A stretch of 62,734 bases of DNA, the filler included. It is 6 parts of 6 records of this genome, joined end to end, with 100 filler letters (N's around TTAATTAATTAA, not from the genome) between each part and the next. Parts side by side here need not be neighbours in the genome. Positions count along the whole stretch, not along the records: positions 1 to 13,740 come from DRR378314_1994; 5 more parts are not named here. One strand, given 5' to 3'. Positions 1 to 62,734 of this stretch are shown here, in pieces (within the stretch, counting starts at the first letter, position 1; every line of letters starts with the position of its first letter). The translations under genes and the position numbers were made by a program. A model generated the notes under the pieces. That model was not told the DNA's origin. It saw nothing but the letters and a program-made list of their open reading frames with translations, and did no database searches.

Positions 1-3000
1 CGGAAACGTATCGCCCATCCGGCCCTTTTCCACAAGAATCAGCAAGCACGAGAGGCCGTCGAGATCCTCGTACTGCTTGACGCTTCGGTGCACATGGTTA
101 CAGCTGGTGCACACGACCGAAAGTTCGCGCCGCGCCGCGTCGCCTCCGTGCGCAGGAGCGCAATACTCGGTGCAATCGCATCCTGCGCCTTCACAGGGAC
201 TGCCGCGCTGCAGCGCTTCGAAATGGAGGTGACGGTACCACGTGGCGACTACGTTGGTATCGTCCAGCGTGAACGTGCCCGTCTCGGGAAAATGCGACGA
301 CATCGGATGCCCGCCGCAGTCGACCATGGCGAGAAAGTCGGACGTCATGCCGAGGCGCAGCTGCGCGCTCACGACCGAGCGCCACAGCGTTCCCGCGATG
401 GCGCGTGTACGCACGCGCACAATGACCATCTGTCCGCGCCGCCCACGACGATCAGACCCATTCTCGCCAGAGAACAAATCCGTGGGATGCGCTCCCCGCC
501 CCGGTGCACTGTCACCGCGCAGAATACGGAAAAGCTGCTCAGTCTGCAAGATCGCCCCGTTGACAAGCGTCCTCACGCGAAGCTCGTCGGTCCGCGATAC
601 CGCAGTGACGACAGCAATGGCAAACTGCCGCAGCGTAGGCGCGATCAGCGCATCGTCGCCCCACGCGACGATCCCGACTCGAACGGTAAATTCGATGAAC
701 TGGTTCAAGTCCTCTTCGCCGGTCGGAGATTCGTTTTCTGTTCCTACATGGCGAGCTTCGTTGCCAACGACAGTGCCAAAGGACAGATACTCGTGCGGCA
801 GCCGCATCTCCCGCCGCGTCTGGTCGTGGGACAACACGCGCACGAGGTCGCGCACGCGCTCGGCGTTGATGCTGACACCAGCGTCGACAATCTGCACCTC
901 GCCTTCATCCCCGAGTTCTACCCTGTCTATCATGAACGCGTCGAGCCACCGCCCCCCTGCGGCTGGGCGCATTTCCGCCGGTAGCGTGTCCACATACGCA
1001 GTGGCGACGCGACACGCGATGCCGCGAAACTGGTCGACCTCCGACACTACAAAAGACTCTTTCCACTGCTGGAAAACTCGCCGCACCTCGGGTGACAGGG
1101 GCATGACTGTGCCCTCCGTGTGCTGCAAAAGACTCGAATACTTGCTCTCAAATTCTCTTGACGCTGTGCACAAGGTGCGGTCCCAACGCAATTCGGCCGT
1201 TTCATCCTGGACAACAGCTCGCTGGTCCGGTCCAAAGCGCTGTCGCGTCCAGAACAAGCACATCCCGAGCAAATACTCCGCAATGACACTATGATGAAGC
1301 CATTCCCCATTCGTCCGCTCGACGGCCGAGGCAAAGTGGGTGTCCTTGCGCAGCAGCCGAACGTGCTCGTTCTTCGACCGGAGAGACTGGAGGAAAAACT
1401 GCAGCGACAGGTACGAATGTGATTTCCACGGCTGCAGCATCATCGCGTGCGCGCGCGGCGGGAGCTGGTCGTCCGCGGAAAGCGGCGCAGACGCAACGCG
1501 GAGCGGATCTGCCGTGCTCGCGCCGAGCATGAGATAACAAATCGGGCCGTCTGCGGTCTGACCACTGCCTCTCGAATCAATGAGTGCAATCATGCCAAAC
1601 CCAAGATCAGCTCGCAGGTAAAACTTCGTCGTGCCATATCCGGTTCCATCGACGACAGCAAGAGCGCGCTCGCCGCTCGGCGAAGTGCAGAGCTCGACCG
1701 GCGCGAGCTCGCTATCACGCGCACTCGCCGCACCGTACGCAAGGCGCACTGTTCCCTCGCTGTAGCGGAACCAAAACGCGGGCATTCTCTCGAGTTCACC
1801 GTACGGTACGGCCTGTGCCACTACGGGGTGCGCAGACGGGCCAGATTCGAGCGAGAATGAGCCCCGGCCCCTCGTCGCCGTGAGCACGAGCGGGTGCTCT
1901 TCTTCCCAGTCGTCGCCGTCGGTGAACGCGCGGAGCACAAACGCGGACGAATCGCGCGTTACACCGTCCATGCCCAGAAGCTGGCCTTCCCACCACGATA
2001 TCACGTGCGGATCCGGGTGCTCACCGCGCGTCACAATCCCGAGCGTGTCTCGGTCGGAGACCAAGGGAACGCGCGATCGCCGCGTCAGGATATTGTACGG
2101 CGTAGCGCTGACCATGAGCTGTACGACGTTGCGCTTGCGCCCGTCCACAAACGCTCTGTGGTTGACAAACATGTCGTTCCCGCCGGTATAATTGCCCCGT
2201 TGACCGGTAAACGCCGTGATGCCATAGTGACATTCGTCGGCAATCATAACGTGTAGGACCTTGGGGTTCTCCACCAAGTTCGTGATTTGTTCAAGCGCTG
2301 CCCTGTTTGCTGCACTAACGCAGTACCGCAGCACGCGAAAGTGCGGCGTTTCCCCGTTCTCATTCGTAAATCCCAATCGCGGGTCATCGAAGCGCAGCTC
2401 GGTTTGGTTTGCGACCTCGATGTGGTTCGAAGTGAGGACGATGAAGTGCACGCCGGTGAACGATCCCGATCGAACCGCAGCGGCCACGCGATCAAAGATG
2501 ACGTTGGCCAGCTGCTGTTGTGCCGCATAAAAGAGCGGCGCGCGCTCCTCCGCGCCAGGCGGTAATGTGTACGAAAAGGGCTCGACACGCGCTTGTAGCT
2601 CGTCTACCGTCGGCTGCGACTCGGTCTCGACGCCTTCGAGCGCGTCCTCTTCGCCAGGCAGATGGTCTGCCGCCGCGAGCTGTTCCTCCTCGCGTTCGTC
2701 GTCACGATCAGCATCCTCGCGTATGCTCTCATTTACAATCACGGATTGCACAGTGTCCAGAAACGCTTGTACGTGTCTTGACTCTGCGTTGCGGAGAGCG
2801 GTGGTGGGGAGAAGCACCGCGAGCTGCGGCGGCTCGCCGTCGGGCTCGAGCTGCAGCGAGAACCAGTCTTCGCGCTCCGGGGCGCCGTCGGGGCTCAGAT
2901 GGCGGTAGCGCAGGAAAAATTCTGGCCTATCCAAGAAAACGTGCAATTCCTCGTCGGGTTCGCGAAGCGCGCTCAGCCACAGCAACACGGTGGCGCGCTG

Positions 3001-3297
3001 TGCGTCGGCTTGGTCGCGAATGTCGTCGTGCAAGCGCGCGAGGAGCTGCACCGTGCCGTCAAACGTCGACACCGTCGTCGTCGCGCCGGTGCCAAGCGCG
3101 CTCGCAACACGGTCAATGTGCACAACGCGGTGCGGAGGCACGCGCTCCGCCGTGGTATTGTTGGTTCGGAGCTCGCACACTGAAGCACACTCGTGTATGT
3201 TTGCAATGTCCGCGTGCGGGCTGACGACAACGATGTATGCATCGCCCAGGTCGCCGTTGGCTGTTCCCGCCGCGGGCGAGGCGGTTGGCGAGTCCAT
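1..3297 (-). CDS. GREB1-like protein with an apparently circularly permuted SF2 (DExH) helicase module; 3'-partial, at least 1099 aa
   Basis: Manual translation: ATG at 3297 (MDSPTASPAA...), open without a stop to base 1, which explains its absence from the ORF track. Motif II VMIADECHYG (DECH at 2227-2238), motif III MVSATPYNILT (SAT at 2101-2109), motif IV-like GQMVIVRV (~412-435), a Cys/His cluster CEGAGCDC...CTSCNHVH, and YEDLDGLSCLLILVEKGRMGDTFP at the edge, which resembles the conserved GREB1 block. No Walker A precedes DECH. Confidence 0.8.
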   Translation of the reverse strand, partial: MDSPTASPAAGTANGDLGDAYIVVVSPHADIANIHECASVCELRTNNTTAERVPPHRVVHIDRVASALGTGATTTVSTFDGTVQLLARLHDDIRDQADAQRATVLLWLSALREPDEELHVFLDRPEFFLRYRHLSPDGAPEREDWFSLQLEPDGEPPQLAVLLPTTALRNAESRHVQAFLDTVQSVIVNESIREDADRDDEREEEQLAAADHLPGEEDALEGVETESQPTVDELQARVEPFSYTLPPGAEERAPLFYAAQQQLANVIFDRVAAAVRSGSFTGVHFIVLTSNHIEVANQTELRFDDPRLGFTNENGETPHFRVLRYCVSAANRAALEQITNLVENPKVLHVMIADECHYGITAFTGQRGNYTGGNDMFVNHRAFVDGRKRNVVQLMVSATPYNILTRRSRVPLVSDRDTLGIVTRGEHPDPHVISWWEGQLLGMDGVTRDSSAFVLRAFTDGDDWEEEHPLVLTATRGRGSFSLESGPSAHPVVAQAVPYGELERMPAFWFRYSEGTVRLAYGAASARDSELAPVELCTSPSGERALAVVDGTGYGTTKFYLRADLGFGMIALIDSRGSGQTADGPICYLMLGASTADPLRVASAPLSADDQLPPRAHAMMLQPWKSHSYLSLQFFLQSLRSKNEHVRLLRKDTHFASAVERTNGEWLHHSVIAEYLLGMCLFWTRQRFGPDQRAVVQDETAELRWDRTLCTASREFESKYSSLLQHTEGTVMPLSPEVRRVFQQWKESFVVSEVDQFRGIACRVATAYVDTLPAEMRPAAGGRWLDAFMIDRVELGDEGEVQIVDAGVSINAERVRDLVRVLSHDQTRREMRLPHEYLSFGTVVGNEARHVGTENESPTGEEDLNQFIEFTVRVGIVAWGDDALIAPTLRQFAIAVVTAVSRTDELRVRTLVNGAILQTEQLFRILRGDSAPGRGAHPTDLFSGENGSDRRGRRGQMVIVRVRTRAIAGTLWRSVVSAQLRLGMTSDFLAMVDCGGHPMSSHFPETGTFTLDDTNVVATWYRHLHFEALQRGSPCEGAGCDCTEYCAPAHGGDAARRELSVVCTSCNHVHRSVKQYEDLDGLSCLLILVEKGRMGDTFP

Positions 3298-6200
3298 ACT
3301 CGTATTTCGCGCCTACAATCAGCAACTAGCGCGCGCAGCCAAGCACAATAGCTCGTCAGCAGACAGCATTGAACCCGCCAGCCGCAGTACATTAAGAGAG
3401 CAACTGTTGTTCAGCAGCTGTGAAAGGGCAGGGAACAATGTCATGTGCGGTACGGCATCGGATTCCGCTGCGCGAAGAAGACGCGCGCTCTGGTTGCGAC
3501 AAGAAACGCGGCGGCGGCCGAGCGCAGAGGCCGCGGGGCGCCGCTGCGGTGTTGGTGCTGGATCGCCGCCTTCCCGAGCAGAAGCGTGCGCGCGCACCGC
3601 TCCAAAAGGGAGTGCAACCACGCGCTATTCCCGTGGCAAGACAATAGAGGGTGGATTGCATGGACATTGCGCGGAACACATGCTAACCCTGCCATACGGC
3701 GCGCCTCAGCAGTTGCGTCGGAAATGCTTCGAGTGCTACGAGCAGCGGTGTGCGGTCTGCTCTGCAGAACGCTGCGCGACTCTTCGGGAAGACGTCGCGT
3801 TGGGAGGCAGCCCAGCGCGCTTCCCTCTGCGCGGGTGCGCGCGACACGGAGCGACGGCGAGGCGGGTAACTGGATTGCCACTCTTGCCGTCGCACTCGAC
3901 CGCATTGCACTCTAAGCTGACCTAGAGTACCATGGTACTCGTACAAGAAGGAAAAGGGTTATTCAAAACGCGCGTGTGCGGAAACCCGGGCGCCACAGCG
4001 CGATTCCGCGCTCCCTGGGCGTTGTCCGAACGCGCGCGCCGCACGGGACCCTCAGCCGCAGCGCGCTGGGGGCGCTGCGACGCCGCGACAACTAACGCAC
4101 TTTCCCCAGCACTGCCACCAGCACGCATGTACAGACTATTCTTTTCCTCCCATCTAGACGAATTCTCACTATACATGTGTATAATGTCTCAGTTTTGCAT
4201 CGGAAAACGTGTGACAGCGCGAGCTGCGACGGCTGCCGTGGGACGCGTGACACCGAGCGGTGAGCGGGGCACGTGCCCCCGTTCGCGCTGCTCAGCCAGC
4301 AACTCCCAGGGCTCCTGCGCTGTGCGAGCGCTGGCGTCTCGTGCGGTGCCTCTAAGCTGCGACCGCGCGACGCCCAGATCCAGCGCGCATTAGTATCCAA
4401 AAATACGTAGTTTGTACAACCAACGGTGACTTTGGAAGGCAATGGAGTTGGGTGACAGCGCGTGTCAGTGCACGGGTCTGCGACGCAGCGGTGGAGCGCC
4501 GCGCCACTCAGGGGCGCGCGCTCCCACGGCCGCTTGCCCCAGCACGAAGCCGCAGCAGGAGGCGGCCCCGAACCACAGTGGCGCATTCCCAACCCACGAA
4601 GCGCCCTTATCTACACATACATGATGTAGATGATAAAATGTCTTGAGTCAATGCGCTATGTGGGGTGCATGTGGTAGCAGCGCTTGGAGACGAACGGAGC
4701 CGACCGCAGCGGCGTCCTCGGGGCTGCTGAGGCGCTAGCTGGTGCCAGCGCAGCCGGCGGCCCCGAGGACGCCGCTGCAGCGCCCCAGCCACCACCGCCG
4801 CGGAGAGCGCGCCGGCCTCTTTCCCGCGCAGATGCGGGATGAAGATGGAAATATGCAGAACTTCGGATACCGTGCTGGGCGGTTGCCTTCGTGTGACCGA
4901 AGCGTACCTGGGGCGCGCGGAGCGACGCGAGCTGCGGATGCGAGCGCGCGTTTCGGCCGCCGAGTGAGAAACGCCGGTGCGACACGGGTGGGAGCAGCGT
5001 GAGCGGCTCGATGGGTCCCCAAGTGAAACGGGCTCGACGCTGTTCTGCACCGCCGCCGCCTTTGGAGCGTCACGGGACGCGACGGCGATGTCCTTCAGCG
5101 GCAGCCGCTTCGCCTCAAAAAAAAAAAAAGAGCGGCTTCTCTGTTGAGTTGCAGAAAGCTCATTACGCAACATCGTCTCACGAATAAAAAACATTTGTTT
5201 ATAACCGTATTAGGAAACAGCATGCGCACACGTTTCTCGCTCATCGTACACTTCTGTAACAGAATTGCTTCGACTTTCGTCACCCTACATTGTCCTGGTG
5301 TCATAGGGCCTGTACGCCGTGCTACTGCCTCTGCGAGACCAGCTTTCTTTGCAGCACGAGTATTTCAAGAGGAAGCATCACTCATACATGGAACTCAAAG
5401 TTTCTTCTTTGGAGCAACATAAATTGAATCTACCAAGAGTGCCACTCGCAAGTCGAATCAAGGGTCGACAGCGACTTTCAAACGTGCGCGGTCGCTTACC
5501 GCTTCCCGCTGCCAGAGCACGTTCGTGTATTTCGACGTTAGCGGACAAACGAACGCCGCTAACGCGACCGCGCAGCTGCCGCCGATGAGCAACTCTTTCC
5601 TTTTTTGTCAAGTACCAGGCAACGATCGATCTACTAATGACGCACGCGCCAACACGCGGACAGGGCGGGCGGGTGGGCGGATAGCAGCGGGAAGCGTCAG
5701 CAACGCTGCCAGGCCCACGCCGTCGGCTCCGCCAGGACGGCGGGTGTTGTGCGCGACGCAATGTAGCACTTCTTGGTATTTTTCAAGGATACCGGAGCGG
5801 AAACCGGATGTGAAAAAAGTTCGCGCACTTGCACTTCATGCAAGCTCTGAACTACTTTCCCTGTCGCAATTAAATCAATACAAGGCACCGGCAGTGCTCA
5901 AAGTTGTCGTGGGGGCAAAGACCCAATAGCGACAGAACTGGGGATTTCTTTGCGCAACGGAGGTCACAGCGCGTGTACGTCGTCCCATCAGCACAGTGAG
6001 TGTATCCGACACTACTCTACTACGGAGAGAGAAGATTCCGTGCACCTGCACTCATTTACAACGAGCGTGGCGATGAGTACCAGTGCCTTTCGGCGGCTAC
6101 ATTGCAACAAGTAAGGCACAATACGTGTACCGCAGGATACGAGAAGAGAGTTGAGTGGAATTAGGCTCGGGATTGCGCGGGCGCTCCCGAATCGCGCGAG

Positions 6201-7660
6201 CTCCAGTGGATTGGAAGAGCATCGCGTCAAGTGCAGTAGATAGCTCCGCGCCCTTCCGTTCCTCGTATCCCATTCGTATGCACCATGTAGCCGCACACTG
6301 CTCGTGGCAGTCTCACAGGGCACAATGACCCATCTTGCAACATTGGGACATGCTCGCGCAATATAAACGTAGGATCGGTGCTGCCAAATGGGCAGCTGGG
6401 GAGAACACCACGACAGTGATAAACACAGGGCAGAACCCTTGGGAATCATTTCGCATACAACCAACTTTCCAACAATTGCGACTCCTCCTCGTCACATACG
6501 CGCTCGTTCATACTACGCTTATTTTCTTCTCTGATGCAGTTGGTGCGGAAAGAAAACAAAACGCTCTAGCATGTGCACGCGGTGACGACGTTGAGCGTCT
6601 CCAAATCAACATCGTCCTCTGCCACGCGAGAAGCGCAGTGGAGCGGCGCCTTTTCCAGGAAGCAGCCACAATCGAATGGTCAACTATGTTCGTGGGACTT
6701 TGGTCAAAGATACGAATAACTTGTGTTTTTAGTGCGCGAAACCTTGTATTGTGCGCGAACTACAGCCGCATCACGTGTCAGCTGCTCTCGATGCCATAGC
6801 GCAAGAAGGCACGAGCAACGATGGGAAATCTCCATTTCCGTTACACAAGACGATGCAAAGCGCTGTATTGTTCGGTCACTTACAAAGTAACCAAACCAAG
6901 GAGTCACAAGAAAGTGTAGACTGGAATATGACTCCATCAATAACACGTTCTTTTCGCGCGCCAGAGACGCACAACGCTATTCAGATACGTCCATATACAT
7001 GAGGGGACACAAGGTAAGCTGCAAAGGAGCACAGAGGTGAGAATGTTTGGCAGAACGAAATGGCCCTAAAACTGGCGCGAAAAGGAGCCAAAGACACGTG
7101 AACCCTGCAAACCGCTGCAGTACCTTCACTTGTATAAATCATATTCTCCAAGGTACGACAAGGAAGCTCTTTCCAAGTTTTGGATCTACCGCAGCAACGA
7201 ATCGCAGCGTCGAGGCCTCGAGGAGCAGCGCGATAGAAACGCCGTCGTGCGCAATCGTAGAGAAACCAACCGCGAGGCACATTTGTTTCGCAGCTAGTTC
7301 ACCTGTCGCATGCGCTCGTATCCAGAGTTTTTGGTACGTCTTTCTCCACAATTTACCGGGCCGTTCCTTTTTTTCAGCGAATGTATCGGTCAATGGTAGG
7401 ACGAAAAGTTGTAGAGCTCGCTCGCGCGAGAATTGCTCTGGCCTGCACCGCAGTGAACCTCTCGCGTGCTCCAGACCCTGAACCACGATCCTCTCCCTAA
7501 CGCGCAAGCCCCAACACAGACGCACAAGCTGGAATCATGCACCCTTGTATCGTGTCACCAGCGCGTACAAGAATGCAAAACTCCATGAACTCATCCGGTA
7601 AAGGCCCGAAAGGTCGCTGGAGCATCGTCCTCGTGCAGCAAAGGGGAGTCGCAGCGCGCG

Positions 7661-10225
7661 CTACGCCCGACCCTGAAGAATCTCCTCGGTGGTCCCACAT
7701 AAATCATCGCTAAGAGCAACGAGAATATCCTGTGCACTCGGACGCTTCGTAGGATCGTACTGCAAACACTTTGCGACGATTTGTCGCAGATTCTCGCTCG
7801 GCAGCGCTGCGTGAGGAGACGGTACGTAATCGCCGAGCGCAACCTTGGAGTACAAAAAGTCTGCGAGCTCGCTCTCCGCCACTTCGCCGGAGTACGGAGC
7901 CTGAAGCGCAAAGACTTCGTTGATAATCAATCCAAACGACCAAATGTCAGATTTTGTTGACAACAGGTACTTGCGCTGCTCATCGTTGCGCACGAGCGCC
8001 TCCGGGGATCGATAGACGAGGATGTCAGTGCTACAATGCTCTGTGTCATTATCTTGATCATTCTTCTCCCGCATCACCATCAGAGAGTGTGTTTTCGATG
8101 ATCCAAAACCAGATAAAACGGCGCGATTGTCAGGAAATACGAGGATAGTTGAGGGCGATAGCGCCCGATGCTCGATCCCATGCGAATGGAGATAGACCAG
8201 GCCGCGCGCTGCTCCAATCAGAATGCGCAGCCACTGCTGCACGTCCGTTACAGACTCTTCAGCAATACAGTCGCGCACGGAAGATTCGGGAAACGGCTGG
8301 ATCATGGCGATTCCCCGAGGATCGATCGCGATTTTTGTCAATTCGACAATGTTTGCGTGTCGCGGAAGCGTTGTGAGAACGCTGATCTCGCGTTGCAGCG
8401 CTGTAACGGCTGGTCGAGGATCGTCGCAGCAGCGCACCTTGGACACCGCCGCCACCGCATCGCCGTTAACCACTGCACGGTAGACATCATACAACGGTCC
8501 GCTCCGCACGAGCTGGGCTGAATCTCCGGCAAGCGCCATTTCCATATCACCATACTTCATCTGCATGTCCGGCATAACGGTTTCCAACTCGGGAATCTGG
8601 AGAATTGGTCCTGCGCCACGTGGGTACTCTGTAACGGCTGCCGCTAACCGCTCCGCGTTTGCGCGACGCAGAGCGCCCGGAGCAACAACAATGTCTCGCA
8701 GAGGGGACTGTAAACGATGGATCTTGGACACTGTTTGAAGCGTATCCAAGAATTTAGGAAGTGTTTCATCGCATAACGCGCGATTCTTGGTCATATTGAT
8801 GACTTTCACGCGGCTTCCGCGCTCTGTACACGCGAAAATCGCGCTAATCATACCCGAGAATTCCGCCTCTGAGAGCAACTCGTGAGAAGAAACATTGCTG
8901 AAGACATCGACCTCCTCGCAGCCTGACGCAACAAGCGCAGAATACGCGAGTTTCATAGAGAGAAGAACGGCTTGATCTCTACGAAGAGCGTGGAATGATC
9001 GTGAAAGCGTCCATGAATAATCGTCGTTTGTGAATGTAGCGGAGAGAAACGCGCCGAGCTCCGCAACGTGATCGGCAAAGTACGACGTTGGTCGTCCTTC
9101 GTCGATTGCGAGGAGAACGAGGAGGGCGCGACACTCGTGCACTTTGTCGAGAACGGGTGTTTCCAACGCCAACGCGAGACAGAGGTGAAGAATGGCGGTT
9201 GCTCGACGCGGATTGTCGATCGAGGCGCGCGCGTGGCGAAGAAGGAGAGGAACGCGAGCTCGCACAACAGCCTCTTTCTTCGAAACTGAGCTGAGGAGGT
9301 ATCTGGTACCTGTGGGATCGCAGAACGAGCATTCACAAAGGATACTCGTGTACGCCTTGGCTGTACCGGTGTCTCTCCCACTGCTCTGCTCACTTGAGGA
9401 CTCGTTCCGTTCTCTCGGGTTTTCTGTTGTTGGTATGAGCTCTTCGTTGGGTCCACTCGCATACACTCCATTCCACCAGACACCATCCTTGTACGGGTAC
9501 ATTTGTTCAAACGAGCAACTATGTAACTCATGATTGGTAAAATTTCTGTGGTGATACTCGCGTAGAGTAGCACGTGCGTTCACATCAAACACGGCGACTG
9601 CAAAATTCACGCGCACGTACTCAGTAGCCCAGCTAGAACTCCACCTCGTTTCGGCGGGAGGAGCTGTCGTGGCAAACACATAACGCAAATCACTGGATAC
9701 GCCGCATGCCCCGCTTACAAAGGTAGTATTTAGTTCCTTATCTTTTTCGTATTTTTTTCTATTCTTTTGTTGCATGTGGCTGACTGTGCAAAATGTTTTC
9801 TGGTAAAACAAAACTGCCTGTTCGCGCAGAGAGACTGCTGCGCAATAGAACTTGCCGAGAATCACAGCAAGGTCTCCAACCGGCGAAAGAAGCACCTCCA
9901 TAACGCCACGCTGAGACTCTAAGAGATCGTCGATGTCACTGATATGTATGTCTGTATCTATTGCGCCATCCTGTACGTTCATTGTGTAGAGATGGGAGCC
10001 CTGGTAGATAATGATGCGATGGCTGTCGGGTAGGAAGACGAGCGCGTGCGGCTGCACCCTCTCGTCGCGCGCGGGCAACGCGTGCGCGTGCAGCCAGCGC
10101 CGCTCGAGCAGGTCCCAGAACTTGATGTACTCACTCTCGCGTTCCACAATTGCTAAAACCGTGCCATCAGCAGATATACTATATGTGTGAGAACTCAAAC
10201 TAGAATAAGGGTGTATCTTGGACAT
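7661..10225 (-). CDS. Multidomain protein: beta-propeller-like N-terminus and C-terminal TKL-like protein kinase domain, probably a pseudokinase
   Basis: Intronless ORF, first ATG at 10225. Kinase subdomains: REISVL..LPRHANIV, GLVYLH, YRSPE, KSDIWSFG, CLQYDPTKRPS. HRD is replaced by HRA and DFG by GFG. The N-terminus has WD40-like strands (ISADGTVLA..IKFWDL, LLSPVGD). Confidence 0.8.
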   Translation of the reverse strand: MSKIHPYSSLSSHTYSISADGTVLAIVERESEYIKFWDLLERRWLHAHALPARDERVQPHALVFLPDSHRIIIYQGSHLYTMNVQDGAIDTDIHISDIDDLLESQRGVMEVLLSPVGDLAVILGKFYCAAVSLREQAVLFYQKTFCTVSHMQQKNRKKYEKDKELNTTFVSGACGVSSDLRYVFATTAPPAETRWSSSWATEYVRVNFAVAVFDVNARATLREYHHRNFTNHELHSCSFEQMYPYKDGVWWNGVYASGPNEELIPTTENPRERNESSSEQSSGRDTGTAKAYTSILCECSFCDPTGTRYLLSSVSKKEAVVRARVPLLLRHARASIDNPRRATAILHLCLALALETPVLDKVHECRALLVLLAIDEGRPTSYFADHVAELGAFLSATFTNDDYSWTLSRSFHALRRDQAVLLSMKLAYSALVASGCEEVDVFSNVSSHELLSEAEFSGMISAIFACTERGSRVKVINMTKNRALCDETLPKFLDTLQTVSKIHRLQSPLRDIVVAPGALRRANAERLAAAVTEYPRGAGPILQIPELETVMPDMQMKYGDMEMALAGDSAQLVRSGPLYDVYRAVVNGDAVAAVSKVRCCDDPRPAVTALQREISVLTTLPRHANIVELTKIAIDPRGIAMIQPFPESSVRDCIAEESVTDVQQWLRILIGAARGLVYLHSHGIEHRALSPSTILVFPDNRAVLSGFGSSKTHSLMVMREKNDQDNDTEHCSTDILVYRSPEALVRNDEQRKYLLSTKSDIWSFGLIINEVFALQAPYSGEVAESELADFLYSKVALGDYVPSPHAALPSENLRQIVAKCLQYDPTKRPSAQDILVALSDDLCGTTEEILQGRA

Positions 10226-12892
10226 GGTGAAGTGGCGAGTGAGCAAGACCGGACATGAAGCTCCTAAGAGGAAAAACCTGCGCTAAGCGCGTGCTGGGAG
10301 AGCGCCGTACGGCCAGGCGGGAAAAGGGGTATATGAATTTTACCCCTAGTCACCAAATACGCGCTGCTGGTATGGAAAATGGGGACAGGCGAAGGAGCAG
10401 AGCGCAACCTGGCGGGAAAGGATGGATGTGAGAATGAAACCCTATTACGAGTACACGCGTTTCTATTTCCCTCTGTCGCGAGCCCCAACGATGCCAACGC
10501 CGGCTCGCCATGTGCTCGGAAGCAGCAACGGCAAGTCCAAACACCGCCAGCGCACTGGAAAGAGTCGATTGGAATAGTGATGCGCCCGCGGAAGCATATT
10601 CATTCTGGGAAATCGCTATCCGCACGGGATCGGCTTCTGGAAAAGTCATCTAGACTGCGGACGGACCACCGCCGCGCGACGGACAAGACCCATCCGGCAC
10701 GGCGAGGTGCTTCATAGCTTCAAACGACGCACCTGCTGTCCGACGGAGCTCGTTCTCCTCGGCGTGATAGACAACTGTTTCTGCGACTGACACAAACGAA
10801 ATTGCATAATATGGCCCCTGAGATAGTGCCATCGCCGATAGACGCGTCCACGGCGCTCCCCGCAATCGCAACATCGTGGTGGCGAATCGACAGGCAGAGA
10901 TTCAGCGCCGTCGGACCTGGGACAAAAGTGGTGTTTCGCGTCGTGAAGATTCGCTCCGCGCACGTCATTTGATTCAAACTGACACGCGGTGCGGTTCCAA
11001 GAGACCTCGCACGAGCCATCTGGAGACAATTCGGTCTTTGAAGGAAGATTTTGAGAGGAACCGAATACTTGCGAAAAAGCAACGTGAGACTTTTCGCAAG
11101 CACCGGAGTTTTCCACAAAGGAAAGATGGAAGAAGGATCCGCCACAGAGAAACGTCGAAAGATTGGCTGTCGAGAGCACCGACACCAAATGCCGTTGCGC
11201 AAAATAGAAAGGTAAATCGACAGGGAATTCGTCGCTTGATAACCCAATGACACCATACGTAGCTTGTAGGTCGGGGCTCGCCTGTTCGCGAAAGGGGTTT
11301 CTTTCCAACGGCGGTGTTTGTCGGCAAAGGCGGCGGCGGGAAGGCGCTTCGGTGCCTCAGCGTAGGGCTAGAAGCTTCCCGAGCGACAAGCAGCTCGCTT
11401 CTCGCTCAGAGTGTGCAAGCTGTTCGTGCAGGGAGCACGGCAAGCACGTGCAGAGTCCGCAGACGTACCTAGTTCGCCAATAAAACGAGCCAGCTATACG
11501 CGTCAAACTTGTCAGCGGAGTGAACGCTATGTCACCGTGCTCCACACGGTAATTGGGCTCCAAGCTGCATTTTTCATGTGTACACCGTTTACTGGCTGCC
11601 AACCTTGTAAGCTGACCGAATAACGGGTAAGCATGCACACACACTGAAATCGAGCTGCTGTGTCGAATGCAACACGAACGAAAGCTTCGCCACCTCTTCT
11701 CCTGCACCGACAACAATATTGCCATTTCTTCGCCATGAAGAAAGTTACGGTAGAAAGTTCGGCGAGAACGACAGTATCGAGCACTTCGCCGTGCCCAAAG
11801 GGCCGCGACAAGCTGCTGCGGGCGCTGCTCTTTCTGTGCAACACTCGTGGGCGCCAACGGTCAAGGTTTCGAAACCCGAACCGTTTCGCGCGCTGGCAGC
11901 ACATCGTCACTCCAGCGCCTTTCAACTCCCAACTGCAGAGCCGGGCCTTCTTCTGGCCATCAAGGGACAGAGAAATGTAACAAGGGACTTACTCACCCGC
12001 TCCTAGGTGTTCCTTTCGCTTTCTTCGACGTGCGCGCGATCGTTGTAGCGAGCCTGGGGCGACCGTTGGCTCCCACTTTGCACCCACACGCAGACGTTTC
12101 GCTGACCGAGCCACCAAGGATCTCCCCAACGTGCACGTCGCCCTCCTGTCAAAAACCATCGAGCTCGCGCCCGATGTCTTTGCTGTCGCAGCAGCCGACA
12201 AGCTCGCCAGAAAGCAAATGGATATGTACGTGTTCGTCATACGATCACTACTACGAATTGGCGAATGGAGCTCTGCCGCGTATTTCGAGGATTCGATCGC
12301 CAAACGCCACAGCGGCCAACGAGAGCGACGCGCCAACACCACATACGCCGCTGCTGCAAATTGTTGCAAACGGCTCGAAAGCTCCCAGCGGTTCTGCCCC
12401 GGTTGCTGTACAGCCAGCCGCGACCACCAAACACTGTGTATTCCATGACACACAACTGCCAGTGCTGTCTTCTTACGAATGGCGTGGCGAGGTTCTTGTT
12501 GGCTTGTGACATTGCTTTCGTCAGCAGTGCTGCTGCTTGCCGCAGGGAAACGGAGCGAACAGAGCGGCCGCGGAGGACAACCGAGCAGCGCGCGCAAGCT
12601 CACACTCTCCCTGCTCGCACGACGCGCAGCGTGTGCGAACAGAGCCCAAGGTACCGTATGAAACGGAAGGCCATGAGAACAACGTCGTGTGACATACGAT
12701 TTGGCATTACATACAGCTGTCAGGGGAGGAAATTCTCAGAGTGCCGCGCGGAGAGGAGTGGGGACTTCGTTGGGTATGTATTGGGAATATATTCGTCCTC
12801 GGAACTGCGGAGCGCTGCGCTCGCCCAACAGGCACGGAGACCGCGGTCGCGCAGTGAGTGAGAAAAGGAAAAGGCCAAAGATGTCAACTGTG

Positions 12893-13264
12893 CTACACTT
12901 TCCGTTTCTGGCCCTCGATCTTGTAAACGAATCCTGGTGCTGCTGCCACGCCGGACCGATTGTACGTGTTATGACGCGCGCCAGTCGCTTTGAGTAGCTT
13001 GTTCTCGGCTGCCCGCATGTTGTCGACCTTTTTTGCGACCATCTTGCCGCGGAACCCGTTTGCCGCGTGCGCCTGCAGCCGCGCCGCGGGATTCGTCGTC
13101 GAGCCGACGTACACGGCTTTCTTCGCGCTGGCCAGGAACGACTTTCCCGTTTTTGCTCGGGAGTTTTTCAAGGAAAGCTTGGCGGAAGAGGAGGATTTGG
13201 AGACTTTGCGCGGTGCTTTGGGCCGCGCGCTGGCGGAGGACTTTCGCGCTTTGGAGGTGGGCAT
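12893..13264 (-). CDS. Small basic protein: Lys/Ser/Ala-rich tail plus GIY-YIG-like domain, possibly circularly permuted
   Basis: 123 aa, ATG to TAG. Contains VYVGSTTNPAARLQAH, later AENKLL and HN, and a C-terminal GFVYKI. Confidence 0.6.
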   Translation of the reverse strand: MPTSKARKSSASARPKAPRKVSKSSSSAKLSLKNSRAKTGKSFLASAKKAVYVGSTTNPAARLQAHAANGFRGKMVAKKVDNMRAAENKLLKATGARHNTYNRSGVAAAPGFVYKIEGQKRKV

Positions 13265-13740
13265 CGTGCTTTGCTGAGAGTCGTGAAGGAGCGAGCCGCG
13301 CAGAAGGGTTGGGAAAAAGTGGTGCGGAGCCGCGCTGAAGCTGCGGCGAGCGCGCAGGCCGCGAATGCGCCGTGTTTGCGTACTAGGTCGCGATAATTTG
13401 TCGCACTCTCTTTTTGCTGATCACACACCTGGGAAAAGGTCTCCTCCTGCGTGCCCGACGGCGGAGGGAGGTTTGCTTCCCTTTGCACGTACGCGCCCGT
13501 TTCGATGTTAAAAATTTGTCAATATGGCGAAACTGGTAGTTCAAAAGGGTCTCGCTTGCCCTCTACCTTTCTGCCTCTGCTGGTGCAGCTCAACGGTTGG
13601 AATGGGGATCTGGTGGCGAGGTCGTATAGAGGTTGTCATCATAGGGCTTACGATTGCCTCCGCGGAGAGACAACGGTGCAAGTGCACCCTTTGCCGTTTC
13701 CTCGCTGTCAATTTCCCCTACCGCGTAGCCCTACTCCCTT

Positions 13741-13840
13741 NNNNNNNNNNNNNNNNNNNNNNNNNNNNNNNNNNNNNNNNNNNNTTAATTAATTAANNNN
13801 NNNNNNNNNNNNNNNNNNNNNNNNNNNNNNNNNNNNNNNN
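13741..13840. other. Artificial contig-joining spacer (N44-TTAATTAATTAA-N44)
   Basis: The same 100-nt spacer occurs five times; its core gives stop codons in all six frames. Confidence 0.97.
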
Positions 13841-13898
13841 CCGCTTGGGTCGATGTCCAACCTCTCACTTTGAAGCCGCAAGCCACAGGAGGGCGTTT

Positions 13899-13937
13899 AT
13901 GATTGTAGCAATGACCCCTCGGGCAGACCGGTTCTGA
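13899..13937 (+). promoter_or_regulatory. Candidate leader uORF (MIVAMTPRADRF*) upstream of rsgA
   Basis: Strong SD AGGAGGG 5 nt before the ATG at 13899. CTGCCTG (13956-13962) is complementary to CAGGCAG (14019-14025) just before the rsgA ATG. Confidence 0.45.
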
Positions 13938-14029
13938 TCCCTACAGATCTACTGACTGCCTGAACACATTCCCTGCCGATGCGCGTTTGCCATCTGTCAG
14001 GATCGCTGTTTCTGATCACAGGCAGACCT

Positions 14030-15058
14030 ATGATTCTTTCACTATCGGACCTCGGATGGTCCTCTCACTTTGCGGCTCAGCATGCGGCTGATCCGTCACT
14101 CTTACCTTTTCGCGTCGCGGCAGTTCACCGGGATAGGTTGATCGGACTTAGTCCAGATGGCGAGTCTCCGTTAGTCACCCCGGATCAATCGGCCGGCACA
14201 TTTGCTGTCGGGGATTGGGTCTTAGCCGATGAAAACAGACGCATACGTCGTGTGCTGGACCGGCGCAGCCTGCTGCAACGCCGGGCTGCGGGCACTGGTG
14301 CAGCAGCGCAGTTGATCGCGGCAAATGTTGATGTTCTGTTCATCGTCAGTTCCTGCAACGCTGATTTCAACCTGCCTCGGTTAGAGCGTTATCTTGCTCT
14401 GGCCCACCAAGCGGGCTGTTATCCGGTGATCGTCCTCACGAAGTCGGACATGTGTGATGACACGTGCACGTATATCGGAAAGGCACAATCACTCGCCCCG
14501 TTTCTGACGGTTCTGGCGGTCAACGCGTTGGATCACACCGATATAGAACAGGTCCTGTCATGGTGCCCGAAGGGACAAACCAGTGCATTGGTCGGATCGT
14601 CTGGCGTAGGGAAAACAACTCTTGCCAATGGGATGACGGGGCAGGATCATGCGACCGCCGACATTCGCGAAGATGACGCCCGTGGCAGGCACACGACAAC
14701 AGCGCGCGCTTTGCATCGAATGAGCAATGGAGGCTGGCTGATCGATACGCCCGGTATGCGAGCGTTGCGCCTGCTGGACGCGCAAGAGGGCGTGGACGAG
14801 GTGTTCTCGGACATCTCAGAACTCAGCCTGAACTGCCGCTTCTCGGATTGCCAGCACGATTCTGAACCCGGCTGTGCGGTACAAGCTGCCATCGACGCCG
14901 GCTCGCTTGATCCGGCGCGACTGGACCGCTGGCGCAAGCTGCGACGCGAAGATCAACACAATTCGGCTTCGGTCGCCGAGGCCCGCGCACGCGACAAGGC
15001 ATTCGGTAAAATGGTGCGCAGCGTTATGCATGAGAAAAAGTCCCGCAAGGGACTGTGA
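14030..15058 (+). CDS. rsgA: Ribosome small subunit-dependent GTPase A
   Basis: AVGDWV, QLIAANVD, permuted G motifs (TKSD, GSSGVGKTT, GRHTTT, DTPGMR) and Zn finger CRFSDCQHDSEPGC. Confidence 0.95.
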   Translation: MILSLSDLGWSSHFAAQHAADPSLLPFRVAAVHRDRLIGLSPDGESPLVTPDQSAGTFAVGDWVLADENRRIRRVLDRRSLLQRRAAGTGAAAQLIAANVDVLFIVSSCNADFNLPRLERYLALAHQAGCYPVIVLTKSDMCDDTCTYIGKAQSLAPFLTVLAVNALDHTDIEQVLSWCPKGQTSALVGSSGVGKTTLANGMTGQDHATADIREDDARGRHTTTARALHRMSNGGWLIDTPGMRALRLLDAQEGVDEVFSDISELSLNCRFSDCQHDSEPGCAVQAAIDAGSLDPARLDRWRKLRREDQHNSASVAEARARDKAFGKMVRSVMHEKKSRKGL

Positions 15059-15063
15059 CCAAG

Positions 15064-15088
15064 TTGGGCACCGGTCATCGGTGCCCAA
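15064..15088. terminator. Hairpin between convergent genes
   Basis: TTGGGCACCG-GTCAT-CGGTGCCCAA, a perfect 10-bp stem just after the rsgA stop. Confidence 0.55.
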
Positions 15089-15093
15089 TACGC

Positions 15094-15951
15094 TCAGGCG
15101 ATCAGCCGGGGCCAGACAGCGGCGTTTCGCCGGGCGAACGCACCGATATGGCCAATTTGGGATAACCCAAATTCATTTGCTGATAGCAAATGACGCCGCG
15201 CACGCGGGCCATAGAGATCAGCAAGCCGCCAAACCGCATTTGCGGGCACAACCTGATCATCCTCAAAGGCGAACAGATCAACCTGCTTGCCCGTTTCGGC
15301 CCAATGGTTAGCAGGCAGGGTATCTCCGATATCGGGCACATAGCTTTGCGGCGCAGTGCACCACTTGCGCCATTGCCAATAAACCTGGGCAGGCAGGTTC
15401 GTACCAAAGCCTAAGGCCTTTCCCGGCAGATATCCAAGCGCGTGTACAGCCAGCGGAGCATGCCCATACCAGAACAACGCCGCCAGAGCCCGGTATGGCC
15501 AAGGATGATCCGCCAGCGTCACCAAACCCGAGCAGACACAGATCATCCGATCAATCTGATCAATGTCCGATTGCACCGGACCAAACATGCCGCCCAACGA
15601 ATGACCAATGCTCCAAAGCTTTGCCTGCGGAAACCTCTGCCGCATCTCGGTCCGCGCGGCGGGGATATCGATCAACGCCCAATCGGCCATGGTGACATTC
15701 GACCGCTTCTGCGATCCCGTCAGAGATTGGCCGAAATCTCTGTAATCGTAGGTCAGGCAGGCCATCCCCTGCGTTTCAGCAAGCCACCTTGCGAAATGCT
15801 GGTAATAATCCCTGGGCACTCCGGTCGCGCTGTTGATCACAGCAACCTTGTCCGGATCAAATGCCGGACGGTAAAGCCGCGCCGACAGCACTGCCGGTCC
15901 GGAAGGAAATTGAAAATCCTCTGTCATTACTGCTTGGCGTGTGTCCAACAT
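15094..15951 (-). CDS. Alpha/beta fold hydrolase
   Basis: ATGVPRDYY, TYDYRDFG, nucleophile elbow GHSLGG, C-terminal IGHIGAF. Confidence 0.9.
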   Translation of the reverse strand: MLDTRQAVMTEDFQFPSGPAVLSARLYRPAFDPDKVAVINSATGVPRDYYQHFARWLAETQGMACLTYDYRDFGQSLTGSQKRSNVTMADWALIDIPAARTEMRQRFPQAKLWSIGHSLGGMFGPVQSDIDQIDRMICVCSGLVTLADHPWPYRALAALFWYGHAPLAVHALGYLPGKALGFGTNLPAQVYWQWRKWCTAPQSYVPDIGDTLPANHWAETGKQVDLFAFEDDQVVPANAVWRLADLYGPRARRHLLSANEFGLSQIGHIGAFARRNAAVWPRLIA

Positions 15952-16084
15952 GGTGCCCTCTGAAATCACCTGAACTGATCAGTTCACTCACGCCTTCCCG
16001 AGTCAAGGTTGACGTGGCTGGACCGCACGTCACTTACCAAATTCAATCTTCTTGACTCAGGCGCGACTGAACCGCTAGCGATGA

Positions 16085-16281
16085 CGTGATGGTTCTCGTG
16101 CCCAAACGGGCCGGGATGAAAAGGGAACACGGTGCGGTTCTGCCCGGATAATACCGGAAGGAACCCAGTCCGAGACTGCCCCCGCAACTGTAAGCGGAGA
16201 GCGATGTCGAAATGCCACTGGCCTTGATGGCTGGGAAGGTCGGCAAAGCAATGACCCGCAAGTCAGGAGACCTGCCATCAG
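16085..16281 (+). ncRNA. Cobalamin (B12) riboswitch
   Basis: Hallmark segments in order: GGTTC, AAAAGGGAACACGGTGC, ACTGCCCCCGCAACTGTAAGCGG, GCCACTG, GGGAAGG, B12 box AAGTCAGGAGACCTGCC. Confidence 0.95.
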
Positions 16282-16381
16282 GATGAAACTGAAACTTGGA
16301 CGGGGTGTCCGAGCAGGGTTAGACCGCAGACTTGCCGTCCCTCCTGACTGATGCCCCATTCCGCGCGCGGAGGGCGCATAG

Positions 16382-16789
16382 ATGATCTGGAAGACCAATA
16401 CGCACAAATTCTCGGCGACAATTTGCCAACGGACCGGAAAAAACTGCCCTGCCTTGGCCCGAATGGCACGGGCACTGGCCAGTTCGATGGCAAAAGCTGA
16501 CCCCAAAACCACCGAAAGATTCGAGATCGAGGGAAGCTGCGATCTGAACCATTGCCCCAATGGCTGCACTGCTCGTTTTCGCGCCCGACCTGATGAAATC
16601 AGAGTATATTGCGATGTGGATTCGGACGCCAAAATCGAACATTTGGATGGCTATGCGGATCTTTTGTTTGGCACCGACACCTGCGCAATCCCTGCAGGCA
16701 CCTTATCTCGCCCACCATGCGCGATGCTTGAGGTGTTGGCGCTGAGCAAGCGTACTCGGCCTCAGGCCGAATTCCGCCCGTCGGTCTGA
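16382..16789 (+). CDS. Cys-rich hypothetical protein downstream of the B12 riboswitch
   Basis: SD GGAGGG before the ATG; 135 aa with CQRTGKNC, CDLNHCPNGC and further Cys residues. Confidence 0.75.
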   Translation: MIWKTNTHKFSATICQRTGKNCPALARMARALASSMAKADPKTTERFEIEGSCDLNHCPNGCTARFRARPDEIRVYCDVDSDAKIEHLDGYADLLFGTDTCAIPAGTLSRPPCAMLEVLALSKRTRPQAEFRPSV

Positions 16790-16792
16790 TCG

Positions 16793-17296
16793 TTAGTCGG
16801 CTGCTAAAACACTGGCAGGTGCAGTAGCCCAACGCATCTGCGCATCGGTTTCAACGGCACAAGGGCGCAACCCTCGCAGCCTTTCCAAGGCTGTGTCAGG
16901 GTGTTCTCCGCACTCGACCATCAGGCGCAATACGGCCATACCAGACCGACCGCACCCGCCTTTGCAATGGATTAACACGCGCCCTCCGCCCGACAGGGCC
17001 TGACGGGCAGACTCGCTGACATCGTCCCACAGCGCATTAACTTCACGCGCAGGAATGCCGTAGTCTTCCACAGGTAGATGAACCCAGCGGCAAGCGCGGC
17101 TACGCACATCGGCCCCAAAATCGCGCGCGCCATCAAGGATCATCTCAACCTCGGTGGCCATTGACAGAATTAGGCCGGGTTTCCAATCGGCCACAGCATC
17201 CAAATCACCAAGATAATCTCCTCCCCGTCCGGGCATTGAGGTCAACGCAAGCGTTCCCCCTCCAACCTGTAGCGCATGGATTATAATCTCAGACAT
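16793..17296 (-). CDS. Protein-tyrosine/dual-specificity phosphatase
   Basis: CX5R signature HCKGGCGRSG; HLPVEDYG; AVETDAQ. Confidence 0.9.
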   Translation of the reverse strand: MSEIIIHALQVGGGTLALTSMPGRGGDYLGDLDAVADWKPGLILSMATEVEMILDGARDFGADVRSRACRWVHLPVEDYGIPAREVNALWDDVSESARQALSGGGRVLIHCKGGCGRSGMAVLRLMVECGEHPDTALERLRGLRPCAVETDAQMRWATAPASVLAAD

Positions 17297-17463
17297 TCTA
17301 CGCTCCCCCCGAAACGCTAATCAGAAAATCTATTACTGGTCTTAGACTGTACGATACTAACCGCGTCGGCCAACATTCCAAAATGAAAATCCTCCCGCCT
17401 TGCTGTGGACGCGGGCGGCGGGGGTCTCTACGCTGCGGGCAACTCGAATCCAACAGAGCAGAC

Positions 17464-19224
17464 ATGACCGACACGCCCAGCCCCGCCTATCAGGTTCTTG
17501 CCCGCAAATACCGCCCCGAAACCTTTGCTGACCTTGTGGGTCAGGATGCGATGGTGCGCACCCTAAAAAACGCGTTCGCTGCGGATCGGATCGCGCAGGC
17601 TTTCATCATGACCGGTATCCGTGGCACCGGGAAAACCACCACCGCCCGGATCATCGCCAAGGGGATGAACTGCATCGGGCCAGACGGCGAAGGTAAACCA
17701 ACCACTGAGCCCTGCGGCCAGTGCGAGCATTGCGTGGCCATCATGGAAGGTCGTCATGTCGATGTGATGGAGATGGACGCCGCGAGCCGGACCGGCGTTA
17801 ATGACATCCGCGAGATCATCGACAGCGTCCGCTATCGCGCAGCTAGTGCGCGCTACAAGATCTATATCATCGACGAGGTCCACATGTTGTCGACCAGCGC
17901 TTTCAACGCGCTGCTGAAGACGCTTGAGGAACCGCCCGAACATGTGAAGTTCATCTTCGCGACCACCGAGATTCGCAAGGTTCCGGTGACGGTCCTGTCC
18001 CGCTGCCAGCGTTTCGACCTGCGGCGGATCGAGCCTGAGGACATGATCGGCCTGCTGCACAAGATCGCCGAAGCTGAGAATGCGCAAATCGCCGATGATG
18101 CACTCGCATTGATCACTCGGGCCGCTGAGGGGTCGGCGCGCGATGCGACGTCGCTGCTCGATCAAGCCATCTCGCACGGAGCGGGCGAAACCAGCGCGGA
18201 TCAAGTGCGCGCTATGCTTGGATTAGCCGATCGGGGCCGGGTGTTGGATCTGATGGATATGATCCTGCGCGGTGATGCCGCTGGAGCCTTGACCGAGCTT
18301 AGCGGGCAATATGCAGAAGGCGCTGATCCTCTGGCAGTTCTCCGCGATCTGGCTGAGATCACCCATTGGGTTTCGGTGGTCAAAATCACACCCGATGCTG
18401 CGGAAGATCCCACCGTTTCACCCGACGAGCGCGCACGCGGCCAGCAAATGGCCGACGCGTTACCCATGCGTGTTCTGACACGCATGTGGCAAATGCTGCT
18501 GAAAGCGCTCGAAGAGGTCTCGGCCGCGCCAAATTCCATGATGGCTGCGGAAATGGCCGTGATCCGCCTGACCCATGTGGCCGACCTGCCGAGCCCGGAA
18601 GAGCTGATCAAGCGCCTGCAGGACACCCCTCCGCCACACGGTGGCGGCCCGAGTAGCCGGATCAGCGTTTCGCCGCAATCAAGCCCTGCACCGCAGGCTT
18701 CGGCCCGACCGGCCTATGCCTCTTCTACCATTGGTGGAAGTGCGGGCGGACCAACAGCCGCGTTGGCCCAGGATGTGCAGGCCGCGCTGGCGCGCTATCC
18801 AACATTTGAACATGTGGTGGAACTGATCAGGGTGAACCGGGATGTGAAATTGTTGGTCGAGGTGGAAAACGGCGTGCGCCTTGTGTCCTACCAACCAGGC
18901 AGGATCGAGTTTGCGCCCACCGACAACGCCCCAACCGACCTGTCCCAAAGACTCGGGGCGTCGCTGCAGCGCTGGACGGGGAACCGGTGGGCGGTTTCGA
19001 TTGTCTCAGAGGGCGACGCCCCAACAATTGCCGAACTGCGTGATGCTGCCGATTTGGCATTAAGGGCCGAGGCTGAGGCGCATCCACTGGTCCAAGCAGT
19101 TCTGAGCCAATTCCCGAACGCTCGGATCAAAAGCATCGAAACAGCCGAACAACGTGCAGCCCAGATCGAAACCGAAGCCCTGCCCGAGGTCGATGACGAG
19201 TGGGATCCGTTTGAGGAAGACTAA
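17464..19224 (+). CDS. dnaX: DNA polymerase III subunit gamma/tau
   Basis: LARKYRP, GIRGTGKTT, EMDAAS, IIDEVHML, SRC; followed by ybaB and recR. Confidence 0.98.
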   Translation: MTDTPSPAYQVLARKYRPETFADLVGQDAMVRTLKNAFAADRIAQAFIMTGIRGTGKTTTARIIAKGMNCIGPDGEGKPTTEPCGQCEHCVAIMEGRHVDVMEMDAASRTGVNDIREIIDSVRYRAASARYKIYIIDEVHMLSTSAFNALLKTLEEPPEHVKFIFATTEIRKVPVTVLSRCQRFDLRRIEPEDMIGLLHKIAEAENAQIADDALALITRAAEGSARDATSLLDQAISHGAGETSADQVRAMLGLADRGRVLDLMDMILRGDAAGALTELSGQYAEGADPLAVLRDLAEITHWVSVVKITPDAAEDPTVSPDERARGQQMADALPMRVLTRMWQMLLKALEEVSAAPNSMMAAEMAVIRLTHVADLPSPEELIKRLQDTPPPHGGGPSSRISVSPQSSPAPQASARPAYASSTIGGSAGGPTAALAQDVQAALARYPTFEHVVELIRVNRDVKLLVEVENGVRLVSYQPGRIEFAPTDNAPTDLSQRLGASLQRWTGNRWAVSIVSEGDAPTIAELRDAADLALRAEAEAHPLVQAVLSQFPNARIKSIETAEQRAAQIETEALPEVDDEWDPFEED

Positions 19225-19370
19225 CCCGCGCGACTTGGGGTCGATCCATCAAGTGCTGTCGAGCCTAATAGGCGGGAAGACCTTGACAACGGACGGGGGC
19301 AACCTGACCTCTTGTGCCGCGCGTTTGCCCTTCGTATTTAGGAAACAAATCGAGTAACAGGAGATTACCG

Positions 19371-19715
19371 ATGCTTAAAGGACTCGGCGGCCTGGGTGAC
19401 ATGGCCAAGATGATGAAATCCGCCCAGGATTTGCAGACCAAAATGACCGACATGCAGGAAGAACTGAACACCATCATGGTTGTCGGCGAATCAGGTGCCG
19501 GGCTGGTCAAGGCCACGGCGTCTGCAAAAGGTGACTTGAAAGGGCTGGATATCGATCCTTCGATCTTCAATGGCGACGACAAAGAAGTGGTCGAGGACCT
19601 GATCCTGGCGGCCATCAAAGATGCCCAATCCAAAGCCGCCGAACGCGCAGAAGAAGAGATGGGCAAACTGACCGAAGGCATGGGTTTGCCAAAAGACATC
19701 AAGCTGCCGTTCTGA
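19371..19715 (+). CDS. ybaB: YbaB/EbfC nucleoid-associated protein
   Basis: GESGAGLV, EDLILAA, C-terminal KLPF; lies between dnaX and recR; SD AGGAG. Confidence 0.95.
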   Translation: MLKGLGGLGDMAKMMKSAQDLQTKMTDMQEELNTIMVVGESGAGLVKATASAKGDLKGLDIDPSIFNGDDKEVVEDLILAAIKDAQSKAAERAEEEMGKLTEGMGLPKDIKLPF

Positions 19716-19779
19716 TACACCCTCCTGACGGATCAATGGCCGGGTGTCTTCATCCGGCCCATTTGCAGGAGCCTTCGCG

Positions 19780-20373
19780 GTGAGTTCGAATAGCGATATC
19801 GACAACCTGATCGACCTGATGGCAAAGTTGCCGGGGCTGGGCCCCCGCTCGGCCCGCCGCGCGGTACTGCACCTGATCCGCAAACGCACCCTGCTACTGA
19901 CGCCTTTGTCAGACACGATGCAACAGGTCGCCATTACTGCCCGCGAATGCCTGAATTGCGGCAATGTGGGTACCACCGACATCTGTGACATCTGCGACGA
20001 TGAAGCCCGCGCGATCGGCGAACTCTGTGTGGTCGAGGACGTCGCCGACCTTTGGGCGATGGAGCGCGCAGGCGTTTTCAAAGGCCGCTATCACGTTCTA
20101 GGCGGCACGCTGTCCGCGCTGGACGGGATCGGCCCGGACGACCTTCGCATTCCCCGACTGAAAGATCGCGTGGTGGCCGAAGAGATCACCGAGATCATCC
20201 TCGCCCTGAACGCCACCGTCGATGGCCAGACCACCGCCCATTACATTGCCGATCAGTTGGAGGGGCAGGTCCGCCTGACCTCACTGGCGCAGGGCGTCCC
20301 GATTGGGGGAGAATTGGATTATTTGGATGATGGGACGATTACTGCGGCGCTCAGGGCGCGGAAAGAAATCTAG
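19780..20373 (+). CDS. recR: Recombination mediator RecR
   Basis: [12 protein letters not shown]4 Zn finger, TOPRIM motifs YHVLGG and [17 protein letters not shown] start. Confidence 0.97.
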
Positions 20374-20442
20374 ATCAGTGTTGTCCCTTTGCGAAATTCG
20401 CCGGAGCAACCAAACCCAACAATCATACTCAACTAAATCCAG

Positions 20443-21015
20443 GTGCATGACTTGAGCAAATACCCCGACCTTTTTGTACTGAGACACGGTGAAACCGAAT
20501 GGAACACGTTGGGTAAGTTCCAAGGCCGCAAGAATTCCCCACTTACCGAAATCGGCAAGTCACAGGCTCGAAAGCAAAGCGAGATTCTCAGCCGAATATC
20601 GAACGTTCCCTCGCGGGTCTTTGTAAGTCCACAGGAACGGGCGCAACACACCGCACGGTTGGCAATAGCCCCTCACCAAAACGCAGTATCAGACGATCGG
20701 CTTATGGAGATCGCGTTCGGCCGCTGGGAAGGAGCCACAAGAGAATTCATTAGGACGCAAATCGACTATCCCTACGAAAGCTACCAATGGTATTTCCACA
20801 GTCCTGACGGAGAAACCTTTGATGAGATATTTGAAAGGGTTCAGTCCTTCTTGAGTGAACAGAATGAGCCCGCAATTATCGTTACGCATGGCGTTACGTC
20901 ACTGGTATTGCGAGGGCTTTGGTTGGGACTCGAACTAAATGACCTGCTGCGCCTGCCGAGAACGCAGGGATGTGTTTTCCATCTTTCGAAAGGCGTTGAG
21001 ACCATCTTGACCTAA
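20443..21015 (+). CDS. Histidine phosphatase (phosphoglycerate mutase) family protein
   Basis: RHGETEWN, SPQERAQHT, VTHG. Confidence 0.9.
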   Translation: MHDLSKYPDLFVLRHGETEWNTLGKFQGRKNSPLTEIGKSQARKQSEILSRISNVPSRVFVSPQERAQHTARLAIAPHQNAVSDDRLMEIAFGRWEGATREFIRTQIDYPYESYQWYFHSPDGETFDEIFERVQSFLSEQNEPAIIVTHGVTSLVLRGLWLGLELNDLLRLPRTQGCVFHLSKGVETILT

Positions 21016-21150
21016 TCAATCGGATTTTATCTGGGCTTCGAATTGGCCGCATCAACACAACTTGGATCTATGCGATACGGAAAAGCACCTTGGGGAGTTT
21101 CCGGAACTGCTCCGAGGATATATAATCTCAGCGAATATTTGGAGCCTCCC

Positions 21151-21639
21151 ATGACCCGCCTTCTCGCCCTCACCTTCGCCGCTTTCACCGCAACCGCCGC
21201 TCTATCCCAAGAACTGATCGACAAAGGCTTTGTCGAAGGCTGGAACATCATGATGGACCCGAACCTCGGCAATGGTTGCCTGATACAGACCATCTATCAG
21301 GACCTTTCCGTTGTGCGGTTAGGCTATGACGCGCTGGACAATCGTGGGTATTTCACCGTCTACAATAAGGCCTGGGGCGATATTAAACCGGGGCAAAGCT
21401 ATCCGATCCGATTTGATCTGGACGGCAAAAGCTTTGATGCCACCGCCACCGGGTTCAAGCAGGATCGTGTGCCGGGCGCGACGGTGTTCTTCACCGACCG
21501 GAATTTCGTCACCTCGATTGCCCAGAATAAGACTATGACCGTTTACAACCCGGAAGGTCAGACCGTCATGGCGATTGACCTGAAAGGTACCGCCAAGGCG
21601 CTGGAATATGCCCGCGACTGTCAGAACAAAAAGCTTTAA
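21151..21639 (+). CDS. Hypothetical secreted protein
   Basis: SD GGAG, signal peptide MTRLLALTFAAFTATAALS, two Cys. Confidence 0.75.
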   Translation: MTRLLALTFAAFTATAALSQELIDKGFVEGWNIMMDPNLGNGCLIQTIYQDLSVVRLGYDALDNRGYFTVYNKAWGDIKPGQSYPIRFDLDGKSFDATATGFKQDRVPGATVFFTDRNFVTSIAQNKTMTVYNPEGQTVMAIDLKGTAKALEYARDCQNKKL

Positions 21640-22277
21640 CGAATCGGATCGAACAACGCGTCGTTGGCGGTACAGTCGCGGATGACATCGCGACCACAGG
21701 GAACAGGTTCAAGATCGCGGGACAGACACAGGCGGACCTCTTCTATGTAGCCCTGCTTGCAAGTGATGGTGATCATGTCCGCCTCAAGCGTGGGGTTGGC
21801 CTTCAAAAAGGCCTTCTCTACCACCGACGCCGGCAGCTTGACCGAAGCATCCAGTTTGCGGAAAACCTCGGGGCGTATGACGCCTGAATAGGCCTGCCGA
21901 GACAGGGCGAAATAGTCAGGCGCGCTGAGACCCGAGCAGGTTCCATGCTTTTTCCACTGATGCCAGGCCAGCCCAGAAGACCCCTGAATATCTTCCATTT
22001 CCCGTGTCATGCGGCGCGTAGGCGCGGCCTCGGGTGTGCGGCAAAACGAAGGCCAGCCCTGGTGGAACTGTGGCCAAAGACCGTGCAGGATCCACCCGTG
22101 ATCATGCCGCGCGTCGCATTGATCCGATCCGCGCGCATCCCCTTCGCGGGCGCACCAATTGGGCGACCAGCTAAGCGACAGGACGTAATAGTCGAACTCT
22201 CCTGCTTTTTCACCTTCGGCCAGTGCGGCCACAGCGCTCAGCACCCACAAAAACAGCCCGCAAATACCCTGGCGCAT
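21636..22277 (-). CDS. Ribonuclease T2 family (periplasmic)
   Basis: CAS I LHGLWPQ, CAS II HQWKKHGTC, YYVLSLSWSP, signal peptide. Confidence 0.95.
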   Translation of the reverse strand: MRQGICGLFLWVLSAVAALAEGEKAGEFDYYVLSLSWSPNWCAREGDARGSDQCDARHDHGWILHGLWPQFHQGWPSFCRTPEAAPTRRMTREMEDIQGSSGLAWHQWKKHGTCSGLSAPDYFALSRQAYSGVIRPEVFRKLDASVKLPASVVEKAFLKANPTLEADMITITCKQGYIEEVRLCLSRDLEPVPCGRDVIRDCTANDALFDPIR

Positions 22278-22407
22278 TCGCCTCTTCCCTTCTTTATCTG
22301 ACGCGACTATATAAGCCTCAAGTTCCCCGACAACGGAAACCTGCCCCGAAGCCACGGGGCCGCCGAATTCCGGCGACGGGATAGATGTATTTATAGGAGA
22401 CGGGCTG

Positions 22408-23169
22408 ATGGCAAAACCGCTTATGGCCAAGGCAACCGCCGTATGGCTAGTGGACAACACCACGATCAGCTTCAAGCAGATCGCGGATTTTGTAGGCATG
22501 CACGAGCTTGAAGTTCAAGGCATCGCGGATGGCGATGTGGCCGCTGGTGTGAAGGGCTTTGACCCGATTGCCAACAACCAGCTGACCCAGGACGAGATCG
22601 ATACAGCGCAGAACAACCCGCTTTACAAGCTGAAGCTCAAGTTCAACCCGGCTGCATCGGGCGAAGAAAAACGTCGCGGCCCACGCTATACCCCGCTGTC
22701 CAAGCGTCAGGACCGTCCGAACTCGATCCTGTGGCTGGTCAAGTTCCACCCCGAACTCAGCGACGGTCAGATCGCCAAGCTGGTCGGCACCACCAAACCG
22801 ACCATCCAGTCGATCCGCGAGCGCACGCACTGGAACATCTCGAACATGCAACCCATCGATCCGGTTGCTCTGGGCCTGTGCAAACAGTCCGAGCTTGATG
22901 CGATTGTTCAAAAGGCTGCCGCTAAGAAAGCAGCTGAGGGCGGCGTCATGAGCGATGACGAGCGTCGCAAGCTGGTATCGACCGAGCAGTCGCTGGAAAT
23001 GGACTCGGCGCCGAAGATACCGACTGCGATTGAGGGGCTGGAAACCTTCTCGCTGTCAAATGAACCGGAAGAGAAAGAAGACGATGACGTGATCGTCGAC
23101 GCTGATAGCTTCTTCAACCTGCCTAAAGATGGTGGCAGTGAAGAAGATGACGAAGATCCGCGCCCCTGA
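22408..23169 (+). CDS. trcR: DUF1013 family / cell-cycle regulator TrcR
   Basis: MAKATAVWLVDNT, RYTPLSKRQDRP, GTTKPTI, RTHWN, DPVALGLC; acidic tail. Confidence 0.88.
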   Translation: MAKPLMAKATAVWLVDNTTISFKQIADFVGMHELEVQGIADGDVAAGVKGFDPIANNQLTQDEIDTAQNNPLYKLKLKFNPAASGEEKRRGPRYTPLSKRQDRPNSILWLVKFHPELSDGQIAKLVGTTKPTIQSIRERTHWNISNMQPIDPVALGLCKQSELDAIVQKAAAKKAAEGGVMSDDERRKLVSTEQSLEMDSAPKIPTAIEGLETFSLSNEPEEKEDDDVIVDADSFFNLPKDGGSEEDDEDPRP

Positions 23170-23177
23170 GATGCGTC

Positions 23178-23203
23178 AGCCCTGACTTGAATTAGTCAGG
23201 GCT
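23178..23203. terminator. Hairpin after trcR
   Basis: AGCCCTGACT-TGAATT-AGTCAGGGCT, a 10-bp stem; only a weak T tail. Confidence 0.45.
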
Positions 23204-23223
23204 CAATTTGTTCGAGAAACCTG

Positions 23224-23613
23224 ATGCTGAGCATTTTGTCCTCAATACTCGGACCGCATCGCGCCGTTTCGGTCTATGTGTTTCTGAAAACCTGGTGGCT
23301 GGCCATTACCGGTGCCATTGCCATGACTGCCATTGTTGCAGGATTGTTGTTGCTGAACGACGATGGCGCGCATGAACACCACTCGTTCCTGACTGTTGCT
23401 GTTCTTTCTGCGTCGCCAATCAATGGTGATATCAAGAATGGCGTGATCGCGTCGGTACGCTTGCCGGACGGTTCCGCAACTTCCATCACCTCGACGGAAC
23501 GGCCAGTGGCGCAATCTGTCGGGACCAGCGCGTGTATCGAAAAACGTGTCTACGTTGAAAGCGGTGAACCCCGATATAGGTTCAAGCTGCCGCGATACTG
23601 CGCCGCTAGCTGA
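23224..23613 (+). CDS. Hypothetical membrane-anchored protein
   Basis: 129-aa ORF filling the intergenic space, with one hydrophobic helix. Confidence 0.55.
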   Translation: MLSILSSILGPHRAVSVYVFLKTWWLAITGAIAMTAIVAGLLLLNDDGAHEHHSFLTVAVLSASPINGDIKNGVIASVRLPDGSATSITSTERPVAQSVGTSACIEKRVYVESGEPRYRFKLPRYCAAS

Positions 23614-23618
23614 AAAGT

Positions 23619-23652
23619 AAAACCGCCCGGTCACATCGCCGGGCGGCTTTTT
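23619..23652. terminator. Bidirectional intrinsic terminator
   Basis: AAAA-CCGCCCGG-loop-CCGGGCGG-CTTTTT between convergent genes. Confidence 0.75.
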
Positions 23653-23655
23653 CGT

Positions 23656-24687
23656 TCAAATCATCTGGAACACTACACCCGCAACGATGGCCCCGCTGAT
23701 GCCTAACCCCAGATAGGTGGCAAAGACGCGCGGCTTGACCAGTGACCAGACCGCCGCCATCGCCGGAATTGAACTGACAGCCCCGGCAACCATGAACGCC
23801 ATGGCAGCGCCCGCTGTCATCCCCTGCTCCATCAGACCGGCCAATAGCGGCGGTGCGACGTAGGAGTTCAAATAGGCGGGCATCCCGACCAATGCGGCTA
23901 TGACGATAGGCACAACACCCTCGCCCCCGACGACACGAGCGATCAGGTCTGCAGGGACATAGCTAACCAACAGCGCCTCAAGCACGTAAGCCAGCGCCAG
24001 CCATTTCAGCAGGAACAGGCCGTTCTGAACAAATTCAGAGCGGAACTTGGCCCGACGTTCAGGTTCTTGCCAGAACTTCCAAACTGGTTTGTCGTCTGGC
24101 TTCGGTACGCTGCCGCAGCAACCTGCAGGTTTGTATTCCCGCAGAGGCTCGGCAAAGGCACCGCTGCGCATCAGGGTGCGAACCGCAAAACCCCCGAAAA
24201 GACCTAGCGCAATCGCTGCAACAGCCTTGCCAATGGCAAAAGGCCAGCCCAGCGCACCTGCGGTGATCAACAGTGTTGGTGGATCGATCAAAGGCGAACT
24301 CAGCCAGAAGGCCATCACCGCCGACAAGGGCGCGCCCAGCGCCAGAAGCCCGGCGATAAAGGGAATCACCTCACACGAACAGAACGGAGCCAGTCCCCCG
24401 AACAGCGCGGCCAGAAAGATCATCCGCGTCTCGCGCCCTTCAAACGCGCGGGCGACCATGACTTCGGCCCCTGTTGCCTTGAGGTAGGACAGCAGCAGAA
24501 CAGCAAACAGGATGTATTGACCGGTATGCGCAAGCGCTTTTCCGGCAAACGTCACGACTTCGGTCCAGTTGCCTGGATCAAAGATTGCCACAAGTGCCAA
24601 TATGACGACGATTAAGGTCCAGGGCGTTTTGACCATGTCGATCAGATTCCTAGCCAAAGGCCTGGGGTTCTGTGTCAGTTCAGCCAT
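23656..24687 (-). CDS. DUF318/ArsP-type permease
   Basis: APFCSCEVIP, SPLIDP, central GCCG loop, multiple TM helices; overlaps the ArsR gene upstream. Confidence 0.88.
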   Translation of the reverse strand: MAELTQNPRPLARNLIDMVKTPWTLIVVILALVAIFDPGNWTEVVTFAGKALAHTGQYILFAVLLLSYLKATGAEVMVARAFEGRETRMIFLAALFGGLAPFCSCEVIPFIAGLLALGAPLSAVMAFWLSSPLIDPPTLLITAGALGWPFAIGKAVAAIALGLFGGFAVRTLMRSGAFAEPLREYKPAGCCGSVPKPDDKPVWKFWQEPERRAKFRSEFVQNGLFLLKWLALAYVLEALLVSYVPADLIARVVGGEGVVPIVIAALVGMPAYLNSYVAPPLLAGLMEQGMTAGAAMAFMVAGAVSSIPAMAAVWSLVKPRVFATYLGLGISGAIVAGVVFQMI

Positions 24688-24988
24688 CGTTCGCGACCTT
24701 TCCCACTTCGTCCACGCAACATTCACTGAGGATGAACTGCGCCAGATTTCTCAGTTCATCAAAACACGCCCGATTGATCGTACTGCGTCCGACTTTCTCT
24801 TGCTCTACAACACCACCCGCGGCCAAAAATCGAAGGTGATGCGCCAGGGTCGAGGGCGCAATGCCCGTCCGAGACTGGATTTCTCCGACAGTTAGCCCCG
24901 TTTGCCCGGCGCGGACCAAAGTCTTCAGAACCTTCAGCCGAGCTTCGGACCCCATCGCCGAAAAGCCAGCAGCGGCTTCTTCCCACAT
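24680..24988 (-). CDS. ArsR/SmtB family transcriptional regulator
   Basis: FSAMGSEARLKVL, STLAHHL, C-terminal ECC (vicinal Cys pair seen in some arsenite-sensing ArsRs). Confidence 0.9.
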   Translation of the reverse strand: MWEEAAAGFSAMGSEARLKVLKTLVRAGQTGLTVGEIQSRTGIAPSTLAHHLRFLAAGGVVEQEKVGRSTINRACFDELRNLAQFILSECCVDEVGKVANDG

Positions 24989-25090
24989 TTGCCATCTCCA
25001 TTAAACTAGATTTATAGTTATTTAGATCGATTCCCTTTACACGTCAACAGCAGGACTGCGGGTGCATTCTCTATTGGGTTCGGTCGCACG

Positions 25091-25122
25091 ATAAGTCCAG
25101 ATTGCCACGGCCTTAGGTCCAA
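25091..25122 (-). promoter_or_regulatory. Putative TauR direct-repeat boxes upstream of tauR
   Basis: The minus strand reads TTGGACCTAA (25122-25113) and CTGGACTTAT (25100-25091), 22 nt apart; each differs from CTGGACYTAA at one position. Confidence 0.6.
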
Positions 25123-25136
25123 CCTATAAGGATGCA

Positions 25137-26597
25137 ATGGGTATCTCGGTCGACACGTTTTTTCTGGAACGCAATGGGCAAGGCACGTTGCAAGCGCAGC
25201 TGCAGCAGTTGATCGCCGAGGGTATTCTGTCAGGGCGGTTTCATGTTGGTGAAAAGCTGCCCTCGTCCCGTAAACTTGCTGCTCATCTGGGTGTCAGCCG
25301 GATAACGGTCACCCTTGCCTATACCGAGTTGCTGGCAAATGACTACCTTACTGCCAAGGGCCGATCGGGATATTATGTTTCGGAAAATGCGCCCGTGCCG
25401 CCGACCTATACGCCAGTGCGGCGTGATACCGAGGTCGTCGACTGGGATCGGACCTTTGCGCGCAGATACTCGGATGGTGATGTGTTGGCAAAGCCCAAAA
25501 ACTGGCGCGAATATCGCTATCCATTCATCTATGGTCAGGTCGACAGGAAACTGTTCGATCATGCAAACTGGCGTCTTTGCGCGGTTCGGGCCCTTGGGCA
25601 CAAGGATTTCGACTCTCTGACCGGAGATCATGTCGATCAGGACGACCCTTTGCTGATCGAGTTCATCGCTCGCCACACACTGCCCCGTCGCGGGATCGTA
25701 GCAAGGCCCGAGGAAATCCTGATCACCTTAGGCGCTCAGAACGCCCTTTGGCTGGCCTCGCGCATTTTGTTGAACAAGAACCGAAGGGCAGCCATTGAAA
25801 ACCCTTGCTACTACGCCCTACGCGATCTTCTGAATCATTCGGAGTGCAAGCTTTCCTACCTGCAGGTCGACCGTGACGGGTTACTTCCGGAAACGATCCC
25901 TGACGATACCGACGTCATTTTTACCACCCCCAGCCATCAGTGCCCGACCACTGCGACCATGCCGGTCGATCGCCGACATGCGCTGCTGAGTCGTGCTCGT
26001 GAATTGGACGCCATGATCGTCGAGGATGACTATGAGTTCGAAATGTCATTCCTCGGCGCCCCTTCACCCGCGCTTCGATCAATGGATCGGGACGGGCGGG
26101 TCATCTATGTAGGCAGTTTTTCCAAGTCGTTATTTCCGGGTCTGCGGCTGGGCTATATGGTCGGGTCCGAACCTTTTATCCGCGAAGCCCGGGCATTGCG
26201 ATCATTGGTCCTACGACACCCGCCCGGTCACATACAGCGAACCGCAGCCTATTTTCTGTCGCTGGGCCACTACGATGCGCAGATCCGGCGTATGGCCAAA
26301 ACGCTGCAACGCCGCCGCGAAACCATTGAAGAGGCCATCGGGCAATATGGCCTAACCGTGGCGGGGCGGGGCATGCTCGGCGGATCATCGATCTGGATGC
26401 AGGCACCGCCACGTGTCGACACAGCAAAACTGGCCAGGGACCTACAGCGCCAAAGTGTCCATATCGAACCTGGCGAACCTTTCTTCTCAGGCGAGAACAG
26501 GCCGAAAAACTATTACCGGCTGGGCTACTCTTCGATCTCGTCAGCGCGTATCGCGCCGGGCATCCAGCAAATAGCCGAGGCCATCCGTCGATCCTGA
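25137..26597 (+). CDS. tauR: MocR/GabR-type GntR regulator with PLP-binding domain; taurine regulator
   Basis: LPSSRKLAAHLGVSRITV wHTH, EDDYE, GSFSKSLFPGLRLGY; directly upstream of xsc. Confidence 0.85.
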   Translation: MGISVDTFFLERNGQGTLQAQLQQLIAEGILSGRFHVGEKLPSSRKLAAHLGVSRITVTLAYTELLANDYLTAKGRSGYYVSENAPVPPTYTPVRRDTEVVDWDRTFARRYSDGDVLAKPKNWREYRYPFIYGQVDRKLFDHANWRLCAVRALGHKDFDSLTGDHVDQDDPLLIEFIARHTLPRRGIVARPEEILITLGAQNALWLASRILLNKNRRAAIENPCYYALRDLLNHSECKLSYLQVDRDGLLPETIPDDTDVIFTTPSHQCPTTATMPVDRRHALLSRARELDAMIVEDDYEFEMSFLGAPSPALRSMDRDGRVIYVGSFSKSLFPGLRLGYMVGSEPFIREARALRSLVLRHPPGHIQRTAAYFLSLGHYDAQIRRMAKTLQRRRETIEEAIGQYGLTVAGRGMLGGSSIWMQAPPRVDTAKLARDLQRQSVHIEPGEPFFSGENRPKNYYRLGYSSISSARIAPGIQQIAEAIRRS

Positions 26598-26600
26598 ACT

Positions 26601-26636
26601 GTTCTGGACTTAAGCCGCCACCCGTTCTGGCCCTAA
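26601..26636 (+). promoter_or_regulatory. TauR binding site (direct repeat) in the xsc promoter
   Basis: GTTCTGGACTTAA-N10-GTTCTGGCCCTAA, 23-nt period; matches the CTGGACYTAA TauR consensus known from Rhodobacter. Confidence 0.75.
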
Positions 26637-26720
26637 CGCCACGGACACCTGTGCGCCAAAACCGACCAGAAACAGGGGCGCCGGACCCCGTGCCAGCCAT
26701 CTATGATCGGAGATACGCAG

Positions 26721-26945
26721 ATGAAGATGACCACCGAAGAAGCCTTTGTCAAAACTTTGCAGATGCATGGGATCGAACATGCGTTCGGTATCATCGGCTC
26801 GGCCATGATGCCCATTTCTGACATTTTTGAGAAAGCTGGTATCAGTTTTTGGGATTGCGCGCATGAAGGTTCAGGCGGAATGATGGCCGATGGCTATACC
26901 CGCGCGACCGGCAAAATGTCGATGATGATCGCCCAGAACGGCCCC
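26721..26945 (+). CDS. xsc: Sulfoacetaldehyde acetyltransferase (5' fragment)
   Basis: MKMTTEEAFVKTLQMHGIEHAFGIIGSA...HEG...AQNGP, the Xsc N-terminus; truncated by the contig end. Confidence 0.93.
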
Positions 26946-27045
26946 NNNNNNNNNNNNNNNNNNNNNNNNNNNNNNNNNNNNNNNNNNNNTTAATTAATTA
27001 ANNNNNNNNNNNNNNNNNNNNNNNNNNNNNNNNNNNNNNNNNNNN
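26946..27045. other. Artificial contig-joining spacer
   Basis: N44-TTAATTAATTAA-N44. Confidence 0.97.
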
Positions 27046-27046
27046 C

Positions 27047-28507
27047 ACCGACCCGCATGAGATCGCCAATGTGCTGGGCCTTGAAGGCGTGCGGCTGATG
27101 CATGACGAGGCGCTTTTGCAGCCGGTCAATATTTACACCCAGATGCCCTCCTGCGCGCCCTCGGCGCCGGGGTTGGAGACCACCGGCTATGAGATCTCGC
27201 CCGAGGACGTGGCGGAGGCAATGAACTGGCCCGGCATCATCGGGTTGGGCGAGATGATGAACTTTCCCGGTGTCGCCAATGGTGATGCCAAGATGTTGGC
27301 GGAGATCGCCGCCACCCAGCGCGCCGGAAAGACCGTCGGCGGGCATTATGCCTCGCCCGATCTGGGGCCGGATTTTGCCGCTTATGTGGCCGGCGGCCCG
27401 GCGGATGATCACGAGGGCACTTGCGAGGCGGACGCCATCGCGCGGATGCGGCAGGGGATGCGCGCGATGGTGCGTCTGGGCTCCGCCTGGTACGACGTCG
27501 AGGCGCAGATCACCGCGATCACCGAGAAAGGCCTCGATCCTCGCAATTTCATCCTCTGCACCGATGATTGCCACTCCGGCACGCTGGTCAACGATGGCCA
27601 TATGAACCGGGTGGTGCGCCACGCCATCGCCTGCGGCTGTGACCCGGTGGTGGCGATCCAGATGGCGACCATCAATGCCGCGACGCATTTTGGTCTGGAG
27701 CGCGAGATCGGCTCCCTCACCCCCGGTCGGCGGGCGGATGTGATCCTGAGCTCGGATCTGACAACCTTGCCCATCGAAGTGGTCATTGCGCGCGGGCAGG
27801 TCGTGGCAGAAGCAGGCTCTATCAAGGTGGATTGCCCGCATCTGGACTGGCCGGACAGCGCCCGGGGCACCGTGCATCTGGGGCATCAATTGACCGCGGG
27901 GGACTTTGAACTCGCAGCGCCAGAGGGTGCAAACTCCGTCACCGCGAATGTGATCGGCGTGGTGGAGAACCAGGCCCCGACCAAGGCGCTGAAGGCGGAG
28001 CTGCCGGTCAAGGATGGGCTGGTTGAAGGCGAGGGGCCAGTGTGTCAGATCGCGCTGGTCGAACGTCATCAGGCCACGGGCGGCGTCACCAACGCGTTTG
28101 TCTCGGGGTTTGGCTATGAGGGGCGGATGGCGATGGCCTCCACCGTCGCCCATGACAGTCACCACATGATCGTGGTCGGCACCGACCGCGCGCAGATGGC
28201 GCTGGCGGCAAACCGTCTGGCCGAAGTTGGCGGCGGCATCACGATCTTCCGAGATGGTGAGGAGCTGGCGCTGGTGGAGTTGCCGATCGCCGGGTTGATG
28301 TCGGACCGTCCTGCCTCCATGGTGGCTGCGGACGCGGACAAGCTGGTTGCGGCCATGCAGGACTGCGGCTGCCAGCTCAACAACGCCTATATGCAGCACT
28401 CGTTGCTGGCCCTCGTGGTCATACCTGAGCTGAGGATCAGCGATCTCGGCCTTGTCGATGTGCGTACATTCCAGAAAATTCCAGTAATCGAGCCGTTCAA
28501 TGACTGA
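27047..28507 (+). CDS. ade: Adenine deaminase (5'-partial)
   Basis: TDPHEIANVLG, GLGEMMNFP, DDHE, CTDD, STVAHDSHH, LPIAGLMS. Confidence 0.95.
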   Translation, partial: TDPHEIANVLGLEGVRLMHDEALLQPVNIYTQMPSCAPSAPGLETTGYEISPEDVAEAMNWPGIIGLGEMMNFPGVANGDAKMLAEIAATQRAGKTVGGHYASPDLGPDFAAYVAGGPADDHEGTCEADAIARMRQGMRAMVRLGSAWYDVEAQITAITEKGLDPRNFILCTDDCHSGTLVNDGHMNRVVRHAIACGCDPVVAIQMATINAATHFGLEREIGSLTPGRRADVILSSDLTTLPIEVVIARGQVVAEAGSIKVDCPHLDWPDSARGTVHLGHQLTAGDFELAAPEGANSVTANVIGVVENQAPTKALKAELPVKDGLVEGEGPVCQIALVERHQATGGVTNAFVSGFGYEGRMAMASTVAHDSHHMIVVGTDRAQMALAANRLAEVGGGITIFRDGEELALVELPIAGLMSDRPASMVAADADKLVAAMQDCGCQLNNAYMQHSLLALVVIPELRISDLGLVDVRTFQKIPVIEPFND

Positions 28508-29966
28508 TGTAAAAACACCCGACCTGCCCGAAGCCCAAAGCTTTACCGATCCCAAGGCCGCCGTGGCCCGGTTGATCGAACTTTATGATGCGGCCACCAA
28601 CTTTCTGTGCGACGAGTTCATGTCGGCGATGAGTGCGGGCGCCGCACCCGGAAGCCGCATGCGCGCGTTTTATCCAGAAGTTCGCTTTACAACGACTACC
28701 TATGCGCAGGTGGACAGCCGCCTGAGCTTTGGCCATGTGGCCGATCCGGGGACCTATTCAACCACGGTAACCAGACCGGATCTGTTTGAACATTATCTGG
28801 AGCAGCAGATTGGCCTGTTGGTCAAGAACCACGGTCAGCCCGTGGTCGTGGGTGTTTCGGAAACACCGATGCCGGTGCATTTTGCCGTTGCCTCTCGCCC
28901 CGGTTTGACCGTGCCGCAGGAAGGGGCAGCGCGTTTCACCCTGCGTGACGTCTTTGACGTACCGGATCTGGCAACCACCAACGACGATATCGTCAATGGC
29001 ACTTATGTGCCGGAAAATGGCGTCGGACCACTGTCGCTGTTTACCGCCCAACGGGTTGATTATTCGCTGGCGCGTCTGGCGCATTACACGGCCACCGACC
29101 CGGGTCATTTCCAGAACCATGTGTTGTTCACCAACTACCAGTTCTACGTGACCGAGTTCGAGGCCTATGCCCGCGCCCAACTGGCAGATACCGACAGCGG
29201 CTACACCAGCTTTGTCTCCACCGGCAACGTTGAGATTACCGATGCCGAGGAGGAGCTGCCTGGGTCCCCAAAGATGCCTCAGATGCCAACCTATCACCTG
29301 AAGCGACCGGACGGGAACGGCATCACCCTGGTCAACATCGGGGTCGGACCGTCGAATGCAAAGACCGCCACCGACCACATCGCGGTGCTGCGCCCGCATG
29401 CCTGGCTGATGGTTGGCCATTGTGCTGGTCTGCGGAATTCGCAGGCGCTGGGGGACTTCGTGCTGGCGCATGCCTATCTGCGCGAGGATCACGTGCTGGA
29501 CGACGATCTGCCGGTCTGGGTGCCGATCCCGGCGCTGGCGGAAATTCAGGTCGCATTGGAAGAGGCGGTGGCGCAGGAAACCGGACTTGAGGGGTATGAC
29601 CTCAAGCGGATCATGCGCACCGGCACCGTTGCCAGCCACGACAACCGCAATTGGGAGCTGAGGGATCAGTCCGGCCCGGTGCAGCACCTGAGCCAATCCC
29701 GCGCCATTGCGCTTGATATGGAGAGTGCAACCATTGCCGCCAACGGGTACCGCTTCCGGGTGCCCTACGGGACGCTGTTGTGTGTGTCCGACAAGCCGCT
29801 GCACGGTGAGTTGAAGCTGCCGGGCATGGCCTCGGACTTCTACCGCACCCAGGTCTCAAAGCATTTGCTGATCGGGATCAAGGCGATGGAAATGCTCCGG
29901 AGCATGCCGTTGGAGCGCCTTCATAGCCGGAAATTGCGCTCTTTCGACGAAACAGCCTTCCTGTAA
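28500..29966 (+). CDS. amn: AMP nucleosidase
   Basis: LFTNYQFY, QMPTYHL, GVGPSNAKTATDH, GHCAGLR, DMESAT, SDKPLHGE. Confidence 0.97.
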   Translation: MTDVKTPDLPEAQSFTDPKAAVARLIELYDAATNFLCDEFMSAMSAGAAPGSRMRAFYPEVRFTTTTYAQVDSRLSFGHVADPGTYSTTVTRPDLFEHYLEQQIGLLVKNHGQPVVVGVSETPMPVHFAVASRPGLTVPQEGAARFTLRDVFDVPDLATTNDDIVNGTYVPENGVGPLSLFTAQRVDYSLARLAHYTATDPGHFQNHVLFTNYQFYVTEFEAYARAQLADTDSGYTSFVSTGNVEITDAEEELPGSPKMPQMPTYHLKRPDGNGITLVNIGVGPSNAKTATDHIAVLRPHAWLMVGHCAGLRNSQALGDFVLAHAYLREDHVLDDDLPVWVPIPALAEIQVALEEAVAQETGLEGYDLKRIMRTGTVASHDNRNWELRDQSGPVQHLSQSRAIALDMESATIAANGYRFRVPYGTLLCVSDKPLHGELKLPGMASDFYRTQVSKHLLIGIKAMEMLRSMPLERLHSRKLRSFDETAFL

Positions 29967-30108
29967 AGGCGAAAATATGCTGTTTTCCACCGAAAATCTC
30001 TAGTTTGGTGCTTGAACTTGTTCGCTACGCGTTGTGTTGTCCCACAACATAACGCTAATGTTACGCGATGAGGCCCCAACACGTCGGGCAGTTTCAAGGA
30101 GACTAAGA

Positions 30109-30402
30109 ATGTCCAAACCGATGACCAAAACTCAGCTTGTGGCCGCGCTTGCTGAGGAAATGGACAGCGACAAGAAAACCGCTGGCGCCGCGCTGGATGC
30201 CGTGTGCAACCTGATCACCCGTGAAGTGTCCGGCGGTGGTGCCGTGACTCTGCCGGGCGTTGGCAAGATCTATTGCCGTGAGCGTCCGGAGCGCGAAGTG
30301 CGCAACCCGGCCACCGGTGAGAAGTTCATGAAAGAAGCAGACAAGGTCGTGAAAATGACCATCGCCAAAGCGCTGAAGGACAGCGTGAACGGCGACGCCT
30401 GA
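30109..30402 (+). CDS. HU family DNA-binding protein
   Basis: MTKTQLV, VTLPGVGK, RNPATGE, AKALKD; SD AAGGAG. Confidence 0.93.
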   Translation: MSKPMTKTQLVAALAEEMDSDKKTAGAALDAVCNLITREVSGGGAVTLPGVGKIYCRERPEREVRNPATGEKFMKEADKVVKMTIAKALKDSVNGDA

Positions 30403-30430
30403 TAGACCTTTTGGTCTGGCGACAGCTTTG

Positions 30431-30461
30431 GGGCTGCCCTTTGGGGCGGCCCTTTTGTTTT
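30431..30461 (+). terminator. Intrinsic terminator
   Basis: GGGCTGCCC-TTTG-GGGCGGCCC followed by TTTTGTTTT. Confidence 0.75.
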
Positions 30462-30540
30462 GTACCAATACCCGATCACGACCTATTCACCCCGCCGGGA
30501 ACTGGTTAGCGTGCCGGCGATGACAACGAAGGGGCCATTG

Positions 30541-31452
30541 ATGGATTTGCGTGCAATAGCGATGGGGCTGACGTTTGCCCTGATGTGGTCTTCTGCCTTT
30601 ACCTCGGCGCGGATCATCGTTGTGGATGCGTCCCCGTTGTTTTCGCTGGCGATGCGGTTTCTGATCTCCGGCGTGATTGGTGTCCTGATCGCGCGTGCCC
30701 TTGGGCAGACATGGCGACTGACGTCTGGGCAGTGGAAGGCGACGATCGTGTTTGGCGTCTGTCAGAATGCGCTCTATCTCGGCCTCAACTTCGTTGCGAT
30801 GCAATGGATCGAGGCGTCTTTGGCCGCCATTATTGCGTCGACCATGCCGCTGCTGGTGGCGCTTGCCTCGCTGATCGTGTTCCGTGAGAAAATTCGCCCG
30901 CTCGGGTTGCTGGGACTTGTGGCCGGTGTGGCCGGGGTCGGCCTGATCATGGGAACGCGGATTGGTGCCGGTGTCGACCTTGTTGGTGTGGCCTTCTGTG
31001 GGCTTGGGGTCTTGGCCCTGACTGCAGCCACACTTGCGCTGCGCGGGGCGACGTCAGGTGGCAACTTCATGATGGTGGTGGGGTTGCAGATGCTGATCGG
31101 CTCCGCAGTGCTGTTTCCGGCGGCCCTGACGTTTGAGACCATTCGCGTCGACCCGAGCTGGCCGCTCGCGATCGCGTTCATCTATACGACATTGGTGCCC
31201 GGGCTGGCGGCGACGCTGATCTGGGTGATGCTGCTCAACCGGATCGGAGCGGTGAAAGCGGCGACCTTCCACTTCCTCAACCCGGTGTTCGGTGTCGCGA
31301 TTGCCAGCATTCTGCTGGGAGAGCGCTTGGGAGTGTCGGACGTCGTTGGCGTGGGGATCGTGACGCTTGGTATTCTTGCGGTGCAGCTGTCGCGGCAGCC
31401 CGCGACCAGAACCGCACCGATGGCGCCCGGCCTCTCCGCGCGGGCGGATTAA
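30541..31452 (+). CDS. DMT/EamA family transporter
   Basis: About 10 TM helices; WSSAF, FLNPVFG, LLGE. Confidence 0.9.
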   Translation: MDLRAIAMGLTFALMWSSAFTSARIIVVDASPLFSLAMRFLISGVIGVLIARALGQTWRLTSGQWKATIVFGVCQNALYLGLNFVAMQWIEASLAAIIASTMPLLVALASLIVFREKIRPLGLLGLVAGVAGVGLIMGTRIGAGVDLVGVAFCGLGVLALTAATLALRGATSGGNFMMVVGLQMLIGSAVLFPAALTFETIRVDPSWPLAIAFIYTTLVPGLAATLIWVMLLNRIGAVKAATFHFLNPVFGVAIASILLGERLGVSDVVGVGIVTLGILAVQLSRQPATRTAPMAPGLSARAD

Positions 31453-31456
31453 ATAC

Positions 31457-31990
31457 TCAGCTGTTCAGCTGCCCTTCGACGGCCTGACGGATCGCACCGG
31501 ACATTGGCCGCGTGAGGGAGCCCCAAGTCTTCACGACATTTCCGTCTGGTGACAGCAGAATCTTGTTGAAGTTCCAGCGCGGCACAAACCCGGTCTGCTG
31601 TGCCACCTCGCGAAAGAACGGATGAGCGTCCTGACCGGTCACTTGCGTGATATCCGCCATCGGCAATGTGAGATCGAAACGGGTTTCGCAGAACTCTTTC
31701 ACGTCTTCAGCGTTGGAAAGCTCCTGATTGAAGTCATTCGACGGGACAGCCAGCACAATCAGACCCCGTTCACGATAGGTATCGTAGAGGGTCTGCAACC
31801 CATCATACTGTCCGGTAAACCCGCACATCGACGCCGTGTTGACCACAAGCACCGGCTGCCCGCGAAAGCTCTCCAGATCGAGGGTCTCGCCATCTATGGA
31901 TTGAAACGTGCCTTGCAGCGGCGCGCTGTTTACCGTCGACATTCCGAAAGTCCCAAACAACATCAACATCCCTGCCAGAAACACGCGCAT
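31457..31990 (-). CDS. Glutathione peroxidase family protein (Cys type, with signal peptide)
   Basis: [26 protein letters not shown]. Confidence 0.92.
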
Positions 31991-32146
31991 CAGAACTCTC
32001 CTTTTGAAATTATACGGACCGGCCCGCAGGGTGGATCACTTTTGCTCACGGGAGGGGGGGCTGCCAGTCACCCTCTTGCGCATTGGGGTTTGAAAGCGCA
32101 GTCTCCGACCCCAAATATTGCCCTATCAATCATGTGGGAGGGGCCC

Positions 32147-32596
32147 ATGACCAAATACTTCAAGAACCCAGATGCCGTCGCAGCGCTGTCGGAAGAGGAA
32201 TTCCACGTCACGCAAAATGCGGGAACCGAACGGCCGGGCACGGGCAAGCTGCTGTCCAACAAGGAGCCCGGCATCTATGTGGACATCGTCTCCGGCGAGC
32301 CGCTGTTTGCTTCTGCCGACAAATATGAGTCGGGGTGTGGCTGGCCGAGTTTTACCAAGCCGATCGAGTCCGCCCATGTGCAGGAAATCGAGGATCGGAC
32401 CCTCGGCATGATCCGCACCGAAGTGCGTTCCACCCATGGCGACAGTCATCTCGGGCATGTTTTTCCTGATGGACCGGCGGATCGGGGCGGCCTGCGCTAC
32501 TGCATCAACTCGGCGTCCTTGCGCTTTATCCACCTCGACGACATGGAGGCGGAAGGCTATGGCGCCTACATCAATCAAGTGGAGGACCACCGATGA
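32147..32596 (+). CDS. msrB: Peptide methionine sulfoxide reductase MsrB
   Basis: [30 protein letters not shown]; start after SD GGAGGGG. Confidence 0.96.
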
Positions 32597-33108
32597 GCAA
32601 TACCGAACGTGCCGTTCTGGCTGGCGGTTGTTTCTGGGGCATGCAGGAGCTGATCCGGAAGCGCACAGGCGTGCTGAGCACCCGTGTCGGCTATACCGGC
32701 GGCGATGTCCCCAACGCGACCTATCAAAACCATGGCACCCATGCTGAGGGGATCGAGATCATCTTTGATCCCGAGCAGACCTCCTACCGTGAAATGCTGG
32801 AGTTCTTCTTCCAGATCCACGATCCCACCACAGAGAATCGCCAGGGAAATGACGTCGGCATGAGCTATCGCTCCGCCATCTACTATGTGGATGAGGCGCA
32901 GAAAGCGGTGGCGCTGGACACGATCGCCGATGTGGATGCCTCCGGCATCTGGCCCGGCAAAGTGGTGACAGAAGTGGAGCCCGTAGGCGATTTCTGGGAG
33001 GCCGAGTCCGAACATCAGGACTATTTGCAGCGCCTGCCAAGCGGCTACACTTGCCACTTCGCTCGTCCCGACTGGGTCTTGCCCAAGCGAAATCAAGCAG
33101 CGGAATAA
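32593..33108 (+). CDS. msrA: Peptide methionine sulfoxide reductase MsrA
   Basis: AGGCFWG, GYTGG, HDPT, RQGND, YRS, EHQDYL; ATGA overlap with msrB. Confidence 0.97.
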
Positions 33109-33142
33109 ACCTGATTAGAGCCTGATATCAGGCCCTGAACCC

Positions 33143-33175
33143 AAAAAGCGGCCGTCCGGTACAGGGCGGCCGTTT
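33143..33175. terminator. Bidirectional terminator
   Basis: AAAAA-GCGGCCGTCC-loop-GGGCGGCCGT-TT between convergent genes. Confidence 0.65.
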
Positions 33176-33188
33176 GCCATTTCAGATG

Positions 33189-35195
33189 CTACTGATGCGC
33201 AACGCGAGGGCGGCCGCTGGCCTGCACCGTCAGCAGCGCTTCGACGAAGATCGACCGCGCTTCGACCTCTGCAGTCCGGATGTCCCGGCTGACATGTACG
33301 TGAATATCGCCGGCCCCTGCTGCTTCGGCGGCGGCGACGGCGTCCGCGCGCAGGTATTTTTCCAGCGCCTCCAGGGCCTCCGCACTGGCCGTGAAATCTC
33401 GCGGACCGGTGTCGAAATGCACCCGGAACTTGCCCTCGGACGGGGAGGTGACGGTTCCGCTCCGGCGTTGGGATATCCGCCCGACGACGGCACCGATGGC
33501 ATTGGCCACCCCGGCGTGTTCCGGCAGGATCATTCTGCAGCGCAGCCGATCACCCACCGCCGGGTAATAGCTTGGGGCAGAAGCGCCAAGACCAATCACG
33601 TCCACGTTCACGCGCGCATCGAGTGCCAGAACGCCCCGATGTCCCGCCAGACCACGCTGCAGCAGGATATGACGGGCGAGATCCTTTGGGTTGCCCCCAA
33701 ACGAGGTCTGCTCTTCGCAAAAAACTGATTCCAGCAACGTCAGCGCCGTCTGCTCCGTCAGTTGGTCGACGATCATCTGCGCCAGCGCTTTCGCGTCTTC
33801 GGCCACTGTGTCGCCGCTTCCGATCCGGCGGCGGGCAAATATCGTCAGGGCCTTTTCTGCCGCGTCTCGATCCCATGCGGAAACCCGGTTCAGGACGTGG
33901 CTGGCATCGGAGGGCGTGATACCCGCAATCTGCACCAGACCACGGTCAACCAAGCGGCTCAGCGCCCCGTGCTCCATCCGGGTGCGCAGCACGTCACCCA
34001 GTGCACGGACGCCGGTGCCGACCCGTGCCAGAACAGTGGCCTCTCGTTCCGACAGACCAACTGCGCGCTGCCATTCGACGGCGCGGACAAATCGACCGTC
34101 GTACTCCCCCACCACAGGCGCGCGCAGCTGCGCCTCAAGCGCGGCATGCACGACATCAGGTGCCTCGGCGGCAACGAGGGAGACCGGCAGTACCCGGCGC
34201 GGACCAAGCGTCACACCACCATCCAGACCATCGGTGTTGAGATGCACTTGACTGTCACCACCAAGGCCAGTGGTGCGCATGGCCACTGCCTCCACCATGG
34301 TGTGAAAGCCCCCCACCAGCGCGCCTTCGGGGTCGATCTTGGGCAAGCCACGTTCGATCAGCGCCACATCGGTGGTGGTGCCACCAATGTCGCTCACCAG
34401 CGCATCTTCGGCGCCAGTCATCCAGCGCGCACCGATGATCGAGGCGGCAGGCCCGCTGAGGATCGTCTCGATCGGCCGGCTGCGCGCCTGCTGCGCCGAC
34501 ATCAAGGCCCCGTCCCCGCGCACCACCATCATCGGGGCTTCGATCCCGATATGCGCCAGCGTGTCCGCCGCGCGATTGATAAGCTGGTCGATCATGCCGA
34601 TGAGGCGCGCGTTCAGCACTGCCGTCAGCGCCCGCTTGGGTCCGTTGAGCTTGGCCGAGAGCTGATGCGAGCAGGTCACCGGCGCGCCGGTGCGCTCCTG
34701 GATGATCTTCGCCACTTTCAGTTCGTGCGCGGGGTTGCGAGTGGCAAAGACCCCGGCGACGGCAAAGCCGCTCACACCGGCAGATTCAGTCTCTAAAAAG
34801 GCAATCAGGGCCTCTGTGTCGAGTGGTTTCGCCTCACTGCCCGCATGGGTATGGCCGCCGGAGAGGATCAGCGCCGGGTCGCCTTTCAGCGCTTCATTGA
34901 GGCCATGGCGGTCCAGATCCTGTTCGGAAAAGCCGATGTAGATGAGCGCCACACGCCCGCCCTGTCCCTCAACCAGCGCATTGGTGGCCAGGGTCGTGGA
35001 CAGGGCCGCCAAGGACACCTCAGAGGGTGAAGCGCCGGATTGTTCGAGCACCGCCCGCACGGCTCCACCAACCCCGATCGCCAGATCCTGTCGGGTGGTG
35101 AGCGCTTTGGCCGAAGCGATCACCTCCTCTTCGTCGCGGATCAGGACCGCATCCGTGTAGGTGCCCCCGGTGTCCACCCCAAGCAACAGCGCCAT
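33189..35195 (-). CDS. Hydantoinase/oxoprolinase family protein
   Basis: GVDTGGTYTDA, TTLATNALVEG, ETILSGPAAS, DIGGTTTD, ANAIGA. Confidence 0.92.
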   Translation of the reverse strand: MALLLGVDTGGTYTDAVLIRDEEEVIASAKALTTRQDLAIGVGGAVRAVLEQSGASPSEVSLAALSTTLATNALVEGQGGRVALIYIGFSEQDLDRHGLNEALKGDPALILSGGHTHAGSEAKPLDTEALIAFLETESAGVSGFAVAGVFATRNPAHELKVAKIIQERTGAPVTCSHQLSAKLNGPKRALTAVLNARLIGMIDQLINRAADTLAHIGIEAPMMVVRGDGALMSAQQARSRPIETILSGPAASIIGARWMTGAEDALVSDIGGTTTDVALIERGLPKIDPEGALVGGFHTMVEAVAMRTTGLGGDSQVHLNTDGLDGGVTLGPRRVLPVSLVAAEAPDVVHAALEAQLRAPVVGEYDGRFVRAVEWQRAVGLSEREATVLARVGTGVRALGDVLRTRMEHGALSRLVDRGLVQIAGITPSDASHVLNRVSAWDRDAAEKALTIFARRRIGSGDTVAEDAKALAQMIVDQLTEQTALTLLESVFCEEQTSFGGNPKDLARHILLQRGLAGHRGVLALDARVNVDVIGLGASAPSYYPAVGDRLRCRMILPEHAGVANAIGAVVGRISQRRSGTVTSPSEGKFRVHFDTGPRDFTASAEALEALEKYLRADAVAAAEAAGAGDIHVHVSRDIRTAEVEARSIFVEALLTVQASGRPRVAHQ

Positions 35196-35265
35196 CTTAT
35201 CCTCGAATTCTGTTCACGCCTGCATGGGTGTCACGACCATTCGCGTCACGTCCACTCTGTTTGCG

Positions 35266-36312
35266 TCATTCCTGCAGTCGCATCACGGCCCAACGCGCAG
35301 CATCGGCCACGGTGGGGTCGGGATCTCCACACAGCCGTTGGGCATCGGACAACAGGCCGGGGTCGCCGGAATTTCCGATCGCATAAAGCACATTGCGCAC
35401 AAACTGATCCCGCCCGATCCGTTTGATCGGCGAGCCAGAAAAACGCGCGCGAAAATCTGCATCATCCAGTTGCGCCAGCTCGGCCAGCGGCGGCGCAACC
35501 GTACCCTCCCGCGCAGCATAGCGGATGTCGGAGGCTTCAACCGCAAATTTGTTCCAGGGACAGGCCGCCAGACAATCGTCACAGCCGTAGATCCGATTGC
35601 CGAGTTTGCCGCGCAACTCCTCGTCGACGGGTCCCTTGTGTTCGATCGTAAGATAGGAAATGCAACGCCGCGCGTCGAGCTCGTAGGGCGCTGGGAAGGC
35701 GTCCGTCGGACAGGCCGTCAGGCAGGCCCTGCAGGAGCCGCAGTGATCCGGCTCAGCCGGGTCGATGGGCAGGTCCAATGTGGTAAAAACAGAGCCTAAA
35801 AAGGCCCAGTTCCCCCAATCTCGGCTCAGAAGGTTGGTGTGCTTGCCCTGCCAGCCCAGGCCGGCAGCCTGTCCCAGCGCCTTTTCTGGCACTGGAGCTG
35901 TGTCGACAAACACCTTCACCTGCGTTTCATCACCCGCCTCGGCAATCAACCAGCGCGCCAGTCGCTTCAGTCGTTTCTTGACGAGATCATGGTAGTCCTT
36001 GCCTCGGGCATAGACGGAGATCGCAGCGCGGTCCGGCAAGCCCACAACCGACATCGGGTTTTCATCCGGCGTATAGCTTTCCGCCAGCATGATGACAGAA
36101 CGCGCCTCCGGCCAGAGTGCGGCCGGATTTTCGCGCCAGTTCACCCGGTCTGCCATCCAGCCCATCTGGCCATGGTATCCGGCATCGAGAAACGCGCGCA
36201 GCCGCTCTGGCACCTCCGGCACATCCCATGGCCGGCAGATGCGCGCAGAGACAAACCCCTCGGCGCGTGCCTGTTCCACAAGCCGTGACTTTATATCGCC
36301 GACGTCATTCAT
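35266..36312 (-). CDS. queG: tRNA epoxyqueuosine reductase
   Basis: [57 protein letters not shown]. Confidence 0.96.
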
Positions 36313-36372
36313 CTTTTCAGAAATACCCTCGGGGGTGAACGGGCCGCAAGGCCCGGAGGGGGCAGCGCCCCC
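36308..36372. repeat. Short GC-rich REP-like palindromic intergenic element
   Basis: AAATACCCTCGGGGG, GGGCC-GCAA-GGCCC and GGGGGC-A-GCGCCCCC nested hairpins; only one copy in this window. Confidence 0.4.
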
Positions 36373-36381
36373 AGAGCGGTC

Positions 36382-37047
36382 TCAGAAATCAAGATCCGCG
36401 TAATGCGACGGCGGACGGAAGCCAGACACCTGATCGGCCAGGATAGAGCGGAAGGCGGGGCGGGATTTGATCTTGGCGTACCAATCCTTGACCACGGCAG
36501 AGCGGTTCCAGTCCACATCCGAGATGTAATCGAGCGACGACAAATGCGCCGCGGCCGCGAAATCTGCCAGCGTCATGTTGTCCCCCGCCAGCCAACGCCG
36601 ATGGTCCAGAAGCCAGGACATATAGTCGATGTGATACTTGATCGCTTTGGCGCCCGATTTCACGTTGGAGCTGTCGGGATAGCCTTCGCCGGTCATCTTC
36701 TTGTTCACCCGCTCATAGAGCAGTTTCGAGGTCACTTCGCTGTGGAACTTGTCGTCGAACCAGCTGACCAGACGGCGCACTTCCAGCCGCTCGGGCGCGG
36801 TCTTTGGCATCAGTGACGGGTCGGGGCGGGTTTCTTCGATGTATTCGCAGATGGCGGCGCTTTCGGCCATCAACATGCCGTCGAGACGCAACACCGGGAC
36901 CTTGGCCGCAGGGTTGCGACGCAGGAAGTCCGCGTCCTTCTCCCAGTAGCGTTCCTCGACAAGCTCCACCTCTATCTTCTTTTCTGCCAGCGACAGGCGG
37001 ACCTTGCGGCAGAAGGGGGACAGGGGGACGTGATAGAGACGTGCCAT
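36382..37047 (-). CDS. fzlA: GST-like FtsZ-binding protein FzlA
   Basis: LSPFCRKVRL, NPAAKVPVL, ESAAICEY, C-terminal YADLDF; adjacent to queG. Confidence 0.85.
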   Translation of the reverse strand: MARLYHVPLSPFCRKVRLSLAEKKIEVELVEERYWEKDADFLRRNPAAKVPVLRLDGMLMAESAAICEYIEETRPDPSLMPKTAPERLEVRRLVSWFDDKFHSEVTSKLLYERVNKKMTGEGYPDSSNVKSGAKAIKYHIDYMSWLLDHRRWLAGDNMTLADFAAAAHLSSLDYISDVDWNRSAVVKDWYAKIKSRPAFRSILADQVSGFRPPSHYADLDF

Positions 37048-37116
37048 GGGCGTCAAGTGCTCTCCGGTTGTGATGAGGTCGGGTTTCTCCAGCAATGCCT
37101 TGCCAGAGCGGAAACT

Positions 37117-37857
37117 TCAATGCTCGAAACAGGCCGAGCGCCCGTCACGCTCGATGGTGGCGGCGCCATCCATGATTTGGCGCGCTCTTTTGCGCATGAA
37201 ATTGCCGGGTTGAGCGGCTGATCGCTCTTTCGGGTTAGGCAGAAGCGCTGCGATCAGTGCCGCCTGCTGTGGGCCGAGTGCATCTGCACCGATACCGAAA
37301 TAGTGCTGCGCGGCGGCATCGGCGCCAAACACACCATTGCCCATCTCGGCCACATTCAAATAGACCTCGACGATGCGGCGCTTGCTCCAGGTGGCTTCGA
37401 CCACGGGGGTCATAAAGGTCTCCAGCGCTTTACGCACCCAGCTGCGTCCCTGCCAGAGAAAGACGTTCTTCACGACCTGCTGCGTGATCGTCGACGCCCC
37501 GCGATTGGCGCCGGCTTCCAGCGCGTTGCGGATGGCATTGACGTCAAATCCCCAGTGTTCACAGAATCGCGCATCCTCTGCCGCCACAACGGAGCGGGCG
37601 AGGGCAGGGGCGATGTCCTCGATAGGGACCCATTCACGTTCCACATGGCCGAGGCGACGTTTCTCGGTCCATATCGTGTGGGTGAGTGGCGGGTTCACCA
37701 CGGAGTAAAGCAGAATCATTGCCAGCAGGAAGGCTAGGCCGCCAAGTGCAACCCGCAGCGCCCAACGGCGCAGGCGGAGATACAGCGCGCGCGGGCTGAA
37801 CCGTGCGGGCTTCGATTTCGATTTGCGGGATGTCTTCTTGCGTGCTGCCTTTGCCAT
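37117..37857 (-). CDS. mtgA: Monofunctional peptidoglycan transglycosylase
   Basis: GT51 motifs EDARFCEHWG, GASTITQQVVKN, RKALE, EVYLN; N-terminal TM helix. Confidence 0.95.
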   Translation of the reverse strand: MAKAARKKTSRKSKSKPARFSPRALYLRLRRWALRVALGGLAFLLAMILLYSVVNPPLTHTIWTEKRRLGHVEREWVPIEDIAPALARSVVAAEDARFCEHWGFDVNAIRNALEAGANRGASTITQQVVKNVFLWQGRSWVRKALETFMTPVVEATWSKRRIVEVYLNVAEMGNGVFGADAAAQHYFGIGADALGPQQAALIAALLPNPKERSAAQPGNFMRKRARQIMDGAATIERDGRSACFEH

Positions 37858-38014
37858 GGGCTCTCTATAAGACAGAGAACCGCTGCTCTCCAACAGGGAA
37901 ACGTTCAGCTTGGCAGGTTGCAGTGTTCGGGGCAAAAAAGCGCCCCACAGGTCGAAACACTGCGGGGCTCAGTTTCAGGAATAAGATAGGATCTTATTCT
38001 CGGGGATCGTTGAG

Positions 38015-39494
38015 TTATTCGGCGGGGATCGCCGAAGATTCCGTTGCGATGGGGTGCGGCAGCTTGTTCAGCATCTCCTTTGGGCAGACCTGCAGGAAAT
38101 GCTGCTTTTCGCTATCCCAGTGCTGCAGGATCTCGGCGGCCTTGCGGCTGCCTGTTTCCGCCAGATGACGTTCGACAAGCGCTTTCAGCTCTGCTTCCCA
38201 ATGGTCCACAGTCAACGGACAGGTGACGAGGCTTTCCATGTTCATCAGATGCTCGGCGGTGCCTTCTGGATCATAAAGATAGGCCATACCGCCGGTCATG
38301 CCGGCCCCGAAATTCGCGCCAATGGTGCCGAGGATGACAGCAACACCGCCGGTCATGTACTCGCAACCATTGGTGCCGCAGCCTTCGATCACCACCTTGG
38401 CGCCGGAGTTGCGCACCGCGAAACGCTCACCCGCACGGCCCGCGGCGAACAGATAGCCTGCAGTTGCACCATAGAGCACGGTATTGCCGACAATGGTGTT
38501 TTCGGACGCGGTCAGTGGCGACGCCATCGAGGGGCGCACAACCACGGTGCCGCCCGAAAGCCCCTTGCCAACATAGTCGTTGGCGTCGCCGGAGACTTCC
38601 AGTTTCAACCCTGGCGCGGCGAATGCCCCGAGCGATTGACCTGCAGAGCCCTGCAGTTTCACCGTCAGGTGATCGGGCTGCAGCGTGTTGCGCATGCCGA
38701 AGTTCTGCACGATGTGGCTGGAGGTGCGGGTGCCCACGGTGCGATGCGTGTTCTGCACCGCATAGGACAGCTGCATCTTCTCGCCGTCCTTGAGGAACCG
38801 CGCGGCGTCGCGCACGATTTCTGCATCCAGCGTATCCGGCACCGCGTTGCGGTCCTTGTCGCGGTTGTAGACGATGCTGGCAGACCCATCGACGGTGATC
38901 AGCAGCGGGTTCAGGTCAAGGTCATCGAGGTGGGCCGAGCCACGCGACACCTGTGCCAGCAGATCCGCCCGCCCGATCACCTCATCAAGGCTGCGCGCCC
39001 CAATGGAGGCGAGGATCTCGCGGACTTCCTGTGCATAGAAGGTGATGAGGTTCACCACCTTGTCGGCATTGCCGGTGAACTTGCCGCGCAGTGCCTCGTC
39101 CTGGGTGCAGACGCCCACCGGGCAGGTGTTGGACTGGCACTGACGTACCATGATGCAGCCCATCGCGATCAGCGCGGCGGTGCCGATGCCGTATTCCTCG
39201 GCGCCCATCATCGCGGCCATGACGATGTCACGCCCGGTGCGCAGGCCACCATCGGTCCGCAGGGTGACGCGGCCGCGCAGGTTGTTCATTGCCAGAACCT
39301 GATGCGCTTCGGTCAGACCCATCTCCCACGGCAGGCCGCAGTATTTGATCGAGGTCGCAGGCGAGGCCCCGGTGCCGCCGTTGTGGCCCGAAATCAGGAT
39401 GATGTCGGCCTTGGCCTTGGCCACACCGGCGGCAATGGTGCCAACACCGGAGGAGGCCACCAGCTTCACCGTCACCTTGCAGCGCGGGTTGATC
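38015..39494 (-). CDS. gltB: Glutamate synthase large subunit (3' part)
   Basis: VKLVA, GGTGASP, CIMVRQCQSNTCPVG, ANDYVGKG, GERFAVRNSG, EYMTGG; 5' part cut by the contig end. Confidence 0.97.
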
Positions 39495-39594
39495 NNNNNN
39501 NNNNNNNNNNNNNNNNNNNNNNNNNNNNNNNNNNNNNNTTAATTAATTAANNNNNNNNNNNNNNNNNNNNNNNNNNNNNNNNNNNNNNNNNNNN
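39495..39594. other. Artificial contig-joining spacer
   Basis: N44-TTAATTAATTAA-N44. Confidence 0.97.
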
Positions 39595-39595
39595 G

Positions 39596-39976
39596 ATGAC
39601 CACGATCCACGCCAACTCTGCCCGAGACGGGATTTCGCGCCTCGAAAACATGATCGCGATGGCAGGCATCGAGATGCCGATCAAGGCCGTGCGCAGTCAG
39701 ATCGCCTCGGCTGTGAACCTGATCGTACAGGCCTCGCGCCTGCAGGACGGCTCACGCCGGATGACCTCGATCACCGAAATCACCGGCATGGAGGGCGATG
39801 TGATTTCCATGCAGGAGATCTTTCGCTTCCAGCGCGTCGGCCTGACGCCGGACAATAAGATCCTTGGGCATTTCACTGCAACCGGCGTGCGCAGCCACTA
39901 CTCGGAACGGTTCCGTCTGTGGGGCTATGACCTGCCTGCGTCAATCTACGAACCCACTGTCATGGAGGCCCGCTGA
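39596..39976 (+). CDS. cpaF: Tad pilus assembly ATPase CpaF/TadA (3' fragment)
   Basis: MTTIHANS, RLQDGSRR, GMEGD; immediately upstream of tadB. Confidence 0.92.
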   Translation: MTTIHANSARDGISRLENMIAMAGIEMPIKAVRSQIASAVNLIVQASRLQDGSRRMTSITEITGMEGDVISMQEIFRFQRVGLTPDNKILGHFTATGVRSHYSERFRLWGYDLPASIYEPTVMEAR

Positions 39977-40944
39977 TGCAAATCGGAATTGAACCGCTCA
40001 TCTACGGGCTGATCTTTGTCGGGGTTCTGGTGCTGGTCGAAGGCATCTATCTGGTCACCTTTGGCAAATCGATCAGCCTCAACAGTCGCGTCAATCGACG
40101 CCTCGAGATGATGGAGAAGGGCGCCAACCGTGAGCAGGTGCTGGATCAACTTCGCAAGGAGATGCAGCAGCACCTGAAGTCCCAATCAATCCCGCTGTAC
40201 TCGCTGCTGGCTGAACGGGCACAGAAAGCCGCCATCGCGTTTACCCCGGTGCAACTGATCCTGGTGATGTGTGGGCTGGCGGCGCTGGCCTATGTTGGTC
40301 TGAGCGTCGGGACCCAAGCCGAGCCTCCAGTGCGCGCCCTGGCGTCTGTTATCATCGGCGTGGGCGCGGTGTTTTTCTGGGTCAACTCCAAGGCCAAAAA
40401 ACGGATGGCCATGCTCGAAGAGCAATTGCCCGACGGGGTGGAGCTGATGGTTCGATCGCTCCGCGTCGGGCATCCGTTTTCGTCAGCCGTGCAGATTGTC
40501 GCCAAGGAAGTCGAAGACCCGCTGGCGACGGAGTTTGGCATCATCGCGGACGAATGCGCCTATGGGCGTGATGTTGGTGAAGCACTAAAGGAGATGGCCG
40601 AACGTCTGGACATGCAGGATCTGCGCTTCCTCGCGGTGGCGGTGACCATCCAGCAGCAATCCGGGGGCAATCTCGCCGAAGTGCTGGCTGGACTGGCCAA
40701 GGTGATCCGTGCCCGGTTCCGCCTGTTTCGCCGCGTGAAGGCGATCACCGCCGAGGCGCAATGGTCCGGCAAATTCCTATCGGGTTTTCCGCTGGTCTGC
40801 CTCGTCTCCACGCTGATATCGGACCCGGGCTATTACGACAGCGTCATCGACCACCCCTGGTTCATACCGGCCTGTTTCGTCGTGGGTGGCATGCTCACGG
40901 CCAATCTGTTCGTGATGCGCGTGCTGACCAATATCAAGGTCTGA
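39976..40944 (+). CDS. tadB: Tad pilus inner-membrane protein TadB
   Basis: QLPDGVELMVRSLRVGHP, QSGGNLAEVL, ITAE. Confidence 0.92.
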   Translation: MQIGIEPLIYGLIFVGVLVLVEGIYLVTFGKSISLNSRVNRRLEMMEKGANREQVLDQLRKEMQQHLKSQSIPLYSLLAERAQKAAIAFTPVQLILVMCGLAALAYVGLSVGTQAEPPVRALASVIIGVGAVFFWVNSKAKKRMAMLEEQLPDGVELMVRSLRVGHPFSSAVQIVAKEVEDPLATEFGIIADECAYGRDVGEALKEMAERLDMQDLRFLAVAVTIQQQSGGNLAEVLAGLAKVIRARFRLFRRVKAITAEAQWSGKFLSGFPLVCLVSTLISDPGYYDSVIDHPWFIPACFVVGGMLTANLFVMRVLTNIKV

Positions 40945-40954
40945 GGAGACTTCC

Positions 40955-41926
40955 ATGAACCCGCTGACATTCGCTCAAGACCTGTTGATCGCGCAGTTCG
41001 GGGAGTTCGGTCCGCTTCTGGCGGTCGGCTTCCTCGGCCTGGTGCTGGTCGCCGTGGCAGTTGGGTTGATCCTCAACCAACCCGAGGATCCGCTGAAGAA
41101 ATTGCAGCGCAATCTGACCGAACAGGAGAAGACAAAGCCGCAGAACCAACGCCTGCGGCAGGCAAATCGCAACGAACAACTGCAGAAATTTGCGAACTTT
41201 CTGGAACCCCAGGACGCCGAAGAACTTTCGGCCATGGAATTGAAGCTGCAACAGGCCGGTTACCAGTCGAAGGACGCGGTGCGCCTGTTCCACTTCGCAC
41301 AGTTTGCCTTGGGTCTCATTGGCCTCGGTCTGGGTCTGTTTTACGTCCATGTGATGAATGCCGACGTGGAATATAGCTCTCAGGATATGGCGCTGCGCAT
41401 CATCGGGATGGGAGGTGCCGCATATTTCCTGCCCCGCTACTGGATCACACGACGGATCGAAGAGCGCAAACAGGCCATAACCCGCGCTTTCCCGGACGCA
41501 TTGGACATGATGCTGGTCTGCGTGGAAGCCGGGCAATCACTGGATCAGGCGATCGTGCGGGTCGGACAGGAGCTGCGTTCGTCCTACCCGGAGCTTGCCG
41601 AAGAGTTCGACGTGGTCGCCTATGAGATGAAAGCCGGCAAGGAAAAGGACAGGGTCCTGCGCGACATGGGCACCCGCTGCGGCGTACAGGATGTGTCATC
41701 CTTCGTGACGGTCATGATCCAATCCGCGGCCTTTGGTACCTCGATCGCCGAGGCGCTGCGGGTCTATGCGGGCGAGATGCGTGACAAACGCGTGATGCGC
41801 GCGGAAGAGGCTGCAAACAAGTTGCCAACCAAAATGACCCTTGCCACAATGGGGCTCACCGTGCCGCCTTTGCTGATCATTCTGGTCGGTCCTTCGGCAC
41901 AGGGCATTGCAAACTTGGGAAAATAG
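40955..41926 (+). CDS. tadC: Tad pilus inner-membrane protein TadC
   Basis: FPDALDMMLVCVEAG, FGTSIAEAL, AEEAANKLPTKM. Confidence 0.92.
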   Translation: MNPLTFAQDLLIAQFGEFGPLLAVGFLGLVLVAVAVGLILNQPEDPLKKLQRNLTEQEKTKPQNQRLRQANRNEQLQKFANFLEPQDAEELSAMELKLQQAGYQSKDAVRLFHFAQFALGLIGLGLGLFYVHVMNADVEYSSQDMALRIIGMGGAAYFLPRYWITRRIEERKQAITRAFPDALDMMLVCVEAGQSLDQAIVRVGQELRSSYPELAEEFDVVAYEMKAGKEKDRVLRDMGTRCGVQDVSSFVTVMIQSAAFGTSIAEALRVYAGEMRDKRVMRAEEAANKLPTKMTLATMGLTVPPLLIILVGPSAQGIANLGK

Positions 41927-41937
41927 GCCAAGCCATC

Positions 41938-42543
41938 ATGATATTTCGGATCAGGCGCACCCATCTTTTCCGCCTGGTCTCACCCGCGGTCGCCGCCAGC
42001 GCTCTTGCTCTGGCGGCGTCTTGCGTGTCGGGATCAGGCAACGGGCTCGCTCCCATCGCAGCGGATGGCACCTGGGCGCCGGGCGTGGACACCCGCGCTG
42101 AAGGCGTAAGCGGACTGGATGTCGGCCACCGGCTGATGGCCGCAGGGCAATACGAGCTGGCCATCGACGCCTTCAACAGGGCGGCATTGGAAGACGGGCT
42201 TACGCCACAGGTTCTGTCCGGATTGGGGTCCGCCAATCTTGGCCTTGGTCGCCTTGGCCAGGCCGAAGCCCTGCTGCGCCGCGCCATCAAGGAAGAGCCC
42301 CAATGGCCACAGACGCTGAACAACCTCGGCACCGTCCTGATAGAACAGGGAAAATACGCAGAAGCGGAACAGATTCTGCGACGCGCCTACGCATTGGACA
42401 ATGGCCAAAGTGACGCAATCCGCGATAATTTGCGGCTCGCTATCGAAAATCTTGACAACACAGGGCATAGTGGCGCCAAAGGCGCGCAAGATAAACTGGT
42501 GCGACAAGGTGGCGGTCTGTACCGCATCGAAACGATACCATAG
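41938..42543 (+). CDS. TPR lipoprotein (TadD-like)
   Basis: Lipobox-like LAASC; TPR motifs such as LNNLGTVL; exact start uncertain. Confidence 0.8.
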   Translation: MIFRIRRTHLFRLVSPAVAASALALAASCVSGSGNGLAPIAADGTWAPGVDTRAEGVSGLDVGHRLMAAGQYELAIDAFNRAALEDGLTPQVLSGLGSANLGLGRLGQAEALLRRAIKEEPQWPQTLNNLGTVLIEQGKYAEAEQILRRAYALDNGQSDAIRDNLRLAIENLDNTGHSGAKGAQDKLVRQGGGLYRIETIP

Positions 42544-42575
42544 CGCCAGAGGCAGAGCAGAGAAGGACGCAAAAA

Positions 42576-43427
42576 ATGCGCCATTTGGGACTATTGTCCG
42601 CAGGGCTGTTCGGGGCGCTGATCCTGGCCTCCTGCGCCAAGGAAATCGACAAAGATGCCGTCGAACGTGCGCTTCAGGACGTCAACGTCATCGACGAAAG
42701 CAACCTCAACAGCGTCGTTCTGAGCAGCTCAGATCCCAATGAGGCTGTCACCTATTTCCAGCGCAGCGTGCAGCAATCTCCTGATCGGATCGACCTCAAT
42801 CGCGGGCTTGCCGGTTCTCTGATCCGCGCCAAGCGCTACACCGAGGCCGCTGCCGCATGGCAGCGTGTGGTGGACCTTCCGGAGGCAAGCAGCGATGATC
42901 ATGTCGCGCTTGCAGATGCGTTGATCCGAAACAATGACTGGGACAAGGCGCGCGAAGTGCTCGACACGGTGCCGCCGACACATGAGACCTTCAAACGGTA
43001 CCGTTTGGAAGCGATGATCGCCGACTCCGAGCAGGACTGGAAAGCGGCCGACAGTTTTTACGAAACGGCGGTTGGCCTGACTACCAAACCCGCTGGCGTG
43101 TTCAACAACTGGGGCTATTCCAAGCTAACGCGCGGTGACTACACCGGCGCAGAACGTCTGTTCGGCGAAGCGCTCCGGCAGGATCCCAACCTGTTCACTG
43201 CCAAGAACAATCTGGTTCTGTCACGGGGGGCGCAGCGCAACTACAGCCTGCCCGTGATCACCATGACCCAGACCGAGCGCGCGAAGCTGCTGCATACGAT
43301 GGCGCTGTCTGCGGTCAAACAGGGCGACGTCAGCACCGGCGAAGGTCTGCTGCGCGAAGCGATCGACACCCATCCACAGCACTTTGACGCAGCCGCCCGC
43401 GCATTGGAAGCGCTCGAAAACGGCTGA
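42576..43427 (+). CDS. TPR lipoprotein of the Tad locus
   Basis: Lipobox LASC; several TPR motifs (NNWGYS, KNNL). Confidence 0.85.
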   Translation: MRHLGLLSAGLFGALILASCAKEIDKDAVERALQDVNVIDESNLNSVVLSSSDPNEAVTYFQRSVQQSPDRIDLNRGLAGSLIRAKRYTEAAAAWQRVVDLPEASSDDHVALADALIRNNDWDKAREVLDTVPPTHETFKRYRLEAMIADSEQDWKAADSFYETAVGLTTKPAGVFNNWGYSKLTRGDYTGAERLFGEALRQDPNLFTAKNNLVLSRGAQRNYSLPVITMTQTERAKLLHTMALSAVKQGDVSTGEGLLREAIDTHPQHFDAAARALEALENG

Positions 43428-43442
43428 TCGGGAGCCTTTGTG

Positions 43443-43940
43443 ATGCACTTCCCCTCTCAGGCCGCCCTCTGGTTCCTGCCCTTCGTTCTGCCGCTGTGCT
43501 ATGCCGTTGCGTTGACTGACCTGCGCGGCATGCGCATTCCGAACTGGGCGGTGGACACTCTGGGAGGTGTCTACATCGTGCTGGGGCTTCTGGTCATGCC
43601 AACCTGGGCGGATTACGGCTGGCAACTGCTGCATCTGCCCGTCGGTATCGGCATCGGGTTTCTCTTCTATGCCGGCGGCCTGATTGGCGCAGGAGACGCC
43701 AAGTTCGCAGGCGCCGCCGCACCCTATGTTGCCTTTGCAGATCTCTCGCTGGTGATTATGCTCTTTGCAGCCATCTTGCTGGCCGGTTTCCTCTCCCATC
43801 GCGTCGCCCGCCACACCGCGCTGCGCCGCCTTGCGCCGACCTGGAAGAGCTGGGATGTCGGCAGCAAGTTCCCGATGGGTCTCTGTCTCGGCGCGACATT
43901 GGCGGTGTATCTCGGCCTCGCGGCATTTTTCGCGCCCTGA
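43443..43940 (+). CDS. cpaA: Prepilin peptidase CpaA/TadV (A24 family)
   Basis: DLRGMRIPN, GAGDAKF, FPMG. Confidence 0.9.
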   Translation: MHFPSQAALWFLPFVLPLCYAVALTDLRGMRIPNWAVDTLGGVYIVLGLLVMPTWADYGWQLLHLPVGIGIGFLFYAGGLIGAGDAKFAGAAAPYVAFADLSLVIMLFAAILLAGFLSHRVARHTALRRLAPTWKSWDVGSKFPMGLCLGATLAVYLGLAAFFAP

Positions 43941-44098
43941 CCGCTCCGGCTCCATTCGGGTGTCGTTGAAACTCTGTCCGGGTTTTCGCGGAATTGATGC
44001 AAGCCTGCCGTGGTCTTGCCACAGTATTGAATAGTCTCTTTGCAAAGATACGTGCGGGCGAAACTCCGTCCTCACCTTGCGAAAAGGCCGCTTGCGAC

Positions 44099-45406
44099 AT
44101 GAACATGCAGACCCCGACTGTCACCGCGCCCCCGCCCCCCAAAGGCCTGGGAGAGATGAAGCTACCGCTGGTGATGATGCGGGACATCCTCCTGAAGACG
44201 ATGTTCCGCAAGACCCTCGACACGGTGACAGATCTGTCGGAGGCGATCTGCCTGCCCGGGTCCGTCACACAGGAGCTGGTCGACCTCGCCCGAGATCAGA
44301 AGTTGCTTGAAGCAACCGGCACGCTCAATGCCAATTCTGGCAACGAGATGGGCTATCAGCTGACCGATGCGGGCCGGGCGCGGGCACTGGATGCGCTATC
44401 ACAGTCAGAATATTTTGGCGCCATGCCGGTGCCGCTGGATGTCTACCGCGAGCAGGTGAAACGGCAGTCCATCCGCAACATTCGGGTCTCACGTCAGCAG
44501 CTAACAGCGGCGATGGGGCATCTGATCCTGCCCGACAGCCTGCTCGACCACCTTGGGCCGGCTGTCAGCGCGGGCCGCTCGATCCTGATGTATGGCCCGC
44601 CGGGCAACGGCAAGTCCTCGATCTCCAACGGCATCCGCGACGCGCTTGGCGACCGGGTCTATGTGCCGCGCGCCATCGAATACGCCGGTCAGGTGATCAC
44701 GGTCTACGATCCCATCGTCCACACCGCCATCGCGCCAGAGGTCGAAGACCCCAATGCCCTGCGCAAGCACCGTCGCTTTGACGAACGCTATGTCTGCTGC
44801 GAGCGGCCCACCGTGGTCACCGGCGGCGAATTGTCCTTGTCGATGCTGGATCTGGTCTACAACCCAACCGCGCGCACCTATCAGGCGCCGCTGCAGCTGA
44901 AATCCACCGGCGGCATCTTCATCGTCGACGACCTGGGACGTCAGGCCGAGAGCCCGCAGGCGCTGATCAACCGCTGGATCGTGCCGCTGGAAGAAGGCCG
45001 CGACATCCTTTCGCTGCAATCCGGCGAGAAATTCGAAGTGCCCTTTGACACGCTGGTGATCTTTTCCACCAACTTCCATCCAAACGAGATCTTCGACCAG
45101 GCGGCGTTGCGGCGGATCTTCTTCAAGATCAAGATCGACGGGCCGGATCAGGAGAACTTCCTGAAGATCTTTGCCCTCGTTGCCCGCAAGAAGGGCGTGC
45201 CCCTTGATGAGGCCGCGCTGGTGCATCTGTTGAAGACGAAGTACCCGACCATCAACAATGTCTATGCCAACTACCAGCCGGTGTTCCTGATCGATCAGAT
45301 GATCTCCATCTGCGAATTCGAAGGCATCCCCTATCAGATGTCGCCGGAGCTGATCGACCGCGCCTGGGCCAATATGTTTGTGAAGGACGAAACCATCGTG
45401 AAATAG
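44099..45406 (+). CDS. AAA-type ATPase at the end of the Tad locus
   Basis: Walker A GPPGNGKS, Walker B IFIVDDLG, FSTN, ALRRI. Confidence 0.88.
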   Translation: MNMQTPTVTAPPPPKGLGEMKLPLVMMRDILLKTMFRKTLDTVTDLSEAICLPGSVTQELVDLARDQKLLEATGTLNANSGNEMGYQLTDAGRARALDALSQSEYFGAMPVPLDVYREQVKRQSIRNIRVSRQQLTAAMGHLILPDSLLDHLGPAVSAGRSILMYGPPGNGKSSISNGIRDALGDRVYVPRAIEYAGQVITVYDPIVHTAIAPEVEDPNALRKHRRFDERYVCCERPTVVTGGELSLSMLDLVYNPTARTYQAPLQLKSTGGIFIVDDLGRQAESPQALINRWIVPLEEGRDILSLQSGEKFEVPFDTLVIFSTNFHPNEIFDQAALRRIFFKIKIDGPDQENFLKIFALVARKKGVPLDEAALVHLLKTKYPTINNVYANYQPVFLIDQMISICEFEGIPYQMSPELIDRAWANMFVKDETIVK

Positions 45407-45450
45407 GCGTGCCCCGCAGCGCCCTTCCGTTTCTCTCTGCACCTATCGCA

Positions 45451-45605
45451 AGGGGGTGCTCCTGCCCGTCGCCGGATCATCTCTGATCCGCTCCCGTTGG
45501 GCATGGCACCGTGCCACGGCACGGTGCCGCAGCCTGCCTCCAAGGGCAGCACACCTGCCGATGCGCGGCGCCAGCCCGGCGCTGCCCGGGGGCGGGAGCC
45601 TCCCT
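45451..45605. repeat. Palindromic ~155-nt intergenic element (MITE/RPE-like)
   Basis: Imperfect terminal inverted repeats (GGGGTGCTCCTGCCC / GGGCGGGAGCCTCCC) and a central perfect GGCACCGTGCC-AC-GGCACGGTGCC at 45505-45528. Confidence 0.45.
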
Positions 45606-45656
45606 TTCGGCCATTTATCCTTTTGTTGCACGACATGATTGGACTAAATGGGGAAC

Positions 45657-46628
45657 ATGCACGCCCTGCCACCACAGATTCTGTCCTGGTTTTCCTCCCG
45701 AGGCTGGTCGCTCCATCCGCACCAGCTGGAGATGCTGGCGCGCAAGGACGCGCCCGCCACCCTGCTCATTGCCCCCACCGGCGGCGGCAAGACCATGGCC
45801 GGGTTCCTGCCCACGCTGGCAGAACTGGCCGATGGCAGTCACGCGGGGCTGCACACGCTATATGTTTCCCCTCTCAAAGCGCTGGCGGCGGACATCAAGC
45901 GCAACCTCACCGGTCCCGTCGCCGAGATGGGCCTGCCGATCCGAATCGAGGACCGCACCGGCGACACGCCCTCCTCGCGCAAGCGGCGCCAGCGGGCCGA
46001 CCCGCCGCATATCCTGCTGACCACGCCGGAAAGCCTCGCGCTGATGGTGTCGTATGAGGATGCAGCGCGCACCTTCAATGGTCTGCAGCGGGTGATCGTG
46101 GACGAGGTACATGCGCTGGCCGAAAGCAAGCGTGGCGATCAGCTGATGCTGGCGCTGAGCCGCCTGCAGGCGCTCTGCCCCGATCTGCGCCGCGTCGGGC
46201 TGTCGGCCACGGTGGATGACCCGGCGGCGATTGCAAACCGTCTGGCGCGCCATCCCGATCCCTGTCCGATCCTGATGGCGGATCCCGGTCCCGCACCCGA
46301 CATCCGCATGCTGGAGGTGTCCGACGCGCCGCCCTGGGCGGGTGGTGGCGCGGCCTACGCCATCCCTGCAGTGCTCGACCAGATCCGCCAGCACACCACC
46401 ACGCTGATCTTTCACAACACCCGTGCGCAGGCGGAAATCTTCTTTCACAACCTGTGGCTTGCCAATGACGAGGGGCAGCCCATCGGCATTCACCACGGCT
46501 CGCTCGACCGAGTTCAGCGCGAGCGGGTCGAGGGTGCCATGGTGCGCGGAGAATTGCGTGCGGTGGTCTGTACCGGCTCGCTCGATCTCGGCATCGACTG
46601 GGGCGATGTGGATCTGGTGATCCAGATC
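45657..46628 (+). CDS. Lhr-type (ligase-associated DNA damage response) DExH helicase, 5' part
   Basis: APTGGGKT, SPLKAL, LTTPESL, DEVH, SAT, FHNTR, HHGSL, SLDLGIDWG. Confidence 0.9.
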
Positions 46629-46728
46629 NNNNNNNNNNNNNNNNNNNNNNNNNNNNNNNNNNNNNNNNNNNNTTAATTAATTAANNNNNNNNNNNNNNNN
46701 NNNNNNNNNNNNNNNNNNNNNNNNNNNN
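46629..46728. other. Artificial contig-joining spacer
   Basis: N44-TTAATTAATTAA-N44. Confidence 0.97.
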
Positions 46729-47202
46729 ACGCATGTGCGAAGGTACTCCTTCCTCGGGCTCGTTGCGGCGGTTGCGGTAGTCTGCGCGCTTCTCGTCGCG
46801 CTCGCGCACGCTCCACGCGGTTCTGCCACCCTACAGTGCAGGCGCGGGACGCATTCCTGCACACGCGCTACCGCCGGCGCACCTCCACGTTGTATATGAT
46901 GATTGCATCGATTCTACGCAGGTCAAGATCCCCGAGTCAATGCGGTAGTGTTGATCTTTGTCGTACACGGTCCACCGGTCTCACTCGAGCCGTGCGCGAA
47001 GCGAACGCGCCTTCCCACGCTGCACAGTCGCAGAAACCGCTGGCTCGCTGGGTGCACTCTGATGTGTATTTGTGTGTCTCGCATTTGCTGACGCAAGTAT
47101 ACGCGTGCAACGGCGCGCGATTGTGCGCATGGAAGGAGTATTGCGCTGGTTCTCCGATCTCGCTAACTCGAAAGTGTCTTCGGACCCTGCTTGATCGCGT
47201 AG

Positions 47203-48699
47203 GCGATGGCGCGCATGAACCAAACGGTGAAGCTGCCGCAAATCCAGTCCATTATGATGGAGTTTGAAAAGCAGACGGAGCAGGTACGTGGAGACGCAGT
47301 TAGGGAACTCGCGAAAGAGCGATCGATGAATCTGCAAACGGAACCAGATTACCAAAAGAACGTTACAATGATATATTCTGGGATGTATCTTGCAATTGTT
47401 GTTGGTGCTGCGAAAAGGGAACATACTGGGCAACTTCTTTGCGGCGAGAGAGCAGAAATGGAGGGACAAGACTATGCAATCGCTCGTTGTCGTGACTCAT
47501 CGCTGATTTGTATCGAAGGAAAAAAGTGGAACAATTTGTCGCTCCAATCTGAATTCTCTGTTTCTGTTGGGCATGATGCACTTTTTGATCAAGTACATGC
47601 GAGAAAGTATTAGCGTGAAGCAAAACAAATCTCATGACGTGTGGGAAAATGTTGATCGCATGTGTGCATTTCCGGTGATTCCAGATGGATATGAAGGAGG
47701 AGATGATTGGTGATACGGTAGATGAGGTTATGGAAGGAAGTGAAGATGAAGAGGTTCGTTGTCGGACAAAGGAGAACGATTCCTTTCCTTTGTATTCATA
47801 AAAGCGTGAAATAAGTGTGCGAGAGCGGTGTCGCTGAGGAACGAATTGTACTTTTGCGCGCGCGTGTGTGCCAAGTGCATAATTCGCGTGTAGAAAGTAT
47901 GTTCTTCCTCACAGTCTCTCGCGCTTCGCTCTCTCCCACGTCGCGGAGACGACCGTTGTGCGCAGCTGAGAAGGGAAAGAATGCGAACACAATCACATTA
48001 AATATGTGGTACTCATCAGAATGTATCTGGCACCGTGATGCGAGAAGGTAGTTCTTGGTTCGTCCTCTTTCATTCTGCTGCGTTTCACCATTCTTTCACA
48101 CACACACTCTCTCTCTTGTGACTGTCTCGCTCTCAGTTCGTTCTTTTCTCTGCCTAATCTTTCCCTGTACTTATGCATTTTCGCCCCGATAACAGCTGCG
48201 TCGCTCACTCAGCCTCATCGTATCGAATGCATCACTCTTGGGCGGTGCTGGTGTCTCATCGTGTTTTGGGTGTATTCCAGGAATCAGAAGCCATTGTCTC
48301 GCAAGTCCTCGAAGAGATCGGTATCAACGCCGCTGCACAGCTCTCGAGCGCCCCTGACGCGAACCGTACGTTATGCGGCATTCGCGACACAGCGCATAAC
48401 GGACGCGCTCCATACCAAGCACACATTGTCTTCGCAGCGTGTCAAGGCAGAACCTTATCGCTGCGACACGTTCCATGCGCTCGCGGCTGTGTCGTTGCGG
48501 AGACGCTCCGGATCGCCGCGGAAAGCGCAACGTGATGTTCGTGGTTGTTGCAGGTGGAGAGACGACGCGCGAATTGCTAACGTGTGCACGGTGCTGCTTT
48601 CGCGATGTGCGTGTGCGCGTAGGGGAAGCTGTGGCGGAAGGTGGTGAAGTGGCCGATAAGGACCTCGAGGCGCGGTTAGAGCGCCTGCGGAACGCGTGA
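47203..48699 (+). CDS. CHMP2A: ESCRT-III subunit CHMP2A/Vps2, last four exons (47203-47283, 47685-47753, 48281-48365, 48623-48699)
   Basis: GT-AG splicing joins in frame to AMARMNQTVKLPQIQSIMMEFEKQTEQ-MDMKEEMIGDTVDEVMEGSEDEE-ESEAIVSQVLEEIGI...DKDLEARLERLRNA*, ending in a MIM1 motif. CTAAC branch points lie near 47163 and 48577. Confidence 0.9.
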
Positions 48700-49228
48700 G
48701 ACGCGCCGCGCGGTCCTAGCCCCGTTCGTCTCCCTTTCCGCGACGACGTAATCATAGTTTTGTCGTTTGTGAATACACTGCCTAGTTGCACAGCTCCACG
48801 CTTGTCGCGAGATACCCCGCGCATCATCAGGACAATTTATTCTCTACCGGGACAGCTGATTGATACGCAACGCGGGTTGACAAGGGGCGAACCTACTGGT
48901 TTCCCCATTTTCGCCCAGAGCTCGCGCCGCGAATTACGATTCCTGCGCGGCAACAACGACGTACATTTACCAAGCCACAGCAGAAAACGCATCCAAAGGC
49001 AACAGCGTGAGCCGAGAGCGCTGTGCGGTGCGAAAGAGTATGCGCAGGACACGCTTCGCTCTCACTGTGTCGCTGCGGCGCAGAAAGCACATTGGCGCGG
49101 ATGCGACGAGGTTGCGCGCCCGCAACCAGCCCTGAGCGACGCGCACGGCGTTGTATGCACATAATGGCGCGCCCCAGCGCTTCACCCCATCGATCTGACA
49201 CAGCCGATGTGCTGCCTGTCGCGCGTAC

Positions 49229-52201
49229 CTGTTCGTCGACGGACATGCTGGCAACAGCTTCCGCCGCGCCGTCGGCGGCAGTGCCGCGGTCCTCGGGCTT
49301 CATGGCGGGGAAGAGCAGCACCTCCTTGATGTTGATGTTGTTCGTGAGGAACATCGTCAGACGATCGATTCCCAGTCCCCATCCCGCAGTCGGCGGCAGA
49401 CCGTGCTCGAGCGCAACGCAGAACGACTCGTCGTGCACCTGCGCCTCATCGTCACCGGCGCTCTTGTCCTTGGCCTGCTGCTCAAACAACGAGCGCTGCA
49501 CAGCGGCGTTGTTCAACTCTGTATACGCATTGCAGACCTCCTTGCCGCAGACGAAGAGCTCGAAGCGCTCCGAGAGTCCCGGTTCGCTGCGGTGCCACTT
49601 TGCAAGCGGCGACATAATCTGCGGATGGTCGCAGATGAACGTCGGGCTGACACACTGCGATTCGAGGTACTCGCCGACAAGGCGGTCGAGCAGCCGCGCT
49701 GTGGTGTGTGGTTCCGGGCACTCCACCTCGTGCTTCTTGCAGAGCTCGAGAAGGAACACGCGGCACTCCTCGGACGCAAAGTCCTTGGGAATCTCCACGT
49801 TGAGCGCCTCCTCGAGACCGCGGACCATGGAGATGCGGCGGAACGGCGGCGTGAAGTCGATTTCCACCGTCTTGCCGTCCGGGCCGTCGGGCTGGTACGG
49901 TACCTTGTACGTTCCCTTGATGTCAAACACAATCTGCGAGAGCATCTTCTCCGTGAGATCCATGAGGTCGTTGTAGTCCGCGTACGCGTAATAGAACTCG
50001 CACGTGGTGAATTCGGGGTTATGCGTGAGGTCGATACCTTCGTTGCGGAACTGCCGACCAATCTCGTATACACGCTCGAGCCCACCGACAATGAGCATCT
50101 TCAGGAATAGCTCAGGAGCGATGCGCATGTACATGTCGAGGTTCAGATCGTTATGATGGGTGATGAAAGGCTTTGCGGTGGCGCCACCAGGGATCATGTT
50201 CATCATGGGTGTCTCGACTTCCAGGAATCCGAGGTTGTCGAGGAAACGGCGAACGCCGGCAATAATCTTCGCGCGCGTGAACCAAGTGCCCCTTCGCTCG
50301 GCATTGGTGATCAAGTCCAGGTAGCGCTGGCGGTAACGGACTTCCTGATCCTTGATGCCGTACTTCTTTGACGGAAGCATGTGCATGCACGGGGTCAGGA
50401 GCGTGATCTCGCGGGCGAAAATCGACAGCTCGCCGCGCTTCGAGCGACCGGGGTAACCCTTGACGCCAATAATATCGCCGCGCCTCACTGTCGTAATCTG
50501 CTTTTCGAAAGCCTCAATGCTCTCGAAACTACGCGCATCCGCCATGATCTAAAACCGTAGAGGAAGAGAGGCAAACACGGGAAAAGCGAATGTGATGGCG
50601 GTGTGAAGCCAGTGAACGCAACGCGTCACTGAACCACGTGCGAGCGATCGGCAACACCCAAGGCAGCGATGCAAGCGTTACACCTCGAAAGCGAATGGCG
50701 ACGAATACTCGAATGATTTGGCACATATGACACAGAAGCGCGGCAATCAAGTATTGCACGACGTACCTGGATCTTGTACGCCTGATCACCACCTCCCTGG
50801 AGGTCGAAAAACACGAGCTTGGACGACGACGCGCGCGCTTGCACAATACGGCCCGCGAGCGCTTCGGAGACCTCCTCGTTTCTCTCACCATCCGCAAGCT
50901 GACTGTACTTGGCGATGTACTCGGCATTTGTCAGAGTGGTATGGAACTTGTGTGGATGCGTCACAAGATTCTCCGATGCCACCAGCTGTGCAAGCGCCTT
51001 GGTGCGGTTCTCAAAGTAAGCAGACGGGTCCACGCTCTGCAGGGGGGAAGGGCGGAAAGCGGTCGAGCGCGCGTGTGGCGGATATCGCAGTCAGTCGCCG
51101 GCGCAGCTGATGCGGAACGCCTAGTCCACATACGCTACGCAGACGCGGTGACATGCTCACCAGCTAATGTGCCTATGACTACATAACAATCACGTCAACT
51201 GTAGAAACAAATCAGTCCCGGCAGCACGGCAGGGCGCGCGCGGTGGCGGGCTGGCGGTGTCCACAGTGCACCGCGTCCCGATTGGGCAGCGCTGTGGCCG
51301 CCAACAGGACCACAGCGCCCCTTGCCCCTCCCGCTTTCCTTCTTGCGCGCGGCCAGTCGCTCTCCATCGCCGGGAGCGAGGGACGTATGGCACACTACGC
51401 AATGAACATCCAGTTTCGAACAACTAATACCAGTTCACAGAGCATTTTCTTTCCTACATGCCCAGCGCTTTGGAGCGCGTCGCCACGACGTGCAGCAGCG
51501 CGCCGTGCGTGCGGACCGCCCTGCCGCCCAGACTGCGTGCGCGCGCAGCCGCAGCCGCAGCCGCAGCCGCCGCAGTGCGGCGCAGCGGACCCAGGACCAC
51601 AGCAGCGCTCTTCTCCCAGAGCAGGCCTCACACGCCTCGCGAACTACATGGGCCATGTAGAGATCAATGGGTTACAGCTCACTCTTTGACCTGCCGGTAC
51701 ACGATGCGCGTGCCCGCGGAAACCCCGCGCAGCCAGCGCGCGTCCGCCACGCTCGCGCCCGTGCTGCCAGAGGAGGGGGGGCAGTAGTCGCGCTCCGCGC
51801 GAGCACCCAGGTCGCACGGCGGACGCACGGCGCCCAGCGACGCCCTTTCCCCACCCCCCAAATTATTCTCGCAAGCCCACACTGGATAAATTCTCTACAA
51901 TGGGGCCTGCACAAGGCGCTCGTGATCTGTCGTTTATAGGACTGACTGGCGAAAGTGGCGCGCACAGCGCGGATGGGGCAACAGCACGCACCTCCTCGTC
52001 CTGCACGAGCGAACTCTTCGGGTTCTGCGCTGGCTGCTCGGCCTCACGCGCCTTGCGCGCAGCCTCCTTCTCGGCCTTGCGAGCCGCCGCGCGCTCGGCC
52101 TTCTGGCGGCGCTTCAGCTCATTCTTCGAAAGGCCTTGCGTGTCGGCGTTCTCCTGCGGCGGTGCCGCCGTATCAGCGGGGACGGGCTCTTGGTCAGCCA
52201 T
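49229..52201 (-). CDS. KARS: Eukaryotic cytosolic lysyl-tRNA synthetase; exons 52201-51992, 51036-50767, 50548-49229; terminal exon unresolved
   Basis: [10 protein letters not shown] eukaryotic extension, [49 protein letters not shown]; phase-0 GT-AG introns. Confidence 0.95.
51545..51575. repeat. (GCAGCC)4+ microsatellite in KARS intron 1
   Basis: Read directly from the sequence. Confidence 0.8.
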
Positions 52202-53158
52202 GCTAGTTCGCAGTCAACGCGCACGTTTCTGTGTTTGCACTACTGTCCGCGTGCGCTAGCGGCGAGGGGCTGCTGGTGCGCCTGCGCACCATGACAAAGA
52301 AGTAGACTAGTAAAGAACGTTCTTCTCAGTCATTTCTTTCGAAGGAGTGTTCAAGCGCCACGCGCAAGCCGACACAGCTTCCTGGTGTAGAAGAGTGGCG
52401 CCATTCTCACTCTCCTCCTTCTGCAGCTGGCGTTTCTAATCTTGCTATTTGCTTGCGTGCGGAGTATAGCTTCCGTGTACTAAGTTTCCGGGATGCACTT
52501 GCGGGACGCGTCTCAAGGACATGGTTTTTTCTGGCGTGGCACTGTGTCCATCTGAAGTTTGTCGGGTTGCTATCCTTCCCCTCGACAGCCCGCGCCGCAA
52601 CATGCATCCATTCATTAGGCACAGGGGGCGAGCATAAGTAAATATTCTATGCGCACAGCTAGGAAGCAGCCGTTTTCGTGGTTTTCGGTACTTCAGCCTT
52701 TGTCCATGGCATCACTGTCGGTGCGAAGCGAACGCCGAGCAGGCCGAGCAGGGAGAGCAAGCCAAGCTGCAAGCACAAGTTTCAACGGTAATGGTTCGCA
52801 ATGCACATACCGCAGTCTGAAATAAGTACAATGATTTTTGGACGTACGGCCTATTGAAACCGTACCATGCTGCAATGCAAAGCGAGCCTTGCATTGGAAG
52901 GTTTCATTTCCCGTTGACGGACAACACGGGCGAGCGCGTTGCCCACGCGGCGGTCATGATCCCATTGCGGTAGCCTTTCTCGCTTTCCATCGCAGATCGG
53001 CCGCGCGCAAACTTCTCATTCTCAAGATACCGCGAAGCACAGCCACAAATGTTTCCGAAAACACACAGCTCTTTACAAATCACGTTCATCTTTTACTCGC
53101 TTCCATTTTCTCAGTGCACAATTCGGACGAGCATCCTCTGCCCAAACGGGAGGCGTAC

Positions 53159-54812
53159 CTTGGGGACACTCGTATCGATACGAGCGTCCATCAGACCACC
53201 ATCGTACAGATCGCGATAGATCTCTGCCGTGCGCGTTTGCGTTCCCATGTCTAGTTCTCCCAGGAGTTTGCGAACACTCTGCACAAGGAGAGTATGCAAA
53301 ATTAGGTATACGTACGGACGTGTGAAGCAAGGAAGGACAATCGCAGCTATGAATGGAGAACGCGCGGCTGTCGCATTCTTCTGGGCGATGAAGCGCGCCC
53401 AATGATCACATGCCAAGGTTTCTGCTTCGGAAAGCGACCGAGCAGCGCATTTTCTCGCAAAGGAAGTAGACAGAAACGGTACAAGAACGAGCAAGGGAAG
53501 ATATAAACTCTTTGAAATTCATGCTTTACCACTGAGGATCAAAGGAAAACGTACAAGTCTTTTCACCTAAAGGGGGTGCACATCGATTATGCAGGTGCTG
53601 TGTTGGGAGAAAGCTTAACGCTCTTGATAAGCAGTACCTTGGTTTGCTCTGGCGACGCATCAAACCGCTGCCGAAGCCGAACATTGATTGCATAAGGATC
53701 AGATTCACAGAAAATAACGCTTGCGTTTGCAATATGCCGCAGTTCGTTCATGATGGCACCGCCGAAACTTCCGCGCACGCTTGCCGCCATCTCAGCAGTT
53801 GGACCGCGAGCAGCGTTGTAGATGAAGGGCGAGTAGAAGGAGCGATCCAAAAACACTACGTTGTGACGAAACGCCTCGGGATTCTCCGCGTGCATTTTCC
53901 AGAATTTCTCAATCGAGCATTGCAAATTGTGCATCCATTTGAGCGAGAGCGTTACCGATTGGGGAGACAAGTGTGGATTCTGGACGTGTTCACATAGCAT
54001 CATAGAGCAACGAGAAACTTGCGCTGAGGAAGGGCGCTCGTGCTTGCTCATTTAGAGATACGCGACAGCACACGACACAAGTTGAACGTTGCTTGTGCTT
54101 TTCATCCATTACAATAGTGAAATTGGAAATCCTATAAGCAACATACACATTTCGAGAGGCGGACGACAAGGCTCTGGGTGTGAAAGGAGCGCGAAGCCTC
54201 CGCCGAGAGTTTTTGCTGTGCAGGGACAACCCTTCAATGAGCATACAGACGCAGATTTCGCTACGGCACCACGGACCTCTTGGCACAACTCCACGAAGTT
54301 TTCATAATGTACACAAAATCCCATTCGCTCGAGCTTTTTACACATCATCGATTTTCCTGCGAGCAGCGGTAAGCCGGACACGGAGAGCATCCACATCCGT
54401 CAAGCAACATGAGCTGCAGCGGCAGCTTGGCTTTGCGAGCATCCTCGCGCGAACCGCCGGAGAAGTTGGCGAAGAACGGCACAGCTGACGAGCTCGGCCC
54501 ACGTTTGGGAGGAAACCACGGGCAGGGGGTCGCTTTTCGGTACTAGTGTAGTGCAATACTGGAATTTCTATCTTGACGCAATATACTTTGACTGAAAAAA
54601 GGAGCATGGCGGTCCTACGAGGAAGCCTCACGATTGTTGGGCAGGGAGGTGGCAGGCGACGCGCTTGGTGCGCAGACGAACTCGCGGAGTACACACCTGT
54701 GCACGCAGCGCCCTCGAGAAATACGAGGTGCAAGCGCGAAGACTCTTGCGAACGGCGAACGAGCTCGGGATCTTCTGGAAGTCGAGTTGGATCTATATCA
54801 TCTGCACCATCT
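53159..54812 (-). CDS. Spliced P-loop nucleoside/nucleotide kinase-like protein (dNK/TMK-like); exons ~54812-54697, 54356-54277, 53979-53638, 53278-53159; both ends uncertain
   Basis: GT-AG splicing rebuilds Walker A LVFLEGAACTG|KS, then VHYENF, VFLDRSFYSPFIY, RLRQR and RIDTS; intron phases are compatible. Confidence 0.75.
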
Positions 54813-55607
54813 CTGTGAACATCGTGCCGTCCCGGGAGACCGTGCGACGATAGAAAGCAGGCGCGGCCAACAGAGGACGCGCTGCGCGCTGCGGAAGCAG
54901 GGCGACGCGTGTGTGCACAACTGCGCAGCACCGCCAGCGCAACACGACTCCTAGCAAGCATATCGAGACGATACCTCCTTATCCTAACCAACAACTGCGT
55001 TGAAACTTTCTCCCAGTGCTCGAACTGTGGCGCAAGTGGTAGTGTCCAACGAGCTTTTCGCGGGAGCTATGCCACCTGGTAAGGAGTGTGTTGTGCTGGA
55101 ATTTGCACAGATGGCGGTGCAAGACTGCAGGCGACGATACGCCGGCGCACTTGGTGAGTGGGAAAGAAATCATCCCGTTTCTCCCTGCGCGCAAACGAGA
55201 GCATTTCCTGTAAACCTATTATCTCAACCTATAACAGTCGAGTCCCTGCTGCGTCCGCTGCGCTGTCCCCCACCGTTCGCGCGCGCCATTCGTCGCTCCA
55301 CGCTGCGACCGGACTTCCACTTCGCGTTTATAACATATTTTTCCATCACAGAGCTCAAAGGCGGCGCGAAGGCCGTATAGGGCGTCCCCGGACGGAGTGC
55401 GGGCTGCTGCTGAGCGGGGCGCCCGGTCGCCGTCCGCGTCGCCCTGCGCGCGTAGTGGGATAAATTTCCCTCCAGCGCTCGTCGCGCGCTCGCGACGACG
55501 CCGACGTGTACGCGACCGACGCCTGCTGTACACGTGGTCCATAGCGCGCGCCGCCGCAGCATAAAGCGCGAGCGCTCGGGCACGCGCAACGACAGCAGTT
55601 TTTTTTT

Positions 55608-55707
55608 NNNNNNNNNNNNNNNNNNNNNNNNNNNNNNNNNNNNNNNNNNNNTTAATTAATTAANNNNNNNNNNNNNNNNNNNNNNNNNNNNNNNNNNNNN
55701 NNNNNNN
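55608..55707. other. Artificial contig-joining spacer
   Basis: N44-TTAATTAATTAA-N44. Confidence 0.97.
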
Positions 55708-58700
55708 GAGTGAGCGGACGCCAAGCCGCCGGCGTTCTTGTGACGGGCGACCGTTGCGGCACCATGGCGGCCGGCTGTCGCCGCCCCAAGCTGCAAGAGA
55801 ACCACCGCTAGGGTGAGAATTCTAGAGAATACAGCGACAAAACATCCAAAAATAACATCGTAAGAACACAGAAGCACATGAAGGAATCCTAGTTTCGCAG
55901 TTTGGTGGCAGCAAGACCAGCTAGCGCAGGCCTCAAGTCGCTTTCCGGTCTCTCCTTGATTCGGCAACCTTTCCCGCGCGTGCAAAAAGGGTGGCACAGA
56001 AGAATCCGCCTCGGCAGCGGGGGGCCACCAGGCCACTTCTGTCAGCGCCCGCCTGCACGGTGACGCCGACGCGGCAGCGTTTCTTGCTTCCTGAATGGAA
56101 GCGGAGGAAGTGATCGCAGCCCCTTGCGAGAACAAGAATCGGAAACAGCTGCTCACTAGCGCAGTGGGCCAAGGGGATAGCGTGACGTGCGCGGCGATAA
56201 ACGAGCACCCACAGGAAACTGTACCGCGCATGAACCAGGAACGCACAGGAAAACCTTCCGCATCGCGAACGAGAACGGGTATCAAAGCACGACCAGCAAG
56301 AGTCTGGCAAATATGCAAGGTGCACAACGCGCACGAACGACGGCGTGAGCTGTGGAGCCCAGCGAAAGGGGAGAGCTTCTCTGCCCTAGTTCAAGTGTGC
56401 GACACTTTAGTAAAACAGAGCAGCGCCTTGCCCGTTCCCGAAGCAAGGTGCTCTGCCCCGTGTGGGTTGGTTCTCGCTTCCTTTCCCCGAATTGCGTGCG
56501 CCCTTGTTACACAGTCACACAGGGCTACCGGCCGCCCAGGTCCAGCCGCAGCAGAGTTGCGCGTTCCGCACGCTCCCCGGCACAACAAATAAAGCTACAC
56601 AAGGCCACTGAAACTCTCTATGTGAATATGAATGTCTGAAAGGAGCACATAAGGCGCGGGTTTTTGTAAAGGGTGGAAGAAGGTGTGCAGGTGTGCCCCA
56701 CATTGACCTGTTGCTTGGCGTGCACGATGCTCTGTCCAGCGTTCCGCTTGTACCTGTCCCTGCGCGCTCGTCAACGACATCGCTGCACACCCTTGCGTGC
56801 CCGTGCTTTACAGGCGCGTGTCCCTGGCGCGCTTTACCTCTTCTCCTTCCTCCGCACTCGCGGAGCGCTGCGCAGAAAAGCACTGTGCCCAGCTGATCGC
56901 TTCTGCAATATAAACTATGTCAGTAACCAAAACAAAAAGCAACAACAACGGAACTTCGTTATGCCAAACCTGTGTGCCTGCAAGCGTTGGCTGCGCTGCG
57001 AAACGTGACCTGTGCCGCGTTGCTCGCCACTTCTGCACACTCCGCAGTTCCAGCGCGGCGCTGTTTGCCGTGCTGTTCGCAGCGACCCCGCGTCCTTGCG
57101 CATACACTGGCACCTTGCAGCGTGCTAAATTCCCCTTAGTATGTAAGAATGCACAGGTGCTGCTAGACGTGCCACGTGCGTAGCCGTCCTTCGTCACTAT
57201 ACCGCATGCTAAGGATGTCAAGTTGGGCGCCACATGCCGTCCGCGGAGCAACGCTCTCGCCCAAGCGAGCTCGGCACCAGCGCCAACAGTGCAGCGACCA
57301 GGACGATCGCCGGCTATCGCAAACGACGCCTACCAATCAGGCTACCTTGCACCCCAAAGAGCGGAAGCATGGTGAATGATTCGCAGTAGCCGTACACACA
57401 CGGTTGCTTCAAGCGCGTTTTGCTCTCAAACGGGTAAGACGCCCGTAGCAGCAACAGCTCGTCGCAAACGTTGGCTCGCTGCAAAAAGCTAATTCCTGCG
57501 GGACCGAAGGCAACAGAGCATCCTCTCTGCTGCTTAAGAAGCATGCTTGGATTTGCTTCCCCTCCCCGGCAGAGCTCGAGCAAACCTTCAAGCCCGTCAG
57601 TTGGACAGAGCCCCATCGCTCACTTTGCCAAACAAAACAACAGCAACAACAAAAAAAACCGTTATCGATTGTCCAAGAATGTTGCGCGTTCCGAACGGCT
57701 GTTCTAGTACTGCTCCTCTCAAGCACGCCAAAGCATCTTTGCTCAGGCACGGGTCGCCTTGCAAGTCCAACTCCTGTGCGGAACACAGTCGCGCATGCAG
57801 TCCTTCCTGCGACCGCGGTGCTTTGCTTCCAGCGCAGGTCCCTAAATGAACAACACACGGCCGACTCCCCCGCGCTTCTTTCAGCGCAGCGATCTCACAA
57901 GTACGAGCAGCTTACTCCCAGAAGCACGTTCATTCTTTTTCACAATGATTTAATTTATTCCAAGGCAACCATTTACTTTCTCTGCCGTACGCGCCGCCGC
58001 CCGGTACGCGTGGAAAATTACATGCAGCGGGGCTCTGCTTTTGCGTGCCACGCATAGGCGCGCCCCGCCGCACTAGAACCGCTGCACGCAGAGCTACTGC
58101 CACGGTCTACTACCCGCACAGCACCTTTGCCGCGCACTTGCCACTGGCCGGAGCCTGACGAATGCTATGGCCCGCCTTCTGTATCGGAGAGACTAAACAG
58201 CTTAGGGGGGAAAACACCCAGCACTGTTGCACGAACTGGCAGGCACAGCTGGCCTGCACTGGCACTTGCGCCGCTGTCCAGCTCCCAAACGCCACAACAG
58301 CGGGCAGCCGGCGCTCTGCAGAGTCGCCCAGAAGGTGCGGGCTGGCCCAAGTATTCATGCAATACCTTACACAGCGAAGATGCAACCCAAAGGATACTAT
58401 AGAAACGAGCATTTTCCACACTGGTAAGTTGACTCCAGCAGTACCTGAGCAGTTTTATGCAAAGGGCGCGTAGAGCGTGCATTCTTGGAAGATATTAACG
58501 ACGAGAGTCCATGCGACCCGCAGCCGCCCTCTCAGGGACGTTGCACCTTTCGCAGCTGCCTGGCCGTGGCGCCCAATACTGCACATTGTCACAGGTAGAG
58601 CCAATGCGCACGTAAGTATAGCACAATAACCAAAATTAATGTCTTTTTATCGATATTGGGGCACTTGAACGACTCTCTGGACGGAGAGAATCGTTCGCTG

Positions 58701-61700
58701 TTGTCGTGCGGGAACTTCCGGCGTTCACAACATAAGATAGGGCGCAGAGCGTGGAGATGACGGATGCGCAACACGGTCAAGGGCACCAGACGGCTGTGCT
58801 TCCTGCGGACCCAGAATCGAAGACTGCACACTTGCAGAAAGATTATATTCCTGCGAACATATTTCTATCCTAACCTCTTCTCTTGGACAATAAAGGGGTT
58901 GATGAATACACATGCGGTTCGACCGTTTCAGCACCAGCACCCAGCCGCTAGGCGCACGTCGAGCAGCAGGACTGCGGTGCCCGATCCTGCGCGCTTCCGC
59001 TAGCTAGATACCACGGAGGAGAGCGTGCTGATCAGATAGGCCCATGCCCTGGCTACAATACAGCTACACAGCAATGTGGATGAGCGGCACGATCTACGCG
59101 GCATACTTGTGAGTAGCTGGACAGTGCCCGAGGCTGGCGAGAAGCCTGCCAGTCGCTCCGTTACGTGTTTCGCGCCCTCGATGCTGGCTACCGAGTGCGT
59201 TCTCCTAGCAGCAGCTCGTTCCGTGAGCCCGATCTGCCAGACCCCCACACATTGTACCAATGTCGCCGCGCTTGTGTACAGCTCAAATGGTCCAACACAG
59301 TGCGAAAATTCTCATAGATGAAATATAATCGGTAGACATTTATCGAGATCGCGTGCTTGCGGAAAGAGTCTTGCTACCGCATGACTGGAAGCCTTCGATC
59401 GGTTGCTTCCCTCGCCTCGCCCTTCCCTTGCATGACGTGAGGATTATTCGATCATCACAAGCCCCAGCACGATCGCTGCAAGTCCGCCCGAGTTCCACCA
59501 TGTAGCAAGAAAGGTATATCGCCGCTCTCACATGTATCGTTGCACATCACCGTGCGCTGCTCTTCAACATGCTGTATGATGGGCACTATCAAAACCAGTA
59601 CTAACCTTTTGCTATTGCGGGAGACAGCTTTCGACACCTTTTGTTTCCCAAGCTGTTCATGGCGCAAGAAGACAGGACGTGCCCCATTGCGAGCAAGCAC
59701 TCAGAATCCGACAGGCCATCGCTTTCTACCGCATCGATACTCGCCCTTGAGCATCTTTGGAACGGAGAAAACGAGATCGTGAGCATCAGAAACTCACAAC
59801 AGAGGTAAAGCAGGTGCAAAGGTAGGCGCACCCGCGCAGGCTTCCGGCCGCCTGCACACACAATCGCCCTCTCGGCGGGCCAACGAAAGCCGCCTCCCCA
59901 TACGTGCGCACCAAAGCGAGAACCCTACATACGGCTGCGTACGTTGGTGCAACATGAGGCGACAAGTTACGTTGAGAAATTAGTAACCAATATTACCATT
60001 CCAAAAGAGCGATGCAGCTCTGCCTTGACCCAAGGCACCCGCGTTTAACAGCTCCAACGATTTTCAACGCAACCTACCTGCAAAGTCGCGCCCGGCAGAA
60101 AGGAAAAACTCAGCGCAGTTTCTTATTCCGCGCAGCCACGCGTGTCATGAAAGCCAGCTTTTTAGGCAGCTCCAATATGTTCCTGCACCATATATAGAAC
60201 TCATAGCTATTGTTGGCCGGATAGACACAATCTTTCCGCTCCGAAACGAACAACCGCACAAACCTCTGAAAGTGCCGCACTTGCAAGCAGCGGCTCTGGG
60301 GCCACACCAAGAGCGGGAACGCGAACTTATTGGCTCTCGATGAGCGGAGGCAGATGAGAAGTGATGACCGACTTGCGCAGGAGTGAGTCGAGGCTCCACC
60401 GATCCAAAATAATGGCGATTTTATCTTATCGAAGAGGAAAATACGTCCGTGTGCAGAGCCTGGTGACTCACGTTTTTTGGATCATGTAAAATCTGTACAC
60501 CGCACGCAACCCATCAGTGCAACCGTCCGCGCAAACCTCGAGGGCGCAGCAACAGCATTAGGCGCGCCTGGAGCATGCAAAGCTCACACACGGAGCGTAC
60601 ACACATTATATTAGATGTAAAATTCTTTTGTGTGTAAAGCAACGCAACCGGCGGTCCCAACTTGGCAAAACGCGCTCTATTGACGCGTAGAACGAAACCC
60701 GGGGTTTCGTCCGTGGCTTGAAACTGAGCTGTGCACTGCCGAACTATGCCAAAAACGCTGTGTGTTGCATTTGAGCGAACCTCGATGCACTCACAGAAGT
60801 AAGTATAAATATAAATGCTTTCTTCCGAGTTAGCAAATCAAAAGCCAGCCGTGGAAAAAGGGGAAATGGGGAGCCAGTCTCAGATGTGTTCGGCGAAACG
60901 CCGAAGCGCTCTGCCGCATGCAATCAGCTGGGCACAGCACCCGAGGGAGTACACTCTTACGGACTTGAGAATATACCAAAATTTCAGAACACGAGAAATA
61001 GCACATAGCAAGGGTACTGCTACAATAGCAGTAGCATAGCAACCTCGGAAACAACTCGGGCGCCAACTGCAAAGCGGCAGCCGAAGAGCAACTTGCGGAG
61101 CACCCATCTCGGCAGCAGCGGTCTTCGCTTGCAGGGCTTCACGCTCCTTTCAAACACATTCGCACTATTGATTATATGCATAGCACAGGGCTACTTCGAC
61201 AGAAATAAACCGGTGAGTAGCAGTGGGGAGATCACAATCCGTACGCTGTGCCTCACCCACGGTCCTATCGCGCACGCAGTTGAACTCGGCACGCGCTGCA
61301 GCACACCCAGCACACACCGCAGCCACACGCACAGAGCAAACGCCACCGTCGTCGCGCCCGCGAATGCTACGATCCATATCTCCACACATCCACGGCAGGA
61401 GGCACAAGAACGATCACGAATGGCGTTTGAGCTATTGCGCATCACAACACAGTCGCGGGGCTACAGTGCGAAACACATGCCCACGTCGAGGAGTCGTGAC
61501 CTGAGAGCAGTTTGCACAACCCTCCCCTTAACCATCGACAGTTCGCCTCCACCGGCAGTAGCCACCAGAACCCCACCAGCTTGTATTCAATACCGAAAAC
61601 GACTGTATCACTCGGTTTACACGAACTTTTTAATTAATACTATTGCACTGCCTTGAAAACCAATGCGCTATATGCCGGAAATCCTCTTCGCACCGCCGTC

Positions 61701-61801
61701 AAACGCGCGCATCTGGGAAAAATTTCTCGCAGGAATCGGGCGGCTTGTCACGAAAGCATCATATACCGTCGTTGCAGAAGAGCTCCGCACCCCCACAGAG
61801 G

Positions 61802-62680
61802 CTATACTTTCTTGCCATCAACCGTAAAGTCGTAAAGGTACCACGTTTTACGCAGATGGCTCGGCGGTAGCCTCTCCGATGTGAAAAAGTTCACGTTTGC
61901 GACCGATGGTGTGGCACGATAGCCGCGCGACGCAGCCACTGCCGCCAGCGCGTAGCTTCCGTGCCCAGTGAACAAGCACGGCGCGGAAGCCATCCGCACC
62001 CAGTCGCTGTCCGGAGTTCCCGTAGAGTCCACTTCGATCGTCAAAGAAGGGTACCGCTCTTTAAGGACATCCCGAAATTCTTCAATCATTTTCATCCCCT
62101 TGCTGATTGTTTCATCAGAGGAGCGGTGGCGGATATTGCCAGACGCAAGTAGAACAACACGGTTCACGGGAACGCGATCCTTGGCGATCCACCGCGCCAT
62201 GGCGTCTCCGACATCGCGCGGACCAACAACGCCCTCGTGTATCGTATCGCCAAGGCGATAGTGGACAACGCACGTGCCCGGTGGATCTTTTGGGTACTCG
62301 GTTGCAAGCATCCCGTAGCATTGTCCGATTACCAGAGCGGAAGAGGCTTGGAAAGCTTCCAGTACCTCGTCCCAAAGCGGATAAAAGTAAATCCACCAAT
62401 ATTCTGATGCTCGCTCACGGAAGTAATCAGATACTTTCGTAGTCGGAAACACAGCGGGGTAGTGCGTGCGCAAGCAGTGCAGCAGGGTCGCCCCCTTTGT
62501 TCCCGTCAAAGATCTGCACAGTTTCGCATTGTGCCAAATTCGAACGAAAAGCAGCCGGTGACGCATCATCAGAGCAAAGCGTATACCATCACAGGGAGGC
62601 CAAGCCGTCCTGGCGTTGGCGCGCATCCACGACCCTCCACTGCTTAGGGCTGGCCAAGCCTCTTCCCTGCCATACTCCTC
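61802..62680 (-). CDS. Fucosyltransferase-like (GT11/GT23-type) glycosyltransferase, probable terminal exon
   Basis: VVHYRLGD (HxRxGD GDP-sugar motif) and PDSDWVRMASA...GHGSYA; preceded by a long polypyrimidine tract and an AG acceptor at 62682-62681. Confidence 0.65.
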   Translation of the reverse strand, partial: EEYGREEAWPALSSGGSWMRANARTAWPPCDGIRFALMMRHRLLFVRIWHNAKLCRSLTGTKGATLLHCLRTHYPAVFPTTKVSDYFRERASEYWWIYFYPLWDEVLEAFQASSALVIGQCYGMLATEYPKDPPGTCVVHYRLGDTIHEGVVGPRDVGDAMARWIAKDRVPVNRVVLLASGNIRHRSSDETISKGMKMIEEFRDVLKERYPSLTIEVDSTGTPDSDWVRMASAPCLFTGHGSYALAAVAASRGYRATPSVANVNFFTSERLPPSHLRKTWYLYDFTVDGKKV

Positions 62681-62734
62681 CTTGCCCGAACAAAAAAAAA
62701 AAGAAAAAAAAAAAAGAGAAAGATTCACAGGATA

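Follow-up and report, generated by a model that had tools for sequence, protein, structure and literature searches.

A very divergent, probable GREB1-like circularly permuted SF2 helicase encoded on a eukaryote-like contig

An open-ended reading frame of the GREB1-like family

The window analysed here, a stretch of 62,734 nucleotides composed of six joined contigs (three bacterial and three eukaryote-like, the latter amounting to about 29 kb), carries at positions 1..3297 of the minus strand an open-ended reading frame of 1099 codons (hereafter, the ORF). In all probability the encoded protein belongs to the circularly permuted SF2 helicases of the GREB1 type and has the architecture of that family. 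Judged from its sequence, it adds a new and very divergent member to the GREB1-like family already described. The ORF represents approximately the N-terminal half to two thirds of such a protein, the C-terminus being cut by the window edge.

The ORF starts with an ATG at positions 3295–3297, preceded by in-frame stops at 6 and 8 codons upstream, and its 3' side runs off the window at base 1. A frame check revealed zero in-frame stops over the 1099 codons, and the first-pass annotation, which had described a stop-free minus-strand frame bearing the motifs ADECH, SATPYN, GQMVIVRV and LILVEKGRMGDTFP, could be reproduced in every element. A default ORF listing would omit the ORF because frames leaving the source appear there only when open ends are requested. 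At a stop frequency of 0.0356 per codon, taken from the contig composition, the probability of finding no stop in 1099 codons is about 5e-18. Moreover, the longest stop-free frame reached 1104 codons, versus 369 (shuffle mean, 205) in 200 mononucleotide shuffles of bases 1–13740. The GC content of the ORF at codon positions 1, 2 and 3 was 0.67, 0.46 and 0.72, respectively. Thus, the ORF is a real gene fragment, and chance does not account for the frame.

Two profile searches bear out the proposed identity as a GREB1-like circularly permuted SF2 helicase. The Pfam profile PF20692 (cpSF2-GREB1) matched the ORF in two stretches with an E-value of 7.8e-38 and 131 bits (cut-off, 26.2), and no other Pfam family was detected in the ORF, N-terminal residues 1–254 included, at E ≤ 1. 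A leave-one-out family profile, built from 39 relatives and excluding the ORF itself, matched residues 190–726 and 948–1099 collinearly (E 1e-83); the ORF covers positions 48–755 of the 1417 positions of this profile, the rest falling beyond the window. Alignment blocks revealed that motifs II, III, IV and V of the ORF follow the order and wording of the family, and 49 of the 57 columns that are at least 80% conserved in the relatives are retained, including D354, E355, H357, A398, T399, P400, R961 and G1095–P1099. The first-pass annotation had singled out this copy for its intact DExH motif: the motif is indeed retained, but it is not peculiar to the ORF, the D, E and H residues being kept in 36–38 of the 39 aligned relatives.

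A search of 1.84 billion representatives returned at least 150 homologues at E ≤ 1e-3. The top match among those listed had an E-value of 8.7e-28, with none below E 1e-30. PF20692 was present in all 20 relatives scanned (20 of the 150 matches listed). A word-index homology search of the ORF returned P0001 and P0002 alone. The named relatives, all eukaryotic and annotated "GREB1-like", come from Hondaea fermentalgiana (P0006; GBG30820.1, 'GREB1-like protein'), Planoprotostelium fungivorum, Palaemon carinicauda and Owenia fusiformis.

In microbial eukaryotes and invertebrates, GREB1-like proteins present PF20692 followed by the PF20691 TAGT domain, and those of Hondaea and Planoprotostelium (P0008) contain two helicase copies per protein. 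The ORF resembles these proteins in its motifs (QT..R, DE[CA]H, SATP, GxMxIxR, CxC..CxxCxHxH and LILVxKGRMGDTFP), in the long insert that separates motif III from motif IV, and in the absence of an N-terminal Walker A. It differs from them in its sequence, with 36–47% identity over local stretches, and in the spacing between motifs II and V, which at 740 residues is the longest seen, versus 259–647 in those relatives in which both positions were located. As a very divergent member that keeps the conserved positions, the ORF helps to define what is essential to the family.

Domain layout and predicted structure

The N-terminal region of the ORF (residues 1–254; minus strand, 2536..3297) contains no recognised domain, its AF2 pLDDT values are mostly below 50, and it includes an acidic linker at approximately residues 190–230. 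It is followed by a predicted first RecA-like helicase domain that lacks the P-loop (residues 255–415; minus strand, 2053..2535), delimited by alignment blocks, AF2 and VIA-align, and carrying QTELR (residues 298–302), DECH (residues 354–357) and SAT (residues 397–399). Within it, the motif search placed motif II, ADECH, at residues 353–357 (minus strand, 2227–2241) and motif III, SATPYN, at residues 397–402 (minus strand, 2092–2109). Behind motif III lies a predicted beta-trefoil (residues ~433–627; minus strand, 1417..2001), located by VIA-align and by the family-profile alignment, and then a mostly helical insert (residues ~628–944; minus strand, 466..1416), defined by the family profile and the AF2 secondary structure. 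This helical insert is shared with the family up to approximately residue 726; the remainder shows little conservation, and confidence in its model is low.

Of the predicted second RecA-like domain, the window contains only the first part (residues 945–1099; minus strand, 1..465), as delimited by motif and alignment blocks. This part carries the motif IV-like GQMVIVRV (residues 955–962; minus strand, 412–435), in which R961 is invariant, a Cys/His cluster formed by C1040, C1042, C1046, C1063, C1066, H1068 and H1070, and motif V (residues 1086–1099; minus strand, 1–42), which includes GRMGDTFP at residues 1092–1099. The family consensus over this part reads CxC...CxxCxHxH and then LILVxKGRMGDTFP.

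The AF2 model of the whole ORF had a mean pLDDT of 59.8, with 440 residues below 50, and the isolated residues 245–425 were modelled with a pLDDT of 80.3. When the latter were compared by VIA-align, middling Z scores of 6.2–8.2 were obtained, mostly to SF2 helicase domain 1; by title, the 50 rows comprised 33 helicases or SF2 ATPases, 5 other folds and 12 unidentifiable chains of large complexes. At E ≤ 0.001, Foldseek matched neither the whole-ORF model nor the 245–425 domain. The fold evidence is consistent with a RecA-like SF2 domain in the predicted model, without being decisive. The best scores of an ESM Atlas search, 0.79 and 0.76, lay under the level taken as evidence, and a PDB sequence match of only 14.7 bits was rejected as a chance match.

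For the beta-trefoil region, VIA-align gave Z scores of up to 11.2 (rmsd 2.8 Å, 129 aligned residues), the matches being ricin-B-type lectins, fascin and Kunitz-type inhibitors. The region aligns to the family profile, and W435, F559 and Y629 are conserved in the relatives. We thus predict a beta-trefoil inserted behind motif III of the helicase. The literature searched yielded no description of a beta-trefoil in GREB1, and the ORF draws attention to this predicted element within the helicase; nor was anything found there on GREB1-like proteins of protists.

The permuted Walker A and the glycosyltransferase in the relatives

The first-pass annotation had noted that no GKT or GKS precedes DECH within about 350 residues, and the absence proved to extend further: the Walker A patterns GK[ST], [AG]xxxxGK[ST] and GxG[KR][ST] do not occur anywhere in the 1099 residues of the ORF. 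In the relatives, motif VI (QELGR) begins 28–38 residues after GRMGDTF, and a displaced Walker A (AEPQIGKTG) follows about 95 consensus columns past QELGR, with GKT in one column in 34 of the 39 aligned relatives. As to the five relatives without GKT in this column, four do not reach it and P0040 reads KKT. Downstream of the helicase, PF20691 TAGT was found in 16 of the 20 relatives scanned, the three best matches among them. At the level of the family, the order that had been predicted for the missing part of the gene, with QxxGR first, a QxGKTG-like Walker A second and TAGT last, matches the relatives exactly.

The same data bear on the idea that the ORF is part of a conventional SF2 helicase with its Walker A encoded on an upstream exon, or else a decayed or accidental frame, a reading to which we attach a very low probability. 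The stops located directly upstream of the ATG do leave room for an upstream exon, and introns are probable on a neighbouring eukaryote-like contig. Against this, the three best matches start at similar offsets, ORF residues 201–277 aligning to their positions 163–244, and a regular-expression search of 29 relatives revealed GxGKS in P0002 alone, where it is situated between the DExH column and SAT rather than ahead of motif II. Throughout the family, the Walker A sits past motif VI. Chance and decay, in turn, are excluded because a stop-free frame of this length has so small a probability and because the conserved positions are retained.

The ORF could also belong to a permuted helicase that works alone, its glycosyltransferase partner being separate or absent. 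TAGT was not detected at E ≤ 0.001 in 4 of the 20 scanned relatives (P0007, P0024, P0027 and P0028), which is in line with this arrangement. No further piece of the GREB1-like family was found among the 747 frames of the window, nor PF20691 TAGT elsewhere in it. However, P0007 (867 aa) resembles a fragment that ends shortly past motif VI, and the fusion is carried by most relatives, including the closest ones, so that we consider a stand-alone helicase rather improbable.

Under the GREB1-like reading, the protein would run on past base 1 of the window into motif VI (QxxGR) some 20–30 residues further, as inferred from the relatives. A strand–P-loop–helix element (consensus AEPQIGKTG) would follow about 100–180 residues past motif VI and so provide the missing part of the ATP site in the first RecA domain. 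The TAGT-type glycosyltransferase would most likely begin about 350 residues past motif V, that is, about 1 kb beyond base 1 of the window.

Proposed function

GREB1-like proteins are widespread in eukaryotes, and biochemical tests are confined to the vertebrate protein; that these proteins glycosylate DNA is a prediction in the literature rather than a finding. As the half of the gene that would be informative falls beyond the window, the fragment alone leaves the open questions unsettled. Human GREB1 and GREB1L are described as joining a permuted SF2 helicase to a TAGT/Fringe-like glycosyltransferase (PMC7968844, PMC6163654), and human GREB1 as a cytoplasmic protein O-GlcNAc transferase that has an N-terminal Zn-binding domain and a catalytically inactive helicase (PMC7968844). 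Compared with the human protein, as known to us by description only, the ORF retains the DECH, SAT and motif V sequences and has no recognised N-terminal domain. The TAGT domain is described as akin to the kinetoplastid base-J glucosyltransferase and to phage enzymes (PMC7968844). These enzymes represent the glycosyltransferase family that is fused to the helicase in most of the relatives of the ORF; they are stand-alone proteins acting on hydroxymethylated bases, whereas in the ORF it is the helicase part that is visible. The family was reportedly defined by Iyer et al. in 2013, who are also said to have dealt with base-J and phage TAGT glycosyltransferases that lack a fused helicase.

We propose that an ATP-driven SF2 motor may bind or track along nucleic acid and carry the fused glycosyltransferase to its substrate, with the beta-trefoil possibly contributing to the recognition of substrate or sugar. 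The substrate might be a hydroxymethylated pyrimidine in DNA, given the kinship with the base-J and phage enzymes, or else, on the model of human GREB1, a protein associated with chromatin or RNA. The second option would be that of a GREB1-like enzyme whose substrates are proteins, not DNA, and whose helicase module serves merely for localisation or binding; we regard this as possible, though less likely than not. It agrees with the protein glycosylation reported for human GREB1 (PMC7968844), a report that by analogy weakens the DNA reading. No TET/JBP or TAGT Pfam family was detected in the 85 frames of at least 110 aa in the ~29 kb of eukaryote-like contigs; the lack of TET/JBP likewise accords with a protein substrate, though this is far too little sequence to judge a genome. 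Conversely, the human helicase is called catalytically inactive in the same source, yet the ORF and most of its relatives retain DExH, SAT and motif V, and the relatives retain QELGR and GKT, all of which points to a working motor. The name of the TAGT domain and the relatedness of this domain to base-J and phage DNA glycosyltransferases (Pfam; PMC7968844, PMC6163654) also speak for DNA.

By analogy with those enzymes, DNA glycosylation may be the function of the protein encoded by the ORF, although we hold this to be unlikely. More doubtful still is the full scenario, in which an as yet unsampled marine eukaryote lineage would use an active, ATP-driven permuted helicase, a lectin-like beta-trefoil and a fused TAGT to sugar hydroxymethylated bases on its own DNA. 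If true, it would parallel kinetoplastid base J synthesis in a free-living organism, with the sites picked by a motor and not by a DNA-binding dioxygenase.

Host and habitat

The proposed eukaryotic host agrees with the location of the ORF on a eukaryote-like contig and with its eukaryotic named relatives; the host is a microbial eukaryote, probably marine. The contig of the ORF also encodes a TKL-like protein kinase, and of the 37 stop-to-stop frames searched in bases 3424–13740 only 2 had Pfam support (the kinase and a GIY-YIG match below cut-off). A kinship of this kinase with the kinase-helicase fusion P0024 was rejected (BLASTP E 0.32). On a neighbouring eukaryote-like contig, a LysRS frame lacks its N-terminal part, and this contig therefore probably has introns. 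Rfam and tRNA scans of the eukaryote-like contigs found nothing.

Among the genomes compared, the nearest, G001, belongs to a bacterium; its matches are confined to the bacterial contigs, and the ORF has none in it. The exact 60-mer of window positions 1–60 was absent from genome_contigs and metagenome_contigs, and protein-guided scans of metagenome_contigs and viral_contigs for relatives of the ORF found none. A locus in genome_contigs (L010; 24% identity, E 2e-4) was dismissed as a chance match, corresponding to a PMT_2-type ORF beside topoisomerase I and Era-like genes.

No RNA sequencing run containing words of the ORF was listed. Sequencing run X1, labelled marine metagenome, contains 5% of the sampled words of the ORF, and nothing from it reached either end. 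On the ORF, X1 yielded a single contig of 268 bases (positions 1268–1535, 2 differences), plus short partial matches, a weak hint at a marine habitat with no bearing on expression.

Identification of a GREB1-like permuted helicase gene

The stop-free minus-strand frame at 1..3297, which the first-pass annotation had read as encoding a circularly permuted SF2 helicase of the GREB1 type, was borne out: it spans 1099 codons from an ATG start that is preceded by nearby stop codons, and it contains no stop and remains open at its 3' end. Its length is far beyond chance (P about 5e-18 for such a stop-free frame; longest frame in 200 shuffles, 369 codons vs 1104 observed). Since the frame runs off the window and is therefore skipped by default ORF listings, this is probably the sole reason why it had been hidden. 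The SF2 motif strings were located where they had been reported, with ADECH at residues 353-357, SATPYN at 397-402, GQMVIVRV at 955-962 and LILVEKGRMGDTFP at 1086-1099. The reported lack of a Walker A ahead of the DExH motif extends to the whole visible protein, GK[ST] and Walker A patterns being absent from all 1099 residues.

The family assignment also proved right. PF20692, entitled "Circularly permuted SF2 helicase found in GREB1 proteins", is the sole Pfam family given for the ORF (E 7.8e-38). A HMMER search of 1.84 billion representatives listed 150 matches at E<=1e-3, the best at E 8.7e-28 and none reaching 1e-30, which always fall in two blocks of the ORF (residues about 250-415 and about 947-1099). 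Among the 20 of these 150 relatives that were scanned with Pfam (P0003-P0016, P0020, P0022, P0024, P0025, P0027 and P0028), all carry PF20692 and 16 carry the TET/JBP-associated glycosyltransferase domain (TAGT, PF20691) further downstream, other domains being ankyrin repeats, a ZZ finger and an N-terminal protein kinase. Relatives named in the sources are eukaryotes, including a "GREB1-like protein" of the thraustochytrid Hondaea fermentalgiana and proteins of Planoprotostelium (amoebozoan), Palaemon (shrimp) and Owenia (annelid); a EukProt transcriptome entry was also retrieved. Two relatives, P0006 from Hondaea (4793 aa) and P0008 from Planoprotostelium (2887 aa), contain two complete helicase motif sets per polypeptide, each showing the order DEcH ... 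GRxGDTF ... QExGR twice.

When 39 relatives were aligned together with the ORF, the family motifs appeared in the order QT..R, IADECHWG, VSATPxNLLT, GxMxIxRV, CxC...CxxCxHxH and LILVxKGRMGDTFP, ahead of DLRL, QELGRxCRY, AEPQIGKTG and motifs of the glycosyltransferase. The ORF agrees with all blocks through GRMGDTFP and keeps 49 of the 57 within-ORF columns that are at least 80% conserved in the relatives; 29 further columns of this kind, including Q..GR and GKT, lie beyond the window. A family profile built without the ORF matched it collinearly (E 1e-83), residues 190-726 corresponding to profile positions 48-524 and residues 948-1099 to positions 624-755 of 1417, and about 660 profile positions have no counterpart in the visible ORF. 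The spacing from motif II to motif V is the longest among the sequences compared. As the collinear match indicates, other family members share at least part of the long insertion that separates motif III from motif IV.

In this gene itself, the case for permutation can be followed as far as the lack of a Walker A ahead of DExH; the rest of it comes from relatives only. GKT is present in 34 of the 39 aligned relatives, always in the same column, which follows QELGR at a distance of about 95 consensus columns; four of the other five do not cover this column, and the fifth, P0040, reads KKT. Since QELGR starts 28-38 residues after GRMGDTF in the relatives, that of this gene should lie about 20-30 codons past window base 1.

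The family, its permutation and the TAGT fusion are already curated in Pfam, and protist members are labelled "GREB1-like" in GenBank. The D, E and H of DExH are kept in 36-38 of the 39 relatives sampled, so that this copy resembles nearly all of them in having the motif intact. No close relative of the ORF was found in the 1.84 billion representatives, JGI metagenomes or IMG/VR. The ORF is thus a strongly divergent member of the GREB1 family.

Predicted structure of the ORF product

The AlphaFold2 model of the whole ORF was poor (mean pLDDT 59.8), with confident regions at residues about 250-415, 430-690 and 955-1095. Fold searches with this model were dominated by one domain (residues about 433-627) resembling beta-trefoils (Z up to 11.2, rmsd 2.8 A, 129 aligned residues), such as ricin-B-type lectins, fascin, Kunitz and clitocypin-type inhibitors, and IL-1/FGF. 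This region is thus a predicted beta-trefoil insert; no description of a beta-trefoil in GREB1 was found in the literature searched, and the family-defining paper may describe such an insert.

When residues 245-425 were modelled alone, pLDDT was 80.3. The 50 listed VIA-align rows (Z 6.2-8.2) comprised 33 helicases or SF2 ATPases by title, 5 clearly different folds and 12 unnamed chains of large complexes. The titles classed as helicase or SF2 include BLM, RecQ, DEAD-box, Brr2, Hef, HrpA/B, RIG-I, type III and ISP restriction enzymes, CHD4 and others. Foldseek returned no match at E<=0.001 for either model. The fold data are consistent with, and not decisive for, an SF2 domain 1 without its P-loop element, and it is the motif and profile agreement, rather than the fold, that carries the identification.

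Putative activity and substrate

In SF2 enzymes, the DExH, SAT and motif V elements bind Mg-ATP and couple its hydrolysis. The visible part of the ORF carries all three, with conserved positions kept throughout; were the P-loop element supplied downstream, the protein would act on nucleic acid as an active NTPase motor, and a fused TAGT would then transfer a sugar. In human GREB1, by contrast, a 2021 report (PMC7968844) describes the helicase as inactive.

The same source and PMC6163654 relate TAGT to base-J and phage DNA glycosyltransferases, so that hydroxymethylated DNA pyrimidines are a reasonable candidate substrate. The DNA-glycosylation reading proposed in the first-pass annotation nevertheless seems improbable to us, and no TET/JBP-like enzyme was seen by Pfam in 85 frames from about 29 kb of eukaryote-like sequence, which counts against a DNA substrate. 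Modification of protein instead is a tentative option, still on the doubtful side; it is favoured by human GREB1, which according to PMC7968844 O-GlcNAcylates the protein ER-alpha and is mainly cytoplasmic, features that, with its inactive helicase, argue against DNA.

Genomic context

The 62,734 bases comprise six contigs split by five spacers (44 N, TTAATTAATTAA, 44 N) at 13741-13840, 26946-27045, 39495-39594, 46629-46728 and 55608-55707. The three middle contigs (within 13841-46628) are bacterial: they match the bacterial genome G001 at 69-98% identity, at two levels (about 70-80% and 96-98%), with RsgA, DnaX (tau/gamma) and a GntR-aminotransferase regulator among their products. They also bear a plus-strand cobalamin riboswitch at 16073-16293 (RF00174, 122 bits) and a plus-strand DEAD-box helicase frame at 45648-46676, in which the end of the contig at 46628 truncates the Helicase_C domain. 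The contigs at 1-13740, which carries the GREB1-like ORF, 46729-55607 and 55708-62734 gave no match to G001 and look eukaryotic. Given this split, the source assembly is a mixture of eukaryotic DNA and DNA from one or more bacteria.

Pfam screening of the eukaryote-like contigs covered 85 of 108 stop-to-stop frames, each of at least 110 aa, and support was sparse, only a kinase and a tRNA synthetase scoring above cut-offs. Matches below the cut-offs to GIY-YIG (12896-13420, minus strand, E 3.1e-4) and Snf7 (47203-47610, plus strand, E 2.2e-4, 27 residues) may represent exon fragments or chance. The 310-codon minus-strand frame running off the window end (61802-62734) matched neither a Pfam family nor the GREB1-like family profile.

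The kinase (7661-10246, minus strand, 861 aa) is a TKL-like eukaryotic protein kinase with a C-terminal kinase domain and a 580-aa N-terminal region without Pfam match, its best solved matches being a MAP kinase kinase-like protein, B-Raf and RIPK1. Its gene precedes the GREB1-like gene by 4.3 kb on the same strand; the kinase showed no specific similarity to the cpSF2-fused kinase of the relative P0024.

The synthetase frame (48893-50545, minus strand) encodes a eukaryotic, cytosolic-type lysyl-tRNA synthetase. Among solved structures, it matches the human enzyme best (E 5.4e-197, vs 1.7e-119 for the best bacterial-type row); its top database matches, from insects and green algae, are about 70% identical. 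In alignments with solved chains of human LysRS, residue 1 of the frame pairs with about residue 89-157, and an upstream exon therefore probably encodes the anticodon-binding N-terminal part. About 130 additional residues follow the catalytic core.
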